Positions 1-64,000 of a stretch of 64,000 bases of DNA are shown here, one piece after another. Each line of letters starts with the position of its first letter. The stretch's first letter is position 1. Origin of the DNA: Dehalococcoidia bacterium (GTDB taxonomy: Bacteria > Chloroflexota > Dehalococcoidia > DSTF01 > RBG-16-68-14); assembly GCA_040902195.1 (NCBI GenBank), contig JBBDXS010000011.1, forward strand, positions 86,398 to 150,397. The letters are read 5' to 3'. Made by a program: the position numbers and the translations under genes. The notes beneath the pieces are model-generated. The model did not search any database. It was not told the DNA's origin and was given only the letters and a program-made list of their open reading frames with translations.

Positions 1-361
1 AGCCGTCCTGCAGGAGCAGAAGGAATCGAGAAAACGGACTGAGGATCTGCGGCAGCGCGAACGTCGCGAGCATCGTCGCGAAGGAGAGGCGGAGCTGATA
101 GCCGAACGTGGCGCCCGGCAGCCCGAAGGCGCGGTGGATATCGATCCAACGGAACGTGCGTAGCAGAATGATCAGCTCCATCGCGGCGAGCGCGGCCAGC
201 CCCCAGGCGATGTTCATGCCGGCCAGCGCGTCGCGCAGCTTGCCGTAGTCGACGACGCGGACGAGCAGCACAATCAGCACGATGGGGCCGATGGCGCGCA
301 GCCCCCACTGGCCGAGCTTGCGCGCGGTGGGTGACGTCAGCGAGCGGTAGATTCGATTCAT
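1..361 (-). CDS. Polytopic membrane protein, N-terminal part (gene runs off window start); resembles flippase-like / lysyl-PG-synthase TM-region (UPF0104) family
   Basis: Own translation of the minus strand from ATG (complement of 359-361): MNRIYRSLTSPTARKLGQWGLRAIGPIVLIVLLVRVVDYGKLRDALAGMNIAWGLAALAAMELIILLRTFRWIDIHRAF... It is open to the window edge, GC3-rich and hydrophobic. It is absent from the ORF track because it is truncated. Confidence 0.5.
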   Translation of the reverse strand, partial: MNRIYRSLTSPTARKLGQWGLRAIGPIVLIVLLVRVVDYGKLRDALAGMNIAWGLAALAAMELIILLRTFRWIDIHRAFGLPGATFGYQLRLSFATMLATFALPQILSPFSRFLLLLQDG

Positions 362-579
362 CGGCAAACGCGACGATAACACCGGCCCGAACGGTCGTCA
401 ATCGGGCCACCCATCTACATCATCGTATCTTGTCTGCGTTTGTTGCAGTGCCAGCCGGACTCTTTATGGACGGCTCGGCGTTATGGTAGCCTGGGCTCAC
501 GTTGGCGCGGGTGCGAGCGCAGGTAACGACTTCGACGCCCCGCTCGTTCTTCCAATAGACGTGAAAGGGACTGCAATTC

Positions 580-2733
580 TTGGCTAAGGAAGCCCATCAG
601 GAGCTTTCCGGCGTGGCGCGCGAGGGCTGGCAGCGCCGGCTCGACGGCGCGTTAGCCAACCGCGCGCTCTGGGCCCCCGTGACGGGCCTGGCCATGCTTG
701 GCCTACTCATGACCGTCCTCCTGCGGGCGCCGCTTGCCGCGCTACCCGGGTACTCAGCCGTTGGCCTGACGTTCCTGATCGTGATCGTGCTACCGGGGTT
801 CGTCGTGCAGCGCGCCGTGCTGACGGCCAAGGCTGACATCGCCGTGCGGCTGGCGGTCTCGCCGGCGCTGGGGCTGGGGATCATGGCGCTGCCGGGGTTC
901 GTCGCGCTGGAGGCGCATACGGACCTCCAGGCGTTCGAAGTGATGTACGCGTGCTTCGCTGCGCTCGCCTGCGGCGCGGCGGTGCTGTTCTATCGAGATG
1001 TCACCGACGACGGCGAGCCCGTCGATCCGGAGGGCGGGCGCGGCAGCCTTGTGCTGCTCGCGATGCTCGCGATCGTCTGCGGCGGGGTGTTGACGACACC
1101 CCTCTGGGCGTCCGACCGTCTCGCCGCGGACTTCGATGACTGGACGTACATGGCCTACGTCCGCGAATTCCTTGACACCGACCACCTGAACCAGGACGAG
1201 CCGTTCCTCGGCACCGGCGCTGACGTAAACCCGCGCATGCGCGACAACGTCTGGGTGCTCTCCCAGGCGACGATCTCCGACGCGGCGGGCGTGCCGCCGC
1301 ACATGCTGCTCCTGCAGTTCCAGAGGCCGATCTTAACGGTCTGCGCGCTCGCCGCCATGTACGCGTTGACGCGCATATTGTTCGGCAAGCGGTCGATTGC
1401 GCTGCTCGCAGTGGCGTTCATGGCGGGCTACGGCCTGCTCGATCTCTCCGCGCACGAAGGGTTCGGGCGGAACCTCTACCTGCGCATCAGCGAAGACAAG
1501 ATGGCCTCGGCCTGGGTGATCTTTCCCGTCGGGCTGCTCTTCTTGACACGATTCGTTCAGGCGCCGTCCCGCGCGACGTATGCGGGCTTCGTGCTCGTGG
1601 TGCTGGCGGTGGCGTTCGTGCATCCGGTGCCGCTCGTATTTCTCGGCGCCGCGATCGCGGCGCTGGCGGCGATCCGGCTCGCGATGGAGCGCGACATTCG
1701 CACGTTGATAGCGCCCGCGCTGCTTGCGCTGCCCGTCGGACTCGCGGCCATCTGGCCGTTCGTGCAGCGGCAACTCCTCGTGAACGTCGCGCCGGACCTG
1801 TTCGAGACGGACGCCAGCTCGATCACGTTCCGGGACCAGTTCCACATCGTCGATCTTGGGCACGGCGTCCTGATGGGTAACTACCACATGATCCTGCACC
1901 CGCTCGTGATCCTGGCAATCGTGCTTACGCCGTTCGTGTGGCTCGCGGCGCGCAAGAGCGCAGGCCACCAGCTCGTGCTCGCGATGACCAGTGGAGCGCT
2001 GGTCGTGTTCTTCGTGCCGGTCATCGCGACGGTTGTTGCCCGGGGGATGACGCCGCCGACGCTGTGGAAGGTGCCTTGGATGATCCCAACCGCGCCCGTG
2101 CTCGCGTTCGCGACGTTCCGGTTCGCCGCGATGGTCCGCGCGTGGCGGCCGCTGCGACTTGTCTTCGGCGGGCGGCGGCTGGGCACGCTCACATCGGCGC
2201 TGCTGCCCGGCTTCGCCGTCGCCGTTGTGCTGGCGAGCGCCGTTGTCGTGATGGAGCAGTACCGTCGCGCGGACGGCAAGGCGTTCTACGACTGGACGAG
2301 CACTGACACCGTCGTGCCCGGTACCAACGAGTCGATCTTCCGCGGCGGCATCGACCGCTCGTTCAGCGCGGCCTGGCGGCTGGACCCGTCCCAGCGCGGG
2401 CTCTTGGAATACCTGGACCGGACAATCCCGCCCGGCTCCGTGGTGCTGGCCGAGCCGTTGATCTTCAATCGCTTTATTCCTGGGACGCTGACGGGTGTCT
2501 CGCCCGTTGACTTCGGTGGAACGGCGGGTGCAGGACAGCGTCGCATCGAGGCCGTCGCGTTCGCGAACGGCCAGCTCTCCGTCCCAGAGCTCCGGGCGGT
2601 CGTGAATAACTACAGCGTAGACTACATCCTCGTGTCGGAGCTAGGGCCGGCAGGCGAGCTCGCGCGCAGCCTTCCGGAAGCGGAACTGGTGAGCGAGCAT
2701 TCCGCGTACAACCTCTATCAGGTCGCCCAGTAG
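580..2733 (+). CDS. Large polytopic membrane protein, putative GT-C-type glycosyltransferase; paralog of 29613..32207
   Basis: 717-aa ORF with a TTG start preceded by aaaggga. It has many hydrophobic helices and a soluble C-terminal part. The block DDWTYMAYV...LLAVAFMAGYGLLDLSAHEGFGRNLYLRISEDKM is shared with the 864-aa protein. Confidence 0.75.
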   Translation: MAKEAHQELSGVAREGWQRRLDGALANRALWAPVTGLAMLGLLMTVLLRAPLAALPGYSAVGLTFLIVIVLPGFVVQRAVLTAKADIAVRLAVSPALGLGIMALPGFVALEAHTDLQAFEVMYACFAALACGAAVLFYRDVTDDGEPVDPEGGRGSLVLLAMLAIVCGGVLTTPLWASDRLAADFDDWTYMAYVREFLDTDHLNQDEPFLGTGADVNPRMRDNVWVLSQATISDAAGVPPHMLLLQFQRPILTVCALAAMYALTRILFGKRSIALLAVAFMAGYGLLDLSAHEGFGRNLYLRISEDKMASAWVIFPVGLLFLTRFVQAPSRATYAGFVLVVLAVAFVHPVPLVFLGAAIAALAAIRLAMERDIRTLIAPALLALPVGLAAIWPFVQRQLLVNVAPDLFETDASSITFRDQFHIVDLGHGVLMGNYHMILHPLVILAIVLTPFVWLAARKSAGHQLVLAMTSGALVVFFVPVIATVVARGMTPPTLWKVPWMIPTAPVLAFATFRFAAMVRAWRPLRLVFGGRRLGTLTSALLPGFAVAVVLASAVVVMEQYRRADGKAFYDWTSTDTVVPGTNESIFRGGIDRSFSAAWRLDPSQRGLLEYLDRTIPPGSVVLAEPLIFNRFIPGTLTGVSPVDFGGTAGAGQRRIEAVAFANGQLSVPELRAVVNNYSVDYILVSELGPAGELARSLPEAELVSEHSAYNLYQVAQ

Positions 2734-2916
2734 GGCTCGTTGCAAGCCTTCGCTACTTGACAGCTTCTGTATAATGTGTCGAGGCTCGTCGTATCCGGGG
2801 CCTGTCTGTCTCAGGTGGTACGCCTATCCAGGGCGCAACACTTGGGGACGACTGATCGTTAACAGAGGCGCGTCCCCTGATAGGGGGCTTCGCAGCTTCA
2901 TCAGCCGGAGGGTTCA

Positions 2917-4113
2917 TTGGCAATCACCAGAGCCACTCAGCCGGGCAAGCCCGGCGCCAAGCAGGCAAGCGTCCGCACCGTCTCTAGTGAGCACGACCTC
3001 GACGTGTCGGTTGTTCTCCCGTGCCTGAACGAGGAGACGACCGTCGCCGCGTGCGTTGAGAAGGCGCTGGCGTGGTTCGAGGCCGCCGGCGTCCGCGGCG
3101 AGGTCATCGTAGTCGATAACGGCTCGACCGACCGCTCGCGCGAGGAAGCGCTGCGAGCGGGCGCGCGCGTCATTGATGAACAGGTCCGTGGCTACGGCGC
3201 GGCACACTTGCGCGGCTTCAACGAGTCCCGCGGCAAGCTCATCGTGATGGCGGATGCGGACGACACATACGACCTGCGCAACCTCGATCCGCTCATCGAG
3301 CCGCTCTACAAGGGCTGCGACATGACGATCGGCAATCGCATGCACGATATGGAGCCGGGCGCCATGACGTGGAGCCACCGCGTGATCGGCACGCCGGCGA
3401 TCTCTTGGCTGCTGGCGGTCTTTGCCGGATCGCGCGTCGGCGACTCGCAGTGCGGGCTGCGCGCGTTTACACGCGAGGCGTACGAGAAGATGGAGCTCCG
3501 CTCGCGCGGGATGGAGCTCGCGTCGGAGATGCTCCTGAAGGCGTTCCGGCGCGACCTAAAGGTCGTCGAGGTGCCGACTCCGTATGCGGTGCGCAAGGGC
3601 GAGAGCAAGCTGAACACCTTCCGCGACGGTTGGCGTCACCTGCGCTTCTTGTTGCTGCATACCCCGCTCTACCTCTACCTGCTCCCCGGGCTGGCGCTCG
3701 CGCTCCTCGGCATCCTCTCGCTGGCAATCACGCTCGGCACCGCGAGCGGCGTGACGATCGGCGACCTGCAATGGCAGCCGGTGTTCGCGGGCGGCATCCT
3801 GATCATCGTCGGCACAAACGCGATGATGATCGGCGTGGCGACACATCTCTACGCGGCGTCGCGTGGCATTATTGTCGAGGATGGGCTGACGGACTTCTTC
3901 CGCAAGCAAGTATCGCTCGAGCGCGTGCTCGGCCTCGCGTTCGCGCTCGTCGCGCTCGGTGTTGGGCTCGACGGGCTGATCTTCTACGAGTGGCTGAGCG
4001 GCCGCGATCTCATCGCGACGGACGGCGTCGCCGCCATCGCGCAGACGAGCATCATCGTGGGCGCGAACCTGGGTCTCGGCGGTTTTCTGATCGCGCTCAT
4101 GGACGTGGACTAG
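2917..4113 (+). CDS. Family 2 glycosyltransferase (polyprenol-phosphate sugar transferase-like) with C-terminal TM helices
   Basis: VSVVLPCLNEE...VIVVDNGSTDRS...ADADDTYD matches the GT2 DxD architecture. There are 3-4 C-terminal TM helices. TTG start with ggaggg 5 nt upstream. Confidence 0.85.
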   Translation: MAITRATQPGKPGAKQASVRTVSSEHDLDVSVVLPCLNEETTVAACVEKALAWFEAAGVRGEVIVVDNGSTDRSREEALRAGARVIDEQVRGYGAAHLRGFNESRGKLIVMADADDTYDLRNLDPLIEPLYKGCDMTIGNRMHDMEPGAMTWSHRVIGTPAISWLLAVFAGSRVGDSQCGLRAFTREAYEKMELRSRGMELASEMLLKAFRRDLKVVEVPTPYAVRKGESKLNTFRDGWRHLRFLLLHTPLYLYLLPGLALALLGILSLAITLGTASGVTIGDLQWQPVFAGGILIIVGTNAMMIGVATHLYAASRGIIVEDGLTDFFRKQVSLERVLGLAFALVALGVGLDGLIFYEWLSGRDLIATDGVAAIAQTSIIVGANLGLGGFLIALMDVD

Positions 4114-4127
4114 CCCGCCCACCCTCG

Positions 4128-5159
4128 ATGGCTGAGCAGGCCGGCCCGTCTCCTCCCTCCGACCGCCCTATCGCAAGCGTTATTCTCCTCGGCTTCAACC
4201 GGCGGCGCTTTATCGAAGACTGCCTGTCGTCCGTGCTGGACCAGGACCTCGGGCGGCCGTACGAGGTCGTGTTCGTCGATAACGGCTCGATGGACGGCTC
4301 GCCGGACCTGGTGCGAGAGCGTTTCCCGCAAGTGCGCGTCATCGAGAACGGCAAGAACTACGGCTACGCCGAGGGGAACAACATCGGCTACCGCCACTCG
4401 CGCGGCGAATACCTGGTCTTCCTGAACGACGACACCGTCGTCCACCGTTCCTGGCTTCGCACGCTCATCGAGGCGGTTGAGTCGTCGCCGGAGATCGGGG
4501 CGGGCCACGCGAACATCGTGCAGCCGTGGTACCCGGAGTTCGCCGGCATGTCAGAGCGGGCGGACGCGCCTGCGGCTTACACGTCAGAGGCGAACCGGCT
4601 GGGCTACATCCGCTATCACGAGCTGCCGTCGATCGACCGGCTGTACGACACGGTGTTCCTGCACGGCGTCTGCATCATCTTGCGCCGCAGCGTTGCCGAG
4701 CAGATGGACTACATCTTCGACCCGGACTTCTTCGCCTACGCGGAGGACCTTGACCTGGGGCTGCGCGTGCGAGCGCTGGGTTACCGTTCCGTCGCCGTAC
4801 CGAAAGCCGTGGTCTACCACAAGCACGCGCTGAAGACCGACCTGAGCTGGGGCACCGTGGTGAAGACGGTGCGCATCATCCGCAATCGATACCTGGCGTT
4901 CTATAAAGTAATGTCGGGCTGGGAGTTCGCGCTGATGGTGCCGCTGCTGACGATCGGCGCCCCGCTCAACGCAGGCGAGTTCGGCCTCGACCGCGCGCGA
5001 CGGGTCCTCTACGGCATCGCCCTCGTGCCGGCGACGGCTGCAGCGCTGATCGTGACGGCGGTGCAGCTGCGGCAGTTCTCGGCAAAGCGGCGGCGTATCC
5101 GCGATTCGTCGCGCCGGGGCAGCTCGTGGTGCCTGCGCGCGATCTGGAGCGGGGTCTAA
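4128..5159 (+). CDS. Family 2 glycosyltransferase
   Basis: The true start is taken as the in-frame ATG at 4128 within the 3369..5159 ORF. ASVILLGFNRRRFIEDCLSSVLDQD...VVFVDNGSMDGS...FLNDDTVV...EDLDLGLR are GT2 motifs. The upstream part of the ORF overlaps the previous gene and is Arg-rich junk. Confidence 0.85.
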   Translation: MAEQAGPSPPSDRPIASVILLGFNRRRFIEDCLSSVLDQDLGRPYEVVFVDNGSMDGSPDLVRERFPQVRVIENGKNYGYAEGNNIGYRHSRGEYLVFLNDDTVVHRSWLRTLIEAVESSPEIGAGHANIVQPWYPEFAGMSERADAPAAYTSEANRLGYIRYHELPSIDRLYDTVFLHGVCIILRRSVAEQMDYIFDPDFFAYAEDLDLGLRVRALGYRSVAVPKAVVYHKHALKTDLSWGTVVKTVRIIRNRYLAFYKVMSGWEFALMVPLLTIGAPLNAGEFGLDRARRVLYGIALVPATAAALIVTAVQLRQFSAKRRRIRDSSRRGSSWCLRAIWSGV

Positions 5160-8002
5160 GGGACGACGGCTACCGGTCCCTGGTAGGGGACAACGTCCGA
5201 TAAGCTCGCGTTCGAGCCCGACGGCGCGCTCACGAGCGACAGCGTGACGCCGGCGTATGCAGGACGCACCTCGAACGTCTGAACGATCTCGATCGCGTGC
5301 GGGCCGCGCGTGAGAGTCGCGAAAACGTCGAGGCTCGTCCGCGGGCCGGATGCATCGCCCGCCGCGATCTGTTGCCCGTCGATAAGCAGCGAAACCCTGC
5401 CCTGCCGGAACTCTACGCGCAGCTTGTAGTCGCCCGGCTGCTCAACGTTCCAGACGCCGCGCCAGCTCTCCTCGGTAAGGAAGACCTCCTGCTCGATGAG
5501 AGCGGGCGGCGCTGACGCTTCGACGATGATCGGCAGCGATTCGTGCGGCGAGAATTCGATGCGCTGCGTTGTGAGCATGGCGCGATCGCTCACCAGCCCA
5601 AGGACGCGTTCGTGCACCCAGCCACTGAGGCTACGGAGCGGAAACAAGTCATCAAGCGCCATCGGGCGTGGCTGGCCGTCCGCCGTGACCCAAGCCAGCC
5701 GCAGTGACCGGGTGGACCCTATCTCAAACAGGGAGATTTCGACGGTGTGCCAGCCCTGCGCGAGATCTCGCAAAGAGGAGCTCGACGTGCCGTTCTCGAG
5801 GACGGGGCGACCGATGAAGCCCTGCCCGTCGAGAATGATCGTCGCGCCGCTCGCACCGCCAGCCAGCTCGAGCGAGTACTGCCCGCCTTCCGGGAGATAG
5901 ACGAGCCCGCGCCAGCGCACCGTGAACGGCGGTCCGAGAAGGTCCGGCCGCGTGTCCTGTGCCAGGTCGTTCAGCGGATCGATGCGCGTCATCGCGGGTT
6001 CGCTCGCGCCGGCCGGGAAGTATTCGCCGTAGAGGCCGTGCTGCGCCAGCGCCTGCGCGCTGGCGAAACGCCAGCCCGCGTAGGTAAAGTAGCCGCCCGG
6101 ACCGGCGATGACGTCGGAGGGTGCGCCCAGGTCAGGATAGGCGCGCTGGAGCTGCGCGATGATGTCATCGATGGATGCGAACGGGTCGGAAAAGCCGAAC
6201 GTGACCGGCGCGCCCTCCGGCAGGCCACGCAACGGCCACGCCTCCTCAGGCGCGGCAAGCTGCACGCCCTCGAGATCGTGGCAGACCCACGCTGAGTCGC
6301 TCCACGCCCCGAGCTTCTCGCGATACGTCTCGTGCGGTGCGGCAAGGCCCGGGAGCTGCGGTATATTCACAAAGGCGACGGAGTAGTTGTCGTCGCCGCT
6401 CTGACGTTGCTCGTTACAGAGCGTGTAGATGCGAGCAGCGTCGGTTGCGTACACCTGCTGGATGCCGTGCAGGTTGGCGATGTCGTTGAACAGCGTATCG
6501 GCGTTGGACCAGCACGCGAATGCCGCGACGATCGCGAGGATGCCGGCGAACGCACGCGTACCGCCGCTGCCGAAGCGTCGCAACACGAGCGCCCGGACAT
6601 CTTCAACGAGCAGCGCTACGAGCACGACGAACGCCGGCAGGACGCCCATGAGCTTCCAGGGCGCGAAGTTCGCGAGCACGAGCGCGGCCGCAAAGCCACT
6701 GACGACGATCCATGCCACGAAGTAGAGCCGAAACCCGCGCATGAATAACGCCACGCCCGCGATCAGCCCCGCAACGCTGAGCCAGCCGAGCACGGGATCG
6801 AGCAGCTCGCGGTCGGGGAGGTCTCGCGGCGGTGAGGTCGGATAGCTGTTGGGGCCGGCTGGCAAGAACACTTCGACGACAAGTTTCGTCTGCTCGCGCC
6901 AGTTGTCCTTGATGCGTTCGCCCGCCGTCCCTTCGTTGCGGTGTAACGACGTGAGGTAGACGTCGTGGCCGTGCTGCTCGCCGATGATGATCGGGATGAC
7001 GACAATGCCCGCGCCCATGAGAAACACGAGTACCGGCCTCCACGCGATTCGCCACAGCGCTTTCGCGCGCTCACGCGCGGCATCGAGCTGGAGCGGCGGC
7101 CGGAACGCGATCTCCCAGACGGCGGCCGCGCCGGCGAAGCCGGCCGCCACGATGGGCACGATCTTGAACGCTTCGTACTCGTAGGAGATCAACCCGGCGA
7201 CAATGCCCGCACCGAGCGCCGCGGCCGCGCTGCGCTTTCGGACCGCGACGACCAGTAGGAGCGAGAAGAGGACGGTTTCGATCGTGCCCTCCGTCGCTTG
7301 GCGCGCGCGCAGCGACGGCCACCACGCGGCCGCATACAAGGCGAGCCCGAACAGGGCGACAGGTACGCTGACGAGCTGTCGCAGCAGCAGGTAGAGGAAC
7401 ACCAGCGTGACCAGCGCCATGATCGGGAAGAAGAAGCGCAGCCCGAACGCGTCGTAATCGAAAAGCAGGAAGCCAAGCGCGGAGCCCCAGCGACCCAGGA
7501 GGAAGAACAGCGGCCGTTCGCCCTCCAGCGTTCGATAGGCCACGCCACCATTGATGTTCTCCTCGCAGCACAGGCCGTTCTCAGGCGGCAGCGCACTGCC
7601 GATGCGGTACAGCCGCATGAACACACCGAAGGCAAAGATGAGGAGAAACAGCGCGATCTCGACGCGGTGCGCTTGCACGAAGTCGATGGCGGACGCCGCC
7701 CACTCGCGCGGGCGTGTCGATGGACGGCGTGGCCGCCACGCAACGAGCAACGCCGACAGCAGCGCGAGGCCCAGCCACGGCAGCGCCTGGTCGTGGTTGT
7801 CGAGCACCGGGCTTATGGAGGGCGAGCTCGCGTCGAGCACGCGCGCGCCGATGTACGCGAACACTGCGGCGGCGGCGAACGCGAGCGCGCGCACGGCGGC
7901 CCAGCCGCGCAGCGGCAGCTTCGCCAGCAGGGTAGAGAGAGAAGCGGAGGGAGGCCGGTCGCTAGTCACGCCAGCCGCTCCCTTCTGCTGCACTGAGCGC
8001 AT
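5156..8002 (-). CDS. Polytopic ArnT/PMT-like (GT-C) membrane glycosyltransferase fused to C-terminal PA14-like carbohydrate-binding module(s)
   Basis: 948 aa. The N-terminal ~550 aa are multi-TM. The C-terminus has GLYGEYFPAG...FTVRWRGLVYLPEGGQYSLELAGGASGATIILDGQ (PA14 signature) and a second, degenerate copy (WRGVWNVEQPGDYKLRVEF...LLIDGQ). Confidence 0.8.
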   Translation of the reverse strand: MRSVQQKGAAGVTSDRPPSASLSTLLAKLPLRGWAAVRALAFAAAAVFAYIGARVLDASSPSISPVLDNHDQALPWLGLALLSALLVAWRPRRPSTRPREWAASAIDFVQAHRVEIALFLLIFAFGVFMRLYRIGSALPPENGLCCEENINGGVAYRTLEGERPLFFLLGRWGSALGFLLFDYDAFGLRFFFPIMALVTLVFLYLLLRQLVSVPVALFGLALYAAAWWPSLRARQATEGTIETVLFSLLLVVAVRKRSAAAALGAGIVAGLISYEYEAFKIVPIVAAGFAGAAAVWEIAFRPPLQLDAARERAKALWRIAWRPVLVFLMGAGIVVIPIIIGEQHGHDVYLTSLHRNEGTAGERIKDNWREQTKLVVEVFLPAGPNSYPTSPPRDLPDRELLDPVLGWLSVAGLIAGVALFMRGFRLYFVAWIVVSGFAAALVLANFAPWKLMGVLPAFVVLVALLVEDVRALVLRRFGSGGTRAFAGILAIVAAFACWSNADTLFNDIANLHGIQQVYATDAARIYTLCNEQRQSGDDNYSVAFVNIPQLPGLAAPHETYREKLGAWSDSAWVCHDLEGVQLAAPEEAWPLRGLPEGAPVTFGFSDPFASIDDIIAQLQRAYPDLGAPSDVIAGPGGYFTYAGWRFASAQALAQHGLYGEYFPAGASEPAMTRIDPLNDLAQDTRPDLLGPPFTVRWRGLVYLPEGGQYSLELAGGASGATIILDGQGFIGRPVLENGTSSSSLRDLAQGWHTVEISLFEIGSTRSLRLAWVTADGQPRPMALDDLFPLRSLSGWVHERVLGLVSDRAMLTTQRIEFSPHESLPIIVEASAPPALIEQEVFLTEESWRGVWNVEQPGDYKLRVEFRQGRVSLLIDGQQIAAGDASGPRTSLDVFATLTRGPHAIEIVQTFEVRPAYAGVTLSLVSAPSGSNASLSDVVPYQGPVAVVP

Positions 8003-8055
8003 TCTTCAAGTCGAATTGATTCTACCCCTCAAGCGTGCGGGCTGCGAGACTCCTT

Positions 8056-8082
8056 GTCATCCTGAGCGAAGCGAAGGATCTA
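8056..8082 (+). repeat. Dispersed GTCATYCTGAGC...GAAGRATCT element (family A)
   Basis: gtcatcctgagcgaagcgaaggatct. Related copies lie at 9843, 10811, 20575, 21826 and 24524, with an inverted copy at 24651. Confidence 0.7.
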
Positions 8083-8192
8083 GCCCCACGGGAGGCCGTG
8101 GCGCCCGTTCCGCCGCCGCTGGCGCAACAGAGGGCTTCGCATGTATTCGTCACGCCGATGGTATGCTAGTCGCCAGCCCCAAGGAGGAAGTC

Positions 8193-9548
8193 ATGGACAT
8201 CGATCAAGTGGCGCGCATCATCGCCGAGCAGAACATCGAGGTGGTGAAGCTGGGCGGCTCCGACATGGACGGCGTCTTTCGCGGCAAACGTATCCTCGCA
8301 GATGAGTTCGTCTCGGGCTGCCGCGCCGCCGGCTTCCCCCAGTGCGAGGTCATCTTCGGCTGGGACATCGCGGAGCAGCTCATCGATGGCGTCGCGGTCG
8401 GTAGCGCGCAGACCGGGTTCGCCGACGTCCTGATGCAACCCGACCTCTCGACGTTCCGCGTCGTGCCGTGGGAGCCCAGCGCGGCCGCTGTCGTGTGTGA
8501 CTACGCTACGGAAGAAGGCGAGCCGCTCGCCGTGTCGCCGCGACAGGTGCTACGGCGCGTCATCGAGCGCGCGGCGGGCGCAGGGTACCTCGCAAAGATG
8601 GCCGTCGAGCTGGAGGTGCGCATCTTCCGCGAAGACCAGCAGTCGCTGCGTGCCAAAGACTACCGCGATCTGCAGCCGATCTCACCCGGGCTGAACTGCT
8701 ACAGCATCCACCACGCCAGTCTCGACGAGGATGTTGTCGGACGCATCCGGCGCCTGATGAGCGAGTACGGCATACCGGTTGAAGGCTACAACCGCGAGCA
8801 CGGCGAAGGGATGTACGAGCTTAACCTCCAGTACGCCGACGCGCTGACCGCAGCCGACCGCGCGTTACTCTACAAGAGCGGCGCCAAGGAGATCGCGGCC
8901 GCCTGCGGCGCCGTCCCGACGTTCATGGCGAAGTACTCGGACCGGATGGACGGCTGCAGCGGGCATATGCACCAGAGCTTGTGGTCGCTCGATGGCGAGC
9001 GTCCCGTGTTCTGGGACCCGAGCGCGCCGCACCACGCGTCGAAGGAGTTGCGCGCCTACGTCGCCGGCGTGCTCTCGACGTTGCCCGACTTCATGGCGCT
9101 CTACGCGCCTAACGTCAACTCCTACAAGCGCTTCGTCGCGGGCTCCTGGGCGCCGACAAGTATAACCTGGGGCTTCGATAATCGCACGGCGGCGCTGCGC
9201 GTGATCGGCGGCTCTCCGGGTGCGGCACGCATCGAGAACCGCGTCGCGGGCGCCGACGTCAACGCCTACCTCGGCTTCGCGGCGACGCTCGCGGGCGGCC
9301 TCTACGGCCTCGATCGCGGGCTCGAGCCGCCTCCGCCCGTCGAGGGCGACGCCTACGCGATCGAGGCGCCACGGCTGCCGCGCTCGCTGCCGGAAGCCAT
9401 CGAGCGCTTCGCGTCGAGCGCCGTCGCGCGCGAGTACCTGGGTGACGCGTTCGTCGACCAGTACGCGCGCATGCGCCAGTGGGAGGTCGAGCAGTTCGGC
9501 CGCGCGGTGACCGACTGGGAGCGCCGCCGTTACTTCGAGCAGGTGTAG
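8193..9548 (+). CDS. Glutamine synthetase family protein (type I-like; GlnA/PuuA-like gamma-glutamyl ligase)
   Basis: In-frame ATG at 8193 with aaggagga RBS. MDIDQVARIIAEQNIEVVKL...EVEVRIF...NREHGEGMYELNLQY...SGHMHQSLW...NSYKRF...ENRVAGADVNAYL are GS catalytic-domain motifs. Confidence 0.9.
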   Translation: MDIDQVARIIAEQNIEVVKLGGSDMDGVFRGKRILADEFVSGCRAAGFPQCEVIFGWDIAEQLIDGVAVGSAQTGFADVLMQPDLSTFRVVPWEPSAAAVVCDYATEEGEPLAVSPRQVLRRVIERAAGAGYLAKMAVELEVRIFREDQQSLRAKDYRDLQPISPGLNCYSIHHASLDEDVVGRIRRLMSEYGIPVEGYNREHGEGMYELNLQYADALTAADRALLYKSGAKEIAAACGAVPTFMAKYSDRMDGCSGHMHQSLWSLDGERPVFWDPSAPHHASKELRAYVAGVLSTLPDFMALYAPNVNSYKRFVAGSWAPTSITWGFDNRTAALRVIGGSPGAARIENRVAGADVNAYLGFAATLAGGLYGLDRGLEPPPPVEGDAYAIEAPRLPRSLPEAIERFASSAVAREYLGDAFVDQYARMRQWEVEQFGRAVTDWERRRYFEQV

Positions 9549-9754
9549 CTTCTGGTGAGGAACATGGAACAAGGAACAGCGAACGAGGGATTGATCGATC
9601 TGAGGCCTTCGCCATCTCGTTGCCACACAACGGGAAACGACGGGGTGCAAGGGCAGCGCCCCTGCCGGGGGGCTTGGGGGTGGTCCCCCCAGCCTAACAA
9701 CCTCCCTGGGCGCGCGGGTGGGAACAGTTCAACGAGGGACGAGAAGGAGCCTAA

Positions 9755-9842
9755 ATGCGTCTCAAAGATAAAGTTGCCCTCATCACGGCGACGCCGCTCG
9801 GTCGAATACATGTCGATCAACCGCGAAGCCGCCGCACTGTTT
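9755..9842 (+). pseudogene. Internally deleted remnant of an SDR paralog (5' end plus a few 3' codons)
   Basis: 62 nt (9725-9786) are identical to 9993-10054, covering the RBS and the first 10 codons (MRLKDKVALI) of the SDR gene. The remnant continues into sequence resembling the SDR 3' end (catgtcgatcaac vs catcacgatcaac) and then the same 72-nt flanking element. Confidence 0.5.
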
Positions 9843-9914
9843 GTCATCCTGAGGGGAGTGGGGTAGAGCGCGAAGGGGTGGGGAGCCCGAAGGACCTGAC
9901 AACTCGATCAATCG
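9843..9914 (+). repeat. 72-nt family A-derived element, copy 1
   Basis: gtcatcctgaggggagtggggtagagcgcgaaggggtggggagcccgaaggacctg...gatcaatcg, nearly identical to 10811-10882. Confidence 0.8.
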
Positions 9915-10022
9915 AGCGAAGCTGTGGTATGCATGCCGCGGACGAGAATCTCGTCACAATGGCCACCTGCGCCTCCCCGCAGAAGATGCAATCAGTTCAA
10001 CGAGGGACGAGAAGGAGCCTAA

Positions 10023-10787
10023 ATGCGTCTCAAAGATAAAGTTGCCCTCATCACCGGTGCGGGGAGCGGGATGGGCCGCGTCGCGTGCGAGTTGTTTGCC
10101 CGCGAGGGCGCGTCGATCGTCGCGACTGACGTGTTGGAGGGGGCGCTGCGCGAGACCGTCGAGGGCGTGAGCCGCGACGGCGGCAAGATCGTCGCCGTCG
10201 GTGGCGATGTGCGCGAGGCGGTCGACGTGCAGCGCTGGGTGGCGGAAGGGCAGCGCGCCTTCGGCAAAATCAACGTCCTCTACAACAACGCCGGCATCTT
10301 CCCTGACGAAGACGAAGACGTCACGAGCATGGACGAGGCCGTCTTTCAGCGCGTTATCGACGTCAACCTGAAGGGCGTCGCCTTGTGCTGTAAGTACGGA
10401 ATCCCGGCGCTCGAGGAGGCCGGCGGCGGATCGATCGTGAACGTAGCGTCGTTCGTGGCGCTCGTCGGCTGTACGGTCCCGCAAGATGCCTACACGATGA
10501 CCAAGGGCGCCGTCCTCTCGCTGACGCGTTCGCTCGCGGTGCAGCTCGGTCCGAAACGCATCCGCGCGAACGCGATCTGCCCAGGTCCGATCGAAACGCC
10601 CCTCCTGCGCGAGCTGCTCAAGGACGAATCGGCGCGGCAGAAGCGGCTCAGCCGCATCCCTCTCGGGCGCTTCGGCCTGGCCGAGGACATCGTCTACGCG
10701 GCGCTCTACCTCGCTTCTGACGAATCGGCCTGGACCACAGGCACCACCTTCGTCGTGGACGGCGGCATCACGATCAACTACTTCTAA
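10023..10787 (+). CDS. SDR family oxidoreductase (FabG-like)
   Basis: TGAGSGMG Rossmann motif, NNAG, and YxxxK (YTMTKGAV). 254 aa with ggagcc RBS. Confidence 0.92.
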   Translation: MRLKDKVALITGAGSGMGRVACELFAREGASIVATDVLEGALRETVEGVSRDGGKIVAVGGDVREAVDVQRWVAEGQRAFGKINVLYNNAGIFPDEDEDVTSMDEAVFQRVIDVNLKGVALCCKYGIPALEEAGGGSIVNVASFVALVGCTVPQDAYTMTKGAVLSLTRSLAVQLGPKRIRANAICPGPIETPLLRELLKDESARQKRLSRIPLGRFGLAEDIVYAALYLASDESAWTTGTTFVVDGGITINYF

Positions 10788-10810
10788 TCGACCACCGACT
10801 GCGTGCAATT

Positions 10811-10882
10811 GTCATCCTGAGGGGAGTGGGGTAGAGCGTGACGGGGTGGGGAGCCCGAAGGACCTGTCCGATCGATCAATCG
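10811..10882 (+). repeat. 72-nt family A-derived element, copy 2
   Basis: Direct repeat of 9843-9914, lying immediately 3' of the SDR gene. Confidence 0.8.
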
Positions 10883-10942
10883 GGTAAGTCGCGACCTCCG
10901 TCCGCACGTCGTCTGGAATGCAGCCGCCTTCGATCCCTAGCT

Positions 10943-10981
10943 CCCCTCTCCCGACTGCGGGAGAGGGGCCGGGGGTGAGGG
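10943..10981 (+). repeat. CCCCTCYCC-N5-GGGAGRGGG-CC-GGGGNGAGGG palindromic element (family D)
   Basis: cccctctcccgactgcgggagaggggccgggggtgaggg. Cognate copies occur inside CDSs at 16756-16790 and 18126-18160, with a related tract at 22501-22540. Confidence 0.7.
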
Positions 10982-11043
10982 ATTCTATAGCGACGCGCTT
11001 GCGCCGTGCGTTAGAATCCAACCCCACGAAAGCGGGGTAGCTC

Positions 11044-12300
11044 ATGGCGACATACTTGCTGCTGAGCCGGCTCACCGACGAGGGGCGTAAGACGCTCAAG
11101 GAGCGTCCTGAACGCCTCCAGGAAGTGAACCGCGAGGTGGAATCGTTGGGCGGGCGGGTCACGGACCAGTTCGCCGTATTCGGCCCGCACGACTTTATCA
11201 ACGTTGTCGAGGCGCCCGACAACGAGACCGTCACGAACATCTCCGTCGAGTTGAGCTCGCGCGGCACGCTGCGGATCGTGACGATGGCCGCCGAACGCGT
11301 CGCGTTGCCGCGCCGCCTGCCGCATCTCGGCGGTGCGAAGGACGCGACGTTCGCGGTCTTTACGAAGCTCACGCCTCAGGGCCGCGAAGGGATCCAGACC
11401 AACCCGGCGCGCCTTTCCGAGGTCGACGCCCAGGTTGAGCGGCTCGGCGCGACGATCACGCACCAGTTCCGCGTTCTCGGCGAACACGACTTCGTCACGA
11501 TTGCGCGCGCGCCTGACAACGAGACCGCGGCGCGTATCGTGATGGAGATCGCCGCGCTCGGTACTGTCCGGCTTACCACCTATCCCGCCATCCGCATCGA
11601 GCGCTTCGTTGAGCTGCTCAAGCTGCAGCCCTACCGCACGGAGCCGCATCGCTGGCAGACCAGCCTGTGGGCGAAGCAGGTGCGTCGTGTTGCTAGGCCG
11701 TACGTGATGCTGCGTCACGTGCGCCATTTCTGCCAGCCACTCGAGATCGAGGGCATGGAGAAGGTGCGCAGCTTCCGCGGGCCGGCGCTGATCATCGCCA
11801 ACCACACGTCGCACTTCGACACGCCGGCCGTGCTAAACGTGCTGCCGCCTTCGTTACGCGAGCGGACAGCCGTCGCCGCTGCCGCCGACCGCTTCTATCG
11901 CGCGAACATGCGCACGTGGTGGTTCTCGTTGTTCTGGAACACCTTCCCAATCCAGCGCGGCGGCGGCAAAGCCGCCCTCGATTACCCGATGTGGCTGCTC
12001 AAGCACGGCTGGTCCATCCTCATCTTCCCCGAAGGTGGTCGCTTCAAGCCGGGCCAGGTGAAGCGCTTCCATCACGGCCCGGCGATCATGGCGATGATGG
12101 CGAAAGTGCCTGTCGTGCCGGTGTACATGGAGGGGTTAGACAAGATCATGCCCAAGGGCCAGCGTTCGCCCACCCCCGGGCCGGTCAACGTGCGCATCGG
12201 TGCGCCGATCACGCTCGAGGGCATCGAGTCCGTCCCCGAAGGTACGGCGCGCCTCGAAGAGGCGATGCGCGAGCTTGCGAACGGCAACGGCCGCGTGTAA
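11044..12300 (+). CDS. Fusion protein: two tandem GYD domains + lysophospholipid (PlsC-type) acyltransferase
   Basis: Residues 1-85 and about 100-185 each match the GYD pattern (YLLLSRLTDEGRK...GPHDFINVVEAPDNET; FAVFTKLTPQGRE...GEHDFVTIARAPDNET). The C-terminal half has NHTSHFD (HX4D) and FPEGGR acyltransferase motifs. Confidence 0.85.
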   Translation: MATYLLLSRLTDEGRKTLKERPERLQEVNREVESLGGRVTDQFAVFGPHDFINVVEAPDNETVTNISVELSSRGTLRIVTMAAERVALPRRLPHLGGAKDATFAVFTKLTPQGREGIQTNPARLSEVDAQVERLGATITHQFRVLGEHDFVTIARAPDNETAARIVMEIAALGTVRLTTYPAIRIERFVELLKLQPYRTEPHRWQTSLWAKQVRRVARPYVMLRHVRHFCQPLEIEGMEKVRSFRGPALIIANHTSHFDTPAVLNVLPPSLRERTAVAAAADRFYRANMRTWWFSLFWNTFPIQRGGGKAALDYPMWLLKHGWSILIFPEGGRFKPGQVKRFHHGPAIMAMMAKVPVVPVYMEGLDKIMPKGQRSPTPGPVNVRIGAPITLEGIESVPEGTARLEEAMRELANGNGRV

Positions 12301-12330
12301 CACGCGCGCGACAGGCCAGTAGGTACAATG

Positions 12331-12360
12331 AGACGGCACCTCGAGGGTGCCGTCTTCGTT
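12331..12360 (+). terminator. Rho-independent terminator candidate after the GYD-acyltransferase gene
   Basis: A 10-bp perfect stem agacggcacc / ggtgccgtct with loop tcgag, followed by tcgtt. Confidence 0.55.
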
Positions 12361-13870
12361 GCAAGCGCCTGGAGCAGCTGCCTTGCTGAATCGCCTCGAA
12401 TACAAATGGATCGTCGGGCTCGTCTTTGTCTTCGGGCTCTTCATGGACCTGCTCGACTCGACGATCGTCAACGTCGCCTTGCCGACGCTCTCCCAAGAGT
12501 TCGACGCCCCTCCGACGAGCGTCGAGTGGGTCGTCACGGGCTACCTGCTCGCGCTCGGCGTGTTTATTCCCGTCAGCGGCTGGGCCGGCGACCGCTTCGG
12601 CACGAAGCGCGTATTCATGTTCGCGCTGCTCGTGTTTACCATCGGCTCTGCGCTCGCGGCGGAGGCCTGGAGCATCGAATCGTTGATCGCCTTCCGAATC
12701 CTGCAAGGCGCCGGCGGCGGCATGCTCACGCCAGTCGGCACGGCTATGCTGTTCCGGGCCTTCCCGCCCGCCGAGCGCGCGCAGGCCGCCGTGATCCTGA
12801 ACATCCCCATCGTGCTGGCGCCGGCGAGCGGCCCGATTATCGGAGGCTACCTGACGGAATACTATGACTGGCCGTGGATCTTCCGCATCAACATTCCCGT
12901 CGGCATCCTGGCGTTGATCTTCGCTGGCGCCTTCCTGAAGGAGCACAAGGAAGAGAAGGCCAACCGCCTCGATATGGCGGGCCTGGCGCTGTCCACCGCA
13001 TCGATGGCGACCTTGCTATACGCGCTCGCGGAGGCCGGGAGTCGAGGCTTCGACGACCCGCGCGTGCTCGCGTTTGGTCTCGTCGGATTCGTCCTGCTGG
13101 TCACATTCTGCGTCGTGGAGCTGCGCGTTCGCGAGCCGATGATCGATCTTCGTCTCCTCGGCAACCGGATGTTCCGCACCTCGAACGGCGTCTTGGTGGT
13201 GTCGTTCGCGGCGTTCGCGGGGGCGCTCTTCCTCCTGCCGCTCATGCTCCAGTCCGAGATGGGTCTCAGCCCCTTCCAGTCCGGACTCACGACGTTTCCG
13301 ATGGCGATTGGCGTGGTGACGAGCTCGCAGATTTCTGGGCGGATCTATCCAGTCATCGGGCCGAGGCGCATGATGACGGCGGGACTGATTGGCGGGGCGA
13401 TCTCCGCGCTGCTCATGCTCACGGTCGATCTCGACACGAGCCAGTGGTGGATCCGGCTCTTCATGTTCATCCGCGGGATATCGTTCGGACTGCTCCTCGT
13501 GCCGATGCAGGCGGCAACGTTCGCGACGATCAAGACGGAGGACATGGGTCGCGCCAGCTCGATCTACAGCAGCGCGCGGCAGGTCGCGATGAGCTTCGGC
13601 GTCGCCTTGCTGGCGACGGTGCTAAGCAGCCGCCTCTCGCACTACGGTGCGTCGCTGGGCGATCCCGCCACTGCGACGGCCGCCGTGCGCGCCTTCCACG
13701 ACGGCTTCATCGCGGCTGCGGTGCTCTCCCTGATCGGCGCGGCCCTCGCGTGGGTCTTCATCCGCGATCGCGACGCGGAAGCAACGATGCGCCAACCGGC
13801 GCGCGCGCAAGAAACTCAGGTGCCGGAGAGCGATGTCGTTGTACCTGCGGCCGGGGGCGGGTCGAGCTAG
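12347..13870 (+). CDS. MFS transporter, DHA2 (EmrB/QacA-like, 14-TM) drug:H+ antiporter family
   Basis: LDSTIVNVALPTL, GWAGDRFGTKRVF and ILQGAGGGML motifs, with 14 hydrophobic segments. The track start (GTG 12347) lies inside the upstream terminator stem, so TTG 12383 (LLNRLEYKW...) is a likely alternative. Confidence 0.9.
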   Translation: MPSSLQAPGAAALLNRLEYKWIVGLVFVFGLFMDLLDSTIVNVALPTLSQEFDAPPTSVEWVVTGYLLALGVFIPVSGWAGDRFGTKRVFMFALLVFTIGSALAAEAWSIESLIAFRILQGAGGGMLTPVGTAMLFRAFPPAERAQAAVILNIPIVLAPASGPIIGGYLTEYYDWPWIFRINIPVGILALIFAGAFLKEHKEEKANRLDMAGLALSTASMATLLYALAEAGSRGFDDPRVLAFGLVGFVLLVTFCVVELRVREPMIDLRLLGNRMFRTSNGVLVVSFAAFAGALFLLPLMLQSEMGLSPFQSGLTTFPMAIGVVTSSQISGRIYPVIGPRRMMTAGLIGGAISALLMLTVDLDTSQWWIRLFMFIRGISFGLLLVPMQAATFATIKTEDMGRASSIYSSARQVAMSFGVALLATVLSSRLSHYGASLGDPATATAAVRAFHDGFIAAAVLSLIGAALAWVFIRDRDAEATMRQPARAQETQVPESDVVVPAAGGGSS

Positions 13871-14385
13871 CTGCGGCCGTCCGGCCGCCAGGGCGACCAG
13901 ATGGTGACCAGCGCGACGACGAGCGCGACGATCGCGGCGGTCTGGTTCGCGCCCGACATGATCGCGATGTAACCGAGAAATACCGTCGTTCCGGTCAGGA
14001 TGGCGAGCTCCGGGGCGCGGTTCGGCCAGCGCGCGACCGTCTGATCGACCGTCCTCCGCGCCCACGCCGCGAAGTCGTCGACGAATGACGTCTCCTGTTC
14101 CTCAGGAGCCGGTGGCGCCTCCTTCGAGAGGGGCGCCTCGGCATACGTCGGGTTGAGCACCAGGTACGCGCGGTTGAGCTCGTCGAGCTTGCGGCGTGCC
14201 TCCGGGTCGCGCACTGCCAGGGCACGGAGCTTGGTCGCCAGATGCCAGTACGCGTTGGTGACGAGGTCTTCTTCAGCGCTCGGGGCGACCTGCAACACCC
14301 TGCACGCCTCGGCTTTGGTCATGCCGTGGCGCTGCTCAGGAGAGGTCTCTTCCTTCCGCTTTGCAGCGGTCCTACGAGGCGGCAT
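13867..14385 (-). CDS. Membrane protein with N-terminal J-like domain lacking the HPD motif
   Basis: The start was moved to the internal ATG (complement of 14383-14385) because the track start overlaps icd. MTKAEACRVLQVAPSAEEDLVTNAYWHLATKLRA...KLDELNRAYLVL resembles a J domain without HPD. There are two C-terminal TM helices. Confidence 0.5.
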   Translation of the reverse strand: MPPRRTAAKRKEETSPEQRHGMTKAEACRVLQVAPSAEEDLVTNAYWHLATKLRALAVRDPEARRKLDELNRAYLVLNPTYAEAPLSKEAPPAPEEQETSFVDDFAAWARRTVDQTVARWPNRAPELAILTGTTVFLGYIAIMSGANQTAAIVALVVALVTIWSPWRPDGRS

Positions 14386-14476
14386 CGCATAGGGATAATC
14401 GACCGGACTCGGCCCGGAATTGAGGGCTCGCGCTCGTTGGGCCCTGTGCGGATCCTGCGTTACACTCAGGGACGCC

Positions 14477-15559
14477 ATGACCTACAAGATTACGCTCATT
14501 CCCGGCGACGGCACGGGCCCCGAGATCGCCGAGGCCACCCGGCGCGTCCTGGAGGCCACCGGCGTCCCTATCGACTGGGACGTGCAGGACGCTGGCGTCG
14601 ATGTCATGGAGCGCGAAGGCACACCGCTGCCGGACCGCGTCCTCGAGTCGATCCGGCGGAACAAAATCGCGATTAAGGGCCCGGTCACGACGCCCGTCGG
14701 GACGGGCTTTCGTTCCGTGAACGTCGCCCTACGTAAGGCGCTCGACCTGTACGCCTGCGTGCGGCCCTGCAAGACGTATCCCGGCGTACGCTCTCGATAC
14801 GACAACGTCGACATCGTGATCGTGCGCGAGAACACGGAAGACCTGTACGCCGGCATCGAGTTCGAGCGCGGCACGGAGTGGATACCCAAGATCTCGGACA
14901 TCACCGAAGCGAGCGGACAGGCCCGCATCCGCGACGACGCGGGCCTCTCGCTCAAACCGATCTCGGAGTACGGATCGCGTCGCATCGTGAAGTACGCATT
15001 CGAGTACGCGCGCGCGAAGGGCCGCAAGGCCGTGACCGCGGTCCACAAGGCGAACATCATGAAGTACAGCGACGGCCTCTTCCTCGCCGTCGCGCGTGAC
15101 GTGGCGAAGGAGTACCCGGACATCGAGTTCTGGGACGTCATCGTCGATAACCTGTGCATGCAGCTCGTCCAACGCCCGGAGCAGTTCGACGTGCTCGTGC
15201 TGCCGAACCTCTACGGCGACATCATCTCGGACCTCTGCGCCGGGCTCGTCGGCGGCCTCGGCGTCGCGCCGGGCGCGAACATCGGCGACGACACGGCGCT
15301 CTTCGAGCCGACGCACGGCAGCGCGCCGAAGTACGCCGGACAGAACAAAGTGAACCCGATGGCGATGATGTTCTCGGGCATGCTCATGCTCCGCCACATC
15401 GGCGAGCAGGAGGCGGGCGACCGCCTCGAGCGCGCGCTGGCCGGCGTGATCCGCGAAGGCGCGTCGGTCACCTACGACATGAAAGCGGACCGCAACGACC
15501 CGGCGGCTGTCGGCACCTCGCAGGTGGCGGACGCCGTGATCAAGAAGCTCCAGTCCTAG
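14477..15559 (+). CDS. icd: Isocitrate dehydrogenase (beta-decarboxylating dehydrogenase family, about 360-aa type)
   Basis: ATG at 14477. [62 protein letters not shown]. Confidence 0.88.
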
Positions 15560-15572
15560 TGGCGCCTACCGT

Positions 15573-15633
15573 GTAGGGGCGGCTCGCGAGCCGCCCGCCC
15601 CGCTCGTAGGGGCGCACGGCTGTGCGCCCGGGC
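15573..15633 (+). repeat. Two GTAGG-initiated hairpin units (family B)
   Basis: gtaggggcggctcgcgagccgccc and gtaggggcgcacggctgtgcgccc; each has a perfect stem. Confidence 0.7.
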
Positions 15634-15662
15634 ATCCATACAGCTGCGCCTTGCTGTAAGCT

Positions 15663-17033
15663 ATGGGCGCCATGGAGCCGCAGATCCAGTACTGCAAGAC
15701 CAGCGATGGCGTGAACATCGCTTACTGGACGATGGGCGAAGGCGGCGTGCCACTCGTTGCGTCGTCGCCGGCGTTGTTCAGTCATATCGCCCTGGAGGTT
15801 CGTGACCCACGCCCCGCCGCGTGGTACGAGCGGGTCGCCTCTCGGCGGATGATCGTTCGTTTCGATCCACGCAACTCCGGGATGTCGCAACGGGGAGTTG
15901 AAGACCTCACGCTGGATGCGCTCGCGCTTGACGTCCTCGCTGTTGTCGATCACTTGGGTCTGGAGCGAGTCGACCTTGTGGGCTTCGCCCATGCGCCCAT
16001 GGCGGCCTTCGCCGCGCACTGGCCGGAACGTGTGCGCCGTCTCATCCTCGCGCAGGTCGCCGTCCGCTATTCAGAACTCCATGCGATTCCCCGGGCCGCC
16101 GCTGTTTCCTCGCTCGCCGAACAGGACTGGGACCTCTACACCGAGACGCTTGCCCACACGATGCTCGGCTGGAAGGGAACCGACGCTCACACCTTGGCGC
16201 TATTTGCTCGCGAGAGCGTGCGCCAGGAGGACTGGGTTCGGTTGCTGTCTGCCCAAAAGGACTGGGACCTCGGGCCGTACCTCCCCAACATTGGTGCACC
16301 GACGCTCCTCGTTCGCTCGGAAGCGGGCCCCTTCTTGTTGCCCGAACAGGCAAAGGAGCTGGCGGCAGGCATTCCATCAGCCCGTCTGGTCCAGTTGGAT
16401 GGCGGGTTCACTCCGGTCGACAACCCTGTGGTCGCGGATCTTATTGAAGACTTCCTCAAGGATGACGGAGAATCCGGCCGAACGGCTGCGACCCAGCAAG
16501 CGCCTCCCTCCGGCACCGCGATCATCCTCTTCGCCGACATCGCGGACTCCACGGGGCTAACGGAGCGCCTCGGCGACGCGGCGTTCCGCGACAAGGCGCG
16601 CGCCCTGGACGCATCTCTACGCGAGGTGATCAGATCGAACGGCGGCACGGCCATCGATGGCAAGCTGCTCGGCGACGGCGTCCTCGCCGTCTTCGGCGCG
16701 GCGCGTGAGGCGATCGCCTGTGCCCGGGACATCCACCGCCTCGCTCGCGAGAGTTCCCCTCCCCCTGTCGGGGAGGGGCCAGGGGAGGGGTCGGCCCTCC
16801 TTCTCCACGTCGGCATCCACGCGGGTGACGTGATCCGGGAGGAAGGCAACGTCTACGGCGGCGCGGTCAACATCGCGTCGCGCGTCGCGTCGGAGGCCGC
16901 TGCGGGCGAGACGCTCGTCTCGGGCACCGTGCGTGACCTCGCGCGCACCTCCGCGGGCGTCTCGTTCGAGGACCGCGGCGAGCGCGACCTGAAGGGCATC
17001 AAGGAGTCCGTGCGCGTGTGGGCGGTGGTGTGA
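15663..17033 (+). CDS. Alpha/beta-hydrolase domain + class III adenylate/guanylate cyclase catalytic domain protein
   Basis: The N-terminal about 270 aa are alpha/beta-fold. The C-terminus has GTAIILFADIADSTGLTERLGD...GDGVLAVFG...VGIHAGDV...GNVYGGAVNIASRV cyclase motifs. The start may be the second ATG at 15672 (MEPQIQY, as in the paralog). Confidence 0.85.
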   Translation: MGAMEPQIQYCKTSDGVNIAYWTMGEGGVPLVASSPALFSHIALEVRDPRPAAWYERVASRRMIVRFDPRNSGMSQRGVEDLTLDALALDVLAVVDHLGLERVDLVGFAHAPMAAFAAHWPERVRRLILAQVAVRYSELHAIPRAAAVSSLAEQDWDLYTETLAHTMLGWKGTDAHTLALFARESVRQEDWVRLLSAQKDWDLGPYLPNIGAPTLLVRSEAGPFLLPEQAKELAAGIPSARLVQLDGGFTPVDNPVVADLIEDFLKDDGESGRTAATQQAPPSGTAIILFADIADSTGLTERLGDAAFRDKARALDASLREVIRSNGGTAIDGKLLGDGVLAVFGAAREAIACARDIHRLARESSPPPVGEGPGEGSALLLHVGIHAGDVIREEGNVYGGAVNIASRVASEAAAGETLVSGTVRDLARTSAGVSFEDRGERDLKGIKESVRVWAVV

Positions 17034-18415
17034 TGGAGCCGCAGATCCAGTACGCGAAGACGAGCGACGGGGTCAGTATCGCGTATTGGTCCATTGGCGA
17101 GGGCGAGCCGCTGGTCTACATGCCCAACGTCATCTGGAGCCACGCGCAACTCGAATGGCAGTTCCCGGAGATGAGGCGCTGGTACGAGAAGCTGGCAACG
17201 CGCCACACCTTGGTCCGGTTCGACATGCGAGGGACAGGGCTGTCGCAGCGAACGGTCGCAGACTACTCTCTAGAGACGCTGCAGCTCGACCTGCAGGCGG
17301 TTGTGGAGCGCCTCGGGCTCGAGCGCTTTGCCCTGTTCGCAGCGATCAATGCGGCGCCCGTTGCCATCGCGTACGCAGCGCGCCAGCCAGGGCGAGTGTC
17401 GAACCTCATGCTGTGGTGCTACGCGCCAAATGCAGACATGATGGGGTCCCGCTACGCCTCGCTGCAAGCCCTCCAGCAGGTCATGGACCGGGACTGGGAG
17501 ACCTACACAGAAACACGGGCGGGCCTCGAGTTCGGTTGGTCAGAAGGAGAGCTGGCGCACCGCTACGCGACGTTTCTCAGGGAGTGCATCACACCGCAGA
17601 TGGCGTTGCGGGCATACGGAGCCGTTGAAGCGTTCGATGTCAGTTCTTTCCTGCCGCGGATCGCGTCGCCCACGCTCGTCGTTCACCGGCAGCAGTTGTT
17701 CTTCTGGGGGGTGGAGGCCTCGCGAGACCTCGCCGCGCAGATTCCCGGCGCCCGCCTGGCGCTGGTGGCCGGCGTCTCCGCAGCGCCGTTCTTCGGTGAT
17801 GTCGACGGCGCGATCGCCGTCCTCGACAATTTTCTCGGCGGGCGCAGCGCTGCGTCACCGCCCGACCCTCCGAGCTCTCCCTCCGGCACCGCGATCATCC
17901 TCTTCGCCGACATCGCGGACTCTACAGCGCTGACGGAGCGCCTGGGCGACGCGGCGTTCCGAGAGAAGGCGCGGGAGCTGGACGAGTCGCTGCGCCGCGC
18001 GATCACGTCAAACGGCGGTACGGCTATCGATGGCAAGCTGCTCGGCGACGGCGTCCTCGCGGTCTTTGGCGCGGCGCGCGAGGCGATCGCGTGCGCGCAG
18101 GACATGCACCGCCTCGCACAGAGTTCCCCTCCCCCCGTGGGGGAGGGGCTAGGGGAGGGGTCGTACCCTCTCCTCCTACATGTCGGCATTCACGCCGGCG
18201 ACGTGATCCGCGAGGAGGGCAACGTCTACGGCGGCGCGGTCAACATCGCGTCGCGCGTGGCGAGCGAGGCCGCTGCAGGCGAGACGCTCGTCTCGGGCAC
18301 CGTGCGTGACCTCGCGCGCACCTCCGCCGGCGTCTCGTTCGAGGACCGCGGCGAGCACGAGCTAAAGGGCATCGAGGAGCCGGTACGCGTCTGGGCGGTG
18401 CGCTGGCGCGAATAG
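17033..18415 (+). CDS. Alpha/beta-hydrolase + class III nucleotidyl cyclase, tandem paralog
   Basis: ATG at 17033 overlaps the upstream TGA (TGATG). MEPQIQYAKTSDGVSIAYW and a near-identical cyclase domain. Confidence 0.85.
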   Translation: MEPQIQYAKTSDGVSIAYWSIGEGEPLVYMPNVIWSHAQLEWQFPEMRRWYEKLATRHTLVRFDMRGTGLSQRTVADYSLETLQLDLQAVVERLGLERFALFAAINAAPVAIAYAARQPGRVSNLMLWCYAPNADMMGSRYASLQALQQVMDRDWETYTETRAGLEFGWSEGELAHRYATFLRECITPQMALRAYGAVEAFDVSSFLPRIASPTLVVHRQQLFFWGVEASRDLAAQIPGARLALVAGVSAAPFFGDVDGAIAVLDNFLGGRSAASPPDPPSSPSGTAIILFADIADSTALTERLGDAAFREKARELDESLRRAITSNGGTAIDGKLLGDGVLAVFGAAREAIACAQDMHRLAQSSPPPVGEGLGEGSYPLLLHVGIHAGDVIREEGNVYGGAVNIASRVASEAAAGETLVSGTVRDLARTSAGVSFEDRGEHELKGIEEPVRVWAVRWRE

Positions 18416-18471
18416 GCAGCGTCCCGCACAATGGAGATAACCCCCGCGCCTCTCGCTAGGAAGGAATCGCT

Positions 18472-19413
18472 ATGAGCGCACGCAAGAAGGTCACGATTGT
18501 TGGCGCCGGCATGACCGGCGGCGCGATGGCGCAGCGCCTGGTCGAGAAGGGCTACTGCGACGTCGTCCTGCAGGACGAGCCGGCCATCGTCGACACGATG
18601 CACCACGGCAAGGCGCTCGATACGGCGCAGTCCGCCGCCTGGCTCGGCTTCGAAAGCCAGGTCATCCCCACCGACACGTGGGAAGCCACGGCCGGCTCGG
18701 AGGTCGTCATTCTGACAGCCGGCGCGCCGCGCAAGCCCGGTATGAGCCGCGAGGACCTCGTCGCCAGCAACGCCGCGATCATGCGCGACAAGGTCTCGCA
18801 CGCCGCCAAGCACTCGCCGGACGCCGTGCTCATCGTGTTCGCGAACCCGATGGACGCGATGTGTCACGTCGCGATCGAGACGTCGAAGTTCCCGCGAGAG
18901 CGCGTGATCGGCCAGGGCGGCATGCTCGATAGTGCGCGCTACCGCACGTTCGTCTCGCGCGAGCTGGGCGTGTCGATCCGCGACGTGCACGGCTACGTGC
19001 TGGGCGGCCACACCGACACGACGATGGTACCGATCGTGAGCCGGACCGAAGCCGGCGGTATTCCGCTGACGTCGCTGCTCCCGCAGGACAAGATCGATGC
19101 GCTCGTCGAACGAACGATGAAGGGCGGCGCCGAGGTGCTCGGGCTGCTCAAGTCGGGCAGCGCGTACCAGGCGCCCGCCGCCGCGACGATCGCGATGACC
19201 GAAGCAATCCTGTTCGACCAGGGGCGTCTGATGCCCTGCGCGATCATGTTTCGGGGTGAGTACGGCATCGATGGCGTGTTCTGTGGCACCATGGTCAAGC
19301 TCGGCACGGGCGGCGTCCAACAGGTGTACGAAGTGCCCGTCTCGGACGACGAGCGATCGAAGATCACGGCCGCGGCCGATGCGACACGAGAGCTGATCAA
19401 GTTGCTGAAGTAG
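18472..19413 (+). CDS. mdh: Malate dehydrogenase (LDH-like, NAD-dependent)
   Basis: KVTIVGAGMTGGAMA, TAGAPRKPGMSREDL, FANPMDAM, GGHTDTTMVP. 313 aa. Confidence 0.93.
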   Translation: MSARKKVTIVGAGMTGGAMAQRLVEKGYCDVVLQDEPAIVDTMHHGKALDTAQSAAWLGFESQVIPTDTWEATAGSEVVILTAGAPRKPGMSREDLVASNAAIMRDKVSHAAKHSPDAVLIVFANPMDAMCHVAIETSKFPRERVIGQGGMLDSARYRTFVSRELGVSIRDVHGYVLGGHTDTTMVPIVSRTEAGGIPLTSLLPQDKIDALVERTMKGGAEVLGLLKSGSAYQAPAAATIAMTEAILFDQGRLMPCAIMFRGEYGIDGVFCGTMVKLGTGGVQQVYEVPVSDDERSKITAAADATRELIKLLK

Positions 19414-19423
19414 CGACCGGACT

Positions 19424-19616
19424 GTAGGTCGGGGTCTTAAGACCCCGACAGCGAGCACGTAGGCGCGTGTCCTTAGACCCGCGCAATGTAGGGACAGACC
19501 TTTAGAGCCTGCCCTCCAGCGTGGCGAAGGGTCTGTCCGGCACAAGTTGTAGGTCGGGGTCTTAAGACCCCGACAGCGAGCAAGTAGGCGCGTGTCTTTA
19601 GACGCGCGCGATGTAG
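19424..19616 (+). repeat. Two copies of an about 68-nt composite of GTAGG hairpins (family B), 125 nt apart
   Basis: gtaggtcggggtcttaagaccccgacagcgagcaNgtaggcgcgtgtcYttagacScgcgcRatgtag starts at 19424 and again at 19549. A third hairpin type (gtagggacagacctttagagcctgccc) lies between them. Confidence 0.8.
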
Positions 19617-19630
19617 CAAGGTGGGGACAG

Positions 19631-20500
19631 ATGGCCACCGACACGTCAACGAAGGTACGCGACATCCACGCCGGCGACATCACCGCGACCGTGGCGGAGC
19701 TCTGCCAGAGCGCGACGCACTTCCTCCCCGAGGACGTCGTCGCGGGGTTGGAGCGCGCCCGCGACAGCGAGCGGTCGGAGCTCGGTAAGCAGGTGCTGAT
19801 CGAGATCCTCGATAACGCCGAGCTCTCGCGGAAGGAGATGATCCCGCTTTGCCAGGACACCGGCACGACGGTCGTCTTCGTCGAGCTGGGGCAGGATGTG
19901 CACATTGTCGGCGGCGCTCTGTACGATGCGATCAACGCGGGCGTCTCGAAGGGCTACACGGAGGGCTACCTGCGCGCCTCGATGGTGGCGCACCCGTTCT
20001 CGAGCCGCGTCAACACGAAAGACAACACGCCCGCCGTCACCCACGTCGATGTCGTGCCGGGCGACAAGCTCAAGATCAAAGTCCTCCCCAAGGGCGGCGG
20101 CTGCGAGAACATGAGCCGCTTCACGATCCTGCTGCCATCCGCGGGCAAGGAAGCCATCATCGAGTTCGTCCTGCGCACAATCGAGGAGTCGGGCGGCAAC
20201 CCGTGCCCGCCACTCGTCGTCGGCGTCGGCATCGGCGGTACGTCCGAATACGCAATGTACCTCGCGAAGAGGGGCGTGACGCGCGGCATCGACACGCACA
20301 GCGACGACCCGGAGACGGCAGAGTTCGAGCGGGACCTGCTCGAGAAGGTCAACGCGCTTGGCGTCGGGCCGCAGGCCGTCGGTGGCGTGAACACCGCGCT
20401 CGCCGTCCACATCGAGACGTACCCGACGCACATCACCGCGCTGCCCGTCGCGGTGAACCTCCAGTGCCACAGCGCGCGTCTCAAGGAAGCAGAGCTGTGA
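19631..20500 (+). CDS. Class I (Fe-S) fumarate/tartrate hydro-lyase, alpha subunit
   Basis: CQDTGT motif and KGGGCENMS. The start is taken at ATG 19631 because the track GTG at 19592 lies within the repeat. Confidence 0.88.
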   Translation: MATDTSTKVRDIHAGDITATVAELCQSATHFLPEDVVAGLERARDSERSELGKQVLIEILDNAELSRKEMIPLCQDTGTTVVFVELGQDVHIVGGALYDAINAGVSKGYTEGYLRASMVAHPFSSRVNTKDNTPAVTHVDVVPGDKLKIKVLPKGGGCENMSRFTILLPSAGKEAIIEFVLRTIEESGGNPCPPLVVGVGIGGTSEYAMYLAKRGVTRGIDTHSDDPETAEFERDLLEKVNALGVGPQAVGGVNTALAVHIETYPTHITALPVAVNLQCHSARLKEAEL

Positions 20501-20574
20501 CCGAGCCCGTAGGCGCGGGTCTTCTCGAAGAGTCGCCGCAGGAGACAGACCCGCCGACCAAGCCACCTCCTTCT

Positions 20575-20622
20575 GTCATCCTGAGCCGGTCCGCCTCAGG
20601 CGGACAAGGCGGAGGACCTCAG
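20575..20622 (+). repeat. Family A element with internal hairpin
   Basis: gtcatcctgagccggtccgcctcaggcggacaaggcggaggacctcag, about 85% identical to 21826-21874. Confidence 0.75.
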
Positions 20623-20685
20623 TCACCGACGTGGCGGGGCGGCACTCCTGTTCCCGGTTCCGGGGTTCCAAGGTTCTAAGGTTCC

Positions 20686-21078
20686 GTGACTAAGCAAGTA
20701 CGCATCGTCCGGCCGCATGAACGCGACACGTCGACCGCGCAGACCGCGGGTATGGTGCGCGAGGCCGGCGTCGCCGCGTCGACGGTCGGCGCGGAGAAGA
20801 TCTGGGTCGGCTACGTGACGATGGCGCCGGGGGCGGCCTCGGGCGTACACCACCACGGCCCGCTCGAGAGCAGCATCTACATCATCAGCGGCCGCGCGCG
20901 TTTCCGCTTCGGCGACGGCCTGTCGGAGGAGGCCGAGGCCGGCCCGGGCGACTTCATCTACGTGCCGCCGGAAGCCGTCCATCAGGAGATCAACCTGGAC
21001 GCGAACGAGCCGGTCACGATGATCGTCGCGCGTGATGGCCAGGAGAACATCGTCGTGAACGTGGAGGGCCTTGAATAA
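20686..21078 (+). CDS. Cupin domain protein
   Basis: GVHHHGPLESSIYIISGRARFRFG...GDFIYVPPEAVHQEIN are the cupin_2 motifs. 130 aa with a GTG start. Confidence 0.8.
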   Translation: MTKQVRIVRPHERDTSTAQTAGMVREAGVAASTVGAEKIWVGYVTMAPGAASGVHHHGPLESSIYIISGRARFRFGDGLSEEAEAGPGDFIYVPPEAVHQEINLDANEPVTMIVARDGQENIVVNVEGLE

Positions 21079-21082
21079 TGAG

Positions 21083-21180
21083 CCACAGATGAACACTGAT
21101 TGTCACAGATTATGATTGGCAGGACCGTGACATCCGAGCAACCAAAAGAATCCGTGTTCATCAGTGTCAATCTGTGGCCA
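21083..21180. repeat. Symmetric array of six 10-bp CACWGAT-core repeats (3 forward, 3 reverse) around an about 38-bp spacer
   Basis: Forward copies: gccacagat, gaacactgat, tgtcacagat. Reverse copies: atccgtgttc, atcagtgtca, atctgtggc. This is a locally AT-rich intergenic region just upstream of the fumarase beta RBS. Confidence 0.7.
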
Positions 21181-21195
21181 ATAAAGGAGTAGGCG

Positions 21196-21813
21196 ATGCC
21201 GGTAGAAGAACGAAACGGTGAAATTCGCATTAGCGCACCGCTGACGGACGACGACATCGCGAAGCTGCGCATCGGGCAGCACGTGCGCTTCTACGGCACG
21301 ATTTACACCGCCCGTGACGCCGCGCATCGGCGTATGATCGCCGCGGTCGAGAAGGGCGAGCCGCTGCCCGTCGATCTCACAGGACAGATCATCTACTACG
21401 TCGGCCCGTCGCCGGCCCGCCCGGGCCGCGTGATCGGCTCCGCCGGCCCAACGACATCGATGCGCATGGACCCCTTTACGCCGAAGCTGCTCGACCTGGG
21501 GCTGAAGATGGCGATCGGCAAGGGCGGTCGCGGGCCCGTCGTGCAGAAGGCGCTCCAGCAGCACAAGGCGGCCTACTGCCTGGCCGTCGGCGGCGCGGGA
21601 GCGCTGCTCTCGAAAACGGTCCGCAGCGTCGAGGTCATCGCCTACGAGGAGCTCGGCACGGAATCGATGAAGCGCCTCCAGGTCGATGGCTTCCCGGCTA
21701 TCGTCGCCTGCGACATGCACGGCGGCGACCTGCTGCTCCAGGGCAAGGAGTCGTGGCGGCAGCAGGACAAGCTGGGCTCCTACCAGTCCGTCGCTCCCCT
21801 CGCCGAAATCTAG
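21196..21813 (+). CDS. Class I (Fe-S) fumarate/tartrate hydro-lyase, beta subunit
   Basis: GTIYTARDAAHRRM, GPTTSMRMD, AIGKGGRG, CDMHGGDL. aaaggag RBS. Confidence 0.88.
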   Translation: MPVEERNGEIRISAPLTDDDIAKLRIGQHVRFYGTIYTARDAAHRRMIAAVEKGEPLPVDLTGQIIYYVGPSPARPGRVIGSAGPTTSMRMDPFTPKLLDLGLKMAIGKGGRGPVVQKALQQHKAAYCLAVGGAGALLSKTVRSVEVIAYEELGTESMKRLQVDGFPAIVACDMHGGDLLLQGKESWRQQDKLGSYQSVAPLAEI

Positions 21814-21825
21814 CCCTCGATGCCT

Positions 21826-21874
21826 GTCATTCTGAGCCGGTCCGCCTTATGGCGGACAAGGCGAAGAATCTTAG
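21826..21874 (+). repeat. Family A element with internal hairpin
   Basis: gtcattctgagccggtccgccttatggcggacaaggcgaagaatcttag. Confidence 0.75.
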
Positions 21875-22018
21875 GTTCCTCCTGGCGCAGCGTTGCCATT
21901 ACGGGGGCGACCAACCGCCTTCCGTAGCTGCAGGCCGGCGCCTGTCCGCCTATGGCGGAGGCCTCCGCGTTCCTTCGTCGCTCCAAGAAAAAACTCTCCA
22001 AATTTCTTCCATAACCCC

Positions 22019-22048
22019 TTGACAGGCCCAGCATATGTGTTCTATAGT
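22019..22048 (+). promoter_or_regulatory. Near-consensus sigma-70-type promoter candidate
   Basis: TTGACA (22019-22024), an 18-nt spacer, then TATAGT (22043-22048). It sits in a locally AT-rich stretch. Confidence 0.5.
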
Positions 22049-22150
22049 ACGGGTGTTCGCTGGAACATACATTCGGAGACTCGACTGAGGAGGCCTCCGA
22101 ACGGGGAGCCCGGGCGCTGGGCGCCTGACCACGGAAGGGACAGGACCGAC

Positions 22151-22246
22151 ATGACGTTCGCAGTTGCGCTTGTGCTGGTGCTGGTCTGCTCGAGCGTGTA
22201 CCTCGTACACCAGTGGTACACCGACGGCCTCCGCGAGCCGCAGTAA
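22151..22246 (+). CDS. Candidate 31-aa single-TM micropeptide
   Basis: MTFAVALVLVLVCSSVYLVHQWYTDGLREPQ. ggaaggga lies 10 nt upstream of the ATG, 26 of 30 codons end in G/C, and it is about 100 nt downstream of the promoter candidate. Confidence 0.35.
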   Translation: MTFAVALVLVLVCSSVYLVHQWYTDGLREPQ

Positions 22247-22329
22247 CCCACTCAAGACATCTACCTCCTCCCTACACGCTTAACGCCGTCCCGGACGTGC
22301 CATCCTTCGTCCGAGGCGGCGTTGGCGTA

Positions 22330-22500
22330 TGTCTGTAAAACCGAGAACCAAGAACCGAGAACCCCGAACCGACGACGCTTCGGAGCATGGAGCGGCCGAA
22401 CGCTTGAACAATTGAACCCGGGCCGCACATCCCCAAGGTTCGATGGTTCTGAGGTTCCGTGGTTTCGCCGGTTCTGGGTTCCTGGTTTCTTGGTTCTGCC
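22330..22500. repeat. Short-period GGTTCY/RGAACC repeat blocks (family C), two blocks in inverted orientation
   Basis: aaccgagaaccaagaaccgagaaccccgaacc versus ggttctgaggttccgtggtttcgccggttctgggttcctggtttcttggttctg. Confidence 0.7.
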
Positions 22501-22547
22501 GGGAGGGGCGCGGGGAGGGGTTACAGGGGAGGGGTTACAATTGCATC

Positions 22548-23645
22548 ATGCGCATTCTCGCAGTCGATGTTGGCACAGGCACGCAAGACATCCTGCTCTT
22601 CGATTCGTCGGGGCCGGTCGAGAACTCCGTCAAGCTCGTGATGCCCAGCGCGACGTCGATTGCCGCCGGGCGCATCCGCCGCGCGACGGAGCAGCGACGG
22701 GCCGTCCTGCTTACGGGCGTGATCCAGGGCGGCGGGCCCTGCCACTGGGCGCTCGAGGACCACCTGCGCGCGGGACACGCCGCGTACGCCACGCCCGCGG
22801 CCGCCCGCACGTTTGATGACGACCTCTCGCGCGTCGAGGCGATGGGTGTCCGCGTCGTCAGCGAGGACGAAGCGTCGCGGCTGATGGATGTGGAGCGCAT
22901 CGAGCTGCGCGACCTCGACCTCGCCGCGGTCCGGACGGCGCTCGCGGCGTTCGACGTCTCGGGTGTGTTCGACGGGCTGGCGCTGGGCTGCCTGGACCAC
23001 GGCGATTCGCCGCCGGACTATTCGGACCGCCTCTTCCGCTTCGATCACCTGCGCCGTGTCGTCGAGCGCGAGAACGACCTGCTCGCGTTCGCCTACCTGC
23101 CGCCGGAGCTGCCCGAGTACCTCACGCGCGCGCGCACGTTGATGTCGGGCGCGGCGAACGAAGCCCCCGCGGCGGTCTTCCTCGACACCGGCGCGGCCGC
23201 CGCGCTGGGTGCCCTCCAGGACGAACGCGTTGCGGCCGCTGACGAGCAGCTCGTGCTGAATCTGGGGAACATGCACGCGCTCGCGTTCCACCTCCGCGGC
23301 ACGCACATCGTCAGCCTCTACGAGCACCACACCGGCGAGATGTCCACCGGGCAGATCGAGGACTTTACGGAGCGTCTGATCGCGCGCACGCTCGCGCACG
23401 AGGAGGTCTTCGGCTCGAAGGGGCACGGCGTCTTCTACGCGGACGGCGCGTCATCGAATGGAGCGAAACCGCTCGTCGCCGTCACCGGGCCGCAGCGCGG
23501 CCGGCTGCGCGGCAGCCGCCTCGATCCCTACTTCGCGACTCCGCACGGCGACATGATGATCTCCGGCTGCTTCGGTCTCGTGCGCGCGTTCGCGGCGCGC
23601 CATCCGCACCACGCCGCCGAAATCGAGCGCACGCTGGCGGGCTAG
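22548..23645 (+). CDS. DUF1786-like ASKHA (actin-fold ATPase) superfamily protein
   Basis: The start is set to ATG 22548. MRILAVDVGTGTQDILLFD is a phosphate-1-like motif. The family assignment is from memory of DUF1786 N-termini. Confidence 0.65.
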   Translation: MRILAVDVGTGTQDILLFDSSGPVENSVKLVMPSATSIAAGRIRRATEQRRAVLLTGVIQGGGPCHWALEDHLRAGHAAYATPAAARTFDDDLSRVEAMGVRVVSEDEASRLMDVERIELRDLDLAAVRTALAAFDVSGVFDGLALGCLDHGDSPPDYSDRLFRFDHLRRVVERENDLLAFAYLPPELPEYLTRARTLMSGAANEAPAAVFLDTGAAAALGALQDERVAAADEQLVLNLGNMHALAFHLRGTHIVSLYEHHTGEMSTGQIEDFTERLIARTLAHEEVFGSKGHGVFYADGASSNGAKPLVAVTGPQRGRLRGSRLDPYFATPHGDMMISGCFGLVRAFAARHPHHAAEIERTLAG

Positions 23646-23897
23646 CCGTGCCGGCGCTCGCGTCCCGGGGGCTGGCCGTGGCGTGGCGGCGCAACGTCAG
23701 GCCGCTTTGCTCCTGCGAAAACGAGTCGAGGTGCCACCGGGCGCTGCTCAAGAAACTAATCGAAACTCGCTAGCGCGCACGAATCACCATCGACGCCGTA
23801 GGTCGGGGTCTTCAGACCCCGACGGCCATCGACTCGAGCCAACTACGAGGCCGCCCTTCCGGACGACCTCGAACCTCGAACTCCGAGCTTCGAGAAG

Positions 23898-24431
23898 CTA
23901 CACGCCGCGCAGGAGCTTGCGGACGAACGGCGGCATCAGCGCGACCATGATCTCCGGCGGCTCCGAGATGTCGTTGATCTCAATGCCCTGCGGGATGTAG
24001 CGCCACGTGCGGAAGCCGTACACATCGATCTTGAGCTTCTTGCAAATCTTCTTCGCCAGGCCGCCGTACCCGACGGGCACGTACAGATAGAACGCCGCGT
24101 CCGGCAGCTTCGCGAACTTCGCCCAGGCGTGCTTCGCGCGCTCCTCCGTCACCGTCTCCTGCAGCTCGACCTGGGCCAGCATCTTCAGGATGTTGCCCGG
24201 CGTATCGACGCAAACGATGTCGGGGACGAGCTCGTTGCCGTCCGGGTCCTGGACGGGCATCGTCTTCTCGGGCACGTTCACGAACGCGCGCAGCGAGGGA
24301 AGGTCGGGCGTCGGGAACTCGAAACGCGCCTGGGCCACGTCCTGCACAACGCGCTCGCGCAGCTCTTCCCGGTTCTTCGGGATCGGCTGCAGCATCTTGT
24401 CGACGTCCGTCCAGCGCGTATCGATGGTCAT
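23898..24431 (-). CDS. Hypothetical protein (possible PD-(D/E)xK-like core)
   Basis: 177-aa ORF with good GC3 bias. VPDIVCVD...AQVELQET...K is loosely nuclease-like. No confident family assignment. Confidence 0.55.
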   Translation of the reverse strand: MTIDTRWTDVDKMLQPIPKNREELRERVVQDVAQARFEFPTPDLPSLRAFVNVPEKTMPVQDPDGNELVPDIVCVDTPGNILKMLAQVELQETVTEERAKHAWAKFAKLPDAAFYLYVPVGYGGLAKKICKKLKIDVYGFRTWRYIPQGIEINDISEPPEIMVALMPPFVRKLLRGV

Positions 24432-24719
24432 GGCCTACCTCCGGCGGGCGCGTGAGTACGTGAAGTCCGGCACAATCATACTAAGAACGACGAGCAGGGA
24501 ACAAGGAACAGGGAACAGCGAAGGTCATTCTGAGCCTCGCGGGCTGGGGGGGTCGGCGACGAGCCACAGACTTACCCGAGGCGGGGTGGGCGAAGAACCT
24601 CGTCCCATGCGTCTAGCTCCTCTGGTTCAAAACATCGCGTCACGCGGTAGGAGATCCTTCGCGTCGCTCAGGATGACAGGCTTCCAGTACAATAGCGCCC
24701 GAGCATACGAGGAGGTCAC

Positions 24720-25532
24720 ATGGACTACGAGCAGATCATCTACGACGTGTCGGACGGCGTGGCCACGATTACCCTCAACCGCCCCGAACGGATGAACGCG
24801 TTCACGAACACGATGATCGCAGAATGGGCCCGGGCGATCGAGGGCGCCCGCCTCGACCGCGAAGTGCGCGCCGTCATCGTAACTGGCGCCGGGCGCGGCT
24901 TCTGCGCAGGCGCGGACCTGCGCGCCGATTCCGGCGTGCCAGAGGCGGCGCGCACGGAGGGGACCGTCTCCTCGGCGAGCCGGCGCAACTGGCTGCGCGA
25001 CGGCGTCCACAACGTCCCGCGCCAGGTCGCGCTGCTGGACAAGCCGTACATCGCGGCGCTCAACGGCGCGGCTGTCGGCGCGGGGATGGACATGGCCAGC
25101 ATGGCAGACATCCGTATCGCCACGGAGGAAGCGCGTTTCGCGATGACGTACGTCAAGGTCGGCCTCGTCCCCGGCGATGGCGGGTGCTACTACCTGCCGC
25201 GCATCGTCGGCCTCGCGAAGGCGCTCGAGCTGATCTGGACAGGTGACTTCATCGACGCGCAGGAAGCGCTGCGCATCGGCTACGTCTCGAAAGTCGTGCC
25301 GGCGTCCGAGTTGATGACCACGGCTCGAGAGCTCGCGCTACGCATCGCGCGGGGACCAGCCGTAGCGGTCCAGCTCGCGAAACGCCTCGTTTACCGCGGG
25401 CTGACGACCGACGTCAACGAAGCGCTCGAGGCGGCCGGCCAGGCGATGGCCATCGTGCAGTCAACCGAGGATGCGAAGGAAGGCCCGCGTGCGTTCACGG
25501 AGAAGCGCGCGCCGCAGTTTACGGGTCAGTAG
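24720..25532 (+). CDS. Enoyl-CoA hydratase/isomerase (crotonase) family protein
   Basis: ITLNRPERMNAF, VIVTGAGRGFCAGADL, NGAAVGAGMDMA, EGPRAFTEKR. Confidence 0.92.
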   Translation: MDYEQIIYDVSDGVATITLNRPERMNAFTNTMIAEWARAIEGARLDREVRAVIVTGAGRGFCAGADLRADSGVPEAARTEGTVSSASRRNWLRDGVHNVPRQVALLDKPYIAALNGAAVGAGMDMASMADIRIATEEARFAMTYVKVGLVPGDGGCYYLPRIVGLAKALELIWTGDFIDAQEALRIGYVSKVVPASELMTTARELALRIARGPAVAVQLAKRLVYRGLTTDVNEALEAAGQAMAIVQSTEDAKEGPRAFTEKRAPQFTGQ

Positions 25533-25615
25533 GAGCGGGGCCTCGTCTGTTGCAGCCCTTCGCGTCTATAATCAAGTCCCGGAGGCATATTCGAAGATCG
25601 TGTCGGCCAGGAGCG

Positions 25616-26419
25616 ATGACTGAACCTGAGCTTTCCGTACTGATTCCCGTTCTCAATTGGGAGGACACGCTCCAGGAGACGGTGCGCCGCCTGCGGGAGG
25701 ATGTCGCCGGCCACGATATGGAGGTCTTGCTCATCTTCGATGTGACCAGGCCGGAGCTACGAGGGGAGATCGACCGCGGGGCCGGCGAGCTGGCCGAACG
25801 GTACGAAACGCGCGCGCTGTTCCGCACGAACGAGCGCGGCTTCGGCTCGGCCCTCCGTTACGGCGCGTCGAACGCGACGGGGCGGGCTGTCATGCCCGTC
25901 ATGGCCGACCTCTCCGATGAGCTCTCGGCGATTCCGAAGATGCTCGCACGTATCGAAGCCGGCGCGGACGTTGTCGTGGGCGCCCGGTACGTCCCGGGTG
26001 GCAAGACCGTCGGAAGCACGCCCAAGCAGCGCACGTCGCGGGTCTATACGTGGCTGATGGCGCTGCTGACCAACGTCAAGGTCGGAGACGTCTCGAATAG
26101 CTTTAAGATGTACCGCCGAGAGGTCTGGAGCGCTGTCGAACCTGTCGCTGATTCGTTCGACCTGTCGGTCGAGCTAGTCGTAAAGGCTGCGGAACTGGGC
26201 TACCGGATCGAGTACGTGCCGGTGACGTGGGAGAACCGCCTGGTCGGCAAGTCGACGTTCCGCGTCATGCGCGAGCTGCGCAACTATGGGCGCTGGCTGG
26301 CCTATGCGATGGTACGCATGCCCTCGCGATGGCTCATCGTGGCGGGGCTGGGGCTGCCGCTGGTCTTGCGGGCGCGCTATCGAAGGCCACTGCAACGGTC
26401 GGCGGCTGTTGGCAGTTGA
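25616..26419 (+). CDS. Family 2 glycosyltransferase (Dpm1/polyprenol-phosphate sugar synthase-like)
   Basis: ATG 25616 with aggag RBS. LSVLIPVLNWEDTL, MADLSDE (DxD-like), GARYVPGG. Confidence 0.85.
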   Translation: MTEPELSVLIPVLNWEDTLQETVRRLREDVAGHDMEVLLIFDVTRPELRGEIDRGAGELAERYETRALFRTNERGFGSALRYGASNATGRAVMPVMADLSDELSAIPKMLARIEAGADVVVGARYVPGGKTVGSTPKQRTSRVYTWLMALLTNVKVGDVSNSFKMYRREVWSAVEPVADSFDLSVELVVKAAELGYRIEYVPVTWENRLVGKSTFRVMRELRNYGRWLAYAMVRMPSRWLIVAGLGLPLVLRARYRRPLQRSAAVGS

Positions 26420-26450
26420 ATAACGTAGGCCTTAGCCGGAGGCAGACACG

Positions 26451-27758
26451 ATGACGACACCTGAACAGCTACTCGAAAAGGTGCGCGCGCGCGACTTCCA
26501 GGTCGGGATCATCGGCCTCGGCCGCGTCGGGCTGCCGCTGGGCATCGCCTTTGCGCGAAGCGGCATCCGCGTCATCGGCGTCGACCGCGATGAGCGGCTG
26601 CTGGCGAGTGTCCGCTCCGGTCAGATGCCCTTCTACGAGGACGGTGGTGAAGCCGCGCTACCTGAGGTGATCGCGAGCGGCAAGCTCCACGCTACCGAAC
26701 GCGATGAGGACCTGCGCGACGCCGACGTCATCTTCATCACCGTCGCGACAGGACTGAACAGCGAGCAACGCGTTGACTACGGTCAGCTCCACTCGGCTCT
26801 CGACCGGATCTGTCCACAACTCCGGCCCGTGCAGGTCATCGTGCTGCGCAGCACGGTCTCGCCCGGCACGCTGCAGAAGATCGTGAAGCCGTACATCGAG
26901 TCGCACACGGAGCTGGAGGTGGGGCGGGACGTCCTGCTCGCATCGGCGCCGGAGCGGATCTCCGCCGGTCGCGCGATCGCCGAGCTGGAAACGCTGCCGG
27001 AGATCATCGGCGGCTACGATCAGATGGCCACCGATGTCACATCGGAAGTGATGCGCACGCTGAACCCAGACAAGGTCATGCACCAGACCGATCCCGTAAG
27101 CGCCGAGCTGGCTAAGCTGTTTACGAACGTCTATCGATACGTCTCGTTTGCCGTCGCGAACGAGTTTGCCCTGCTCGCGGAGCACCACGGCCGTGATGCG
27201 CACGAGATCATCGGCATGATTAACGCCGGTTATCCGCGTGGCGGCATTCCGCTGCCGGGCCCCTGCGGTGGGCCCTGCCTCGCGAAGGACGGCTACCTCC
27301 TCGTCGAGGAGCTCAGCTTCCCGGACTTCATCCTCACCGCGTGGAAGCTGAACGAGGGTGTGCCGTCGTACATGATCGGCCGCCTGAAGGACGCCTTCGC
27401 CGCGAATGGGAAGAAGCTCGAGGGTTCGAAGGTGGGCGTGCTCGGCATGGCGTTCAAGGCTGACATCGATGACGTGCGCCACTCGCCCGCGATGCGCATG
27501 ATCGAGATCCTGAAGCGCGAGGGCGCGGATGTCGTCGTGCACGACCCGTACCACGACACGCCCGGCCTCGACGCTACCGTGGAGAACGCGGACGCTGTCG
27601 TGCTGGCGACGAACCACACCGCGTTCCTAGGGCTGAAGACCGCTATGCTGCGTGAGCAGACGAAGCCCGACTGTATCTTTGTCGACTGCTGGGGCATCTG
27701 GGACGGAGCGGATCCGGGCGCCAACGTTCTGACGTTTGGCAAGGGAAGCGATGCATGA
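26451..27758 (+). CDS. Nucleotide-sugar dehydrogenase (UDP-glucose/GDP-mannose dehydrogenase family)
   Basis: VGIIGLGRVGLPLG, GGPCLAKD (catalytic Cys), GMAFKADIDDVRHSP. Confidence 0.9.
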   Translation: MTTPEQLLEKVRARDFQVGIIGLGRVGLPLGIAFARSGIRVIGVDRDERLLASVRSGQMPFYEDGGEAALPEVIASGKLHATERDEDLRDADVIFITVATGLNSEQRVDYGQLHSALDRICPQLRPVQVIVLRSTVSPGTLQKIVKPYIESHTELEVGRDVLLASAPERISAGRAIAELETLPEIIGGYDQMATDVTSEVMRTLNPDKVMHQTDPVSAELAKLFTNVYRYVSFAVANEFALLAEHHGRDAHEIIGMINAGYPRGGIPLPGPCGGPCLAKDGYLLVEELSFPDFILTAWKLNEGVPSYMIGRLKDAFAANGKKLEGSKVGVLGMAFKADIDDVRHSPAMRMIEILKREGADVVVHDPYHDTPGLDATVENADAVVLATNHTAFLGLKTAMLREQTKPDCIFVDCWGIWDGADPGANVLTFGKGSDA

Positions 27759-28708
27759 TCGCCGTCACCGGTGGGGAAGGGTTCATCGGCAGCGCCGTCG
27801 TACGTAAGCTGCTGGAGCGTGGCCAGGAGGTCCGCGTCGTCGATGACCTCTCGAAGGGGCAGGAGCGGAGGTCCGGCGACTACGAGTTCGTCCTAGCCGA
27901 CCTGCGCGATCCGGAGCAGGCCGAACGCGCGCTGGCCGGCGCCGGCACGTGCTTTCACCTGGCCGCCAAGATTGGCGGCATCGGCTACTTCCACAAGTAC
28001 CCTGCGACGATCCTGAGCGACAACGGCAGCATGCTCTCGACTGTGTTCGAGACGGCCGCGAAGCACAAAACGAAAGTCGTCTACGTTTCCTCATCGATGG
28101 TCTACGAGCGCACGGACCAGTTCCCGTCGCCCGAAACGGCCGTCGAAACGTCGCCGCCGCCGATTACGCACTACGGCTTCTCAAAGCTGGTCGGCGAGTA
28201 TTTCTGCCGCGCCTTCCACGACGAGCGCGGCGTGCCGTTTGTGATCTGCCGCCCCTTCAACGCGTACGGCGTCGGTGAGTACCCCGAGGACGAGCCGGGT
28301 ATCGCGCATGTGATCCCGGACCTGATTAGGAAGGTACTGAGCGGCGATTACCCGCTCGAGATCTTCGGCAGTGGCGACCAGACGCGCTGCTTCACGTACG
28401 TCGATGACGTCGCCGACGGGATCGTCACCGCCGGACTGGACCCGCGCGGTGAGAACGAGGCGTTTAACGTCGGCGTATCGACGCCGACGTCGGTGCGGGA
28501 GCTGTCGGAGACGATCTGGCGTCTCTGCGAACGGCCAGAGCCGCTCGAGTTCCGCCACCTGCCGTCGCTGACGCACGATATCCAGGTGCGCGTGCCGGAC
28601 ACCTCGAAAATCGAGCGCATGCTGGCCTGGCGTCCAAAGGTGCAGCTCGAAGAAGGGCTGCGGCGCACGATCGCGTTCCTCAAGGAATCGGCGCCAAGTC
28701 CGGCCTAG
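27755..28708 (+). CDS. NAD-dependent epimerase/dehydratase (extended SDR)
   Basis: VTGGEGFIGS, SSSMVY, YGFSK (YxxxK). ATGA overlap with the upstream gene. Confidence 0.9.
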   Translation: MIAVTGGEGFIGSAVVRKLLERGQEVRVVDDLSKGQERRSGDYEFVLADLRDPEQAERALAGAGTCFHLAAKIGGIGYFHKYPATILSDNGSMLSTVFETAAKHKTKVVYVSSSMVYERTDQFPSPETAVETSPPPITHYGFSKLVGEYFCRAFHDERGVPFVICRPFNAYGVGEYPEDEPGIAHVIPDLIRKVLSGDYPLEIFGSGDQTRCFTYVDDVADGIVTAGLDPRGENEAFNVGVSTPTSVRELSETIWRLCERPEPLEFRHLPSLTHDIQVRVPDTSKIERMLAWRPKVQLEEGLRRTIAFLKESAPSPA

Positions 28709-28711
28709 CTT

Positions 28712-29428
28712 ATGCAACCAGCGCGACAAGACGAGGTCCACCTGCCCGCGCTGTATCGCCGCCGCTTCGGCGCCGCGGAGCGCAAACGCAAGGACGCGCT
28801 CTGGAAGGTCCTCTGCGCCGGCTTCCTGCAGCGCTATGTACAGGCCACCGACACCGTCATCGATTTGGGCGCCGGTTACGGGGAGTTCATCAACAACATC
28901 CGTGCCGCCAGGAAGATCGCCGTCGATCTGAACGAGGACACCGCGGACGCCCTCGATCCTGACGTCACATTCGCGCTGAGCGCTGGCGCGCGCCTGCCGA
29001 ACGTGCAGGACGGCTCAGCCGACGTCGTCTTCGCGAGCAACTTCTTCGAGCACATGCTCTCGAAGGCCGAGCTGATGGAGACGCTGCGCGAGATCGCGCG
29101 CGTGCTGCGCACGAGTGGACGGCTGCTTGTATTGCAGCCCAACATCAGGTTCGCGTACCGCGAGTACTGGGACTACTTCGACCACCACGTCGCGCTGAGC
29201 GACCGCAGCCTGGCTGAGGCGGTCGAGATGTCGGGCTTCCGCGTCACGGACGTCCGGCCGCGCTTCCTTCCGTACACCACGAAATCGAAGCTGCCGCAGC
29301 ATCCCGCCCTGCTGCGTCTCTACCTGCGTCTGCCGCCCCTCCAGTGGCTGTTCGGCAAGCAGATGTTCCTCGCGGCGGAGCGCACATCCGAGCCTCCCGG
29401 AACGGCTCGCATCCTTCGGAGCGAGTAG
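28712..29428 (+). CDS. Class I SAM-dependent methyltransferase
   Basis: VIDLGAGYGEF motif I and DVVFASNFFEHM. 238 aa. Confidence 0.8.
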   Translation: MQPARQDEVHLPALYRRRFGAAERKRKDALWKVLCAGFLQRYVQATDTVIDLGAGYGEFINNIRAARKIAVDLNEDTADALDPDVTFALSAGARLPNVQDGSADVVFASNFFEHMLSKAELMETLREIARVLRTSGRLLVLQPNIRFAYREYWDYFDHHVALSDRSLAEAVEMSGFRVTDVRPRFLPYTTKSKLPQHPALLRLYLRLPPLQWLFGKQMFLAAERTSEPPGTARILRSE

Positions 29429-29612
29429 CGGAAGCAGACGCGGCTCGGCGTCGGTGACTCCCTACCAACGTTATGGTAGGATGCGGACGAGTTCGGGGAG
29501 CTCTGCCCGTCGCGGTCCCCGCCGGGCGCTTGGAGCAATCGTGTGATCGTAACGAGGGGCCATCGCGCTGCGTTTTCTCACCTAGGGCCTCCCTCGTAGG
29601 CCCGGCCTACTC

Positions 29613-32207
29613 ATGAGCAGCGAAAAGCTCGCCACGCGACCGGCCTTGCCGCCTCGACGCTTCACGGTGCCGTCCACCTCCGAGCTGCTCGCGGAGGGAC
29701 GCGGCAGGCGTGCTCTGATGGGAGCCGCCGCGCTCTTCCTGTTCCTCTTGTTCATTCTGTACGTCCGGCCCCTCGGGCTGCTGCCCGGCTATCCGGCCGT
29801 CGCGCTGGCGCTCCTCGCCTGGGGCGTCGTGCCGGGCTGGCTCGTCCAGCGCGCGCTCCTTCGCAGCGATGCGAACGTCGTCGAACGAGTGGCTGTCGCG
29901 TTCTTACTGAGCGTGGCGATCTCCGCGCCAGCAGGTATCGTCGGGCTGCGCCTCCACTGGACGGTCGAGGGCTTCGGCGTCGCGTACGCGCTACTCGCCG
30001 CGATCGCGGGCGGCGTCTCGCTGCTGTTCCCGGCCGGAGCGAACGATGACGAGGTCTCGACGCAGGCCGGGGCGCCGTCGTTCAACACGACGCCGCTGCT
30101 TGTGCTCGTCGCCGTGCCCCTCCTCGCGATCGCGACCTCGCCGTGGTGGTCCGGCAACAACATCGCGCGCGACGCGGACGACTGGGTGTACATGGCGTAC
30201 GTGAACCAGTACGTTCAGCACGACCTGGATGTGACGGCTACGGACGCCGGCCTCGGCTCGTACCAACGCATGGGCGCGAACGTCTGGGTCGTTGACGAGG
30301 CGCTCCTGGTCGATTCTGCGGACGTGGCGCCGCACGAGCTGCTGGTCTCGTTCCTGCCGCCTCTGCTCACGCTGCTCGCCGCGGCCGGGACGTTTACGCT
30401 CGCGAAGGGCGTGTTTGGCCGGACATCGGTGGCGCTGCTGGCGGTGGCGTTCATGCTCGGCTACGGCATCCTCGATCTCTCTCCGCATGAGGGGTTCGGC
30501 CGCAACCTCTTCTTACGCATCGGCGAGGACAAGATGGTGGCCTCCTTCGTGCTGTTGCCGGTCGGCATCCTGCTCGGGTGGCGTTTCATCGTGCGCCCGC
30601 GCGTCGCGGCGTGCGTCGCAGCGCTGACCGCCGGTATCGCGCTGTTCGCCGTGCATCCGCTGGGCCTGCTGTTTCTCGGCATCGCCATGGCGTCGTTCAT
30701 CGTCTGTCGGACGCTCGTCGAACGCTGGCGGACGCTTGTCGAACGATCGCCGTTGACGCTCGCCGCGGGGCTGGCGCTTGCCCTGCCGCTGCTGGCGCTG
30801 GTCGGGATCGCGGCGGCGTACCTCTCCGAGCAGAGTCAGACCGTCGTTGCTGTGTCCGAGACGCGTCTCCTGTTCCGAGAAGAGTTCCACGTGCAGGACG
30901 TCGGCCACGGGCTCTCGATCGGCAGTTACCACCTCCTGCTGCACCCGCTCGTGCTCTTCGCGCTCGCCGTAGCGCCGATCGTGTGGTTGCGCGCCAGGCG
31001 CGATGCCGGCGCGCAGCTCCTGTTCGCGATGGCCGTTGCGGTTCCAGCCCTGTTCTTCATCCCGCCGCTGACGACGGCGCTCGGCAAGTGGTTCTCCTGG
31101 AGCTCAGTGTGGCGGCTCCCGTGGATGCTGCCCACCCCGCTCATCCTTGCGCTGTTCTGCGAGCAGACAGTGGCGTGGCTCGCGCGCGATCGCTTGCGGG
31201 CGCTGGCGCTGCCGGCGACCGTCGTGGTCGTGCTCGCCGCCGCGCTCGTTGTGCAGGAGTACTATTTCGTGCGCGATGGCGGCTCGTTCTACAACCGCAC
31301 CAGCTCGACGGCGCTGCTGCCCGGTATTGACAGCTCGATCACGTTAGGCGGGCTCGACCGCGCGTTCTCGAGCGACTGGCGCCTTCCCAACCGCATCGAG
31401 CGGCTTGCGAACTATCTGGAGGAGACGGCGGCGCCCGGCTCGACAGTCATGGCCGAGGGCGACGTGAGCGTCTTCCTGCCGGGCTTGCTCGCGGACATCA
31501 ACACATACGGTGGCCTGAACTCCGCGACGCAGGACGAGGTGGAAACAGCCCAGGCGTTCTATGGCGCAATGTTCGATAATGCGCGCGACGCGAAGCGTCT
31601 CGCGCTCGCCGCCGGCATCGACTACCTGGTCGTCGCGAACAACACGCCGGCCAGCGACAAGATGCAAACGATCGAGGCGTACTACTACGACCGGCTCATC
31701 CCGCGCGTCGGCTCTCCCGAATTAGGGACGTTCGGCATCCCGAATGTGATACCAGGCTGGGCGCTCGACGCGAACAGCGAGGAACGGATTGCGGCGCGCC
31801 GCGGGTTTGTCGTTCCGGCCGACATCTCGACGGAGGACCTATCGCTCGACTTCTCCCTCATCCTGGCGCCTCTCAAGCCCGTCGAGAAGGACGCCAACGC
31901 ACGACTGGTAGTCGCGTATTTCCCGCCGCCGCCGCCAGGCGAAGAGCTCAAGATCGTGAATGTTGTGTTCGAAGCAGAGCTGGAGAAGGGCCTGGGAGTT
32001 GGAACCGTCGTGCGGGCAGACCGCTCGCCGTCAGCAACGGTCACGCCCGGAGCGGAATACGCCCTTGTCGTCGCGCGGCTAGGCGCTGCGCTGGAGGACA
32101 CCTACCCAGGCGACATCGCGCTCTTCGGACTGCTCGTGCACTACCATCCGCAATGGCTGCATGAGATAGAAGAGACGTCTTACAGGGTGCTCGACGTATC
32201 GCAATAA
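29613..32207 (+). CDS. Large polytopic membrane protein, putative GT-C-type glycosyltransferase; paralog of 580..2733 with longer C-terminal domain
   Basis: DDWVYMAYV...LLAVAFMLGYGILDLSPHEGFGRNLFLRIGEDKM is colinear with the 717-aa protein. 864 aa. Confidence 0.8.
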   Translation: MSSEKLATRPALPPRRFTVPSTSELLAEGRGRRALMGAAALFLFLLFILYVRPLGLLPGYPAVALALLAWGVVPGWLVQRALLRSDANVVERVAVAFLLSVAISAPAGIVGLRLHWTVEGFGVAYALLAAIAGGVSLLFPAGANDDEVSTQAGAPSFNTTPLLVLVAVPLLAIATSPWWSGNNIARDADDWVYMAYVNQYVQHDLDVTATDAGLGSYQRMGANVWVVDEALLVDSADVAPHELLVSFLPPLLTLLAAAGTFTLAKGVFGRTSVALLAVAFMLGYGILDLSPHEGFGRNLFLRIGEDKMVASFVLLPVGILLGWRFIVRPRVAACVAALTAGIALFAVHPLGLLFLGIAMASFIVCRTLVERWRTLVERSPLTLAAGLALALPLLALVGIAAAYLSEQSQTVVAVSETRLLFREEFHVQDVGHGLSIGSYHLLLHPLVLFALAVAPIVWLRARRDAGAQLLFAMAVAVPALFFIPPLTTALGKWFSWSSVWRLPWMLPTPLILALFCEQTVAWLARDRLRALALPATVVVVLAAALVVQEYYFVRDGGSFYNRTSSTALLPGIDSSITLGGLDRAFSSDWRLPNRIERLANYLEETAAPGSTVMAEGDVSVFLPGLLADINTYGGLNSATQDEVETAQAFYGAMFDNARDAKRLALAAGIDYLVVANNTPASDKMQTIEAYYYDRLIPRVGSPELGTFGIPNVIPGWALDANSEERIAARRGFVVPADISTEDLSLDFSLILAPLKPVEKDANARLVVAYFPPPPPGEELKIVNVVFEAELEKGLGVGTVVRADRSPSATVTPGAEYALVVARLGAALEDTYPGDIALFGLLVHYHPQWLHEIEETSYRVLDVSQ

Positions 32208-32388
32208 CAGGCCGCGCCCAGCCGGAGCATCCCCGAGTCCGTGCTGCACATGGTAAGCTGATCCGCAGCGACGGCTTTATGGATTTCACGAACGCCCGCT
32301 TCTATACCATGCAGTGGATGGAGCTTGCCAAGAGTGGTTGGGCTCCTCCGGCACGAGCGGGCGTCACGCGCAACGCCAAGTAGCCCGC

Positions 32389-33276
32389 ATGCGCGCGCTA
32401 CTCATTGGCAGCAAGGGCCAGCTGGGCAGCGACCTCCGCCGCGTCTGGAGCGGCAAACTCATCGCCCTCCCCCACGACGACATCGACGTCTGCGATCGCG
32501 ATCGCGTGTCCGCCGTCGTTTCGCGCGAGCGGCCCGAGCTTGTCATCAACTGCGCCGCCTACCACCGCGTCGACGAGCTGGAATCGAACGTGCTCCGCGC
32601 GTTCGAGGTGAACGCTGTCGGCGCGAAGAACGTCGCGGACGCTGCCCGCGAGGTTGATGCTGCCGTCATGTGGATCGGCACCGACTACGTCTTCGACGGC
32701 GAGAAGGGGACTCCTTATGTCGAGACGGACCTACCGCGGCCGCTGAGCGTCTACGGCGCGTCGAAGCTCGCCGGCGAGCACCTCGTGCGGCAGAGCAATC
32801 CGAAGCACTACGTCGTGCGCAGCTCGAGCCTGTTCGGCGTGGCCGGCGCGAGCGGGAAGGGCGGCAACTTCGTCGAGACGATGATCCGCAAGGCGAAAGA
32901 AGGCGAGCCGCTCCGCGTCGTGGACGACCAGACCTCCTCGCCGACGCTGACGTTCGACCTCGCAGAGAAACTCCAGGAGCTGGCGGGGACGAATCGATAC
33001 GGCCTCTACCACGTCACGAACAGCGGCCAGGTCTCCTGGTTCCACTTCGCCGCGAAGATCTTCGAGCTCTGCGGCCTCAACCCATCGATGACACCCATGT
33101 CCACCGACGAGCTTGCGGCGCCGGCCCGGCGTCCGCGCTTCTCCGTGATGGAGAACGCTGCACTGAAATCGATTGGCATCGCGCAGGCGCGTCCGTGGGA
33201 GGAAGCACTCGAGGCGTATCTACGCGAGAAGGGGCACCTGAAGCCGTCCGCCGCGCGCGCTACCCCGGAGCCTTAG
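32389..33276 (+). CDS. rfbD: dTDP-4-dehydrorhamnose reductase
   Basis: ATG 32389. MRALLIGSKGQLG, VINCAAY, TDYVFDG, YGASKLAGE. Confidence 0.85.
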   Translation: MRALLIGSKGQLGSDLRRVWSGKLIALPHDDIDVCDRDRVSAVVSRERPELVINCAAYHRVDELESNVLRAFEVNAVGAKNVADAAREVDAAVMWIGTDYVFDGEKGTPYVETDLPRPLSVYGASKLAGEHLVRQSNPKHYVVRSSSLFGVAGASGKGGNFVETMIRKAKEGEPLRVVDDQTSSPTLTFDLAEKLQELAGTNRYGLYHVTNSGQVSWFHFAAKIFELCGLNPSMTPMSTDELAAPARRPRFSVMENAALKSIGIAQARPWEEALEAYLREKGHLKPSAARATPEP

Positions 33277-33365
33277 AACCTCTGAACCTCGCAACCAGAG
33301 AGATCGCGCGCCGCGTCGTTCAAAGGTTCCGTGGTTCCGCGGTTGTGTGGTTCCATGGAGGGACG

Positions 33366-33995
33366 ATGGGTGGAGTAGTCCGCGGCCTCTACGTCATCAT
33401 CGATCCGGGCGCGTGCCGCGGCCGCGACGCCGTCGAAGTTGCGCGCCTCGCGCTCGAGGGCGGCGCTTCGATGCTGCAGTGGCGAGACAAGCGGCGCGAG
33501 AAGGGCGACCAGCTTTCGCAAGCGACGGCCATCCGAGACCTCTGCGCGCGCCACGGCGCGCTCTTCATCGTGAACGACCACATCGATCTTGCACTTGCCG
33601 CCGGCGCGGATGGCGCGCACCTGGGCCAGCACGACCTGCCCGTCGCGGTTGCGCGGCGTATCGTGCCGGCGGACTTCGTCCTCGGCGTGTCGACGAATAA
33701 CGCCGACGAAGCGCGCGCGGCCGAGGCGAACGGCGCGAGCTACGTCGCCGTCGGCGCGATCTTCTCGACGGCCTCGAAGGAGCCGGAGCGTACGCGCGCG
33801 GCGAGCCCGGAGCGCCTGCGCGAGGTGAAGTCTGCCGTGCGGGTGCCCGTCGTCGCGATCGGCGGGATCGACGCCTCGAACATAGCGCAGGTCATCGCTG
33901 CCGGAGCGGACGCTGCCGCCGTGATCGGCGCCGTTTGCGGCGCCGACGACCCGCAGTCGGCCGCGGCAGAGCTAGCGAGAGCGTTCGTTACATAA
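33366..33995 (+). CDS. thiE: Thiamine-phosphate synthase
   Basis: ATG 33366 with ggaggga RBS. LYVIIDP, LQWRDK, VNDHIDLALAAGADGAHLGQHD, GVSTNN, YVAVGAIF, VVAIGGI. Confidence 0.85.
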   Translation: MGGVVRGLYVIIDPGACRGRDAVEVARLALEGGASMLQWRDKRREKGDQLSQATAIRDLCARHGALFIVNDHIDLALAAGADGAHLGQHDLPVAVARRIVPADFVLGVSTNNADEARAAEANGASYVAVGAIFSTASKEPERTRAASPERLREVKSAVRVPVVAIGGIDASNIAQVIAAGADAAAVIGAVCGADDPQSAAAELARAFVT

Positions 33996-34052
33996 GCTGC
34001 GCCCTCACCCCGAGTTGTTCACAAGCTCGGAAGAGGGAGCTACGCTGTCTCT

Positions 34053-35405
34053 CTACATAAGCCGCGCCGGATCGAACGGGGCGAGCGCCTCCGGCACGCG
34101 GTCGCTCACGATCAGGTCCGCGATCAGCTCGCCCGTAATCGGGCCGAGCAGGATGCCGTTTCGGTAGTGTCCCGTCGCGAGCGTGACGTTGTCCCAGCCC
34201 GACAGTGCCCCCAGTAGCGGCAGGCCGTCGGGCGAGCCGGGACGCAGCCCGGCCCACGAGAAGTGCTCGCGCGCGTGGCGGAGCTGTGGCACCAGCTCGA
34301 ACGCGCCGCGACGCACCTGCGCCAGCCCGCGCTGCGTCGTGCGGATGCGAAAGCCGACCTGCTCGACCGTCGATCCGGCGAAGACGAGGCCGTTCGCGCG
34401 GGGCAGGACGTAACCGCGCGGCCCCCAGACGACGGCGTGGATCGGCGTGACCATCCGTCCCAGCGCCAGCATCTGGCCCCGGACGGGGAACACGGGCACG
34501 TGCGCGCGCAGGCGCTTCGCAATCTGGCCCGTCCACGCGCCCGCTGCCAGCACGACGCGGTCGCAGGCGAAGTCGCCGCGCGGCGTCCGCACGGCGGCCA
34601 CGCGCGAGCCGCTCGTCTCGAAGCCGGTCACCGGCGCGCCCTCGACGATGCGCGCGCCGCGCTGCTTGGCCGCCCGCGTCAGCGCGAGGGTGAAGAGCTG
34701 GTTGCTGAGGTGGCCTTCGTCCGGGCAGAGCACACCGCCCACGATGCGCTCGCTCAGGCGCGGCTCCGCGTCGCGCACCATCTGCTGGTCCAGCTCGATC
34801 AGCTCGACGCCCAGCTCCTCCCGGTAGCGCAGCCCGCGGCGAAGCTCTGCGAGCTCATCCTCTTCGAACGCGACGCGCAGGACGCCGCACATGTCCAGCT
34901 CTACATCGATGTCCGGCACGTCCTCGAGCAGGCGGTCGCGCCAGACCGGATAGCGACGGAGCCCCTCGAGCCCGAAGCGCACCAGGGGGCCAGGCCGCTG
35001 GAACTCCGCCAGCGGCGCTACGATGCCCGCTGCGGCGTTCGTCGCGGCCATCCCCGCCCGACGGCTGTCCAGCACCACAGAGGCCACTCCGCGGCGCGAC
35101 AGCTCGTACGCGATGGCGCAGCCGACGATGCCCGCGCCTACAATCACGACGGAGGCGGCGCCGGAGCCCCCGGCCTTCGAGCTTCGAGGATCGAGCTTCG
35201 AGGATCCGCCTCCAACCATCCGGACTATTTCGACGAGGTCGCCGTCATGGACGGAGGTCTCGGCGTGCTGCTTCTTCGGCACGACCTCGCCGTTGATCGC
35301 GACGGCGACCAGGCGAGCGTCGATCGCGAGCGCGCGCAGCAGTTCGAGCACGGAGAGCTCGTGCTCGAATGTGCGGGGCTTGCCGTTGATCGTGAGCGAG
35401 ATCAT
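34053..35405 (-). CDS. thiO: ThiS (sulfur carrier) fused in frame to glycine oxidase ThiO
   Basis: The N-terminal 66 aa, MISLTINGKP...DGDLVEIVRMVGGG, are ThiS ending in the GG signature. A linker SSKLDPRSSKAGGSGA follows. Then comes VVIVGAGIVGCAIAYEL, an FAD-binding DAO-family oxidase. Confidence 0.85.
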   Translation of the reverse strand: MISLTINGKPRTFEHELSVLELLRALAIDARLVAVAINGEVVPKKQHAETSVHDGDLVEIVRMVGGGSSKLDPRSSKAGGSGAASVVIVGAGIVGCAIAYELSRRGVASVVLDSRRAGMAATNAAAGIVAPLAEFQRPGPLVRFGLEGLRRYPVWRDRLLEDVPDIDVELDMCGVLRVAFEEDELAELRRGLRYREELGVELIELDQQMVRDAEPRLSERIVGGVLCPDEGHLSNQLFTLALTRAAKQRGARIVEGAPVTGFETSGSRVAAVRTPRGDFACDRVVLAAGAWTGQIAKRLRAHVPVFPVRGQMLALGRMVTPIHAVVWGPRGYVLPRANGLVFAGSTVEQVGFRIRTTQRGLAQVRRGAFELVPQLRHAREHFSWAGLRPGSPDGLPLLGALSGWDNVTLATGHYRNGILLGPITGELIADLIVSDRVPEALAPFDPARLM

Positions 35406-36064
35406 CGCGCCGTGACGCCGTACGCGTCGTCGAGCGCGCGACGGAGGTCTTCGGCCGCGCGCTGCGGGTCGTCCGCGTCCAGGATTGCGCCGATCACCGC
35501 GACGCCGTCCGCGCCCGCCTCGATCACCTCGCGTACGTTTCCGGGCCGGATGCCGCCGATCGCGATCACGGGCAGCCGGATCGCGTCCGCCACCCCGCGC
35601 ACGAGCGACACGCCTGCCGGAAGCTGGCCGAGCTTCGATACGGTCTCGAAGACCGTGCCTAAGATGACATAATCAAGGCCATCCTCCTCGGCGCGCCGGG
35701 CCGCGTCGACGCTGTGTACTGACCGCCCGACGAGGCAGTTCTCGCCGGCCAGCGCTCGCGCCGGCTTGCCGGGCAGGCCGTCCTCCGGCAGATGGACGCC
35801 GTCGGCGCCGCAGGCCAGCGCCACGTCGAGGCGGTCGTTCACGAGCAGGAGCGCTCGGCCGCGCAGGATGGAATGCAGCGCGACGGCTGTGTGGTAAAGG
35901 CCGGTCGCGGGCAGGTCCTTCTCGCGTAGCTGGACGGCGTTTACGCCGCCCGACACGGCCAGCGAAACGACGGCCTTTATGTCGCGTCCGCGCAGGCGCG
36001 CCTCGTCCGTCACCAGCATCAGGCAGGGCGATGGCCAGCGCAGCAGGCGGGGCGGGACGGCCAT
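35402..36064 (-). CDS. ThiE/TenI family protein (thiamine-phosphate synthase or thiazole tautomerase)
   Basis: ATG at the complement of 36062-36064. LMLVTDE, VQLREKD, VNDRLDVALACGADGVHL, GRSVHS, YVILGTVF, VIAIGGI. ATGA-type overlap with thiS-thiO. Confidence 0.8.
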   Translation of the reverse strand: MAVPPRLLRWPSPCLMLVTDEARLRGRDIKAVVSLAVSGGVNAVQLREKDLPATGLYHTAVALHSILRGRALLLVNDRLDVALACGADGVHLPEDGLPGKPARALAGENCLVGRSVHSVDAARRAEEDGLDYVILGTVFETVSKLGQLPAGVSLVRGVADAIRLPVIAIGGIRPGNVREVIEAGADGVAVIGAILDADDPQRAAEDLRRALDDAYGVTAR

Positions 36065-36071
36065 CGGACCG

Positions 36072-36869
36072 CTAGGAGACCGGTTCGCGCCGCTTGGGCG
36101 CGGGCGTACCTTCGAGCGGGCTGCTGGCCGAGGCGTACGGTTTCCGCGCGATGCGCCCGGCAAGGTACGCCGCGCGCCCCGCCTCGACGCCGAGGCGCAT
36201 CGCCTCCGCCATGCGCGGCGGGTCCTCCGCGAGCGCGACGGCGCTGTTGACGAGCACGGCGTCCGCGCCGATCTCGAGCGCGAGCGACGCGTCGGACGGC
36301 GCGCCGATGCCGGCGTCGACGACGACAGGTACGTGTGCGGTTTCGACGATAATCTTGATCTCATCGATTGTGAGCAGGCCCTGGCCGGAGCCGATCGCCG
36401 AGCCAAGCGGCATCACGGTCGCGCACCCGGCATCCTCGAGCCGTCGCGCCAGCATCGGGTCGGCGTGGATGTAGGGCAGCACGACGAAGCCGTCGTCGAT
36501 CATCTGTCGCGCCGCCTCGAGCGTGTCGATGGGGTCGGGCAGCAAGTACTTCGGGTCGGGGATGACCTCCAGCTTTACCCAGTCCGAGCCTGTTAGCTCG
36601 CGACCGAGGCGCGCCGTGAACATCGCCTCCTCGACCGTCTTGCTACCCGCCGTGTTGGGCAGGACGGTGTAACGCCCCCAGTCGATGTAGTCCAGCTCGG
36701 TCTGCTTGTCCGGGTTGTCGAGGTCGAGGCGGCGGATCGCCACCGTGACGATCTCGCAGCCGGAGGCGTCGAGCGCGGCCTTGCACAGCTCGGGGCTGGC
36801 GTACTTGCCGGTGCCCAGGATGAGCCGCGAGCGGAATCGCCTTCCCGCGATGATCAGTTCGTCTTCCAT
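36072..36869 (-). CDS. thiG: Thiazole synthase
   Basis: ATG at the complement of 36867-36869 with aaggagacc [51 protein letters not shown]. Confidence 0.93.
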
Positions 36870-37114
36870 TGGTCTCCTTGCTCCGCGTTCGGCGGGTCCG
36901 TCAGTTTCGAGAGGCGCGTCGCGAAGACGGCGAGCCCGATCGTGACGGCGACGCCTACGCAGGCAAGCACTGCGACGAAGGTGTCCTCCTGCATGGCAGC
37001 GATCAGCGCCAGCGCGCCGAACGCGAGCGCCATCACGCCGTACAGGATTCGAGCGCGCTTCGGCGCGCGCCACGTGTCGGTCCACCAGTGCCAGAAGCGC
37101 GAAAACACGAACAT
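36854..37114 (-). CDS. Candidate small membrane protein (86 aa, 2 TM)
   Basis: [42 protein letters not shown]...[13 protein letters not shown]. It sits between the permease stop and the thiG start. The upstream part of the track ORF overlaps the permease. Confidence 0.4.
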
Positions 37115-37124
37115 CTCGCCTCTA

Positions 37125-38543
37125 TCATACCTCCGCGCTGGCCCGATCCGTGTTCGATTGCGCCTCGCCCTCTCGCAGCGCCTGCGACGCCATCGAGCCG
37201 GCCCAGTAGACGACGAACGAGACGGCGAAGCCCGGTATCGTGCCGCCGATATGCTGCATCCACGCCGGCGCCCACGACACGAAGTCAGCGTGCTCGAGCA
37301 GCCACGGCGGCTGCGCCGATAGCGCGTATACAAGGAAGCCCAGCCCCCACGCGAAGAGCCCCACGACGTTCACCCCCCAGTCGTGCCAGTAGACGCCCGC
37401 CATGCGGTAGAGCTCCGGCACGTCGTAGCGCTGCCGTCGCACCACGTAGTAGTCCGCGATCAGGATGCCGAACACCGGCACGAAGATGCCGCCGATGAGG
37501 AACAGGAAAGTCTCGTACTGGACCAGATCGAGGCTGATGGCGACGATGATCGCGACGATGCCGACCAGCACCGCGAGCACGGAGTGCGTCAGCTTCGGCA
37601 CAAGGTTCTGGATCGAGACCGCGGTCGAGTAGATGTTCGCGAACGCCTCGTCCGTTTCGCCGAAGAGCAGGACGATCAGCGCGACCCAGCCTATCGTGAG
37701 CGGCAGCATCATCTTCACCAGCGCGTCGACGAAGCCGCCGGGGTCGGTCTGGAGCGCCTGCACGTAGAGCATGCCGAGCGTGAAGAACCAGATGTTCGCG
37801 ATCGCGTAGCCGGCATACGTCCCGATCGCGGCGGGGGCCGCTCGCCGCGCGAAGCGGCTGTAGTCGCCGACGAGCGGCAGCCACGAGATCGGCAGGGCGA
37901 CCACGAGGTCGACGCCTTGCCAGAAGTTCGGGAAGCCGCCCGCGCCCTCCTGGTTCCAGATCGCGGACATGTCGAACTTGTAGAACAGGTAGAACGTCAG
38001 CCATGCCGCCGCCGCGACCACGACCCAGATGCCGAACTTCTGCATCCACTGGCGCACGACTACGATCGGCCCGCCCACGGCCATCGCCATGCCCACGATG
38101 CCGAAGAACAGCAGCCAGAAGTAGTACCCGCCGACATCGAAGTAGTGCTCGCTCAGCGCGCGCGCGGCCTGCGACATAATGATGATCTCGAGCGCGGCCC
38201 AGCCGACGAGCTGTAGGATGTTCAGCACCGTCGGCACGTACGAGCCGCGGATCCCCAGGGCGGGGCGCAGCGTGACCATCGTCGGGACGCCCGTGCGCGA
38301 GCCGACGATGCCCGCGAGCGAGAGCAGGACGGTACCCAGCAGGGTGCCGACGACGATCGCAAGCAGGGCAGCCTTCGTGCTCAGACCCGGCACGAGCAGC
38401 GAGCCGGCGATCATCACGAGCAGGCTCACGGCGAGGTCGCCCCAGAGCACCGCGAAGTCAAACGGACGTAAGTTACGCTTCGCCTCGGGGACGGGCTGGA
38501 TGCCCCAGTCCTCGGGCACGCGCACGGACATTCGTTCGTTCAT
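37125..38543 (-). CDS. NCS1 family permease (cytosine/purine/HMP; CytX-like candidate)
   Basis: 472 aa with 12 TM segments. The N-terminus IQPVPEAKRNLRPFDFAVLWGDLAVSLL is typical of NCS1. It lies inside a TPP-riboswitch-controlled operon. Confidence 0.85.
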   Translation of the reverse strand: MNERMSVRVPEDWGIQPVPEAKRNLRPFDFAVLWGDLAVSLLVMIAGSLLVPGLSTKAALLAIVVGTLLGTVLLSLAGIVGSRTGVPTMVTLRPALGIRGSYVPTVLNILQLVGWAALEIIIMSQAARALSEHYFDVGGYYFWLLFFGIVGMAMAVGGPIVVVRQWMQKFGIWVVVAAAAWLTFYLFYKFDMSAIWNQEGAGGFPNFWQGVDLVVALPISWLPLVGDYSRFARRAAPAAIGTYAGYAIANIWFFTLGMLYVQALQTDPGGFVDALVKMMLPLTIGWVALIVLLFGETDEAFANIYSTAVSIQNLVPKLTHSVLAVLVGIVAIIVAISLDLVQYETFLFLIGGIFVPVFGILIADYYVVRRQRYDVPELYRMAGVYWHDWGVNVVGLFAWGLGFLVYALSAQPPWLLEHADFVSWAPAWMQHIGGTIPGFAVSFVVYWAGSMASQALREGEAQSNTDRASAEV

Positions 38544-38628
38544 CCCGTTTCACCATCCATCTCGATCGATCTCCGTTTCCCTGCTCCTCGTTCCTGCGTT
38601 GCTACCGCCGCGCCGGCTGCCAGAAGAC

Positions 38629-38717
38629 GCTGTAGGGATAGGCCTTCAGGCCTGTCCGGCCCTCTCGAAATGTCTGCGTATGGGCCGGACAGAGCCAAAG
38701 CTCTGTCCCTACAGATC
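38629..38717. repeat. Two GTAGGGA-type hairpins (family B) in inverted orientation
   Basis: gtagggataggccttcaggcctgtcc and ggacagagccaaagctctgtccctac. Confidence 0.65.
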
Positions 38718-38733
38718 TCGTCCTCGATCAGTC

Positions 38734-39588
38734 TCATAACGCTTGTTCGTCCCACGTTCCCGGTCGAGAGGTCGGCTGCCAGAAGCGGAAGAAGTGGTGC
38801 ACCGGCCCGTGTCCGTGGCCGATCGGATACGCCGACTGCAGCGCCTTCGTGACGTACGCCTTCGCCATCGCGACGGCGCCCCGAGGCGTCTCGCCGCGCG
38901 CGAGCCCCGCCGCGATCGCCGACGCGAACGTGCAGCCGGTCCCGTGCGTGCTCGTCGTCTGGACGCGCGAGGTGCTGAACTCGTGCAAGTCCGTGCCGTC
39001 GAAGAAGAGGTCGGTCACAGGGGCGTTCGGGTCGGCGCCGGGGAGCGCGTGGCCACCCTTCATCACGACCGCCTGCGCGCCCATCGCGACCAGGTCCCGC
39101 GCGCCCGCGCGCACGTCTTCCCATGTGGCGATGTGCCTGCCTAGCAGCACCTCGGCCTCGGGCAGGTTTGGCGTCAGGACGGTGCATATCGGTACCAACA
39201 GCTCGCGCAGCGCGTCGACGGCGTCCTGCCGCAGCAGCTGGTCGCCGCTCTTGGCCACCATCACGGGGTCGACGACCAGCAGTCGCAAGCCGTGCTGCTT
39301 CGCCTTCTCCGCGACGACCGCGACGGTCGCCGCGTTCGCGAGCATACCCGTCTTCGTCGCAGCGACGTCGAGGTCCGAGACGACGGCGTCGATCTGCGCG
39401 GCGACGAGCTCCGGCGGCAGCTCGAAGACCTCGCTGACGCGCTGCGTGTTCTGTGCGGTGATCGCGGTGATCGCGGACGCGCCGTAGACGCCGAGCGCGG
39501 CGAACGTCTTGAGGTCGGCCTGGATGCCGGCGCCGCCGCTGGAGTCGGAGCCGGCGATCGTCAGCGCCACGGGCGCGGTCGCCCTCAT
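38734..39588 (-). CDS. thiD: Hydroxymethylpyrimidine/phosphomethylpyrimidine kinase
   Basis: [59 protein letters not shown]. Confidence 0.92.
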
Positions 39589-39632
39589 CTCGATGGCTCC
39601 GAGATGGTTCGCTTGGTGGTGGAGGTGCCCGG

Positions 39633-39661
39633 CAACAAAATCGCCACCGGGATGCCGGCGG
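39633..39661 (-). terminator. Intrinsic terminator acting as riboswitch expression platform
   Basis: Minus strand reads GCCGCCGG-CAUC-CCGGUGGC followed by GAUUUUGUU. It lies between the TPP aptamer and the thiD start. Confidence 0.5.
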
Positions 39662-39667
39662 CGTAAA

Positions 39668-39765
39668 TCATACGTCCCTTCGCTGGCATTACCCAGATCA
39701 GGTTAGGCGGTCGCCCCGATTCGGTCGAGGCCTCTCAGCCGGGCCATAGCCCCAGCTCCCGCTCG
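39668..39765 (-). promoter_or_regulatory. TPP (THI-box) riboswitch
   Basis: Minus strand reads ggggctatggcccggCTGAGAggcctcgaccgaatcggggcgaccgcctAACCTGATCTGGGTAATGCCAGCGaagggac. Both conserved THI-box blocks are present, upstream of thiD. Confidence 0.85.
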
Positions 39766-39787
39766 CTATTCGATTCGTTTTCGTAGA

Positions 39788-40309
39788 CTAACGCCGGGCG
39801 CGCGCGCCTGTCAAGGAACGTGCCGGCCGGTGGCCGTTGCGATGCCCGTTGCGGCTCTGCGCCAGGAACTTCTTGTAGGCGAGCACTGCGCCTTCGTACT
39901 CGCCTTCCCGCGCGAGCGCGTAGTGCACGGGCACGCGATAGCGGCGGAAGAGGTTCCAGGCGCGCGCCCAGAACTGGGGCGAGTGGCCCTCGTCCGGCGT
40001 GCCGAGCCAGTGGGCCAGCTCATGGAGGAGGACGAGGCGCTGGTCGACCGGGTCGTAGCCCGCCGCCATCGAGACGCAGTTGCCGCGCCGGAAGCTATCG
40101 GCGGAGCCCGCCGACCGGCGGCGCCGGGTCTGCCGCCAGTAGATGGCAGGCGCAGGCTGGCGCCGCCGCCGCGCCACCTCCTTCACCATCCGCTCAGCCC
40201 AATCCGGCGTAGGCACCGATCTAAACCCTCCCCCTCTTGAGTAACTTATGTCCAGCGAAAGCGCCAGGGTTTCGTGGCACATCCGCGTAAACAGCTCATG
40301 AAAGAACAT
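39788..40309 (-). CDS. Putative zinc metallopeptidase (SprT/WLM-like, HExxH)
   Basis: RLVLLHELAHWLGTPDEGHSPQFW has HELAH plus a downstream His. The start codon is uncertain. Confidence 0.5.
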   Translation of the reverse strand: MFFHELFTRMCHETLALSLDISYSRGGGFRSVPTPDWAERMVKEVARRRRQPAPAIYWRQTRRRRSAGSADSFRRGNCVSMAAGYDPVDQRLVLLHELAHWLGTPDEGHSPQFWARAWNLFRRYRVPVHYALAREGEYEGAVLAYKKFLAQSRNGHRNGHRPARSLTGARARR

Positions 40310-40375
40310 GGCCAGGCCAGTCCGGGCAAGGCGGTCACCCTTAGTCTCGGCAGGCCAGGGACAGGGGTGGAGACG

Positions 40376-43300
40376 CTACTGGCGGGTCGCGAACTCGGTC
40401 TCGGGGGCGACCTGGTAAATCTCCGTCTCACCGGACTGGAAGACCTTCTGGAGCATGCCGCCCAGGCCCGACTGGATGTTGTCGATGCCCACGCCTGGGA
40501 AGTACAGCTTCTCGAGCGCGCCGAGGATGACGTAGCGCACGTCGTACTTCTCGAGGATGTCCTGGGCCTCGGCCGGGTCACCCGTCTTGTAGAACAGCGC
40601 GACGTCTTCCTGGCGGTTCGTAACGAGCTGCGCGAAGAGCGGACGCTGCTGACGCTGGTGGAAGTCCCAGCCGGCTACGGCTGGCAGGCCGGTGTAGATC
40701 GTGTAGCGGCTGCCCCAACGATACCCCGCTCCCGTGACACCTTCGATGATGGTCGGCGAGCCCTGGACGTTATCGCGCATCCACTGGATGCCCGCGTAGT
40801 CGTCGGCGAGGTTGACCACTCCCCCCTGCTCGCCGAACTGCGCGCCGAGCATGTAAGCCATGCCGTCGTCTGTGCGCGGCTTGATCGCGCCCGGGTTATC
40901 GAAGCGGTCCTGCACGCGCTGCGGCGTCGCCACGATCGGGTAGACGACAGCGGCGAGCAGGAAGACCGCGACGCCCGCCCCGAAGGCCGGCTGGTACCAA
41001 TGCGAGAACCGGATCCGCGGTATCGGCACCCGTATCGCCGACACCTTCGGGCGGACGACATCGAGGACGTACCACGCACCGAACGCGGCGGCAGTGGCGT
41101 ACAGAAGCCAGATGTGCAGATAGAACTTGAAGACCGTGTTCATGCGCTGGATGTCACCGTCCAGCGTGAGCAGCTCGACGGCGGCGCTGAGCAGCAGCCC
41201 GATCGCGAGTAACGAGAACACGAAGAGCTGGATGCCATCGATAGCACGCACGCGCCGCACGCCCTGCCAGGCGAGCACGAGCAGTAGCGCCAGCCCGATT
41301 AGCGCAAACGCGACGACGGGCGTCGTATGGTGCACCGACCCTGCGTCGGTCGAGCCGGCGATCGGCTTCGGCCCGGGGGCAGGCTCGAAGATCGCGCCGA
41401 AGACGTCCCGCAGGAAGCGCTCGCCGGAGAGGCCGCGAGCGGTGAAGTTGCCCGGGGCGGCATCGAGGAACCACTGCAGCCTATCGGCCGCGACGATGCC
41501 CGCCAGTGACAAGGCGACGAACACGAGCGCCAGCGTTCCGAAGAAGCGCAGGCGGCCCATGCGACGCCAGGCCCGGCTCGACATAAAGACAACGAAGCCG
41601 CCGATCATGAAGAGCATGACGCCGAAATGCGCAAGGTACTGATTGAGGGGCGTCGTCTCGCGGTCGGTCATCTGGCTGAAGCCTGTCGCGGGCAGTTGGT
41701 AGTTCGCCTGGAACGGATAGAACAGCAGAACGGACAGCAGCAGCAGCACAAAGCACTTGATCGCTCCGCGGCCGAGTACCGCCCAGCTATTGCGTCCTTC
41801 CATCATGCGCTCGCTAATCAGCACCGCAGCGAAGCCGACGATCAGGAACGGCGGGTAGTCCCACGAGTTGATCCAGCGCAGCGAGCCGACGACCAGCGCC
41901 AGCACGACGACCATCCCCCAGGCCGCCCAGCGCTGGAATTGGACGCTCTCGCGCGTCAGGCGTGTCGCGTTGATAATGACGGCGGCGCCCACGGCAAGCG
42001 CTGTGACGGCGAACGGGATCGCCATCATATGGGCGTGCAGATCGGCGAAGAGGAAGCTGAAGAACGGGAACTCCGTGATGCTGATCGTCGGCGGCATCAT
42101 GCGGCTGGACGCCCAGTACCAGTCGTAGCCGAGCGGCACGCTCTGGCCATCGATGAGCTGCGCCTTCACGCCGCCGATGAGGCCCACGAGGCCTCCCAGC
42201 AGCGGCGCGTCGACGTGCCAGGGCGAGATCCTCGAGTAGTTATCGATGAGCTGCCGCGTGCCGCCCAGGTTCCCTGCGAACATGATTAAGAACACGGTGC
42301 CTAAGCCGGCCAGCACCGGCCCTCGGGGACCGATGCGACCGCCGCCGGGTCTCCGGCGCATGAAACGGCGCGTCGTTTCGGCAAGGTTGAAGCCGAGCGA
42401 ATATGCGGCGGCCACAGCGATCGCGAAGAACGTCGGCACCGCGAGGTTGAAGCCAACCTCGGGCAGGATGCCCGTGAGCTTGATGATCGTCGCCGTCAGG
42501 AACTGGCCGAAGTAGTAGTAGTTGATGTACGCGCCCGAGAACCACGGGTCGTACGGTGGCATCTCCGTGCTGCGGATGACCGCGTTCAGGTACGCGAAGT
42601 CCATCGGCTTCTCACCGCCCCGCGCTGGGTGCCAGATGTCCGGGTTCGCGAGGCGGACGAGGTAGATCAGCAGGAACGCGACGAGAAAGAGCGACTCCCA
42701 CATCAGGATCGAGCGCCAGCGCTCGCGGACGAAGTCGCGCAGGTTCTCGCGTGTCGCGTAGGCGACGAGCGAGCCGGCGAGCAGCATAAGCAGCAGCGCG
42801 ACGGCTATCGTCGTCCGGCTGAAGTCGAAGGCCTTCAGGCTCGCGCCGAGCCATACGACATACCCGAGCGTCAAGAAGCCCAGCGGCTTCGAGAGCAGAT
42901 AGCCGCGGTCGGGTAGTCCGCGGAACAGCAGCAGCACGATGGGCAGTACCGAAAGCGAGATGACTTCGAACACGAAGAGCCACGCCCAGAGCGGCACCTT
43001 GTTGGAGATGCTGTCCTCATCGAAGATTTCGCTGAACGTGCCGCCCTGCTGCTGCACTTTCAGGTCGTCCGGGCGCAGGAGCAGCGCGTTCTTCGCGGCT
43101 TGTTCCGGCGTCATGTTCACGCCCGGGACGAAGGAATCGGCGCCCAGCACGGCCACCGCGCGGTCGTGGCTATACGCCTGTGTCTTCTGGAAAATATAGA
43201 CCGGCGGATGGTCGTAGACCGTCCACGCCTCCTCTGCGCCGATGTCCGGTATCTCGATGCCGAGGACGCTCGGGTAGGACGTCTCCTTGTGGACGAGATC

Positions 43301-45220
43301 GAACCCCAGTTCGCCGCTGAACAGCGTGTCGTAGTAGCGCACGGTGACAGGCCAGATGGCTGGCGCGCGCGGGATCGTCTTCGAAAGACGCGTCGAGCTA
43401 AGGACGATGTAGTCGACGGCGTCGAGGTTTTGGACGAGCTTATCGACTTTCTCCGGCGTGTCGCCCTCGTAGTTATCGAACGTGAGATGTGTGTACGGCG
43501 CGCCATCGCCGATGCCGGGCAGCGCGTAGGGGACGGGGTCGTCCCAGTGCTCGTGCCCGATCGTCGAACCCTGCGGCACATTCGCATAGAACCAGCTCGA
43601 TGCCTGGATGCGCGTGACAGGCTCGGAGTAGATGTGGAAATAGGCGAGGCCCCAGAGGATCGTCAGCACCGGCACCGCGACGGCAATCGTGCGCACGGCC
43701 ACCGGCAGCGCGTTTGAGATGAGCTCGCGCGCGCTCACCGAAAGTCCGCTGAGCCATCGCGTTGCCGGCTCGGGTAACGACGGTTTGGCCGCCCACGACA
43801 GCATCGCCATGACGAGGGCGGCTGCGAACACCGTGAGCGCGGGGTAGAGCGGCAGGAAGTAGCGCATGTAGAGGGTGAACTGGCCGCCCATGAACAGGAA
43901 GTACCCGGCCACCCACACGAGCGGCACGATGAGCACAAGCTCTCGCTTTCGCACGACGCGCGAGGCAAGGTAGAAGAAGCCCAGCCAGCCTGCGATGCCC
44001 AGCGCCGGCCCCAGGCCCCAGACGATCATCTGCTGGAGCGGGTAGAGCCACGGCGTCCTGCCGATCCACTGCACGTTGGGCGGCCAGGACGAAGAGCCCC
44101 TCAGCAGGTTCTGCTGGTTGGTCTGGTCCGCCACCCACTCCGGGTTCAGGTTGAGCACCTGTCCGATGCCCTCGGTCAGCCCACCGCACTTCTGCTCGCA
44201 GGCGAAGTCGTCCTTCACGATATTGACGTCGCTAACGCCCGGCGTCTGGAAGGCGTACGGCTGGCCGATGCGGAAGATGACGAACGCTACGACGAGTGAG
44301 AGCCCGATGCCGAGCAGCGCGCGTCCGAACGCCATGCGCGCGCCCTGCGCCACGATGCTGCTCGCGCGCGGACGAGAGCGCCACATGTCCCCGATTACGG
44401 GTTCGACGGCGGGCCAGGCGCGCACGAAACCCGCTAGCCCGACGACGGGCATCAGCGACACGGCAGTCAGCTTCGACGCCGTCGCGAGGCCGACAAATAG
44501 CCCGGCCAGCGCGTAGTCGCGCCAGCGTCCGTCCTGCACGATGCGGATCGCGTAGTAGACGGCGCCTGCGGCGAAGCACGTCATGAACGCGTCGACGACA
44601 AAGAAATGGCTGTGCTGGATCGGCAGCGCGGCGAACGCGTACATGAGCGCCGCCAGCAACCCCGCCCGCGAGCCGAACAGGCGCTTCGCGATCAAGAACA
44701 CGAAGATGACCGTGCCGATATCGGCGAGGCCGCTCAGCGTGCGCCCGACGGAGTACAGGCCACTGTACGAATCGCGCTCGCCGAAGTCGAGCGGCCCGAC
44801 GCCGAGCGGTCCCGAGACAGCACCGCCGATCTTGCCCAGGAAGATCGGAACGGTGCCGTAGACGAAGCTCGGCACTTCCTGGTTGTACGGATTGAGCGAC
44901 GAGGTTTCCGTGTCGAAGAAGTCGGAGATGCTGCCAGGTATCGCCAGCTTGGACGTCGAATCGACGACGTGGCGCTCGTCCGGATGGAGGCCGTTGCCGC
45001 CGTCCCAGTTGATCGCGGTCAGGCGCAGCACGCCCGCGAGGATTACGATAACCGCCAGCGCCACGGCCGTGAGCATGGCCTCGGAGATCGCGAACTCTCG
45101 TGTGCGGGGCAGCGGACGTGAGATACCGGCGGGCGGCTGGCCACCGAAGGGCTCGGCGATCTGCGAGCGCATTTCGGGGGTGGGGCCGGTGGAGATTCTA
45201 CTGATCGGTTCTTCAGCCAT
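40376..45220 (-). CDS. Giant polytopic membrane protein: N-terminal ArnT-like GT-C region + DUF2298 / Chlor_Arch_YYY domain
   Basis: 1614 aa with more than 25 hydrophobic segments. PPYDPWFSGAYINYYYFGQF carries the YYY signature. Confidence 0.85.
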   Translation of the reverse strand: MAEEPISRISTGPTPEMRSQIAEPFGGQPPAGISRPLPRTREFAISEAMLTAVALAVIVILAGVLRLTAINWDGGNGLHPDERHVVDSTSKLAIPGSISDFFDTETSSLNPYNQEVPSFVYGTVPIFLGKIGGAVSGPLGVGPLDFGERDSYSGLYSVGRTLSGLADIGTVIFVFLIAKRLFGSRAGLLAALMYAFAALPIQHSHFFVVDAFMTCFAAGAVYYAIRIVQDGRWRDYALAGLFVGLATASKLTAVSLMPVVGLAGFVRAWPAVEPVIGDMWRSRPRASSIVAQGARMAFGRALLGIGLSLVVAFVIFRIGQPYAFQTPGVSDVNIVKDDFACEQKCGGLTEGIGQVLNLNPEWVADQTNQQNLLRGSSSWPPNVQWIGRTPWLYPLQQMIVWGLGPALGIAGWLGFFYLASRVVRKRELVLIVPLVWVAGYFLFMGGQFTLYMRYFLPLYPALTVFAAALVMAMLSWAAKPSLPEPATRWLSGLSVSARELISNALPVAVRTIAVAVPVLTILWGLAYFHIYSEPVTRIQASSWFYANVPQGSTIGHEHWDDPVPYALPGIGDGAPYTHLTFDNYEGDTPEKVDKLVQNLDAVDYIVLSSTRLSKTIPRAPAIWPVTVRYYDTLFSGELGFDLVHKETSYPSVLGIEIPDIGAEEAWTVYDHPPVYIFQKTQAYSHDRAVAVLGADSFVPGVNMTPEQAAKNALLLRPDDLKVQQQGGTFSEIFDEDSISNKVPLWAWLFVFEVISLSVLPIVLLLFRGLPDRGYLLSKPLGFLTLGYVVWLGASLKAFDFSRTTIAVALLLMLLAGSLVAYATRENLRDFVRERWRSILMWESLFLVAFLLIYLVRLANPDIWHPARGGEKPMDFAYLNAVIRSTEMPPYDPWFSGAYINYYYFGQFLTATIIKLTGILPEVGFNLAVPTFFAIAVAAAYSLGFNLAETTRRFMRRRPGGGRIGPRGPVLAGLGTVFLIMFAGNLGGTRQLIDNYSRISPWHVDAPLLGGLVGLIGGVKAQLIDGQSVPLGYDWYWASSRMMPPTISITEFPFFSFLFADLHAHMMAIPFAVTALAVGAAVIINATRLTRESVQFQRWAAWGMVVVLALVVGSLRWINSWDYPPFLIVGFAAVLISERMMEGRNSWAVLGRGAIKCFVLLLLSVLLFYPFQANYQLPATGFSQMTDRETTPLNQYLAHFGVMLFMIGGFVVFMSSRAWRRMGRLRFFGTLALVFVALSLAGIVAADRLQWFLDAAPGNFTARGLSGERFLRDVFGAIFEPAPGPKPIAGSTDAGSVHHTTPVVAFALIGLALLLVLAWQGVRRVRAIDGIQLFVFSLLAIGLLLSAAVELLTLDGDIQRMNTVFKFYLHIWLLYATAAAFGAWYVLDVVRPKVSAIRVPIPRIRFSHWYQPAFGAGVAVFLLAAVVYPIVATPQRVQDRFDNPGAIKPRTDDGMAYMLGAQFGEQGGVVNLADDYAGIQWMRDNVQGSPTIIEGVTGAGYRWGSRYTIYTGLPAVAGWDFHQRQQRPLFAQLVTNRQEDVALFYKTGDPAEAQDILEKYDVRYVILGALEKLYFPGVGIDNIQSGLGGMLQKVFQSGETEIYQVAPETEFATRQ

Positions 45221-45349
45221 AAGGAGTGAAGCGGGCCACAGATCCGCTATTGTAGCACGGCGCGACCGTACCAGATACCATAACGCCCCTGCGCGTCGCT
45301 TCGTTCCCGCTTCACTTCGAGAGTAATTCGCCCTAACGAACGCCGTGGA

Positions 45350-45814
45350 TCACTCGGAGGCTGGCTGAACGGTGATCGTGCCGTGCATCCCGAGCCCCTC
45401 GTGGTTGCCGATCGTGCAATAGAATTCGTACGTGCCCGGCTGGGACGGCACGAAATCGAGTGTGCCGGAGTTCCCGGAGTCCGCGCTGACGAACGCCTCG
45501 CCTTCCTTGGCCTCGAGGGGGCCGGAGCTATTGGAGCTGACAGAATCGACGGCCAAGTCGCGGATCTTCAGGTCGTGCAGGATCTCGCCGTCGTTCTGGA
45601 GGACGAACCGCACCTGTTCGCCCTGCGTCAGCACAATGGCCGGCGGCTCGAAGCGCCATTCGGAAGCGCGTATGGCGAGCTCACCGCCCGTAGGCGCGAC
45701 GGGCGTGGCGGCCGCGCCATCGGGCTCGTTATCCGAGCCGCCGCAGGAGATTAGCAGCGCTGCCGGCAGGACGAGGGCGAGGGCGGCGAGAACGAGCCGC
45801 GGGCGTCCTACCAT
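45350..45814 (-). CDS. Cupredoxin-like (type 1 copper) lipoprotein
   Basis: The start is moved to ATG at the complement of 45812-45814. LLISCGG is a lipobox. The C-terminal YCTIGNHEGLGMHG provides Cys-His-Met copper ligands. Confidence 0.7.
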   Translation of the reverse strand: MVGRPRLVLAALALVLPAALLISCGGSDNEPDGAAATPVAPTGGELAIRASEWRFEPPAIVLTQGEQVRFVLQNDGEILHDLKIRDLAVDSVSSNSSGPLEAKEGEAFVSADSGNSGTLDFVPSQPGTYEFYCTIGNHEGLGMHGTITVQPASE

Positions 45815-46821
45815 CCCTTCGCGGCGACGAGCGCCGTGAGGTCGGCGAGGCGGCAGGCGTAGCCCCACTCGTTGTCGTACCAGGCGGCCACCTTCACGAG
45901 GTTGCCCGCGACGACGTTCGTGACGTTGGCGTGCACGATGGACGAGTGCGTGTCGCCCTTCATGTCCATCGAGACCACGTCATCATCGATGACGTCGAGG
46001 ATGCCCTTCATCTTTTCCGAGGCGGCGTCGCGCATGGCGGCGTTGACCTCCTCGGGCGTCGTCTCCTTCTCTGTGAGGCAGACGACCTCGACGATCGAGA
46101 CCGTGGGCGTCGGCACGCGATAGGCGAGGCCGTCCAGCTTGCCCTCGATCTCCGGGATGACGAGCTTAAGCGCCTTCGCGGCGCCGGTCGTAAACGGGAC
46201 AATATTCATCGCGGCAGCGCGGCCTTCCCGGAGGTCCTTGTGGCCGACGTCCAGGACACGCTGGGTGTTCGTATAGGAGTGGACGGTGGTCATTTGCCCC
46301 TTCAGGATGCCGAAGTTGTCGAGCAGGACCTTGACCGGCGGGGCGAGTCCGTTCGTGGTGCAAGAAGCGTTCGAGATGACGTGGTGCCTGGCCGGATCGT
46401 ACTTGTCGGCATTGACGCCCAGGACAAAGGTTGCGTCCTCGTTCTTCGCCGGGGCGGAGATGATCACCTTCTTGACCGTGGTACTCAGGTGGGCGCGAGC
46501 CAGCTCTGCGTCCGTAAAGAGGCCCGTAGCCTCGAGGACGATCTCAGCGCCTGTCTGCTCCCAGGGGATAGCGCCGGGATCGCGTTCGGCGAACACGGGG
46601 ATCGCGCGGCCATCGACCGTGATTGCGCTGTCCGAGGCCTGGACGGTGCCGTCGAAGCGACCGTAGTTGGAGTCGTACTTGAGGAGATGCGCGTTCGTTG
46701 CGGCATCGAAGAGGTCGTTAATCGCGACGACCTCGAGCGTGCCGCCGTGGCGCTCGCGCATCGCCTTCAAGACCTGCCTGCCGATGCGCCCGAAGCCGTT
46801 GATGCCTACCCTGGTAGCCAT
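45808..46821 (-). CDS. gap: Type I glyceraldehyde-3-phosphate dehydrogenase
   Basis: INGFGRIGR, SNASCTTN, WYDNEWGY. aggagggc RBS. Confidence 0.95.
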   Translation of the reverse strand: MATRVGINGFGRIGRQVLKAMRERHGGTLEVVAINDLFDAATNAHLLKYDSNYGRFDGTVQASDSAITVDGRAIPVFAERDPGAIPWEQTGAEIVLEATGLFTDAELARAHLSTTVKKVIISAPAKNEDATFVLGVNADKYDPARHHVISNASCTTNGLAPPVKVLLDNFGILKGQMTTVHSYTNTQRVLDVGHKDLREGRAAAMNIVPFTTGAAKALKLVIPEIEGKLDGLAYRVPTPTVSIVEVVCLTEKETTPEEVNAAMRDAASEKMKGILDVIDDDVVSMDMKGDTHSSIVHANVTNVVAGNLVKVAAWYDNEWGYACRLADLTALVAAKGW

Positions 46822-46893
46822 GAAAGCCCTCCTGACCGCGTCCCTGTGAGTCGTGTCTGCGGACTTTCATGATATCGCAGCGCGGCGAATCGG

Positions 46894-47565
46894 TCACATC
46901 GCTGGCGATGCGACCGTGGCGACGCGGCCCGCGGCGGCGGTAGCGCGAGGCTGGCGGAGCAGCTCGATGAAGCGCGAGGCCTGTCGCTTCGAGAGCTGCG
47001 CCGGCACCGCGCCGAAGAGCGCCCGGCAGCGCTCGTCGACGGCGGGCTCAAGGACGCCGCTATCACGTCCGATCGAGTAGATCGCCTTGATCTGCGATGG
47101 CGTCGCCGGCGGCTGCTCGGCGTCGCGGATGACCTTGAGGTCGCTCCGCCGCACGGGCGAGTCGACGACGCGCTGGCGAGTGAGTGTAGACGTGGGGCGG
47201 CTTGTCGTTCGCCGAGGCTCGCTTCCGGGCTTGCGATTCACGGAGAAGTCGAAGTCCTCACAGAACTGAGTGCCGTAGCCGAGAGCGGCAAGCGCGCGGC
47301 CGAGCGCCTTCGTTTCGGCCTTTTCGATGTAGTCTCCGAAGTCGCCCTCAGTCTCGCTGCCCCAGCCGGTCGCGACGCCCTCGCCCGGGACGGTAACGCG
47401 CGCCCGGAAGAGGGCGAGGCCGTCGCCGAACTTGGCGAGCTCAGTCTCGATTATGGCGTCGGGGTGCTCGGTCCGGAGCCAGAGCAGCCGCCACTTCACC
47501 TCGAGGTAGTCCTTGCCGTGGAGATCGGAGAGGTACTTGCTGGCGTCGAAGTTCTTCGTCGACAT
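46894..47565 (-). CDS. Hypothetical protein with Rad52/DdrA-like single-strand-annealing-type N-domain (tentative)
   Basis: YLEVKWRLLWLRTEHPD...ATGWGSE...DYIEKAETKALGRALAALGYG resembles the Rad52-family core. The C-terminal helical domain is PSQIKAIYSIG...LSKRQASRFIELL. Confidence 0.55.
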   Translation of the reverse strand: MSTKNFDASKYLSDLHGKDYLEVKWRLLWLRTEHPDAIIETELAKFGDGLALFRARVTVPGEGVATGWGSETEGDFGDYIEKAETKALGRALAALGYGTQFCEDFDFSVNRKPGSEPRRTTSRPTSTLTRQRVVDSPVRRSDLKVIRDAEQPPATPSQIKAIYSIGRDSGVLEPAVDERCRALFGAVPAQLSKRQASRFIELLRQPRATAAAGRVATVASPAM

Positions 47566-47798
47566 CGTCTTCCACCACCTTTGTCCTGTCGAGAGATCAG
47601 GAATAGAATATCTGTTCTATGGCGGGTTGTCAAGCCCGGAGTACGATGCGACGCGATCTGGTGGTGAGATCCCCTCGAAGCATTACTCAGCGCGCGCGAT
47701 CGACAAATGCACCAGCGCAGCGGCTTAGCAGATCTGCGCGCACGATGTCGTTGTGGAGAAGTTGTGTGAAATCTTTATGTTGTTCGCACAAAACGATC

Positions 47799-47827
47799 TG
47801 GACAAGAACGAAGGTCACGCGTACAAT
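47799..47827 (+). promoter_or_regulatory. Promoter candidate for xerD
   Basis: TGGACA, a 17-nt spacer, then TACAAT. A near-palindrome ttgtgtgaa...ttcgcacaa lies just upstream. Confidence 0.4.
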
Positions 47828-47885
47828 AAGCCTCAGTTATCCCCAGGCCCCCGCGAATTCTTTTCAACGAAGTGAGGTCAGCGTC

Positions 47886-48797
47886 ATGGACGACCGCATC
47901 GGCCACTTCCTGCATTTTCTATCCGCAGAGAAGGGAGCTTCAGAAAACACCATCGCTGCCTACCGCAACGATCTCTCACAGTTCAACACCTTCCTTGGCA
48001 CCATTCATCTCAACGGCACACCAACTGACTGGCGTCTCGTCTCGAAAGACACGATCGTCCGCTACATCATCGAGCTGAAAGACAAGCGCTATGCAGAAGC
48101 ATCGGTCGCGCGAAAAGTTGCGGCCGTGAAATCGTTCTTTCAGTACTTGCAAGCGGAAGGGTCGATCCCGGCAAACCCAACGGAAAGTTTGGAGTCGCCA
48201 CGCGTCGGCAAGACGTTGCCCAAGCCGCTCAGCGTACAACAGGTTGACGAGCTGCTGGAGCAGCCGGCGAAGCGCCACACGCCGGAAGCATCGCGGGACC
48301 GCGCGATGTTGGAGCTCCTTTACGCGACGGGTCTCCGCGTCACGGAGCTCGTCTCACTCGATCTCGATAGCATCTCGCTCGACCCGCGTAGCCCCAGCGC
48401 GCGTTGCTTAGGCAAAGGCGCGAAGGAGCGCTCCGTACCGATCCACGAGCAAGCCATGCAGGCCCTGATTTCGTATCTAAATGACGGCCGCCAAAGGCTG
48501 GTCAAGCACAAGAAGGAGCGGGCGCTCTTCGTCAACCGCAGAGGCGAGCGGCTCACGCGTCAGGGCTTCTGGCTGATCCTCAAGCAGTACGCGCAACAAG
48601 CCGGCATCGAGGGGTCGGTGACGCCGCACTCGTTGCGACACAGCTTTGCCACGCACATGCTGAGGGGAGGAGCTCCTCTGCGCAGCGTGCAAGAGCTGCT
48701 CGGCCATGCAAACATCTCCACCACCCAGGTCTACACGCAGATCACGGACGAGCACGTCCGCCGCGTCTACGAATCGGCGCATCCGCGCGCGCATTAG
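47886..48797 (+). CDS. xerD: Tyrosine site-specific recombinase XerC/XerD family
   Basis: ATG 47886. SENTIAAYRNDL, LLYATGLRVTELVSL, HSLRHSFATHML, LLGHANISTTQVYT. Confidence 0.9.
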   Translation: MDDRIGHFLHFLSAEKGASENTIAAYRNDLSQFNTFLGTIHLNGTPTDWRLVSKDTIVRYIIELKDKRYAEASVARKVAAVKSFFQYLQAEGSIPANPTESLESPRVGKTLPKPLSVQQVDELLEQPAKRHTPEASRDRAMLELLYATGLRVTELVSLDLDSISLDPRSPSARCLGKGAKERSVPIHEQAMQALISYLNDGRQRLVKHKKERALFVNRRGERLTRQGFWLILKQYAQQAGIEGSVTPHSLRHSFATHMLRGGAPLRSVQELLGHANISTTQVYTQITDEHVRRVYESAHPRAH

Positions 48798-48819
48798 CCG
48801 CGGCTCACGAATCGTAAGC

Positions 48820-48850
48820 GACCGCCCCGGCCACGCCGGGGCGGTCTTGC
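48820..48850 (+). terminator. Hairpin terminator candidate after xerD
   Basis: gaccgccccgg-ccac-gccggggcggtc followed by ttgcgt. The U-tract is weak. Confidence 0.4.
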
Positions 48851-48960
48851 GTCCGCCTCGATCGCTTATTCGGGCGACAGATCCGCCCGCGGCAAGTATG
48901 ATGTGCCGGCGCCGGATCGGCTTAGGATCGCGACGCTAGCATGCGATAGGAGGGCTCTCG

Positions 48961-49326
48961 ATGGCGAAGCAGGTCTACACCAACGATCTCCCATACCCGT
49001 TCTCGGCCGCGGTGCGTACCGGGAACCTGCTGTTCGTCTCGGGCCAGGTCGGTGTCCGCGACGGACGGACCGGGGACGGTATCGAAGAACAGACGCGGTT
49101 CACGATGGAGAACATTCGCGATGTCCTGGCAAAAGCCGGCGCGATGCTCGATCACGTTGTGAAGGCGACAGTGTTCTTGACCGACATGTCGCTCTGGCCC
49201 GCCATGAACGAGGTCTATCGCGAGTACTTCCCGAACGACCCACCGGCCCGTTCAGCGCTCGGCGTGAACGGCCTGGCACTCCCTGACCTCCTTGTCGAAA
49301 TCGAGTGTGTAGCTGAGGTTACCTGA
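48961..49326 (+). CDS. RidA/YjgF/UK114 family protein
   Basis: GNLLFVSGQ, VVKATVFLTDM, PARSALGV, EIECVA. Confidence 0.9.
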   Translation: MAKQVYTNDLPYPFSAAVRTGNLLFVSGQVGVRDGRTGDGIEEQTRFTMENIRDVLAKAGAMLDHVVKATVFLTDMSLWPAMNEVYREYFPNDPPARSALGVNGLALPDLLVEIECVAEVT

Positions 49327-49386
49327 GCAGCCTTGCTCGCCAGAGGCTAGCGGCCAGCGGCCAGCGGCCAGTAAGATGCCCTCGCC

Positions 49387-49874
49387 ATGATGATCGCCGT
49401 GATCGGCTCCGGCGCGGGCATCCTCGCCTTGCCGCAAGTCCTCGCCGATGCCGAGGCCGTCGGACGCGAGATCGGACGCCGCGGCCACACGCTGGTCTGC
49501 GGAGGCCGCGGCGGCGTGATGGAGGCGGCCTGTCGCGGCGCGCGCGAGGCCGGTGGTCACACGATCGGCGTGCTGCCCGGCCCGGACCGCTCCGAAGCCA
49601 ACCCCTACGTCGAGTTCCCTATCGTCACCAACCTCGGCTCGGCTCGAAACCTCATCATCGTCCAGACCGCAGACGCCGTCATCGCGGTAGGTCACGGCGG
49701 GTACGGCACGCTCTCTGAGATCGCGATGGCGCTCGTCCACCACAAGCCGGTCGTCGGGTTGGGGACGTGGCGCCTGAGCGACGACGCGGGTCTCCAGGAC
49801 CAGAGCATCGTGCGCGCCCAGGACCCCGCCGGCGCGGTCGAGGCCGCCATCGCGGCCGCAGAGCGGGTGCGGGC

Positions 49875-49878
<4 letters not shown>
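49387..49878 (+). CDS. TIGR00725-type LOG/SLOG-fold protein
   Basis: IAVIGSG...LVCGGRGGVMEAACRGA...GHTIGVLP...AVIAVGHGGYGTLSEIA. Confidence 0.8.
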
Positions 49879-51673
<1,795 letters not shown>

Positions 51674-51725
51674 TCGTTGGTTGCTGGTAGCTGGTACCAT
51701 CCGGAAGCAGAAAGGGGCGGCCTCG

Positions 51726-53267
51726 ATGATTAGTAGACGGATCGTCTTGTGGCTCCTCGCGGTCGCGTTCGCCGCGGTGGGCGTGGTGGCGGGGGCTCGC
51801 ATTGATACGACAGGAGCCAATCCCATGTCGGGCGTGGCGTCTCTATCAGCAGGCGAACACAGTGCATGCATTCTTACCACTGCGGGAGGTGCCAAGTGCT
51901 GGGGTGCGAACTACTACGGGGAGGTTGGCGACGGCACAGACACCTTGAGAAAGACCCCGGTGGACGTTGTCGGACTAACCAGCGGTGTCGCTTCCGTCAG
52001 CGTCGGATGGGATCACGCATGCGCCGTAACGGACGACGGCGTTGTGAAGTGTTGGGGAAAAAACGGAGCGGGCCAACTTGGCGCGGCGACGTCAGAGGAG
52101 TGCGTCGGCTTTCCAGGCTTGTTGCCGTGCAGCCATGTGCCCGTTGATGTCCAAGGAATCAGCCCGAATTCGGCGGTTGAAGTCAGCGCAGGCCGCCTGC
52201 ATAGTTGCGCGGTCATGACGGATGGCGGAGTCAAATGCTGGGGACATGGCTATTTCGGTGAGCTTGGTGATGGAGTAGTACCGCCGCCGAGCGGGCGGAT
52301 TGATGCAGTCGACGTTTCTGGCCTTGATGCACGCGCTGTTCACGTAGATGTGGGTTCGTACCATCACTCGTGTGCCCTTTTGGAGGATGGCACGGTGGCT
52401 TGCTGGGGTGATAACGCGGGCGGGCAAACAGGACCGAGCTCGGGTGCAAGTTGCGCTCCGAAGTACGAGGGCTGCAACATTGTCCCGATTACCGTTCCTC
52501 TACCGCAGCCCGCTACCGCCGTGACGTTGGGCTCATTTTTCACGTGCGCTCTCCTCACCTCTGGCGATGTCTCGTGTTGGGGGAACAACTATGTTGGCGA
52601 GCTTGGAGACGGACAGGCATGCGGAACATGGACCTGCGGTCCTGTCTTCGTGAAGAACCTCCACGGGAATGCACTGGCTATCGCATCAGGATCCGGCCAT
52701 GCCTGCGCGATCCTCGCAGAAGGCCTGAAGTGCTGGGGAGACAATAGCTACGGCCAGATTGGTGACGGGAACTTTACTTGGAATAAGAACCCGTACATTT
52801 TGCCCGTTTCGGTGATACTTCCACCAAGCGGTGTCGAAGAGATTGAAGGCGGGTGGGCGTTTACGTGCGTTAGGACAGAAGACGGCGCTGGCTGGTGTTG
52901 GGGACAGAATTCAACGTACCAGCTGGCAGCGGAGACAAGCGAGGAATGCCTGTATGGCCACCGATGCTCCACTACCCCCATCCAAGCGCTCAGCGAGGTG
53001 AAGCCAACGCCGACACCATCCCCGACGATCACGCCGTCACCCACACCGACGCGCACTCCGCGCCCATATCTTCTCGGCGATCCGACGTGTGATGGCGCGA
53101 TCAACAGCGTCGATGCTGCTGTAGTCCTGCAATTCGCGGGCGGGCTGGCGAACGCCATCGTCTGTCCACTCAACGCGGACGTCAACGGCGACTCCATCGT
53201 GAACGCCGTCGACGCGGCGCTCATCCTGCAGGTCACCGCTGGGCTGCTGGACAGATTGGCGCTCTAG
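51726..53267 (+). CDS. Secreted RCC1-repeat (beta-propeller) protein with Pro/Thr linker and C-terminal dockerin-like module
   Basis: ATG 51726 and a signal peptide. Repeated CWGxNxxGQLGDG-type blades, a linker KPTPTPSPTITPSPTPTRTP, then CDGAINSVDAAVVLQ...[18 protein letters not shown]. Confidence 0.85.
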   Translation: MISRRIVLWLLAVAFAAVGVVAGARIDTTGANPMSGVASLSAGEHSACILTTAGGAKCWGANYYGEVGDGTDTLRKTPVDVVGLTSGVASVSVGWDHACAVTDDGVVKCWGKNGAGQLGAATSEECVGFPGLLPCSHVPVDVQGISPNSAVEVSAGRLHSCAVMTDGGVKCWGHGYFGELGDGVVPPPSGRIDAVDVSGLDARAVHVDVGSYHHSCALLEDGTVACWGDNAGGQTGPSSGASCAPKYEGCNIVPITVPLPQPATAVTLGSFFTCALLTSGDVSCWGNNYVGELGDGQACGTWTCGPVFVKNLHGNALAIASGSGHACAILAEGLKCWGDNSYGQIGDGNFTWNKNPYILPVSVILPPSGVEEIEGGWAFTCVRTEDGAGWCWGQNSTYQLAAETSEECLYGHRCSTTPIQALSEVKPTPTPSPTITPSPTPTRTPRPYLLGDPTCDGAINSVDAAVVLQFAGGLANAIVCPLNADVNGDSIVNAVDAALILQVTAGLLDRLAL

Positions 53268-53270
53268 CCT

Positions 53271-54386
53271 ATGAAGATCGCGTTGCGGTTTCTTCTCCTC
53301 CTTTTCGTGATGGCCATGTTCCTCGGGGCGGGGGCGTCGCCGCCGGGGCGTGATGCGCTCGCGGCTGTTCCTGGCGGCAATGGCAAGATCGCATTTGTCA
53401 GCGACCGGGACGGAAATCAGGAGATCTACGTGATGAACGCGGACAGCAGCGGCCAGGCTAATCTCACTAACCATCCGGAGGCCGACTTCGAGCCCGCCTG
53501 GTCTCCGGATGGATCACGTATCGCATTCGTTAGTGACAGAGACGGCAACGAAGAGATCTACGTGATGGATGCGAGTTCCGGCGCGGTTCAGCGGCTCACG
53601 GATAGCCCAGCAAGAGATCGATGGCCGTCCTGGTCGCCGGACGGCTTGTGGATCGTATTGTCGAGCAATCCATCCGGCGATCCTACTTCCTCCTTCAGTG
53701 ATCTGTTCGTTGTGGCCGCCGACGGCAGTTCGAAAACGCGGCTCACCCATGAAGACGGGACGCTGCGCTTCCCGGACTGGTCGCCCGATGGGTCGCGCAT
53801 TGTATTCACGGGTCTTCTTTTCTCTGACCTTCTCATTGTCAACTCAGACGGCTCCGGCATGCACTTCCTCTCCAGGAAGCACTACGGCGACATGTCCCCA
53901 GATTGGTCCCCAAACGGGACAAGCATTGTCTACTCCGGCTTCTTCTATCAGCAGGACTTCGAGATCTATGCTGTCGATGCCGACGGCAGCAACTCCCGGC
54001 CCATTACGGATAACAATGTCTTGGACGACCATCCCTCGTGGTCGCCGGACGGTTCGAAAATTGCATTCTGCCGGAAAGCTGCGTACTCCGACCCCGGGGA
54101 AATCTATGTCATGCGCTCCGACGGAACAGAAGTGGTGCGACTGACCCAGTTCCCCGGTGACGACTGCGACCCGGACTGGCAGCCCATCGTCGTGGGGAAT
54201 GCGAACTGTCAGGGCGGCATCGATGCCATCGACGCGGCGCTGGTACTGCAGTACGGCGCGGGGCTGATCGCTACGCTGCCGTGCCCCGAGTATGCCGACG
54301 TGAACGGCGACGGACGCATCGACGCCCTGGATGCCGCGCTGATCCTCCAGTTCGCCGCGGGCCTGCTCGATAGCCTGCCGGCGTAG
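53271..54386 (+). CDS. Secreted TolB-like PD40 beta-propeller protein with C-terminal dockerin-like module (1 of 5)
   Basis: Signal peptide. Repeats of the form [30 protein letters not shown]-terminus: [16 protein letters not shown]...[28 protein letters not shown]. Confidence 0.88.
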
Positions 54387-54450
54387 CGTCGGCTTGGGCG
54401 TGGTCTGCTAGAATAGGCCGTTCGCGTGTGCCGATAGCGGGAGAACGTTC

Positions 54451-55545
54451 ATGATGATGCGCTTCGTCCCCCGGACAGCACTGCTCCTTACAATCGCCGT
54501 GGCGCTGGCGGCCGCGCTGGCGGGAAGCGACGCGCGGGCACAGGAGGGCGGCGGCATTATCGTGCCGCCTCCGCCGCCCGCAGGCGATATCGTCTTCGCG
54601 AGCAACCGCTTCGGCAACTACGAGATCTTCACGATGACCGTCACCGGCTCGGGCCAGGCGCGGCGGACGACGGCGGCCGGCGACGATACGCTGCCCGTCT
54701 GGTCGCCGGACGGCACGAAGATCGCGTTCGTGAGCAACCGCGACGGCAACGACGAGATCTACGTCATGAACGCCAACGGCACGAGCCAGACGAACGTCTC
54801 GAACAACATTGCCGACGACTCGTACCCGAGCTGGTCGCCGGACGGCACAAAGATCGCGTTCTCGACGAACCGCGACGGTGACTTCCAGATCTACGTGATG
54901 GACGCGAACGGGGGCGCGGCCGGCAACCTTAGCAACGGCCCGAACGATGACTACGCGCCATCGTGGTCTCCGAACGGACAGAAGATCGCGTTCTTTCGCA
55001 ACGACGCGATCTGGACGATGAACGCAAACGGCGGCAGTCAGACGGAGCTGGAGTCGTTCCCGAGCACCGTCATCTCCCGCCCCGTCTGGAAGCCGGATGG
55101 CAGCCGCATCGCGACTACTCGGTACGGCGATGCCAATGTGTGGGCGATCGATGCGGACGGCTCGAACCTCAAGTCGCTGTTCGCCGGCGTCTTCCCCGCC
55201 TGGTCGCCTACAGGCAACCGCATGGTCTTTGTCCGCGACGGCGAGATCCGGACAGCAGACGAGGACGGCGGGGATCAGATCCAGCTCACCAGCAACGACG
55301 ACAACGACCTCTATCCTCACTGGAAGGGCATCACCGGCAACGGCGGCCTTGTCGGTGACGTCGACTGCGACGGCTCCGTGGACGCGATCGACGCGGCACT
55401 TGTGCTCCAGCTCGGGGTGGGCTTCGTAGATTCACTGCCGTGCCTGGAGAGCGCAGACGTGAACGAGGACGGGAGTATCGACGCTGTAGACGCCGCGCTG
55501 ATTCTCCAGTACGCAGCGGGCCTGCTCGATAGCCTGCCGCCGTAG
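54451..55545 (+). CDS. Secreted PD40 propeller + dockerin-like module (2 of 5)
   Basis: [29 protein letters not shown] repeats. C-terminus: [18 protein letters not shown]...[18 protein letters not shown]. Confidence 0.88.
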   Translation: MMMRFVPRTALLLTIAVALAAALAGSDARAQEGGGIIVPPPPPAGDIVFASNRFGNYEIFTMTVTGSGQARRTTAAGDDTLPVWSPDGTKIAFVSNRDGNDEIYVMNANGTSQTNVSNNIADDSYPSWSPDGTKIAFSTNRDGDFQIYVMDANGGAAGNLSNGPNDDYAPSWSPNGQKIAFFRNDAIWTMNANGGSQTELESFPSTVISRPVWKPDGSRIATTRYGDANVWAIDADGSNLKSLFAGVFPAWSPTGNRMVFVRDGEIRTADEDGGDQIQLTSNDDNDLYPHWKGITGNGGLVGDVDCDGSVDAIDAALVLQLGVGFVDSLPCLESADVNEDGSIDAVDAALILQYAAGLLDSLPP

Positions 55546-55566
55546 CGAGCCGCTACAGTAGGCGTC

Positions 55567-56658
55567 GTGGACAGGCGCGCCGTTTTGTGGCTGCTCGCGC
55601 TCGCGTTCGCGGCGGTCGGTTTGTTCGCGGACGGGTCGCCGCGCGCACAGCCCGTCGAGGCGGCGTTTCCCGGTGCGAACGGCCGGATCGTGTTCATGCG
55701 CTGGATGCCGCCGTTCGACATCTTCACGATGAGCGCGGAAGGCACGCGCGCCGTCAACCTCACCAACCACCCCGCGAACGAATCGACGCCGGCGTTCTCG
55801 CCGGACGGCTCGCGCATCGCGTTCATGAGCGATCGCGGCGCGAACCTTGATGTCTACGTGATGAACGCGGACGGCAGCGGCCTCTTGCGGCTGACCGACC
55901 ATCCCTCGCACGACTACCAGCCTGCGTGGTCCTCCGACGGGACGCGCATCGCCTTCGTCGCCGGCCGCCACGGCGCGCCGGAGATCTATGTGATGAATGC
56001 GGACGGCTCCGACGAGACGCGGCTGACCACGAACGGCGCGAATGAAATCCATCCCACTTGGTCTTCGGCCGGGATCGCGTTTCAGTCGGACCGCGACGGC
56101 CAGGACGAGATCTACGTGATGAGCGCGGACGGCTCGGGCCAGGTGAACCTCACTGGCCACCCGGCGACGGACAGCCATCCTGCGTGGTCGCCCGACGGCT
56201 CGAGGCTCTTGTTCATTAGCGACCGGGACAGCAACTCGGACGTGTACGTGATGAACGCCGACGGCAGTGCGCCCGCCAACCTCACCAACGACCCGTCCAG
56301 CGACGAGACTGCCGAGTGGTCGCCGGGCGGCGCACACATCGTGTTTACGAGCGACCGCGACGGCGACCGCGAGGTCTTCGTCATGGACGCATCGGGAGCC
56401 ACCGTCGTGCAGCTCACGCACAACGACATCGATGAATGCTGCCCGGACTGGCAGCCTGTCGTCAAAGGCAATGCGAACTGTCAGGGCGGCATCGATGCGA
56501 TCGACGCGGCGCTTGTGTTGCAGTTCGGCGCAAGCCTAATCGGTCCGCTGCCTTGCCCCGAGTATGCCGACGTGAACGGCGACGGACGGGTCGACGCCCT
56601 GGATGCCGCGCTGATCCTCCAGTTCGCCGCCGGCCTGCTCGATAGCCTGCCGCCGTAG
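55567..56658 (+). CDS. Secreted PD40 propeller + dockerin-like module (3 of 5)
   Basis: GTG start. [29 protein letters not shown] repeats. The dockerin DNA is about 90% identical to that of gene 1. Confidence 0.88.
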   Translation: MDRRAVLWLLALAFAAVGLFADGSPRAQPVEAAFPGANGRIVFMRWMPPFDIFTMSAEGTRAVNLTNHPANESTPAFSPDGSRIAFMSDRGANLDVYVMNADGSGLLRLTDHPSHDYQPAWSSDGTRIAFVAGRHGAPEIYVMNADGSDETRLTTNGANEIHPTWSSAGIAFQSDRDGQDEIYVMSADGSGQVNLTGHPATDSHPAWSPDGSRLLFISDRDSNSDVYVMNADGSAPANLTNDPSSDETAEWSPGGAHIVFTSDRDGDREVFVMDASGATVVQLTHNDIDECCPDWQPVVKGNANCQGGIDAIDAALVLQFGASLIGPLPCPEYADVNGDGRVDALDAALILQFAAGLLDSLPP

Positions 56659-56734
56659 CAGCGCTTGACCTCCAGTCGCGCCGCGGCGTACCGTTCCGCT
56701 AACGAAGCGCTCCTCTGGCGAACGGGAGAAGCAC

Positions 56735-57823
56735 ATGCCCCGCATCGGCCTCGCCCTCGGTTTCATCGCGACGCTGTTCTGCGTGACGTTTGTAAGCGGG
56801 CCCGCGCGCGTCTCGGCCGGCGGCCCGACACCGCCGCTCGATGGCGCTATCGTCTTCGTGAGCGACCGCGACGGCGACTTCGAGCTGTATCTCACAGGCC
56901 GCTTCCTCGATGGCGACGTACAGCTCACTCACAACGCGACGAACGACGACGACCCCGACTGGTCGCCGGACGGGACGAAGATCGCGTTCATGCGCGCGTC
57001 CAACATCTGGGTGATGAACGCAGACGGCACGGGGGAAGTGCAGCTCACCTCCATGGGCCGCGACTCGCAGCCGGCCTGGTCACCCAATGGGCTGCGGATT
57101 GCGTTCATGCGCGAGCTGGCCGGCGGCAACCGCGAGGTCCTCGTGATGTTCGACGATGGCAGCGGCGTCATCAACCTGTCGAACAGCCCCGGCAATGACT
57201 TCTCGCCCGATTGGTCGCCGGACGGCATGAAGATAGTCTTCGATACGAGTCGCGACGGAAACCGCGAGATCTACACGATGTTCGCCAACGGCTCCGGCCA
57301 GACCAATATCACGGACAATCCCGGTAACGACGCGGACGCGAGCTGGGCGCTCGCCGGCTTTCGCATCGCCTTCGCCAGCGATAGGACGGGCAACACCGAG
57401 CTCTATTCAATGGAGACAGACGGCGGTGATGTACGCCAGCTTACGGACGACTCCGCCTTCGACGGCGAGCCTTCGTTTGCTCCGAGCGGTATCGGCATCG
57501 TGTTCCGCAGCAACCGCGACGGCAACGAAGAGATCTACGGCCTTTCGCCCGTCGGGCCGTACCGCATCACGGATAACCCCGCGTTCGAGCGCGCGCCGGA
57601 CGTGCAACCGGTCTCGAACGCCGGCCCGGGCGACACGAGCTGCGATAAGCGCGTTGACGCGATCGATGCGTCGATCGTCCTGCAGTACGACGCAAACCTG
57701 ATCGAGGGCACGTACTGCATCGTGAACGGCCACATGAACGATGACAGCTTCATCAACAGCATCGACGCCGTGATCATGCTTCAGTTCGTGGCCGGACTGA
57801 TCGATCACATCCCCGTCTCATAG
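56735..57823 (+). CDS. Secreted PD40 propeller + divergent dockerin-like module (4 of 5)
   Basis: [14 protein letters not shown] repeats. C-terminus: [18 protein letters not shown]...[17 protein letters not shown]. Confidence 0.85.
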
Positions 57824-57851
57824 GGAGAGCGAGTGGGCCGATACTAGACCT

Positions 57852-58940
57852 ATGCGCCGCCTCGTATTCGCAATCGCCATCTCAACGCTCGTTGCGCCGC
57901 TGCTGCTCGGCGGCCACTCGAGCGCGCGAGCGGGCGCGCCCGCCGCGATCGCCTTCGCCAGCGACCGCGACGACGACTTCTACGAAATCTACTCGATGGC
58001 CGCCGACGGCAGTAACGTCACGCGCCTGACGAACAACCCGGCCTTCGATGAGCACCCCGCGTGGTCGCCGGACGGCAAGCAGATCATCTTCGATAGCGAC
58101 CGGGGCGGCCAGCGGCAGGTCTGGCTCATGGACGCGGACGGCGGCAACGCACGCCGCGTCAGCGCGGAGGGCGCCTTCGGCTCGTACCCGGCGTGGTCGC
58201 CCGACGGCGAAAGGATCGCCTACCTGGGGGGCAACGACGTGGACGAGAACATCGATGTGTACGTGATGGACCTCGACGGCTCGAACGTCGAGCGGCTCAC
58301 CGACGATCCGGCCTGGGACGGCGCGCCGGCGTGGGCGCCGAACAACGAGCTGATCGCTTTCGTGAGCGAGCGCGACGGCAACCGCGAGATCTACGTGATG
58401 AACGCCGACGGCAGCAACGAGACGAATATCACGCACTTCCCAGGCAACGACAGCGAGCCGGACTGGATCCCCAACGCGGGAGAGATCGCCTACCGGCGCG
58501 ACGGCGATATCGCGGTCGCGTGGTCGGACGGGACCAATCTGGTTAACGTTACGAGCAACACGGACATGTCGGTATCGAGCCCAGGGTGGTCGCCCGGTGG
58601 CGCCGCGATCGCGTTCGTCGGGGCCACGGAGGGCCAGTCCGACATCTACACCGTGCAGTACTTTGGAACTCACACCATCGAGCGCCTGACCGACGATCCG
58701 GCGAACGATCTCGATCCGGACTGGCGGTCGGGGCCGTCGGCGGGGCCGGGCGACGTGAGCTGCGATGGCGTCGTGAACGCCGTCGACGCGGCGCTTGTGC
58801 TGCAGCTCACGTCGGGCCTGATCGACTTCACCGCCTGCGCGTACAAAATGGACGTCAACGGCGACGGCCGCGTCGATTCCGTCGATGCGGCGCTCATCCT
58901 GCAGTTCAGCGTCGGCCTGATCGATACGCTGCCGCCGTAG
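57852..58940 (+). CDS. Secreted PD40 propeller + dockerin-like module (5 of 5)
   Basis: [29 protein letters not shown] repeats. C-terminus: [18 protein letters not shown]...[18 protein letters not shown]. Confidence 0.88.
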
Positions 58941-58979
58941 GCTTGCCGCGCTGTCCACAGCCGCCTCATACTGGCGGGC

Positions 58980-60710
58980 ATGGTACGAGCCGTCTCGATA
59001 GCACTGCTCATCCTCTTCTGCGCGCTGAGCGTCCAGAGCGCGCCGCCGGCGCGCGCCGCCGCCTTCGCCGTCGATAGCGTACTGGACGCCGTCGATGCGG
59101 CCGCGGGCGACGGCGTCTGCGCCACGATCGAAGGAGACTGCACGCTGCGAGCCGCGCTCCAGGAAACGAACGCCCTGCCCGGCGCCGACACGATCTCGCT
59201 TCCCTTCGGGACGTACGAGCTCGCGATCGCGGGCCCGGACGAGGACGCCGCCGCTACCGGCGACCTCGACATTCTCGATGACGTGACGATTACCGGCGTG
59301 GACGCCGCGACGACGATCGTCGACGGCGGCGGGCTCGATCGCGCGCTTGACATCGACCCGCTGATGACCGGCGTGGAGGTGCAACTCGTTGGCCTGACGT
59401 TGCGAAACGGCAATGCCGCTGTGGGCGGTGGCCTTCGCAACGCCGCGATGCTCTCGATACGCGACAGCGTAATCGCAAGCAACCACGCGGACGCCGGCGG
59501 CGGCATCAACAACCGCAATGAAGGAACGCTCGACCTGCATGAGGTGCTCGTGGATGGCAACTCGGCTGGTACCGCCGGCGGCCTACAAAATGAGGGCATC
59601 GTGACTGTGCGTTCCAGCACGTTCACGGAGAACTCGTCCCAAGACGACGGCGGCGCCGTGATCAACCACGGGACGCTCTCGGCCACCGACTCCGCGTTCG
59701 CCGGCAACACGTCGGGCGACAACGGCGGCGCGTTCTGGGGCGACGGGACGCTCTCACTCGTCGACAGTACCTTGATCAACAACACCGCCGCGGACGAAGG
59801 CGGCGCCATCGTGAGCTTCGGCGGCAACGTAACGCTGACGCGGTCGGCGGTGGAGGGCAACCACGCGGGCCGGCTGCGCGGCGGCGGGCTCGTCAACTTC
59901 GGCTTGAGCACGATGACGCTCGTCGATACGAGGGTGCGCAACAACGCCGCGGCGACCAACGGCGGCGGCATCCTCAACAACGGCACGATGACGCTAGAGC
60001 GCAGCACGATCGATGCGAACACGGCAGGAGCGAACGGCGGCGGCATCCACGGCGATGCCGGCAGCTCGCTCTCGCTGCTCAACTCCACAATCAGCGGCAA
60101 TTTGGCGCCGGCCGGCGGCGGGATATCGAACGGCGGCACGCTGACGCTCGCCTTCTCCACCATCGCGTTCAACGCAGGGACTGGCGTGACGATAACGGGC
60201 GAGGCGCACGCGAATGGCACGATCTTCGCGAATAATACCGGGGCCAACTGCCAGGGCCTGGTTCAGTCGGAAGGCCACAATCTGGAAGATACATCCCTCT
60301 GCAATTTCTCATCGCCTGGCGATCTTAGTGGCGTCGATCCGCAGCTCGAGCCGCTACAGCCGGGCCTGACGGCCACGCACCCGCTCGGTCCGGGCAGCGA
60401 AGCCATCGACGCGGGGGGCGCGGACTGTCCCGCGACGGACCAGCGAGGCACCGCGCGGCCCCAGGGCGTCGCGTGCGACACCGGCGCGTTCGAGGTGGAG
60501 CAGGAAGGGCCGCAGGCTGGAGACGTGAACGGCGACGGGCGCATCGATAGCGTGGATGCGGCGCTCATCCTCCAGCACACCGCCGGGCTGCTGGACACGC
60601 TGGCCTATCCAGCGGCCGCAGACGTGAACCACGACGGACGGGTCGATAGCATCGACGCGTCGTTGGTCCTCCAATTCGCTGCGGGACTCATCGACAACCT
60701 ACCGGCTTAG
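58980..60710 (+). CDS. Secreted CSLREA-motif / parallel beta-helix (Pmp-like GGxxxN repeat) protein with C-terminal dockerin-like module
   Basis: Signal peptide. GDCTLRAALQETNALPGADTISL is a CSLREA-type N-cap. About 12 repeats follow of the form N.A..GGGI.N.GTL.L..S. C-terminus: [18 protein letters not shown]...DVNHDGRVDSIDASLVLQ. Confidence 0.85.
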   Translation: MVRAVSIALLILFCALSVQSAPPARAAAFAVDSVLDAVDAAAGDGVCATIEGDCTLRAALQETNALPGADTISLPFGTYELAIAGPDEDAAATGDLDILDDVTITGVDAATTIVDGGGLDRALDIDPLMTGVEVQLVGLTLRNGNAAVGGGLRNAAMLSIRDSVIASNHADAGGGINNRNEGTLDLHEVLVDGNSAGTAGGLQNEGIVTVRSSTFTENSSQDDGGAVINHGTLSATDSAFAGNTSGDNGGAFWGDGTLSLVDSTLINNTAADEGGAIVSFGGNVTLTRSAVEGNHAGRLRGGGLVNFGLSTMTLVDTRVRNNAAATNGGGILNNGTMTLERSTIDANTAGANGGGIHGDAGSSLSLLNSTISGNLAPAGGGISNGGTLTLAFSTIAFNAGTGVTITGEAHANGTIFANNTGANCQGLVQSEGHNLEDTSLCNFSSPGDLSGVDPQLEPLQPGLTATHPLGPGSEAIDAGGADCPATDQRGTARPQGVACDTGAFEVEQEGPQAGDVNGDGRIDSVDAALILQHTAGLLDTLAYPAAADVNHDGRVDSIDASLVLQFAAGLIDNLPA

Positions 60711-60782
60711 CGACCGATTTGGCGGCCAATCGAATGAGGGGCGGCTAGTGTAATTCGTCGCCCCAGAGCGTATCCTGAGACC

Positions 60783-61865
60783 ATGAGACGCCTGCGCGGC
60801 CGCCCGCGCCATCCCGATGTCCTAACGCCGCGCGAGTGGGAGGTAGCGTCGCTGTTGCGGCGCGGGCTGAGCAATCGCGAGATCGGCGGGCGGCTCGGCA
60901 TCAGCCACGCCGGCGCGAAGTACCACGTAGCGGAGATCCTTGGGAAGCTTGGCGTCCCGAGCCGTCTCGATGCGGCTGCGTTGCTCTCGGCGGGCGAGGG
61001 CGCCATTACGCCGGGCTTCGTCTGGCGAAGGGAGGAACCCATGTGCGACAATCGAGGCGTGGACGACCGTCCCATCGGCTTCTTCGACTCCGGCGTTGGC
61101 GGGCTGACCATCTGGCGCGCGACGAAGAAGCTCCTGCCAAACGAAAGTTTGATCTTCCTCGCCGACTCAGGCCACGTCCCGTACGGCGAGAAATCGACCG
61201 CTGAGCTGCGCGACCTCACAGTTCGCATCTGCCGCTTCCTCTTGAGCAAGGACGCCAAGATGATCGTCGTCGCGTGTAACACAGCGACCGTGCACAGCAT
61301 CTCCTACCTGCGCGAGACGTTTCCGGACGTGCCGTTCGTCGGGGTCGTCCCTGTCGTGAAGACGCTGGCGCGACAGACGCGCACCGGCACCATCGCCGTG
61401 CTCTCGACGCCGGCGACTGCGGCCAGCCCGTACCTGGCCGGCCTCGTCGAGGAGTTCGCGCCGGACAAGCACGTGATCAACATCGGCTGCGACGGGCTCG
61501 AGGACCTGGTCGAAGAAGGACGCGTCCGCACGCGGGCCGCGACGGCGCTGCTCGAGCGGCACCTGGCGCCGATACGCGGCAGCGAGGCGGACGTGCTTGG
61601 GCTGGGCTGTACGCACTACCCGTTCCTGCGTCAGCGCATCAAGCGCATCCTGGGACCGGGCGTACGCGTCTACGACCCGTCGCGCCCGGTCGCGCGGCGC
61701 GTGCGGCAGCTGCTGTCGCAGCGCGACGCCTTCGCGGGCGACGGCGCACCCACGTACGAGTTTTATACAACGGGCGATCCGGCCGTCTTCAAGCGCGTCG
61801 CGACAACGCTGCTGCGCTTCCCCGTCACTGACGCGGGCTACGTCGATCTGGAGGAGTGGGGCTAG
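60783..61865 (+). CDS. murI: LuxR/GerE-type HTH domain fused to glutamate racemase
   Basis: The N-terminus LTPREWEVASLLRRGLSNREIGGRLGISHAGAKYHVAEILGKLGV is a GerE HTH. From about residue 95: IGFFDSGVGGLT, VVACNTAT and LGCTHYPFL are MurI catalytic Cys motifs. Confidence 0.85.
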   Translation: MRRLRGRPRHPDVLTPREWEVASLLRRGLSNREIGGRLGISHAGAKYHVAEILGKLGVPSRLDAAALLSAGEGAITPGFVWRREEPMCDNRGVDDRPIGFFDSGVGGLTIWRATKKLLPNESLIFLADSGHVPYGEKSTAELRDLTVRICRFLLSKDAKMIVVACNTATVHSISYLRETFPDVPFVGVVPVVKTLARQTRTGTIAVLSTPATAASPYLAGLVEEFAPDKHVINIGCDGLEDLVEEGRVRTRAATALLERHLAPIRGSEADVLGLGCTHYPFLRQRIKRILGPGVRVYDPSRPVARRVRQLLSQRDAFAGDGAPTYEFYTTGDPAVFKRVATTLLRFPVTDAGYVDLEEWG

Positions 61866-61986
61866 AGCGCGTAGGTGCCGTACGCCCGATCATAACAGCC
61901 TCTTCTGCAGCTCCGTCGCGCATGACGACGGGGGCCGATCTGCACGCCGGCCGCCCCCGCGATGCGTATAAGCATATATCTGCCTA

Positions 61987-62016
61987 TTGACGCGCTACCC
62001 CCTCCTCCCCCATAAT
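61987..62016 (+). promoter_or_regulatory. Promoter candidate for the PadR operon
   Basis: TTGACG (61987-61992), an 18-nt spacer, then CATAAT (62011-62016). The -35 box coincides with the TTG that the ORF track used as start. Confidence 0.45.
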
Positions 62017-62025
62017 GCACGGGCA

Positions 62026-62385
62026 TTGAGACGAAAGGCCGGCGCACTACTATCGATCGAGATCGCCATCCTGCAGGCGGGGATCGCGGTGCTGCGCGGG
62101 AGCGACCCCGAGTTCCACGGGTACGCCATCGCGCGGGAAATACGCGACCAGGAAGGGGCTCGTAGCCTCACGGCCCACGGCACGCTGTACCGGGCGCTGG
62201 AGCGCCTCGAGGTCCGCGGGCTGCTGGCGTCGCGGTGGGAAGACCCGGAGATCGCCGCGGCCGAGGAGCGCCCGCGTAGGCGGATGTATCGCGTGACCGC
62301 CGAAGGCGAGGCGGCCGCGCAGGCCGTCGCGGCGGCGGCGAAGGCGCCGGCGAAAACCCTCAAGCGCGGACTGGCGGCGTCATGA
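62026..62385 (+). CDS. PadR family transcriptional regulator
   Basis: FHGYAIAREI...GTLYRALERLEVRGLL...RRRMYRVTAEGE. The start is placed at in-frame TTG 62026 downstream of the promoter candidate; the track start 61987 is the alternative. Confidence 0.75.
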   Translation: MRRKAGALLSIEIAILQAGIAVLRGSDPEFHGYAIAREIRDQEGARSLTAHGTLYRALERLEVRGLLASRWEDPEIAAAEERPRRRMYRVTAEGEAAAQAVAAAAKAPAKTLKRGLAAS

Positions 62386-63368
62386 GCAGCATCACGGCCG
62401 GCGGGGGCATGAGCGGCATCGCAGTCGTGGCGTCTCGAGTCGCGCGCGGCTGGACGGCCGCCTACACGCTGGGACTCGCCGCTCAAGTGCGGGACGCGCG
62501 CCGCGCCGAGATCGCATCCGACGTGTGGGAGCACCACCGCGATATCGTCACCGAGGAGCGCCCCATGTGGAGGTTCTTTGGGAGCGTATTTGGCCGCATC
62601 GTGCGCGGCGCACCAGCAGACGTGCTGTGGAGAGTGAACGTGGAGGGACCGAAGATGGACATCAAGATTCCGTTCGAGCGCATCGTAGGAGGATTGCTGC
62701 TGGCGATGGTCGTGCTGCTGATGATCACGACATCGATCAGCGGCTACGACACCGGCCGCGAGGGCTTCGATGGCGAGCTGCGCCGCCTGGCGGACATGAG
62801 CGGCGCCGCGCACAACGTCAACGCGTTCTTCCGTGCAATTACGGGCGTCGCGCTTATCGCCGCCGCCGCCGCGCTGTACACCAACCTAAAGGACCGCTCG
62901 CCGATGCTGTCCGCGATGGCAGCGTTCGGCATCGCTGCCGCCGGCGTGCTGGCGCTGATCGCCGGCGCGCTGCAGCTCGTCTTCGTCGAGCTGGCGCAGG
63001 AGTACGTGGCATCGACTGGCGCGCACCAGGAGCAGGTGCTGGTCACGGCACGAGGCTTCGCGGTGGCGACCGAGAACACGGTCGGCGGGGCGTTCATCGC
63101 GCTGGTGCTGAGCATCTACGTGCTGGCCATCCTCGCGGGTCGCGAGGCGCTCGTGCCGCGATGGCTCATCGGCATCCCGGTCATCAGCGCAGTGGTCATC
63201 GGCGGCTCGCTTATCGCGCAAGCTGTGGGAGCCGACCTCCAGTGGTGGATCCTGATTTCGGGCTTGTTCATGAGCGTGATCTGGCTGCTGATCGCGGGAC
63301 TGTGGCTGCTATTGTCGCCGAGCAAAGGCCGGGCGCCGGCATCGGCCGGGCACGCGGCGGCAATGTAG
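62382..63368 (+). CDS. Membrane protein co-transcribed with PadR (4-6 TM, DUF4386-like C-terminal half; tentative)
   Basis: ATGA overlap with padR. It has an N-terminal amphipathic region and then hydrophobic helices. Confidence 0.7.
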   Translation: MSSITAGGGMSGIAVVASRVARGWTAAYTLGLAAQVRDARRAEIASDVWEHHRDIVTEERPMWRFFGSVFGRIVRGAPADVLWRVNVEGPKMDIKIPFERIVGGLLLAMVVLLMITTSISGYDTGREGFDGELRRLADMSGAAHNVNAFFRAITGVALIAAAAALYTNLKDRSPMLSAMAAFGIAAAGVLALIAGALQLVFVELAQEYVASTGAHQEQVLVTARGFAVATENTVGGAFIALVLSIYVLAILAGREALVPRWLIGIPVISAVVIGGSLIAQAVGADLQWWILISGLFMSVIWLLIAGLWLLLSPSKGRAPASAGHAAAM

Positions 63369-63377
63369 GAGGACACG

Positions 63378-63479
63378 ATGAACGACACATCGATGAGGAC
63401 AATGTGGGTGCTGGGCCTGACCGCAGCGATCATCGTGGGCGTCGTCGGCCTGGCGATATTCGGCAGAGTCGACGTATAA
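63378..63479 (+). CDS. Candidate 33-aa single-TM micropeptide
   Basis: MNDTSMRTMWVLGLTAAIIVGVVGLAIFGRVDV. A strong SD (taggagga) lies 7 nt upstream, and it starts 10 nt after the previous stop. Confidence 0.45.
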   Translation: MNDTSMRTMWVLGLTAAIIVGVVGLAIFGRVDV

Positions 63480-64000
63480 GAGAGCCTTCGGTCGCGCGAT
63501 GCGCACAGCGCGCCGGTCGACGCGACGCGGGCGATACGCTCGTCCTCCACGACGACAGCCATCGAGGGCTGTCGGGCGCTGCCCGTGCAGTAGATAAGCG
63601 TGGTGTTCCAGAAGCCCGTCGAGCAGCACGGCGGCAGTATCGTTAGGAGAGCCGACGATCGCGAGGCGATCCGGAAGCGAAGCCTAGACGCATATTCGGG
63701 GACTGCGGCGCCCTGTGGGGCCAAAATGAGCCACGGTTTGCTGGCAGCCATTTATGTACCGTTTAGCGATTTCTTAACATCTCCGCCCTATCATGAGTCT
63801 CGAAGGGTAAACCACGGGAATTGCTCCCCCTCCCGTGGAGCACCCGCCGCAGGGGTCAGGATGTGTGCCCCGCTCCTCGCTTAATCGGAGCATGCATCCT
63901 GGCTCTTTCTCTTTGTCCCCCGCCTCTCGTTCGAGGTTGGAGGCTCGAGGTTCGGTGCCTCATCGGCCGACCAGCAAACCCGTACCGTACCAGCCGAGCT

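Follow-up and report, generated by a model that had tools for sequence, protein, structure and literature searches.

Tandem genes for predicted secreted repeat-fold proteins with C-terminal dockerins in a Dehalococcoidia bacterium, probable cargo of a non-cellulosomal cohesin-dockerin display system

Seven tandem genes of an uncultured Dehalococcoidia bacterium were found to share one type of C-terminal dockerin. They probably represent the cargo side of a non-cellulosomal cohesin-dockerin display system in Chloroflexota, whose receptor gene would lie elsewhere in the genome. The array occupies positions 51726-60710 (+ strand) of the analyzed 64-kb stretch of DNA, called the window throughout the paper, with intergenic gaps of 3, 64, 21, 76, 28, and 39 nt. 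Each encoded protein starts with a signal-peptide-like N-terminus and continues with a repeat-fold body, before a dockerin at the C-terminus. One body is an RCC1 propeller, five are TolB-like PD40 propellers with 6 blades, and one is a CSLREA/choice-of-anchor-Q beta-helix. The genes (g1-g7) and their dockerins, with the evidence for the latter, are:

51726..53267, +, g1: signal peptide, 7-bladed RCC1-like propeller, Thr/Pro-rich linker KPTPTPSPTITPSPTPTRTPRP, dockerin
53076..53264, +, g1 dockerin: aa 451-513; Pfam, alignment, loop check, clade HMM
53271..54386, +, g2: signal peptide, TolB-like PD40 propeller, dockerin
54195..54383, +, g2 dockerin: aa 309-371; Pfam, loop check, clade HMM (102 bits)
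54451..55545, +, g3: signal peptide, PD40 propeller, dockerin
55354..55542, +, g3 dockerin: aa 302-364; Pfam, loop check, clade HMM (100.6 bits)
55567..56658, +, g4: signal peptide, 6-bladed PD40 propeller, dockerin; GTG start, start codon uncertain
56467..56655, +, g4 dockerin: aa 301-363; Pfam, loop check, clade HMM; model helices 311-321 and 344-354
56735..57823, +, g5: signal peptide, PD40 propeller, degenerate dockerin; NCBI MEX2158771.1
57629..57820, +, g5 dockerin: aa 299-362; alignment, loop check, clade HMM
57852..58940, +, g6: signal peptide, PD40 propeller, dockerin; NCBI MEX2158772.1
58749..58937, +, g6 dockerin: aa 300-362; Pfam, loop check, clade HMM (95 bits)
58980..60710, +, g7: signal peptide, CSLREA-type motif, right-handed parallel beta-helix, choice-of-anchor Q, dockerin; NCBI MEX2158773.1
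60519..60707, +, g7 dockerin: aa 514-576; model segment superposed on solved dockerins

An earlier note on this DNA had described seven consecutive same-strand genes with short gaps, a signal peptide on each protein, and one RCC1-like, five TolB/PD40, and one CSLREA beta-helix scaffold. The measured gaps (3-76 nt) agreed with this description, and the scaffold tally was reproduced by Pfam and NCBIfam, with Foldseek searches of models for g4 and g7. The scaffolds are repeat folds of the binding type, in line with the note. By a heuristic residue check, not SignalP, all seven N-termini appeared signal-peptide-like: each has 1-2 K/R and small-x-small motifs, and its hydrophobic core of 12 residues averages 2.6-3.1 on the Kyte-Doolittle scale. 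A promoter/terminator scan stayed at chance level. The GC3 of g1 (0.65) was below that of its neighbours. In NCBI, g5, g6, and g7 already carry domain-based names from the pipeline, g6 being listed as "dockerin type I domain-containing protein".

On sequence grounds, the window modules are type-I-like dockerins of a Chloroflexota clade with two predicted Ca2+-binding F-hand segments. Using Pfam (gathering score 22.9 bits), Dockerin_1 was found in 6 of 7 proteins, with 27.6 bits in g1, 29.7-37.4 bits in g2, g3, g4, and g6 (34.6, 37.4, 29.7, and 33.8, respectively), and 51.1 bits in g7, while g5 gave no Dockerin_1 match at E<=0.01. An HMM built from 88 dockerins of the same clade, all from outside the window, matched all seven modules along the whole HMM with 76-102 bits, including those of g1 (76.5 bits) and g5 (80.2 bits, E 3e-17 at Z=5.8e9). 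In segment 1 every Ca ligand position of all modules holds an oxygen-bearing side chain. In segment 2 the ligand positions 1, 3, 5, 9, and 12 are canonical in six of them, and g5 carries His in place of Asp at position 1 of loop 2. A co-varying Cys pair was found in six modules and is missing solely in g7. Searched against solved structures, a profile of window-type modules retrieved 24 cellulosomal dockerins and nothing else (best 4fl4_A at 5e-11). The dockerin segment of the g7 model superposed on 4uyp_B, 4fl4_G, and 4fl4_A with TMt of 0.82-0.85, rmsd of 1.3-1.6 A, and 36-37% identity. The true C-terminal dockerins claimed before were thus recovered by Pfam, clade HMM, and superposition, with paired calcium loops, the g5 module being degenerate in loop 2 and missed by Dockerin_1. 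Outside the array no further dockerin was found in the window.

The body of g1 matched the RCC1-like domain (WD40_RLD) with 220.6 bits and RCC1_2 in seven stretches (Pfam). For g2 to g6 Pfam reported PD40 with 148.3, 131.1, 169.4, 119.6, and 109 bits, respectively, and these five proteins are paralogues. TIGR02800 (TolB) scored 159-236 bits on their bodies (g2 194.5), under the cut-off of 343 bits. As the match was limited to the propeller part (model positions about 229-403 of 418), the PD40 proteins are without the TolB N-terminal domain. The AlphaFold2 model of g4 (pLDDT 90.4) gave TolB 1c5k as top Foldseek match (E 3e-20; 268 columns aligned with an rmsd of 2.2), and after TolB the PD40 bodies came closest in structure to S9 peptidase propellers. 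Dockerins on unrelated window cargos are 50-62% identical (those of g2 and g4 near-identical by eye in the alignment) versus 34-47% for the PD40 bodies, which suggests one common partner for all seven. Their better conservation also suggests purifying selection on the dockerins. An incidental cluster of paralogues, with vestigial dockerins, tandem duplication, and no shared assembly function, would fit the paralogy of g2-g6 and the partly degenerate g5 module. However, the paralogues are old, as their identities indicate, their dockerins are far better conserved than the bodies, one module occurs on three unrelated cargo folds, and all three cargo-plus-dockerin architectures were found again in other contigs; we consider such a cluster highly improbable.

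No cohesin was found in the window, neither by Pfam on 43 context ORFs nor by an unfiltered clade cohesin HMM on six-frame ORFs of at least 40 aa (best E = 1), in agreement with the earlier note. Its reading of a partnerless assembly of a new kind did not hold, since in related contigs this dockerin clade has bona fide cohesin genes as neighbours. Scanning metagenomes with the dockerin profile yielded 282 relatives, and 80 loci were fetched. There, Pfam Cohesin exceeded its gathering score of 24.1 bits in L059:3405-7931 (74.5 bits), L070:3288-4154 (25.6), and L031:733-1497 (27.2), and the clade cohesin HMM detected 23 domains, spread over 18 ORFs in 16 loci, and also matched in L084 and L085. 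A 22-module profile of the Chloroflexi cohesins gave over 30 matches to solved cohesins, with 3l8q_A as the best (1.7e-11) and with the non-cellulosomal NagJ and 2xdh cohesins among them. The cohesin genes adjoining same-clade dockerins include those for a five-cohesin scaffoldin, LPXTG-like-anchored single cohesins, and cohesin-dockerin mini-adaptors, and the carriers in L070, L031, and L084 close with an (L/F)PxTG-like motif, then a hydrophobic stretch and finally a basic tail. A two-cohesin ORF stops 4 nt before a PD40+dockerin gene with 45% identity to the g3 body (L029), a cohesin ORF lies 9 kb from an RCC1+dockerin gene (L008), and three tandem dockerin genes are followed by a cohesin gene in Chloroflexi bacterium RBG_16_68_14 (L084). 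Tandem dockerin genes were present in about 20 of the 80 loci. Except for L084, the cohesin-bearing metagenome loci were placed taxonomically only through their GC (median 0.66) and the similarity of their dockerins. Most related loci of at least 8 kb had no nearby cohesin, and six had one (L008, L010, L053, L059, L061, and L070). Around the closest genome relative of g7 (L001, Dehalococcoidia, 53% identity) no cohesin was found within 10 kb. Given the cohesin genes beside dockerins of this clade in relatives, the array is best read in terms of the classical cohesin-dockerin mechanism.

Alternatively, the genome might be without any cohesin, and its orphan dockerins might serve as Ca2+-dependent stabilising or adhesion domains, targeting the S-layer, an envelope glycan, or another dockerin, or merely supporting the folding of the secreted propellers. 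The missing cohesins in the window and near L001 are consistent with this, as are several GT-C-type glycosyltransferases in the window and the helix faces "DAALxLQ..AGL". The latter are nearly invariant in 98 modules from many contigs and suit a structural role or a universal ligand more than cellulosome-style species-specific recognition. Genuine cohesins, however, repeatedly adjoin this clade, whose cohesin-dockerin fusions are sensible only if both modules interact, and orphan dockerins appear unlikely to us. The region had also been called rich in envelope glycosylation machinery. Glycan genes are indeed present in the window (four GT-C-like giant membrane proteins, one GT2, UDP-glucose dehydrogenase, epimerases, and RmlD), but thiamine, GAPDH, recombinase, and enolase genes stand between them and the array, so a functional link is unsupported.

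In g7 the N-terminal CSLREA-type motif reads CTLRAALQE, and the choice-of-anchor Q domain was located at aa 453-507 (NCBIfam choice_anch_Q, 70.7 bits versus a cut-off of 25). Its AlphaFold2 model (pLDDT 92.6) had Rhombotarget A 9cdv as top Foldseek match (E 9e-6). Relatives of g7 share this body, followed in at least one case (P0250) by RTX-type repeats; P0299 and P0300 have a precomputed SLH match and about 230-250 residues beyond the choice-of-anchor-Q domain. The dockerin thus appears to sit where other proteins carry different surface-association modules. No catalytic domain was found in any of the seven proteins by Pfam or NCBIfam. The earlier statement to this effect stands at the HMM level, but the beta-helix fold is common to many polysaccharide lyases and epimerases, and g7 may yet be catalytic. 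An extracellular degradative complex would have the PD40 propellers gating substrate or capturing peptide for dockerin-borne peptidases encoded elsewhere, with g7 as a polysaccharide-active enzyme. In its favour, 60 same-clade dockerin cargos from metagenomes included subtilase S8 (2/60), pre-peptidase PPC domains (4/60), and GHL10 (1/60), an M10 peptidase gene lies just upstream of a dockerin ORF in L085, S9 peptidase propellers neighbour the PD40 bodies, and pectate lyase, mannuronan epimerases, and PL6 lyases are among the fold neighbours of g7. We nevertheless rate it as quite improbable: the window proteins have no recognized catalytic domain, the TM-scores of g7 to enzymes are low (0.2-0.5), with RbtA as best match, and most same-clade cargos are without an enzyme domain.

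Comparing the array with known systems, the classical link of dockerins to glycoside hydrolases, from which the earlier note started, does not make this cargo an anomaly, since the parents of non-cellulosomal dockerins are described as predominantly non-catalytic (PMC13487519, citing Peer et al. 2009). Work on such systems (Peer, Smith, Bayer, Lamed & Borovok 2009, FEMS Microbiol Lett 291:1) is cited in PMC13487519, PMC10066038, and PMC2930009. As in that class, Dockerin_1 is found on secreted, mostly non-catalytic parents of a non-cellulolytic organism, and cohesins and dockerins need not be co-located. In contrast to it, the window carries seven such genes in tandem, in a member of the Dehalococcoidia and all with one conserved dockerin subtype, and relatives show a hierarchy made up of a scaffoldin with five cohesins, adaptors, and LPXTG-like anchors. 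No description of a hierarchical cohesin-dockerin set in Chloroflexota was found in the searchable literature. With the Clostridium (Acetivibrio) thermocellum cellulosome the array shares the dockerin fold and two-segment F-hand architecture, and its relatives' scaffoldins carry several cohesins on Thr/Pro linkers; unlike there, no glycoside hydrolase, CBM, or cohesin was found in the seven genes or the window. Dockerin recognition positions are Ser-Thr and Lys-Arg in C. thermocellum, whereas those of the window read Ala/Ser-Val/Ile and Leu-Gln, with the Cys pair inside the module. In Ruminococcus flavefaciens dockerins occur on LRR, serpin, transglutaminase, and unknown bodies, and a role in cell-surface structuring was suggested (PMC2930009). 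Many dockerins on non-enzymatic repeat proteins and cohesin carriers with sortase-type signals (in window relatives) are shared features; phylum, dockerin groups, cargo folds (PD40, RCC1, CSLREA beta-helix), and the lack of a fibre-degrading context differ. The R. flavefaciens cohesin carrier ScaE is sortase-anchored. Cohesin-dockerin pairing outside cellulose degradation is described for the Ruminococcus bromii amylosome and the Clostridium perfringens NagH/NagJ toxin complexes (PMC4611034); these tether enzymes (amylases, glycosidases), unlike the window cargo with no recognizable enzyme domain. The 6-bladed PD40 propeller superposes on TolB of the Tol-Pal system (rmsd about 2.1-2.3 A, about 268 columns), and differs in the missing N-terminal domain and the added dockerin tail. 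The g7 body is the same module as in RbtA/CSLREA/choice-of-anchor Q proteins, and its relatives weakly match CSLREA_Nterm and GlyGly_RbtA; g7 ends in a dockerin and not in the GlyGly-CTERM rhombosortase signal of RbtA. To our knowledge, RbtA has no established function; a literature search on it turned up only a macrocycle-design paper and papers on Acinetobacter secretomes and proteomes.

Against the display system speak the window without a cohesin, most related loci of at least 8 kb and L001 with none nearby, and the degenerate loop 2 of g5. Peer and coworkers are said to have reported, in 2009, genomes with dockerins yet without cohesins. Domain-based NCBI gene names and non-catalytic dockerin proteins as a class were already known. 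In the display system considered probable here, the seven proteins would be Sec-exported with one shared docking module, and each dockerin would plug, Ca2+-dependently, into a cohesin of a cell-anchored receptor, presumably encoded outside the window in the same genome. The cargo thereby displayed, either at the cell surface or within a multi-protein complex, would be the five TolB-like propellers, the RCC1-like one, and the RbtA-like beta-helix, and, by analogy to TolB and S9-peptidase propellers, the propeller ligands are likely peptides or proteins.

The seven genes g1 to g7 occupy positions 51726-60710 of the window on the + strand. As the earlier note had proposed, they form an uninterrupted same-strand series, with intergenic gaps of 3, 64, 21, 76, 28 and 39 nt. 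A scan for promoters and terminators stayed at chance level, so that these short gaps are the only pointer to an operon structure. All seven encoded proteins start with a Sec-signal-like N-terminus according to a simple check of charge, hydrophobicity and cleavage motif, as had been claimed, and would presumably be exported. Outside the array no other dockerin gene was found in the 64 kb, hence the accumulation of seven neighbouring dockerin genes is not a chance pattern. The array is bordered by two genes:

50390-51673, enolase, upstream flank
60783-61865, LuxR-HTH/glutamate-racemase fusion, downstream flank

The product of the downstream gene (MEX2158774.1, plainly named 'glutamate racemase' by NCBI) combines a GerE/LuxR-type HTH (aa 12-66, E 3e-13) with an Asp/Glu racemase domain, an unusual fusion of regulator and enzyme. 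Together with g5, g6 and g7 it is deposited as MEX2158771.1-MEX2158774.1; the contig belongs to a Dehalococcoidia MAG and is 160,538 bp long. The genes are also present in the sequencing run SRR27977660. The three array proteins carry the NCBI names 'DPP IV N-terminal domain-containing protein' (g5), 'dockerin type I domain-containing protein' (g6) and 'choice-of-anchor Q domain-containing protein' (g7). The domain content was thus already known to routine annotation.

The window has a G+C content of 66% and is dominated by housekeeping functions (GAPDH, enolase, fumarase, malate dehydrogenase, thiamine genes), accompanied by a sugar-nucleotide cluster and four very large polytopic membrane proteins (580-2733, 5156-8002 on the - strand, 29613-32207, and 40376-45220 on the - strand). 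Their content comprises DUF6541, PMT_2 plus PA14, 14 transmembrane segments without a Pfam match, and PMT_2 plus DUF2298 in a protein of 1,614 aa. Judged by domains and topology, they resemble GT-C-type glycosyltransferases, and one might speculate that Thr/Pro linkers like that of g1 are glycosylated by them. Tandem paralogues at 15663-17033 and 17018-18415 consist of an alpha/beta-hydrolase domain fused to an adenylate/guanylate cyclase catalytic domain. An ORF for a XerC/D-like tyrosine recombinase (47619-48797) is located in a stretch of lower GC, beside a 223-aa ORF without Pfam match (46894-47565, - strand). The region 46894-48797 could represent a small integrated element, or the recombinase could simply be the housekeeping Xer. 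The bin with the lowest GC of the window (0.599) covers 52-54 kb. GC3 values were 0.65 for g1, 0.75 for g2, 0.84-0.90 for g3-g7 and approximately 0.8-0.9 for the majority of the remaining coding-like ORFs in the window; g1 and g2 may have joined the array later than the other genes. Scans for tRNAs and Rfam families in the window were empty.

The C-terminal modules were identified as dockerins, as the earlier note had stated. Using the Pfam gathering threshold of 22.9 bits for Dockerin_1 (PF00404), six of the seven proteins were found positive with 27.6-51.1 bits (29.7-37.4 bits for g2, g3, g4 and g6; 51.1 bits for g7), while g5 gave no Dockerin_1 match at E<=0.01. An HMM trained on 88 same-clade dockerins of other contigs, and on no window sequence, aligned end to end with all seven modules (76-102 bits). 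As g5 reached 80 bits with this clade HMM, it is a degenerate member rather than a non-member. In the alignment each module consists of two duplicated segments, each with a 12-residue Ca2+ loop (ligands at positions 1, 3, 5, 9 and 12) that leads into a helix. The ligands of loop 2 are canonical in all modules except that of g5, which carries a His at position 1, and loop 1 offers oxygen-bearing side chains at every ligand position in all seven. The AlphaFold2 model of g7 (pLDDT 92.6) ends in a three-helix module with predicted dockerin helices at residues 524-534 and 557-567, which superimposed on the cellulosomal dockerins 4uyp_B, 4fl4_G and 4fl4_A with a TMt of 0.82-0.85 and an rmsd of 1.3-1.6 A over 67 residues. 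The same two helices (311-321 and 344-354) follow the propeller in the model of g4 (pLDDT 90.4). Searching the PDB with the profile of the module alignment (A1) yielded 24 distinct solved dockerins and nothing else (best 4fl4_A, 5e-11), with both segments spanned in most alignments. Generic EF-hand or thrombospondin-like repeats were ruled out, as the PDB matches were exclusively dockerins and the fold agreed. These modules may bind cohesins in a Ca2+-dependent manner, for which the cohesin genes adjacent to dockerin genes in relatives give indirect evidence.

The clade consensus comprises 19 residues, a central ....LPC... stretch and a further 20 residues, and includes a pair of cysteines at position 4 of loop 1 and five residues ahead of loop 2. 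Among 89 non-window modules (loci L004-L083) both cysteines were present in 72, neither in 12, the second alone in 5 and the first alone in none. This co-occurrence in the sequences suggests a stabilising Cys4-Cys30 disulfide. The dockerin of g7 contains neither cysteine. Those of g2 and g4 appeared near-identical by eye in the alignment. In 16 related proteins the clade dockerin is located N-terminally, directly behind the signal peptide, instead of at the C-terminus (loci L011, L012, L023, L024, L034, L041, L050, L060, L067, L070, L071, L077 and L081).

The bodies carried by the dockerins had been described as one RCC1-like propeller, five PD40 propellers and one CSLREA beta-helix, which was corroborated by Pfam, NCBIfam and the models of g4 and g7. 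The g1 protein is an RCC1-like propeller of seven repeats followed by a Thr/Pro linker and Dockerin_1; in the test for RCC1-like domains (PF25390/PF00415) WD40_RLD scored 220.6 bits against a cut-off of 150, with seven RCC1_2 stretches. PD40 repeats were found in g2-g6 (109-169 bits). The body of g4 was modelled as a 6-bladed propeller, with TolB propellers as top structural matches (E 3e-20, rmsd ~2.2 A), followed by propellers of S9 peptidases. TolB and S9-peptidase orthology was considered for g2-g6 and ruled out. Scores for the TolB equivalog TIGR02800 (159-236 bits) lay under its 343-bit cut-off, with matches confined to profile positions ~229-403 of 418. Neither a TolB N-terminal domain nor a peptidase domain was detected in g4 by Pfam and NCBIfam. 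On the S9/DPP IV side the PD40 proteins gave partial DPPIV_N matches alone, and the dockerin follows directly after the propeller, with no catalytic alpha/beta-hydrolase domain. The five PD40 paralogues are 34-47% identical, which indicates old duplications, while the dockerins share 50-62% identity even across unrelated cargos. Conserved dockerins on unrelated cargos, next to diverged PD40 bodies, are the pattern expected from a shared receptor.

For the body of g7 no Pfam domain was found, but it passed the choice_anch_Q family (NF041518) with 70.7 bits against a cut-off of 25. TIGR04214 (CSLREA_Nterm) did not match g7 at E<=0.01 but does match its relatives; the CSLREA-type motif CTLRAALQE is visible in g7, with C54, L56, R57 and A59 conserved without exception in 38 relatives. 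The modelled body is a right-handed beta-helix with Rhombotarget A (structure 9cdv, 2025) as best structural match, followed at low TM-scores by pectate lyase, alginate epimerases, PL6 lyases and phage tailspikes. The likeness to Rhombotarget A is structural only, as TIGR04212 did not match g7, whose C-terminus is a dockerin and not a GlyGly-CTERM signal. In relatives with the g7-type body (CSLREA, beta-helix, choice-of-anchor Q) the C-terminal continuation varies: many carry a dockerin, P0250 carries RTX-type repeats, and P0299 and P0300 show a precomputed SLH match and extend ~230-250 residues beyond the choice-of-anchor-Q domain. The dockerin thus seems to take the place of other surface-association modules. 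The claim of non-catalytic cargos held insofar as GH, PL, CE and CBM families gave no match in any of the seven proteins (Pfam and NCBIfam). For g7 it is plausible but not proven, since the structural neighbours of its fold include enzymes.

No cohesin was found by Pfam among the 43 context ORFs of the window, and an HMM built from cohesins of related loci, run unfiltered against all six-frame window ORFs of at least 40 aa, gave a best E of 1, in agreement with the earlier note. The same HMM revealed no scaffoldin with at least two cohesins in the window. In contrast to a cellulosome, the array comprises neither dockerin-CAZyme fusions nor a scaffoldin, and therefore is not a cellulosome. A cohesin receptor would accordingly have to be encoded elsewhere in the genome.

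Related loci, mostly metagenome contigs, were inspected for such receptors. When the dockerin profile was used in a plain homology search, nearly all matches were short fragments at contig ends, uninformative on cargos, and generic PD40 proteins dominated the outcome of a search with the PD40 proteins. Scanning metagenomes with the dockerin profile yielded 282 relatives, and 80 loci were fetched and examined. Tandem dockerin genes, up to 4 per locus, were common. The cargo architectures of the window recurred by BLAST (RCC1 plus dockerin 9 times, CSLREA beta-helix plus dockerin 3 times, one of them in the genome locus L001, PD40 plus dockerin twice). Pfam detected Dockerin_1 in 57 of 60 related proteins; RCC1, PD40, Kelch, VWA, PPC, subtilase and GHL10 occurred among their cargos, most of which resembled nothing known. 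S8, M10 and GHL10 cargos outside the window hint at a degradative complex that involves peptidases or glycanases, a functional variant which fits the same docking mechanism.

Cohesins escaped an all-vs-all BLAST clustering of neighbour proteins owing to their strong divergence. They were first spotted by eye among the secreted neighbours and then checked by Pfam and an iterated HMM. Three ORFs exceeded the gathering score of Pfam Cohesin (L059:3405-7931, 74.5 bits; L070:3288-4154, 25.6 bits; L031:733-1497, 27.2 bits). The iterated clade HMM detected 23 domains, distributed over 18 ORFs and 16 loci, plus one each in L084 and L085. A profile of 22 cohesin modules matched more than 30 solved cohesins in the PDB (best 1.7e-11), non-cellulosomal ones included. 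In L084, a locus of Chloroflexi bacterium RBG_16_68_14, the cohesin gene immediately follows three tandem dockerin genes. L059 encodes a scaffoldin of 1,509 aa in which Thr/Pro linkers connect five cohesins; immediately downstream of its gene are four dockerin genes and a further three cohesin ORFs. In L029 an ORF with two cohesins, recognised by the clade HMM only, abuts a PD40-dockerin gene 45% identical to g3. Single cohesins with (L/F)PxTG-like C-terminal signals were found in L070, L031 and L084. Seven loci encode mini-adaptors of about 240-255 aa composed of signal peptide, cohesin and dockerin, which might form chains or associate with themselves in the manner of adaptor scaffoldins:

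L017:881-1642, mini-adaptor
L047:1-762, mini-adaptor
L061:9464-10192, mini-adaptor
L076:335-1090, mini-adaptor
L079:402-1118, mini-adaptor
L080:448-1176, mini-adaptor
L085:13835-14512, mini-adaptor

C-terminal of cohesins, a second dockerin-like module of divergent sequence was observed (LEGDV.xDCxVNxxD...D[IV]DVxDLQxVYGRxGSTC), uncalled by Pfam. It may represent another dockerin type, used in hierarchical assembly:

L059:3405-7931, ORF with second dockerin-like module
L059:13449-15047, ORF with second dockerin-like module
L008:18885-20192, - strand, ORF with second dockerin-like module
L082:2090-3541, ORF with second dockerin-like module

Most likely, the window carries the cargo side of a non-cellulosomal cohesin-dockerin system of Chloroflexota. 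Exported propellers and a beta-helix, presumably recognising ligands of their own, would be tethered via the conserved dockerin to cohesin receptors, themselves either fixed to the cell or linked in series by adaptors. What the data show directly are the identities and folds of the domains and the cohesin genes next to dockerin genes in relatives. The main rival, orphan dockerins directed to another target, retains some plausibility, as a nearby cohesin is absent from most of the long related loci and from the closest genomic relative of g7, and as the cohesin search was confined to 64 kb of a MAG. Concerning the wider cohesin-dockerin system, we regard it as an evenly balanced question whether Dehalococcoidia and related Chloroflexota hold an undescribed hierarchical, non-cellulosomal 'surface-ome', with the seven-gene array as the cargo battery of one genome. 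Its parts would be cohesins anchored by sortase signals, mini-adaptors of signal peptide, cohesin and dockerin, the disulfide-stapled dockerin clade, and multi-cohesin scaffoldins with the second dockerin-like type, and its display would consist of binding proteins with beta-propeller and beta-helix folds, not of CAZymes.

The pairing of cohesin and dockerin is understood best in cellulosomes, where it serves as the glue, and to our knowledge its role in many non-cellulolytic carrier lineages is largely untested. In subsurface and soil, Dehalococcoidia and their relatives among the Chloroflexota abound; most of them are uncultured, and the organisation of their cell surface is poorly known. 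Dockerin proteins outside cellulosomes are on record (PMC10066038 and PMC2930009) and are characterised as predominantly non-catalytic in PMC13487519, which cites Peer et al. 2009. Cohesin-dockerin systems not devoted to cellulose are established, for example the amylosome of R. bromii (PMC4611034). For Chloroflexota no account of a cohesin-dockerin display system was found in the searchable literature, a 2009 survey (Peer et al.) aside, so the lineage-wide picture drawn from the related loci may be undescribed. The array represents a compact, testable case with seven cargos and a single dockerin type, and the related loci offer candidate cohesin receptors, anchored ones among them, which makes the binding partners directly testable. 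If true, an orthogonal, possibly disulfide-stabilised cohesin-dockerin pair would be added to the protein-engineering toolbox, and a way in which these bacteria decorate their surface would become visible.
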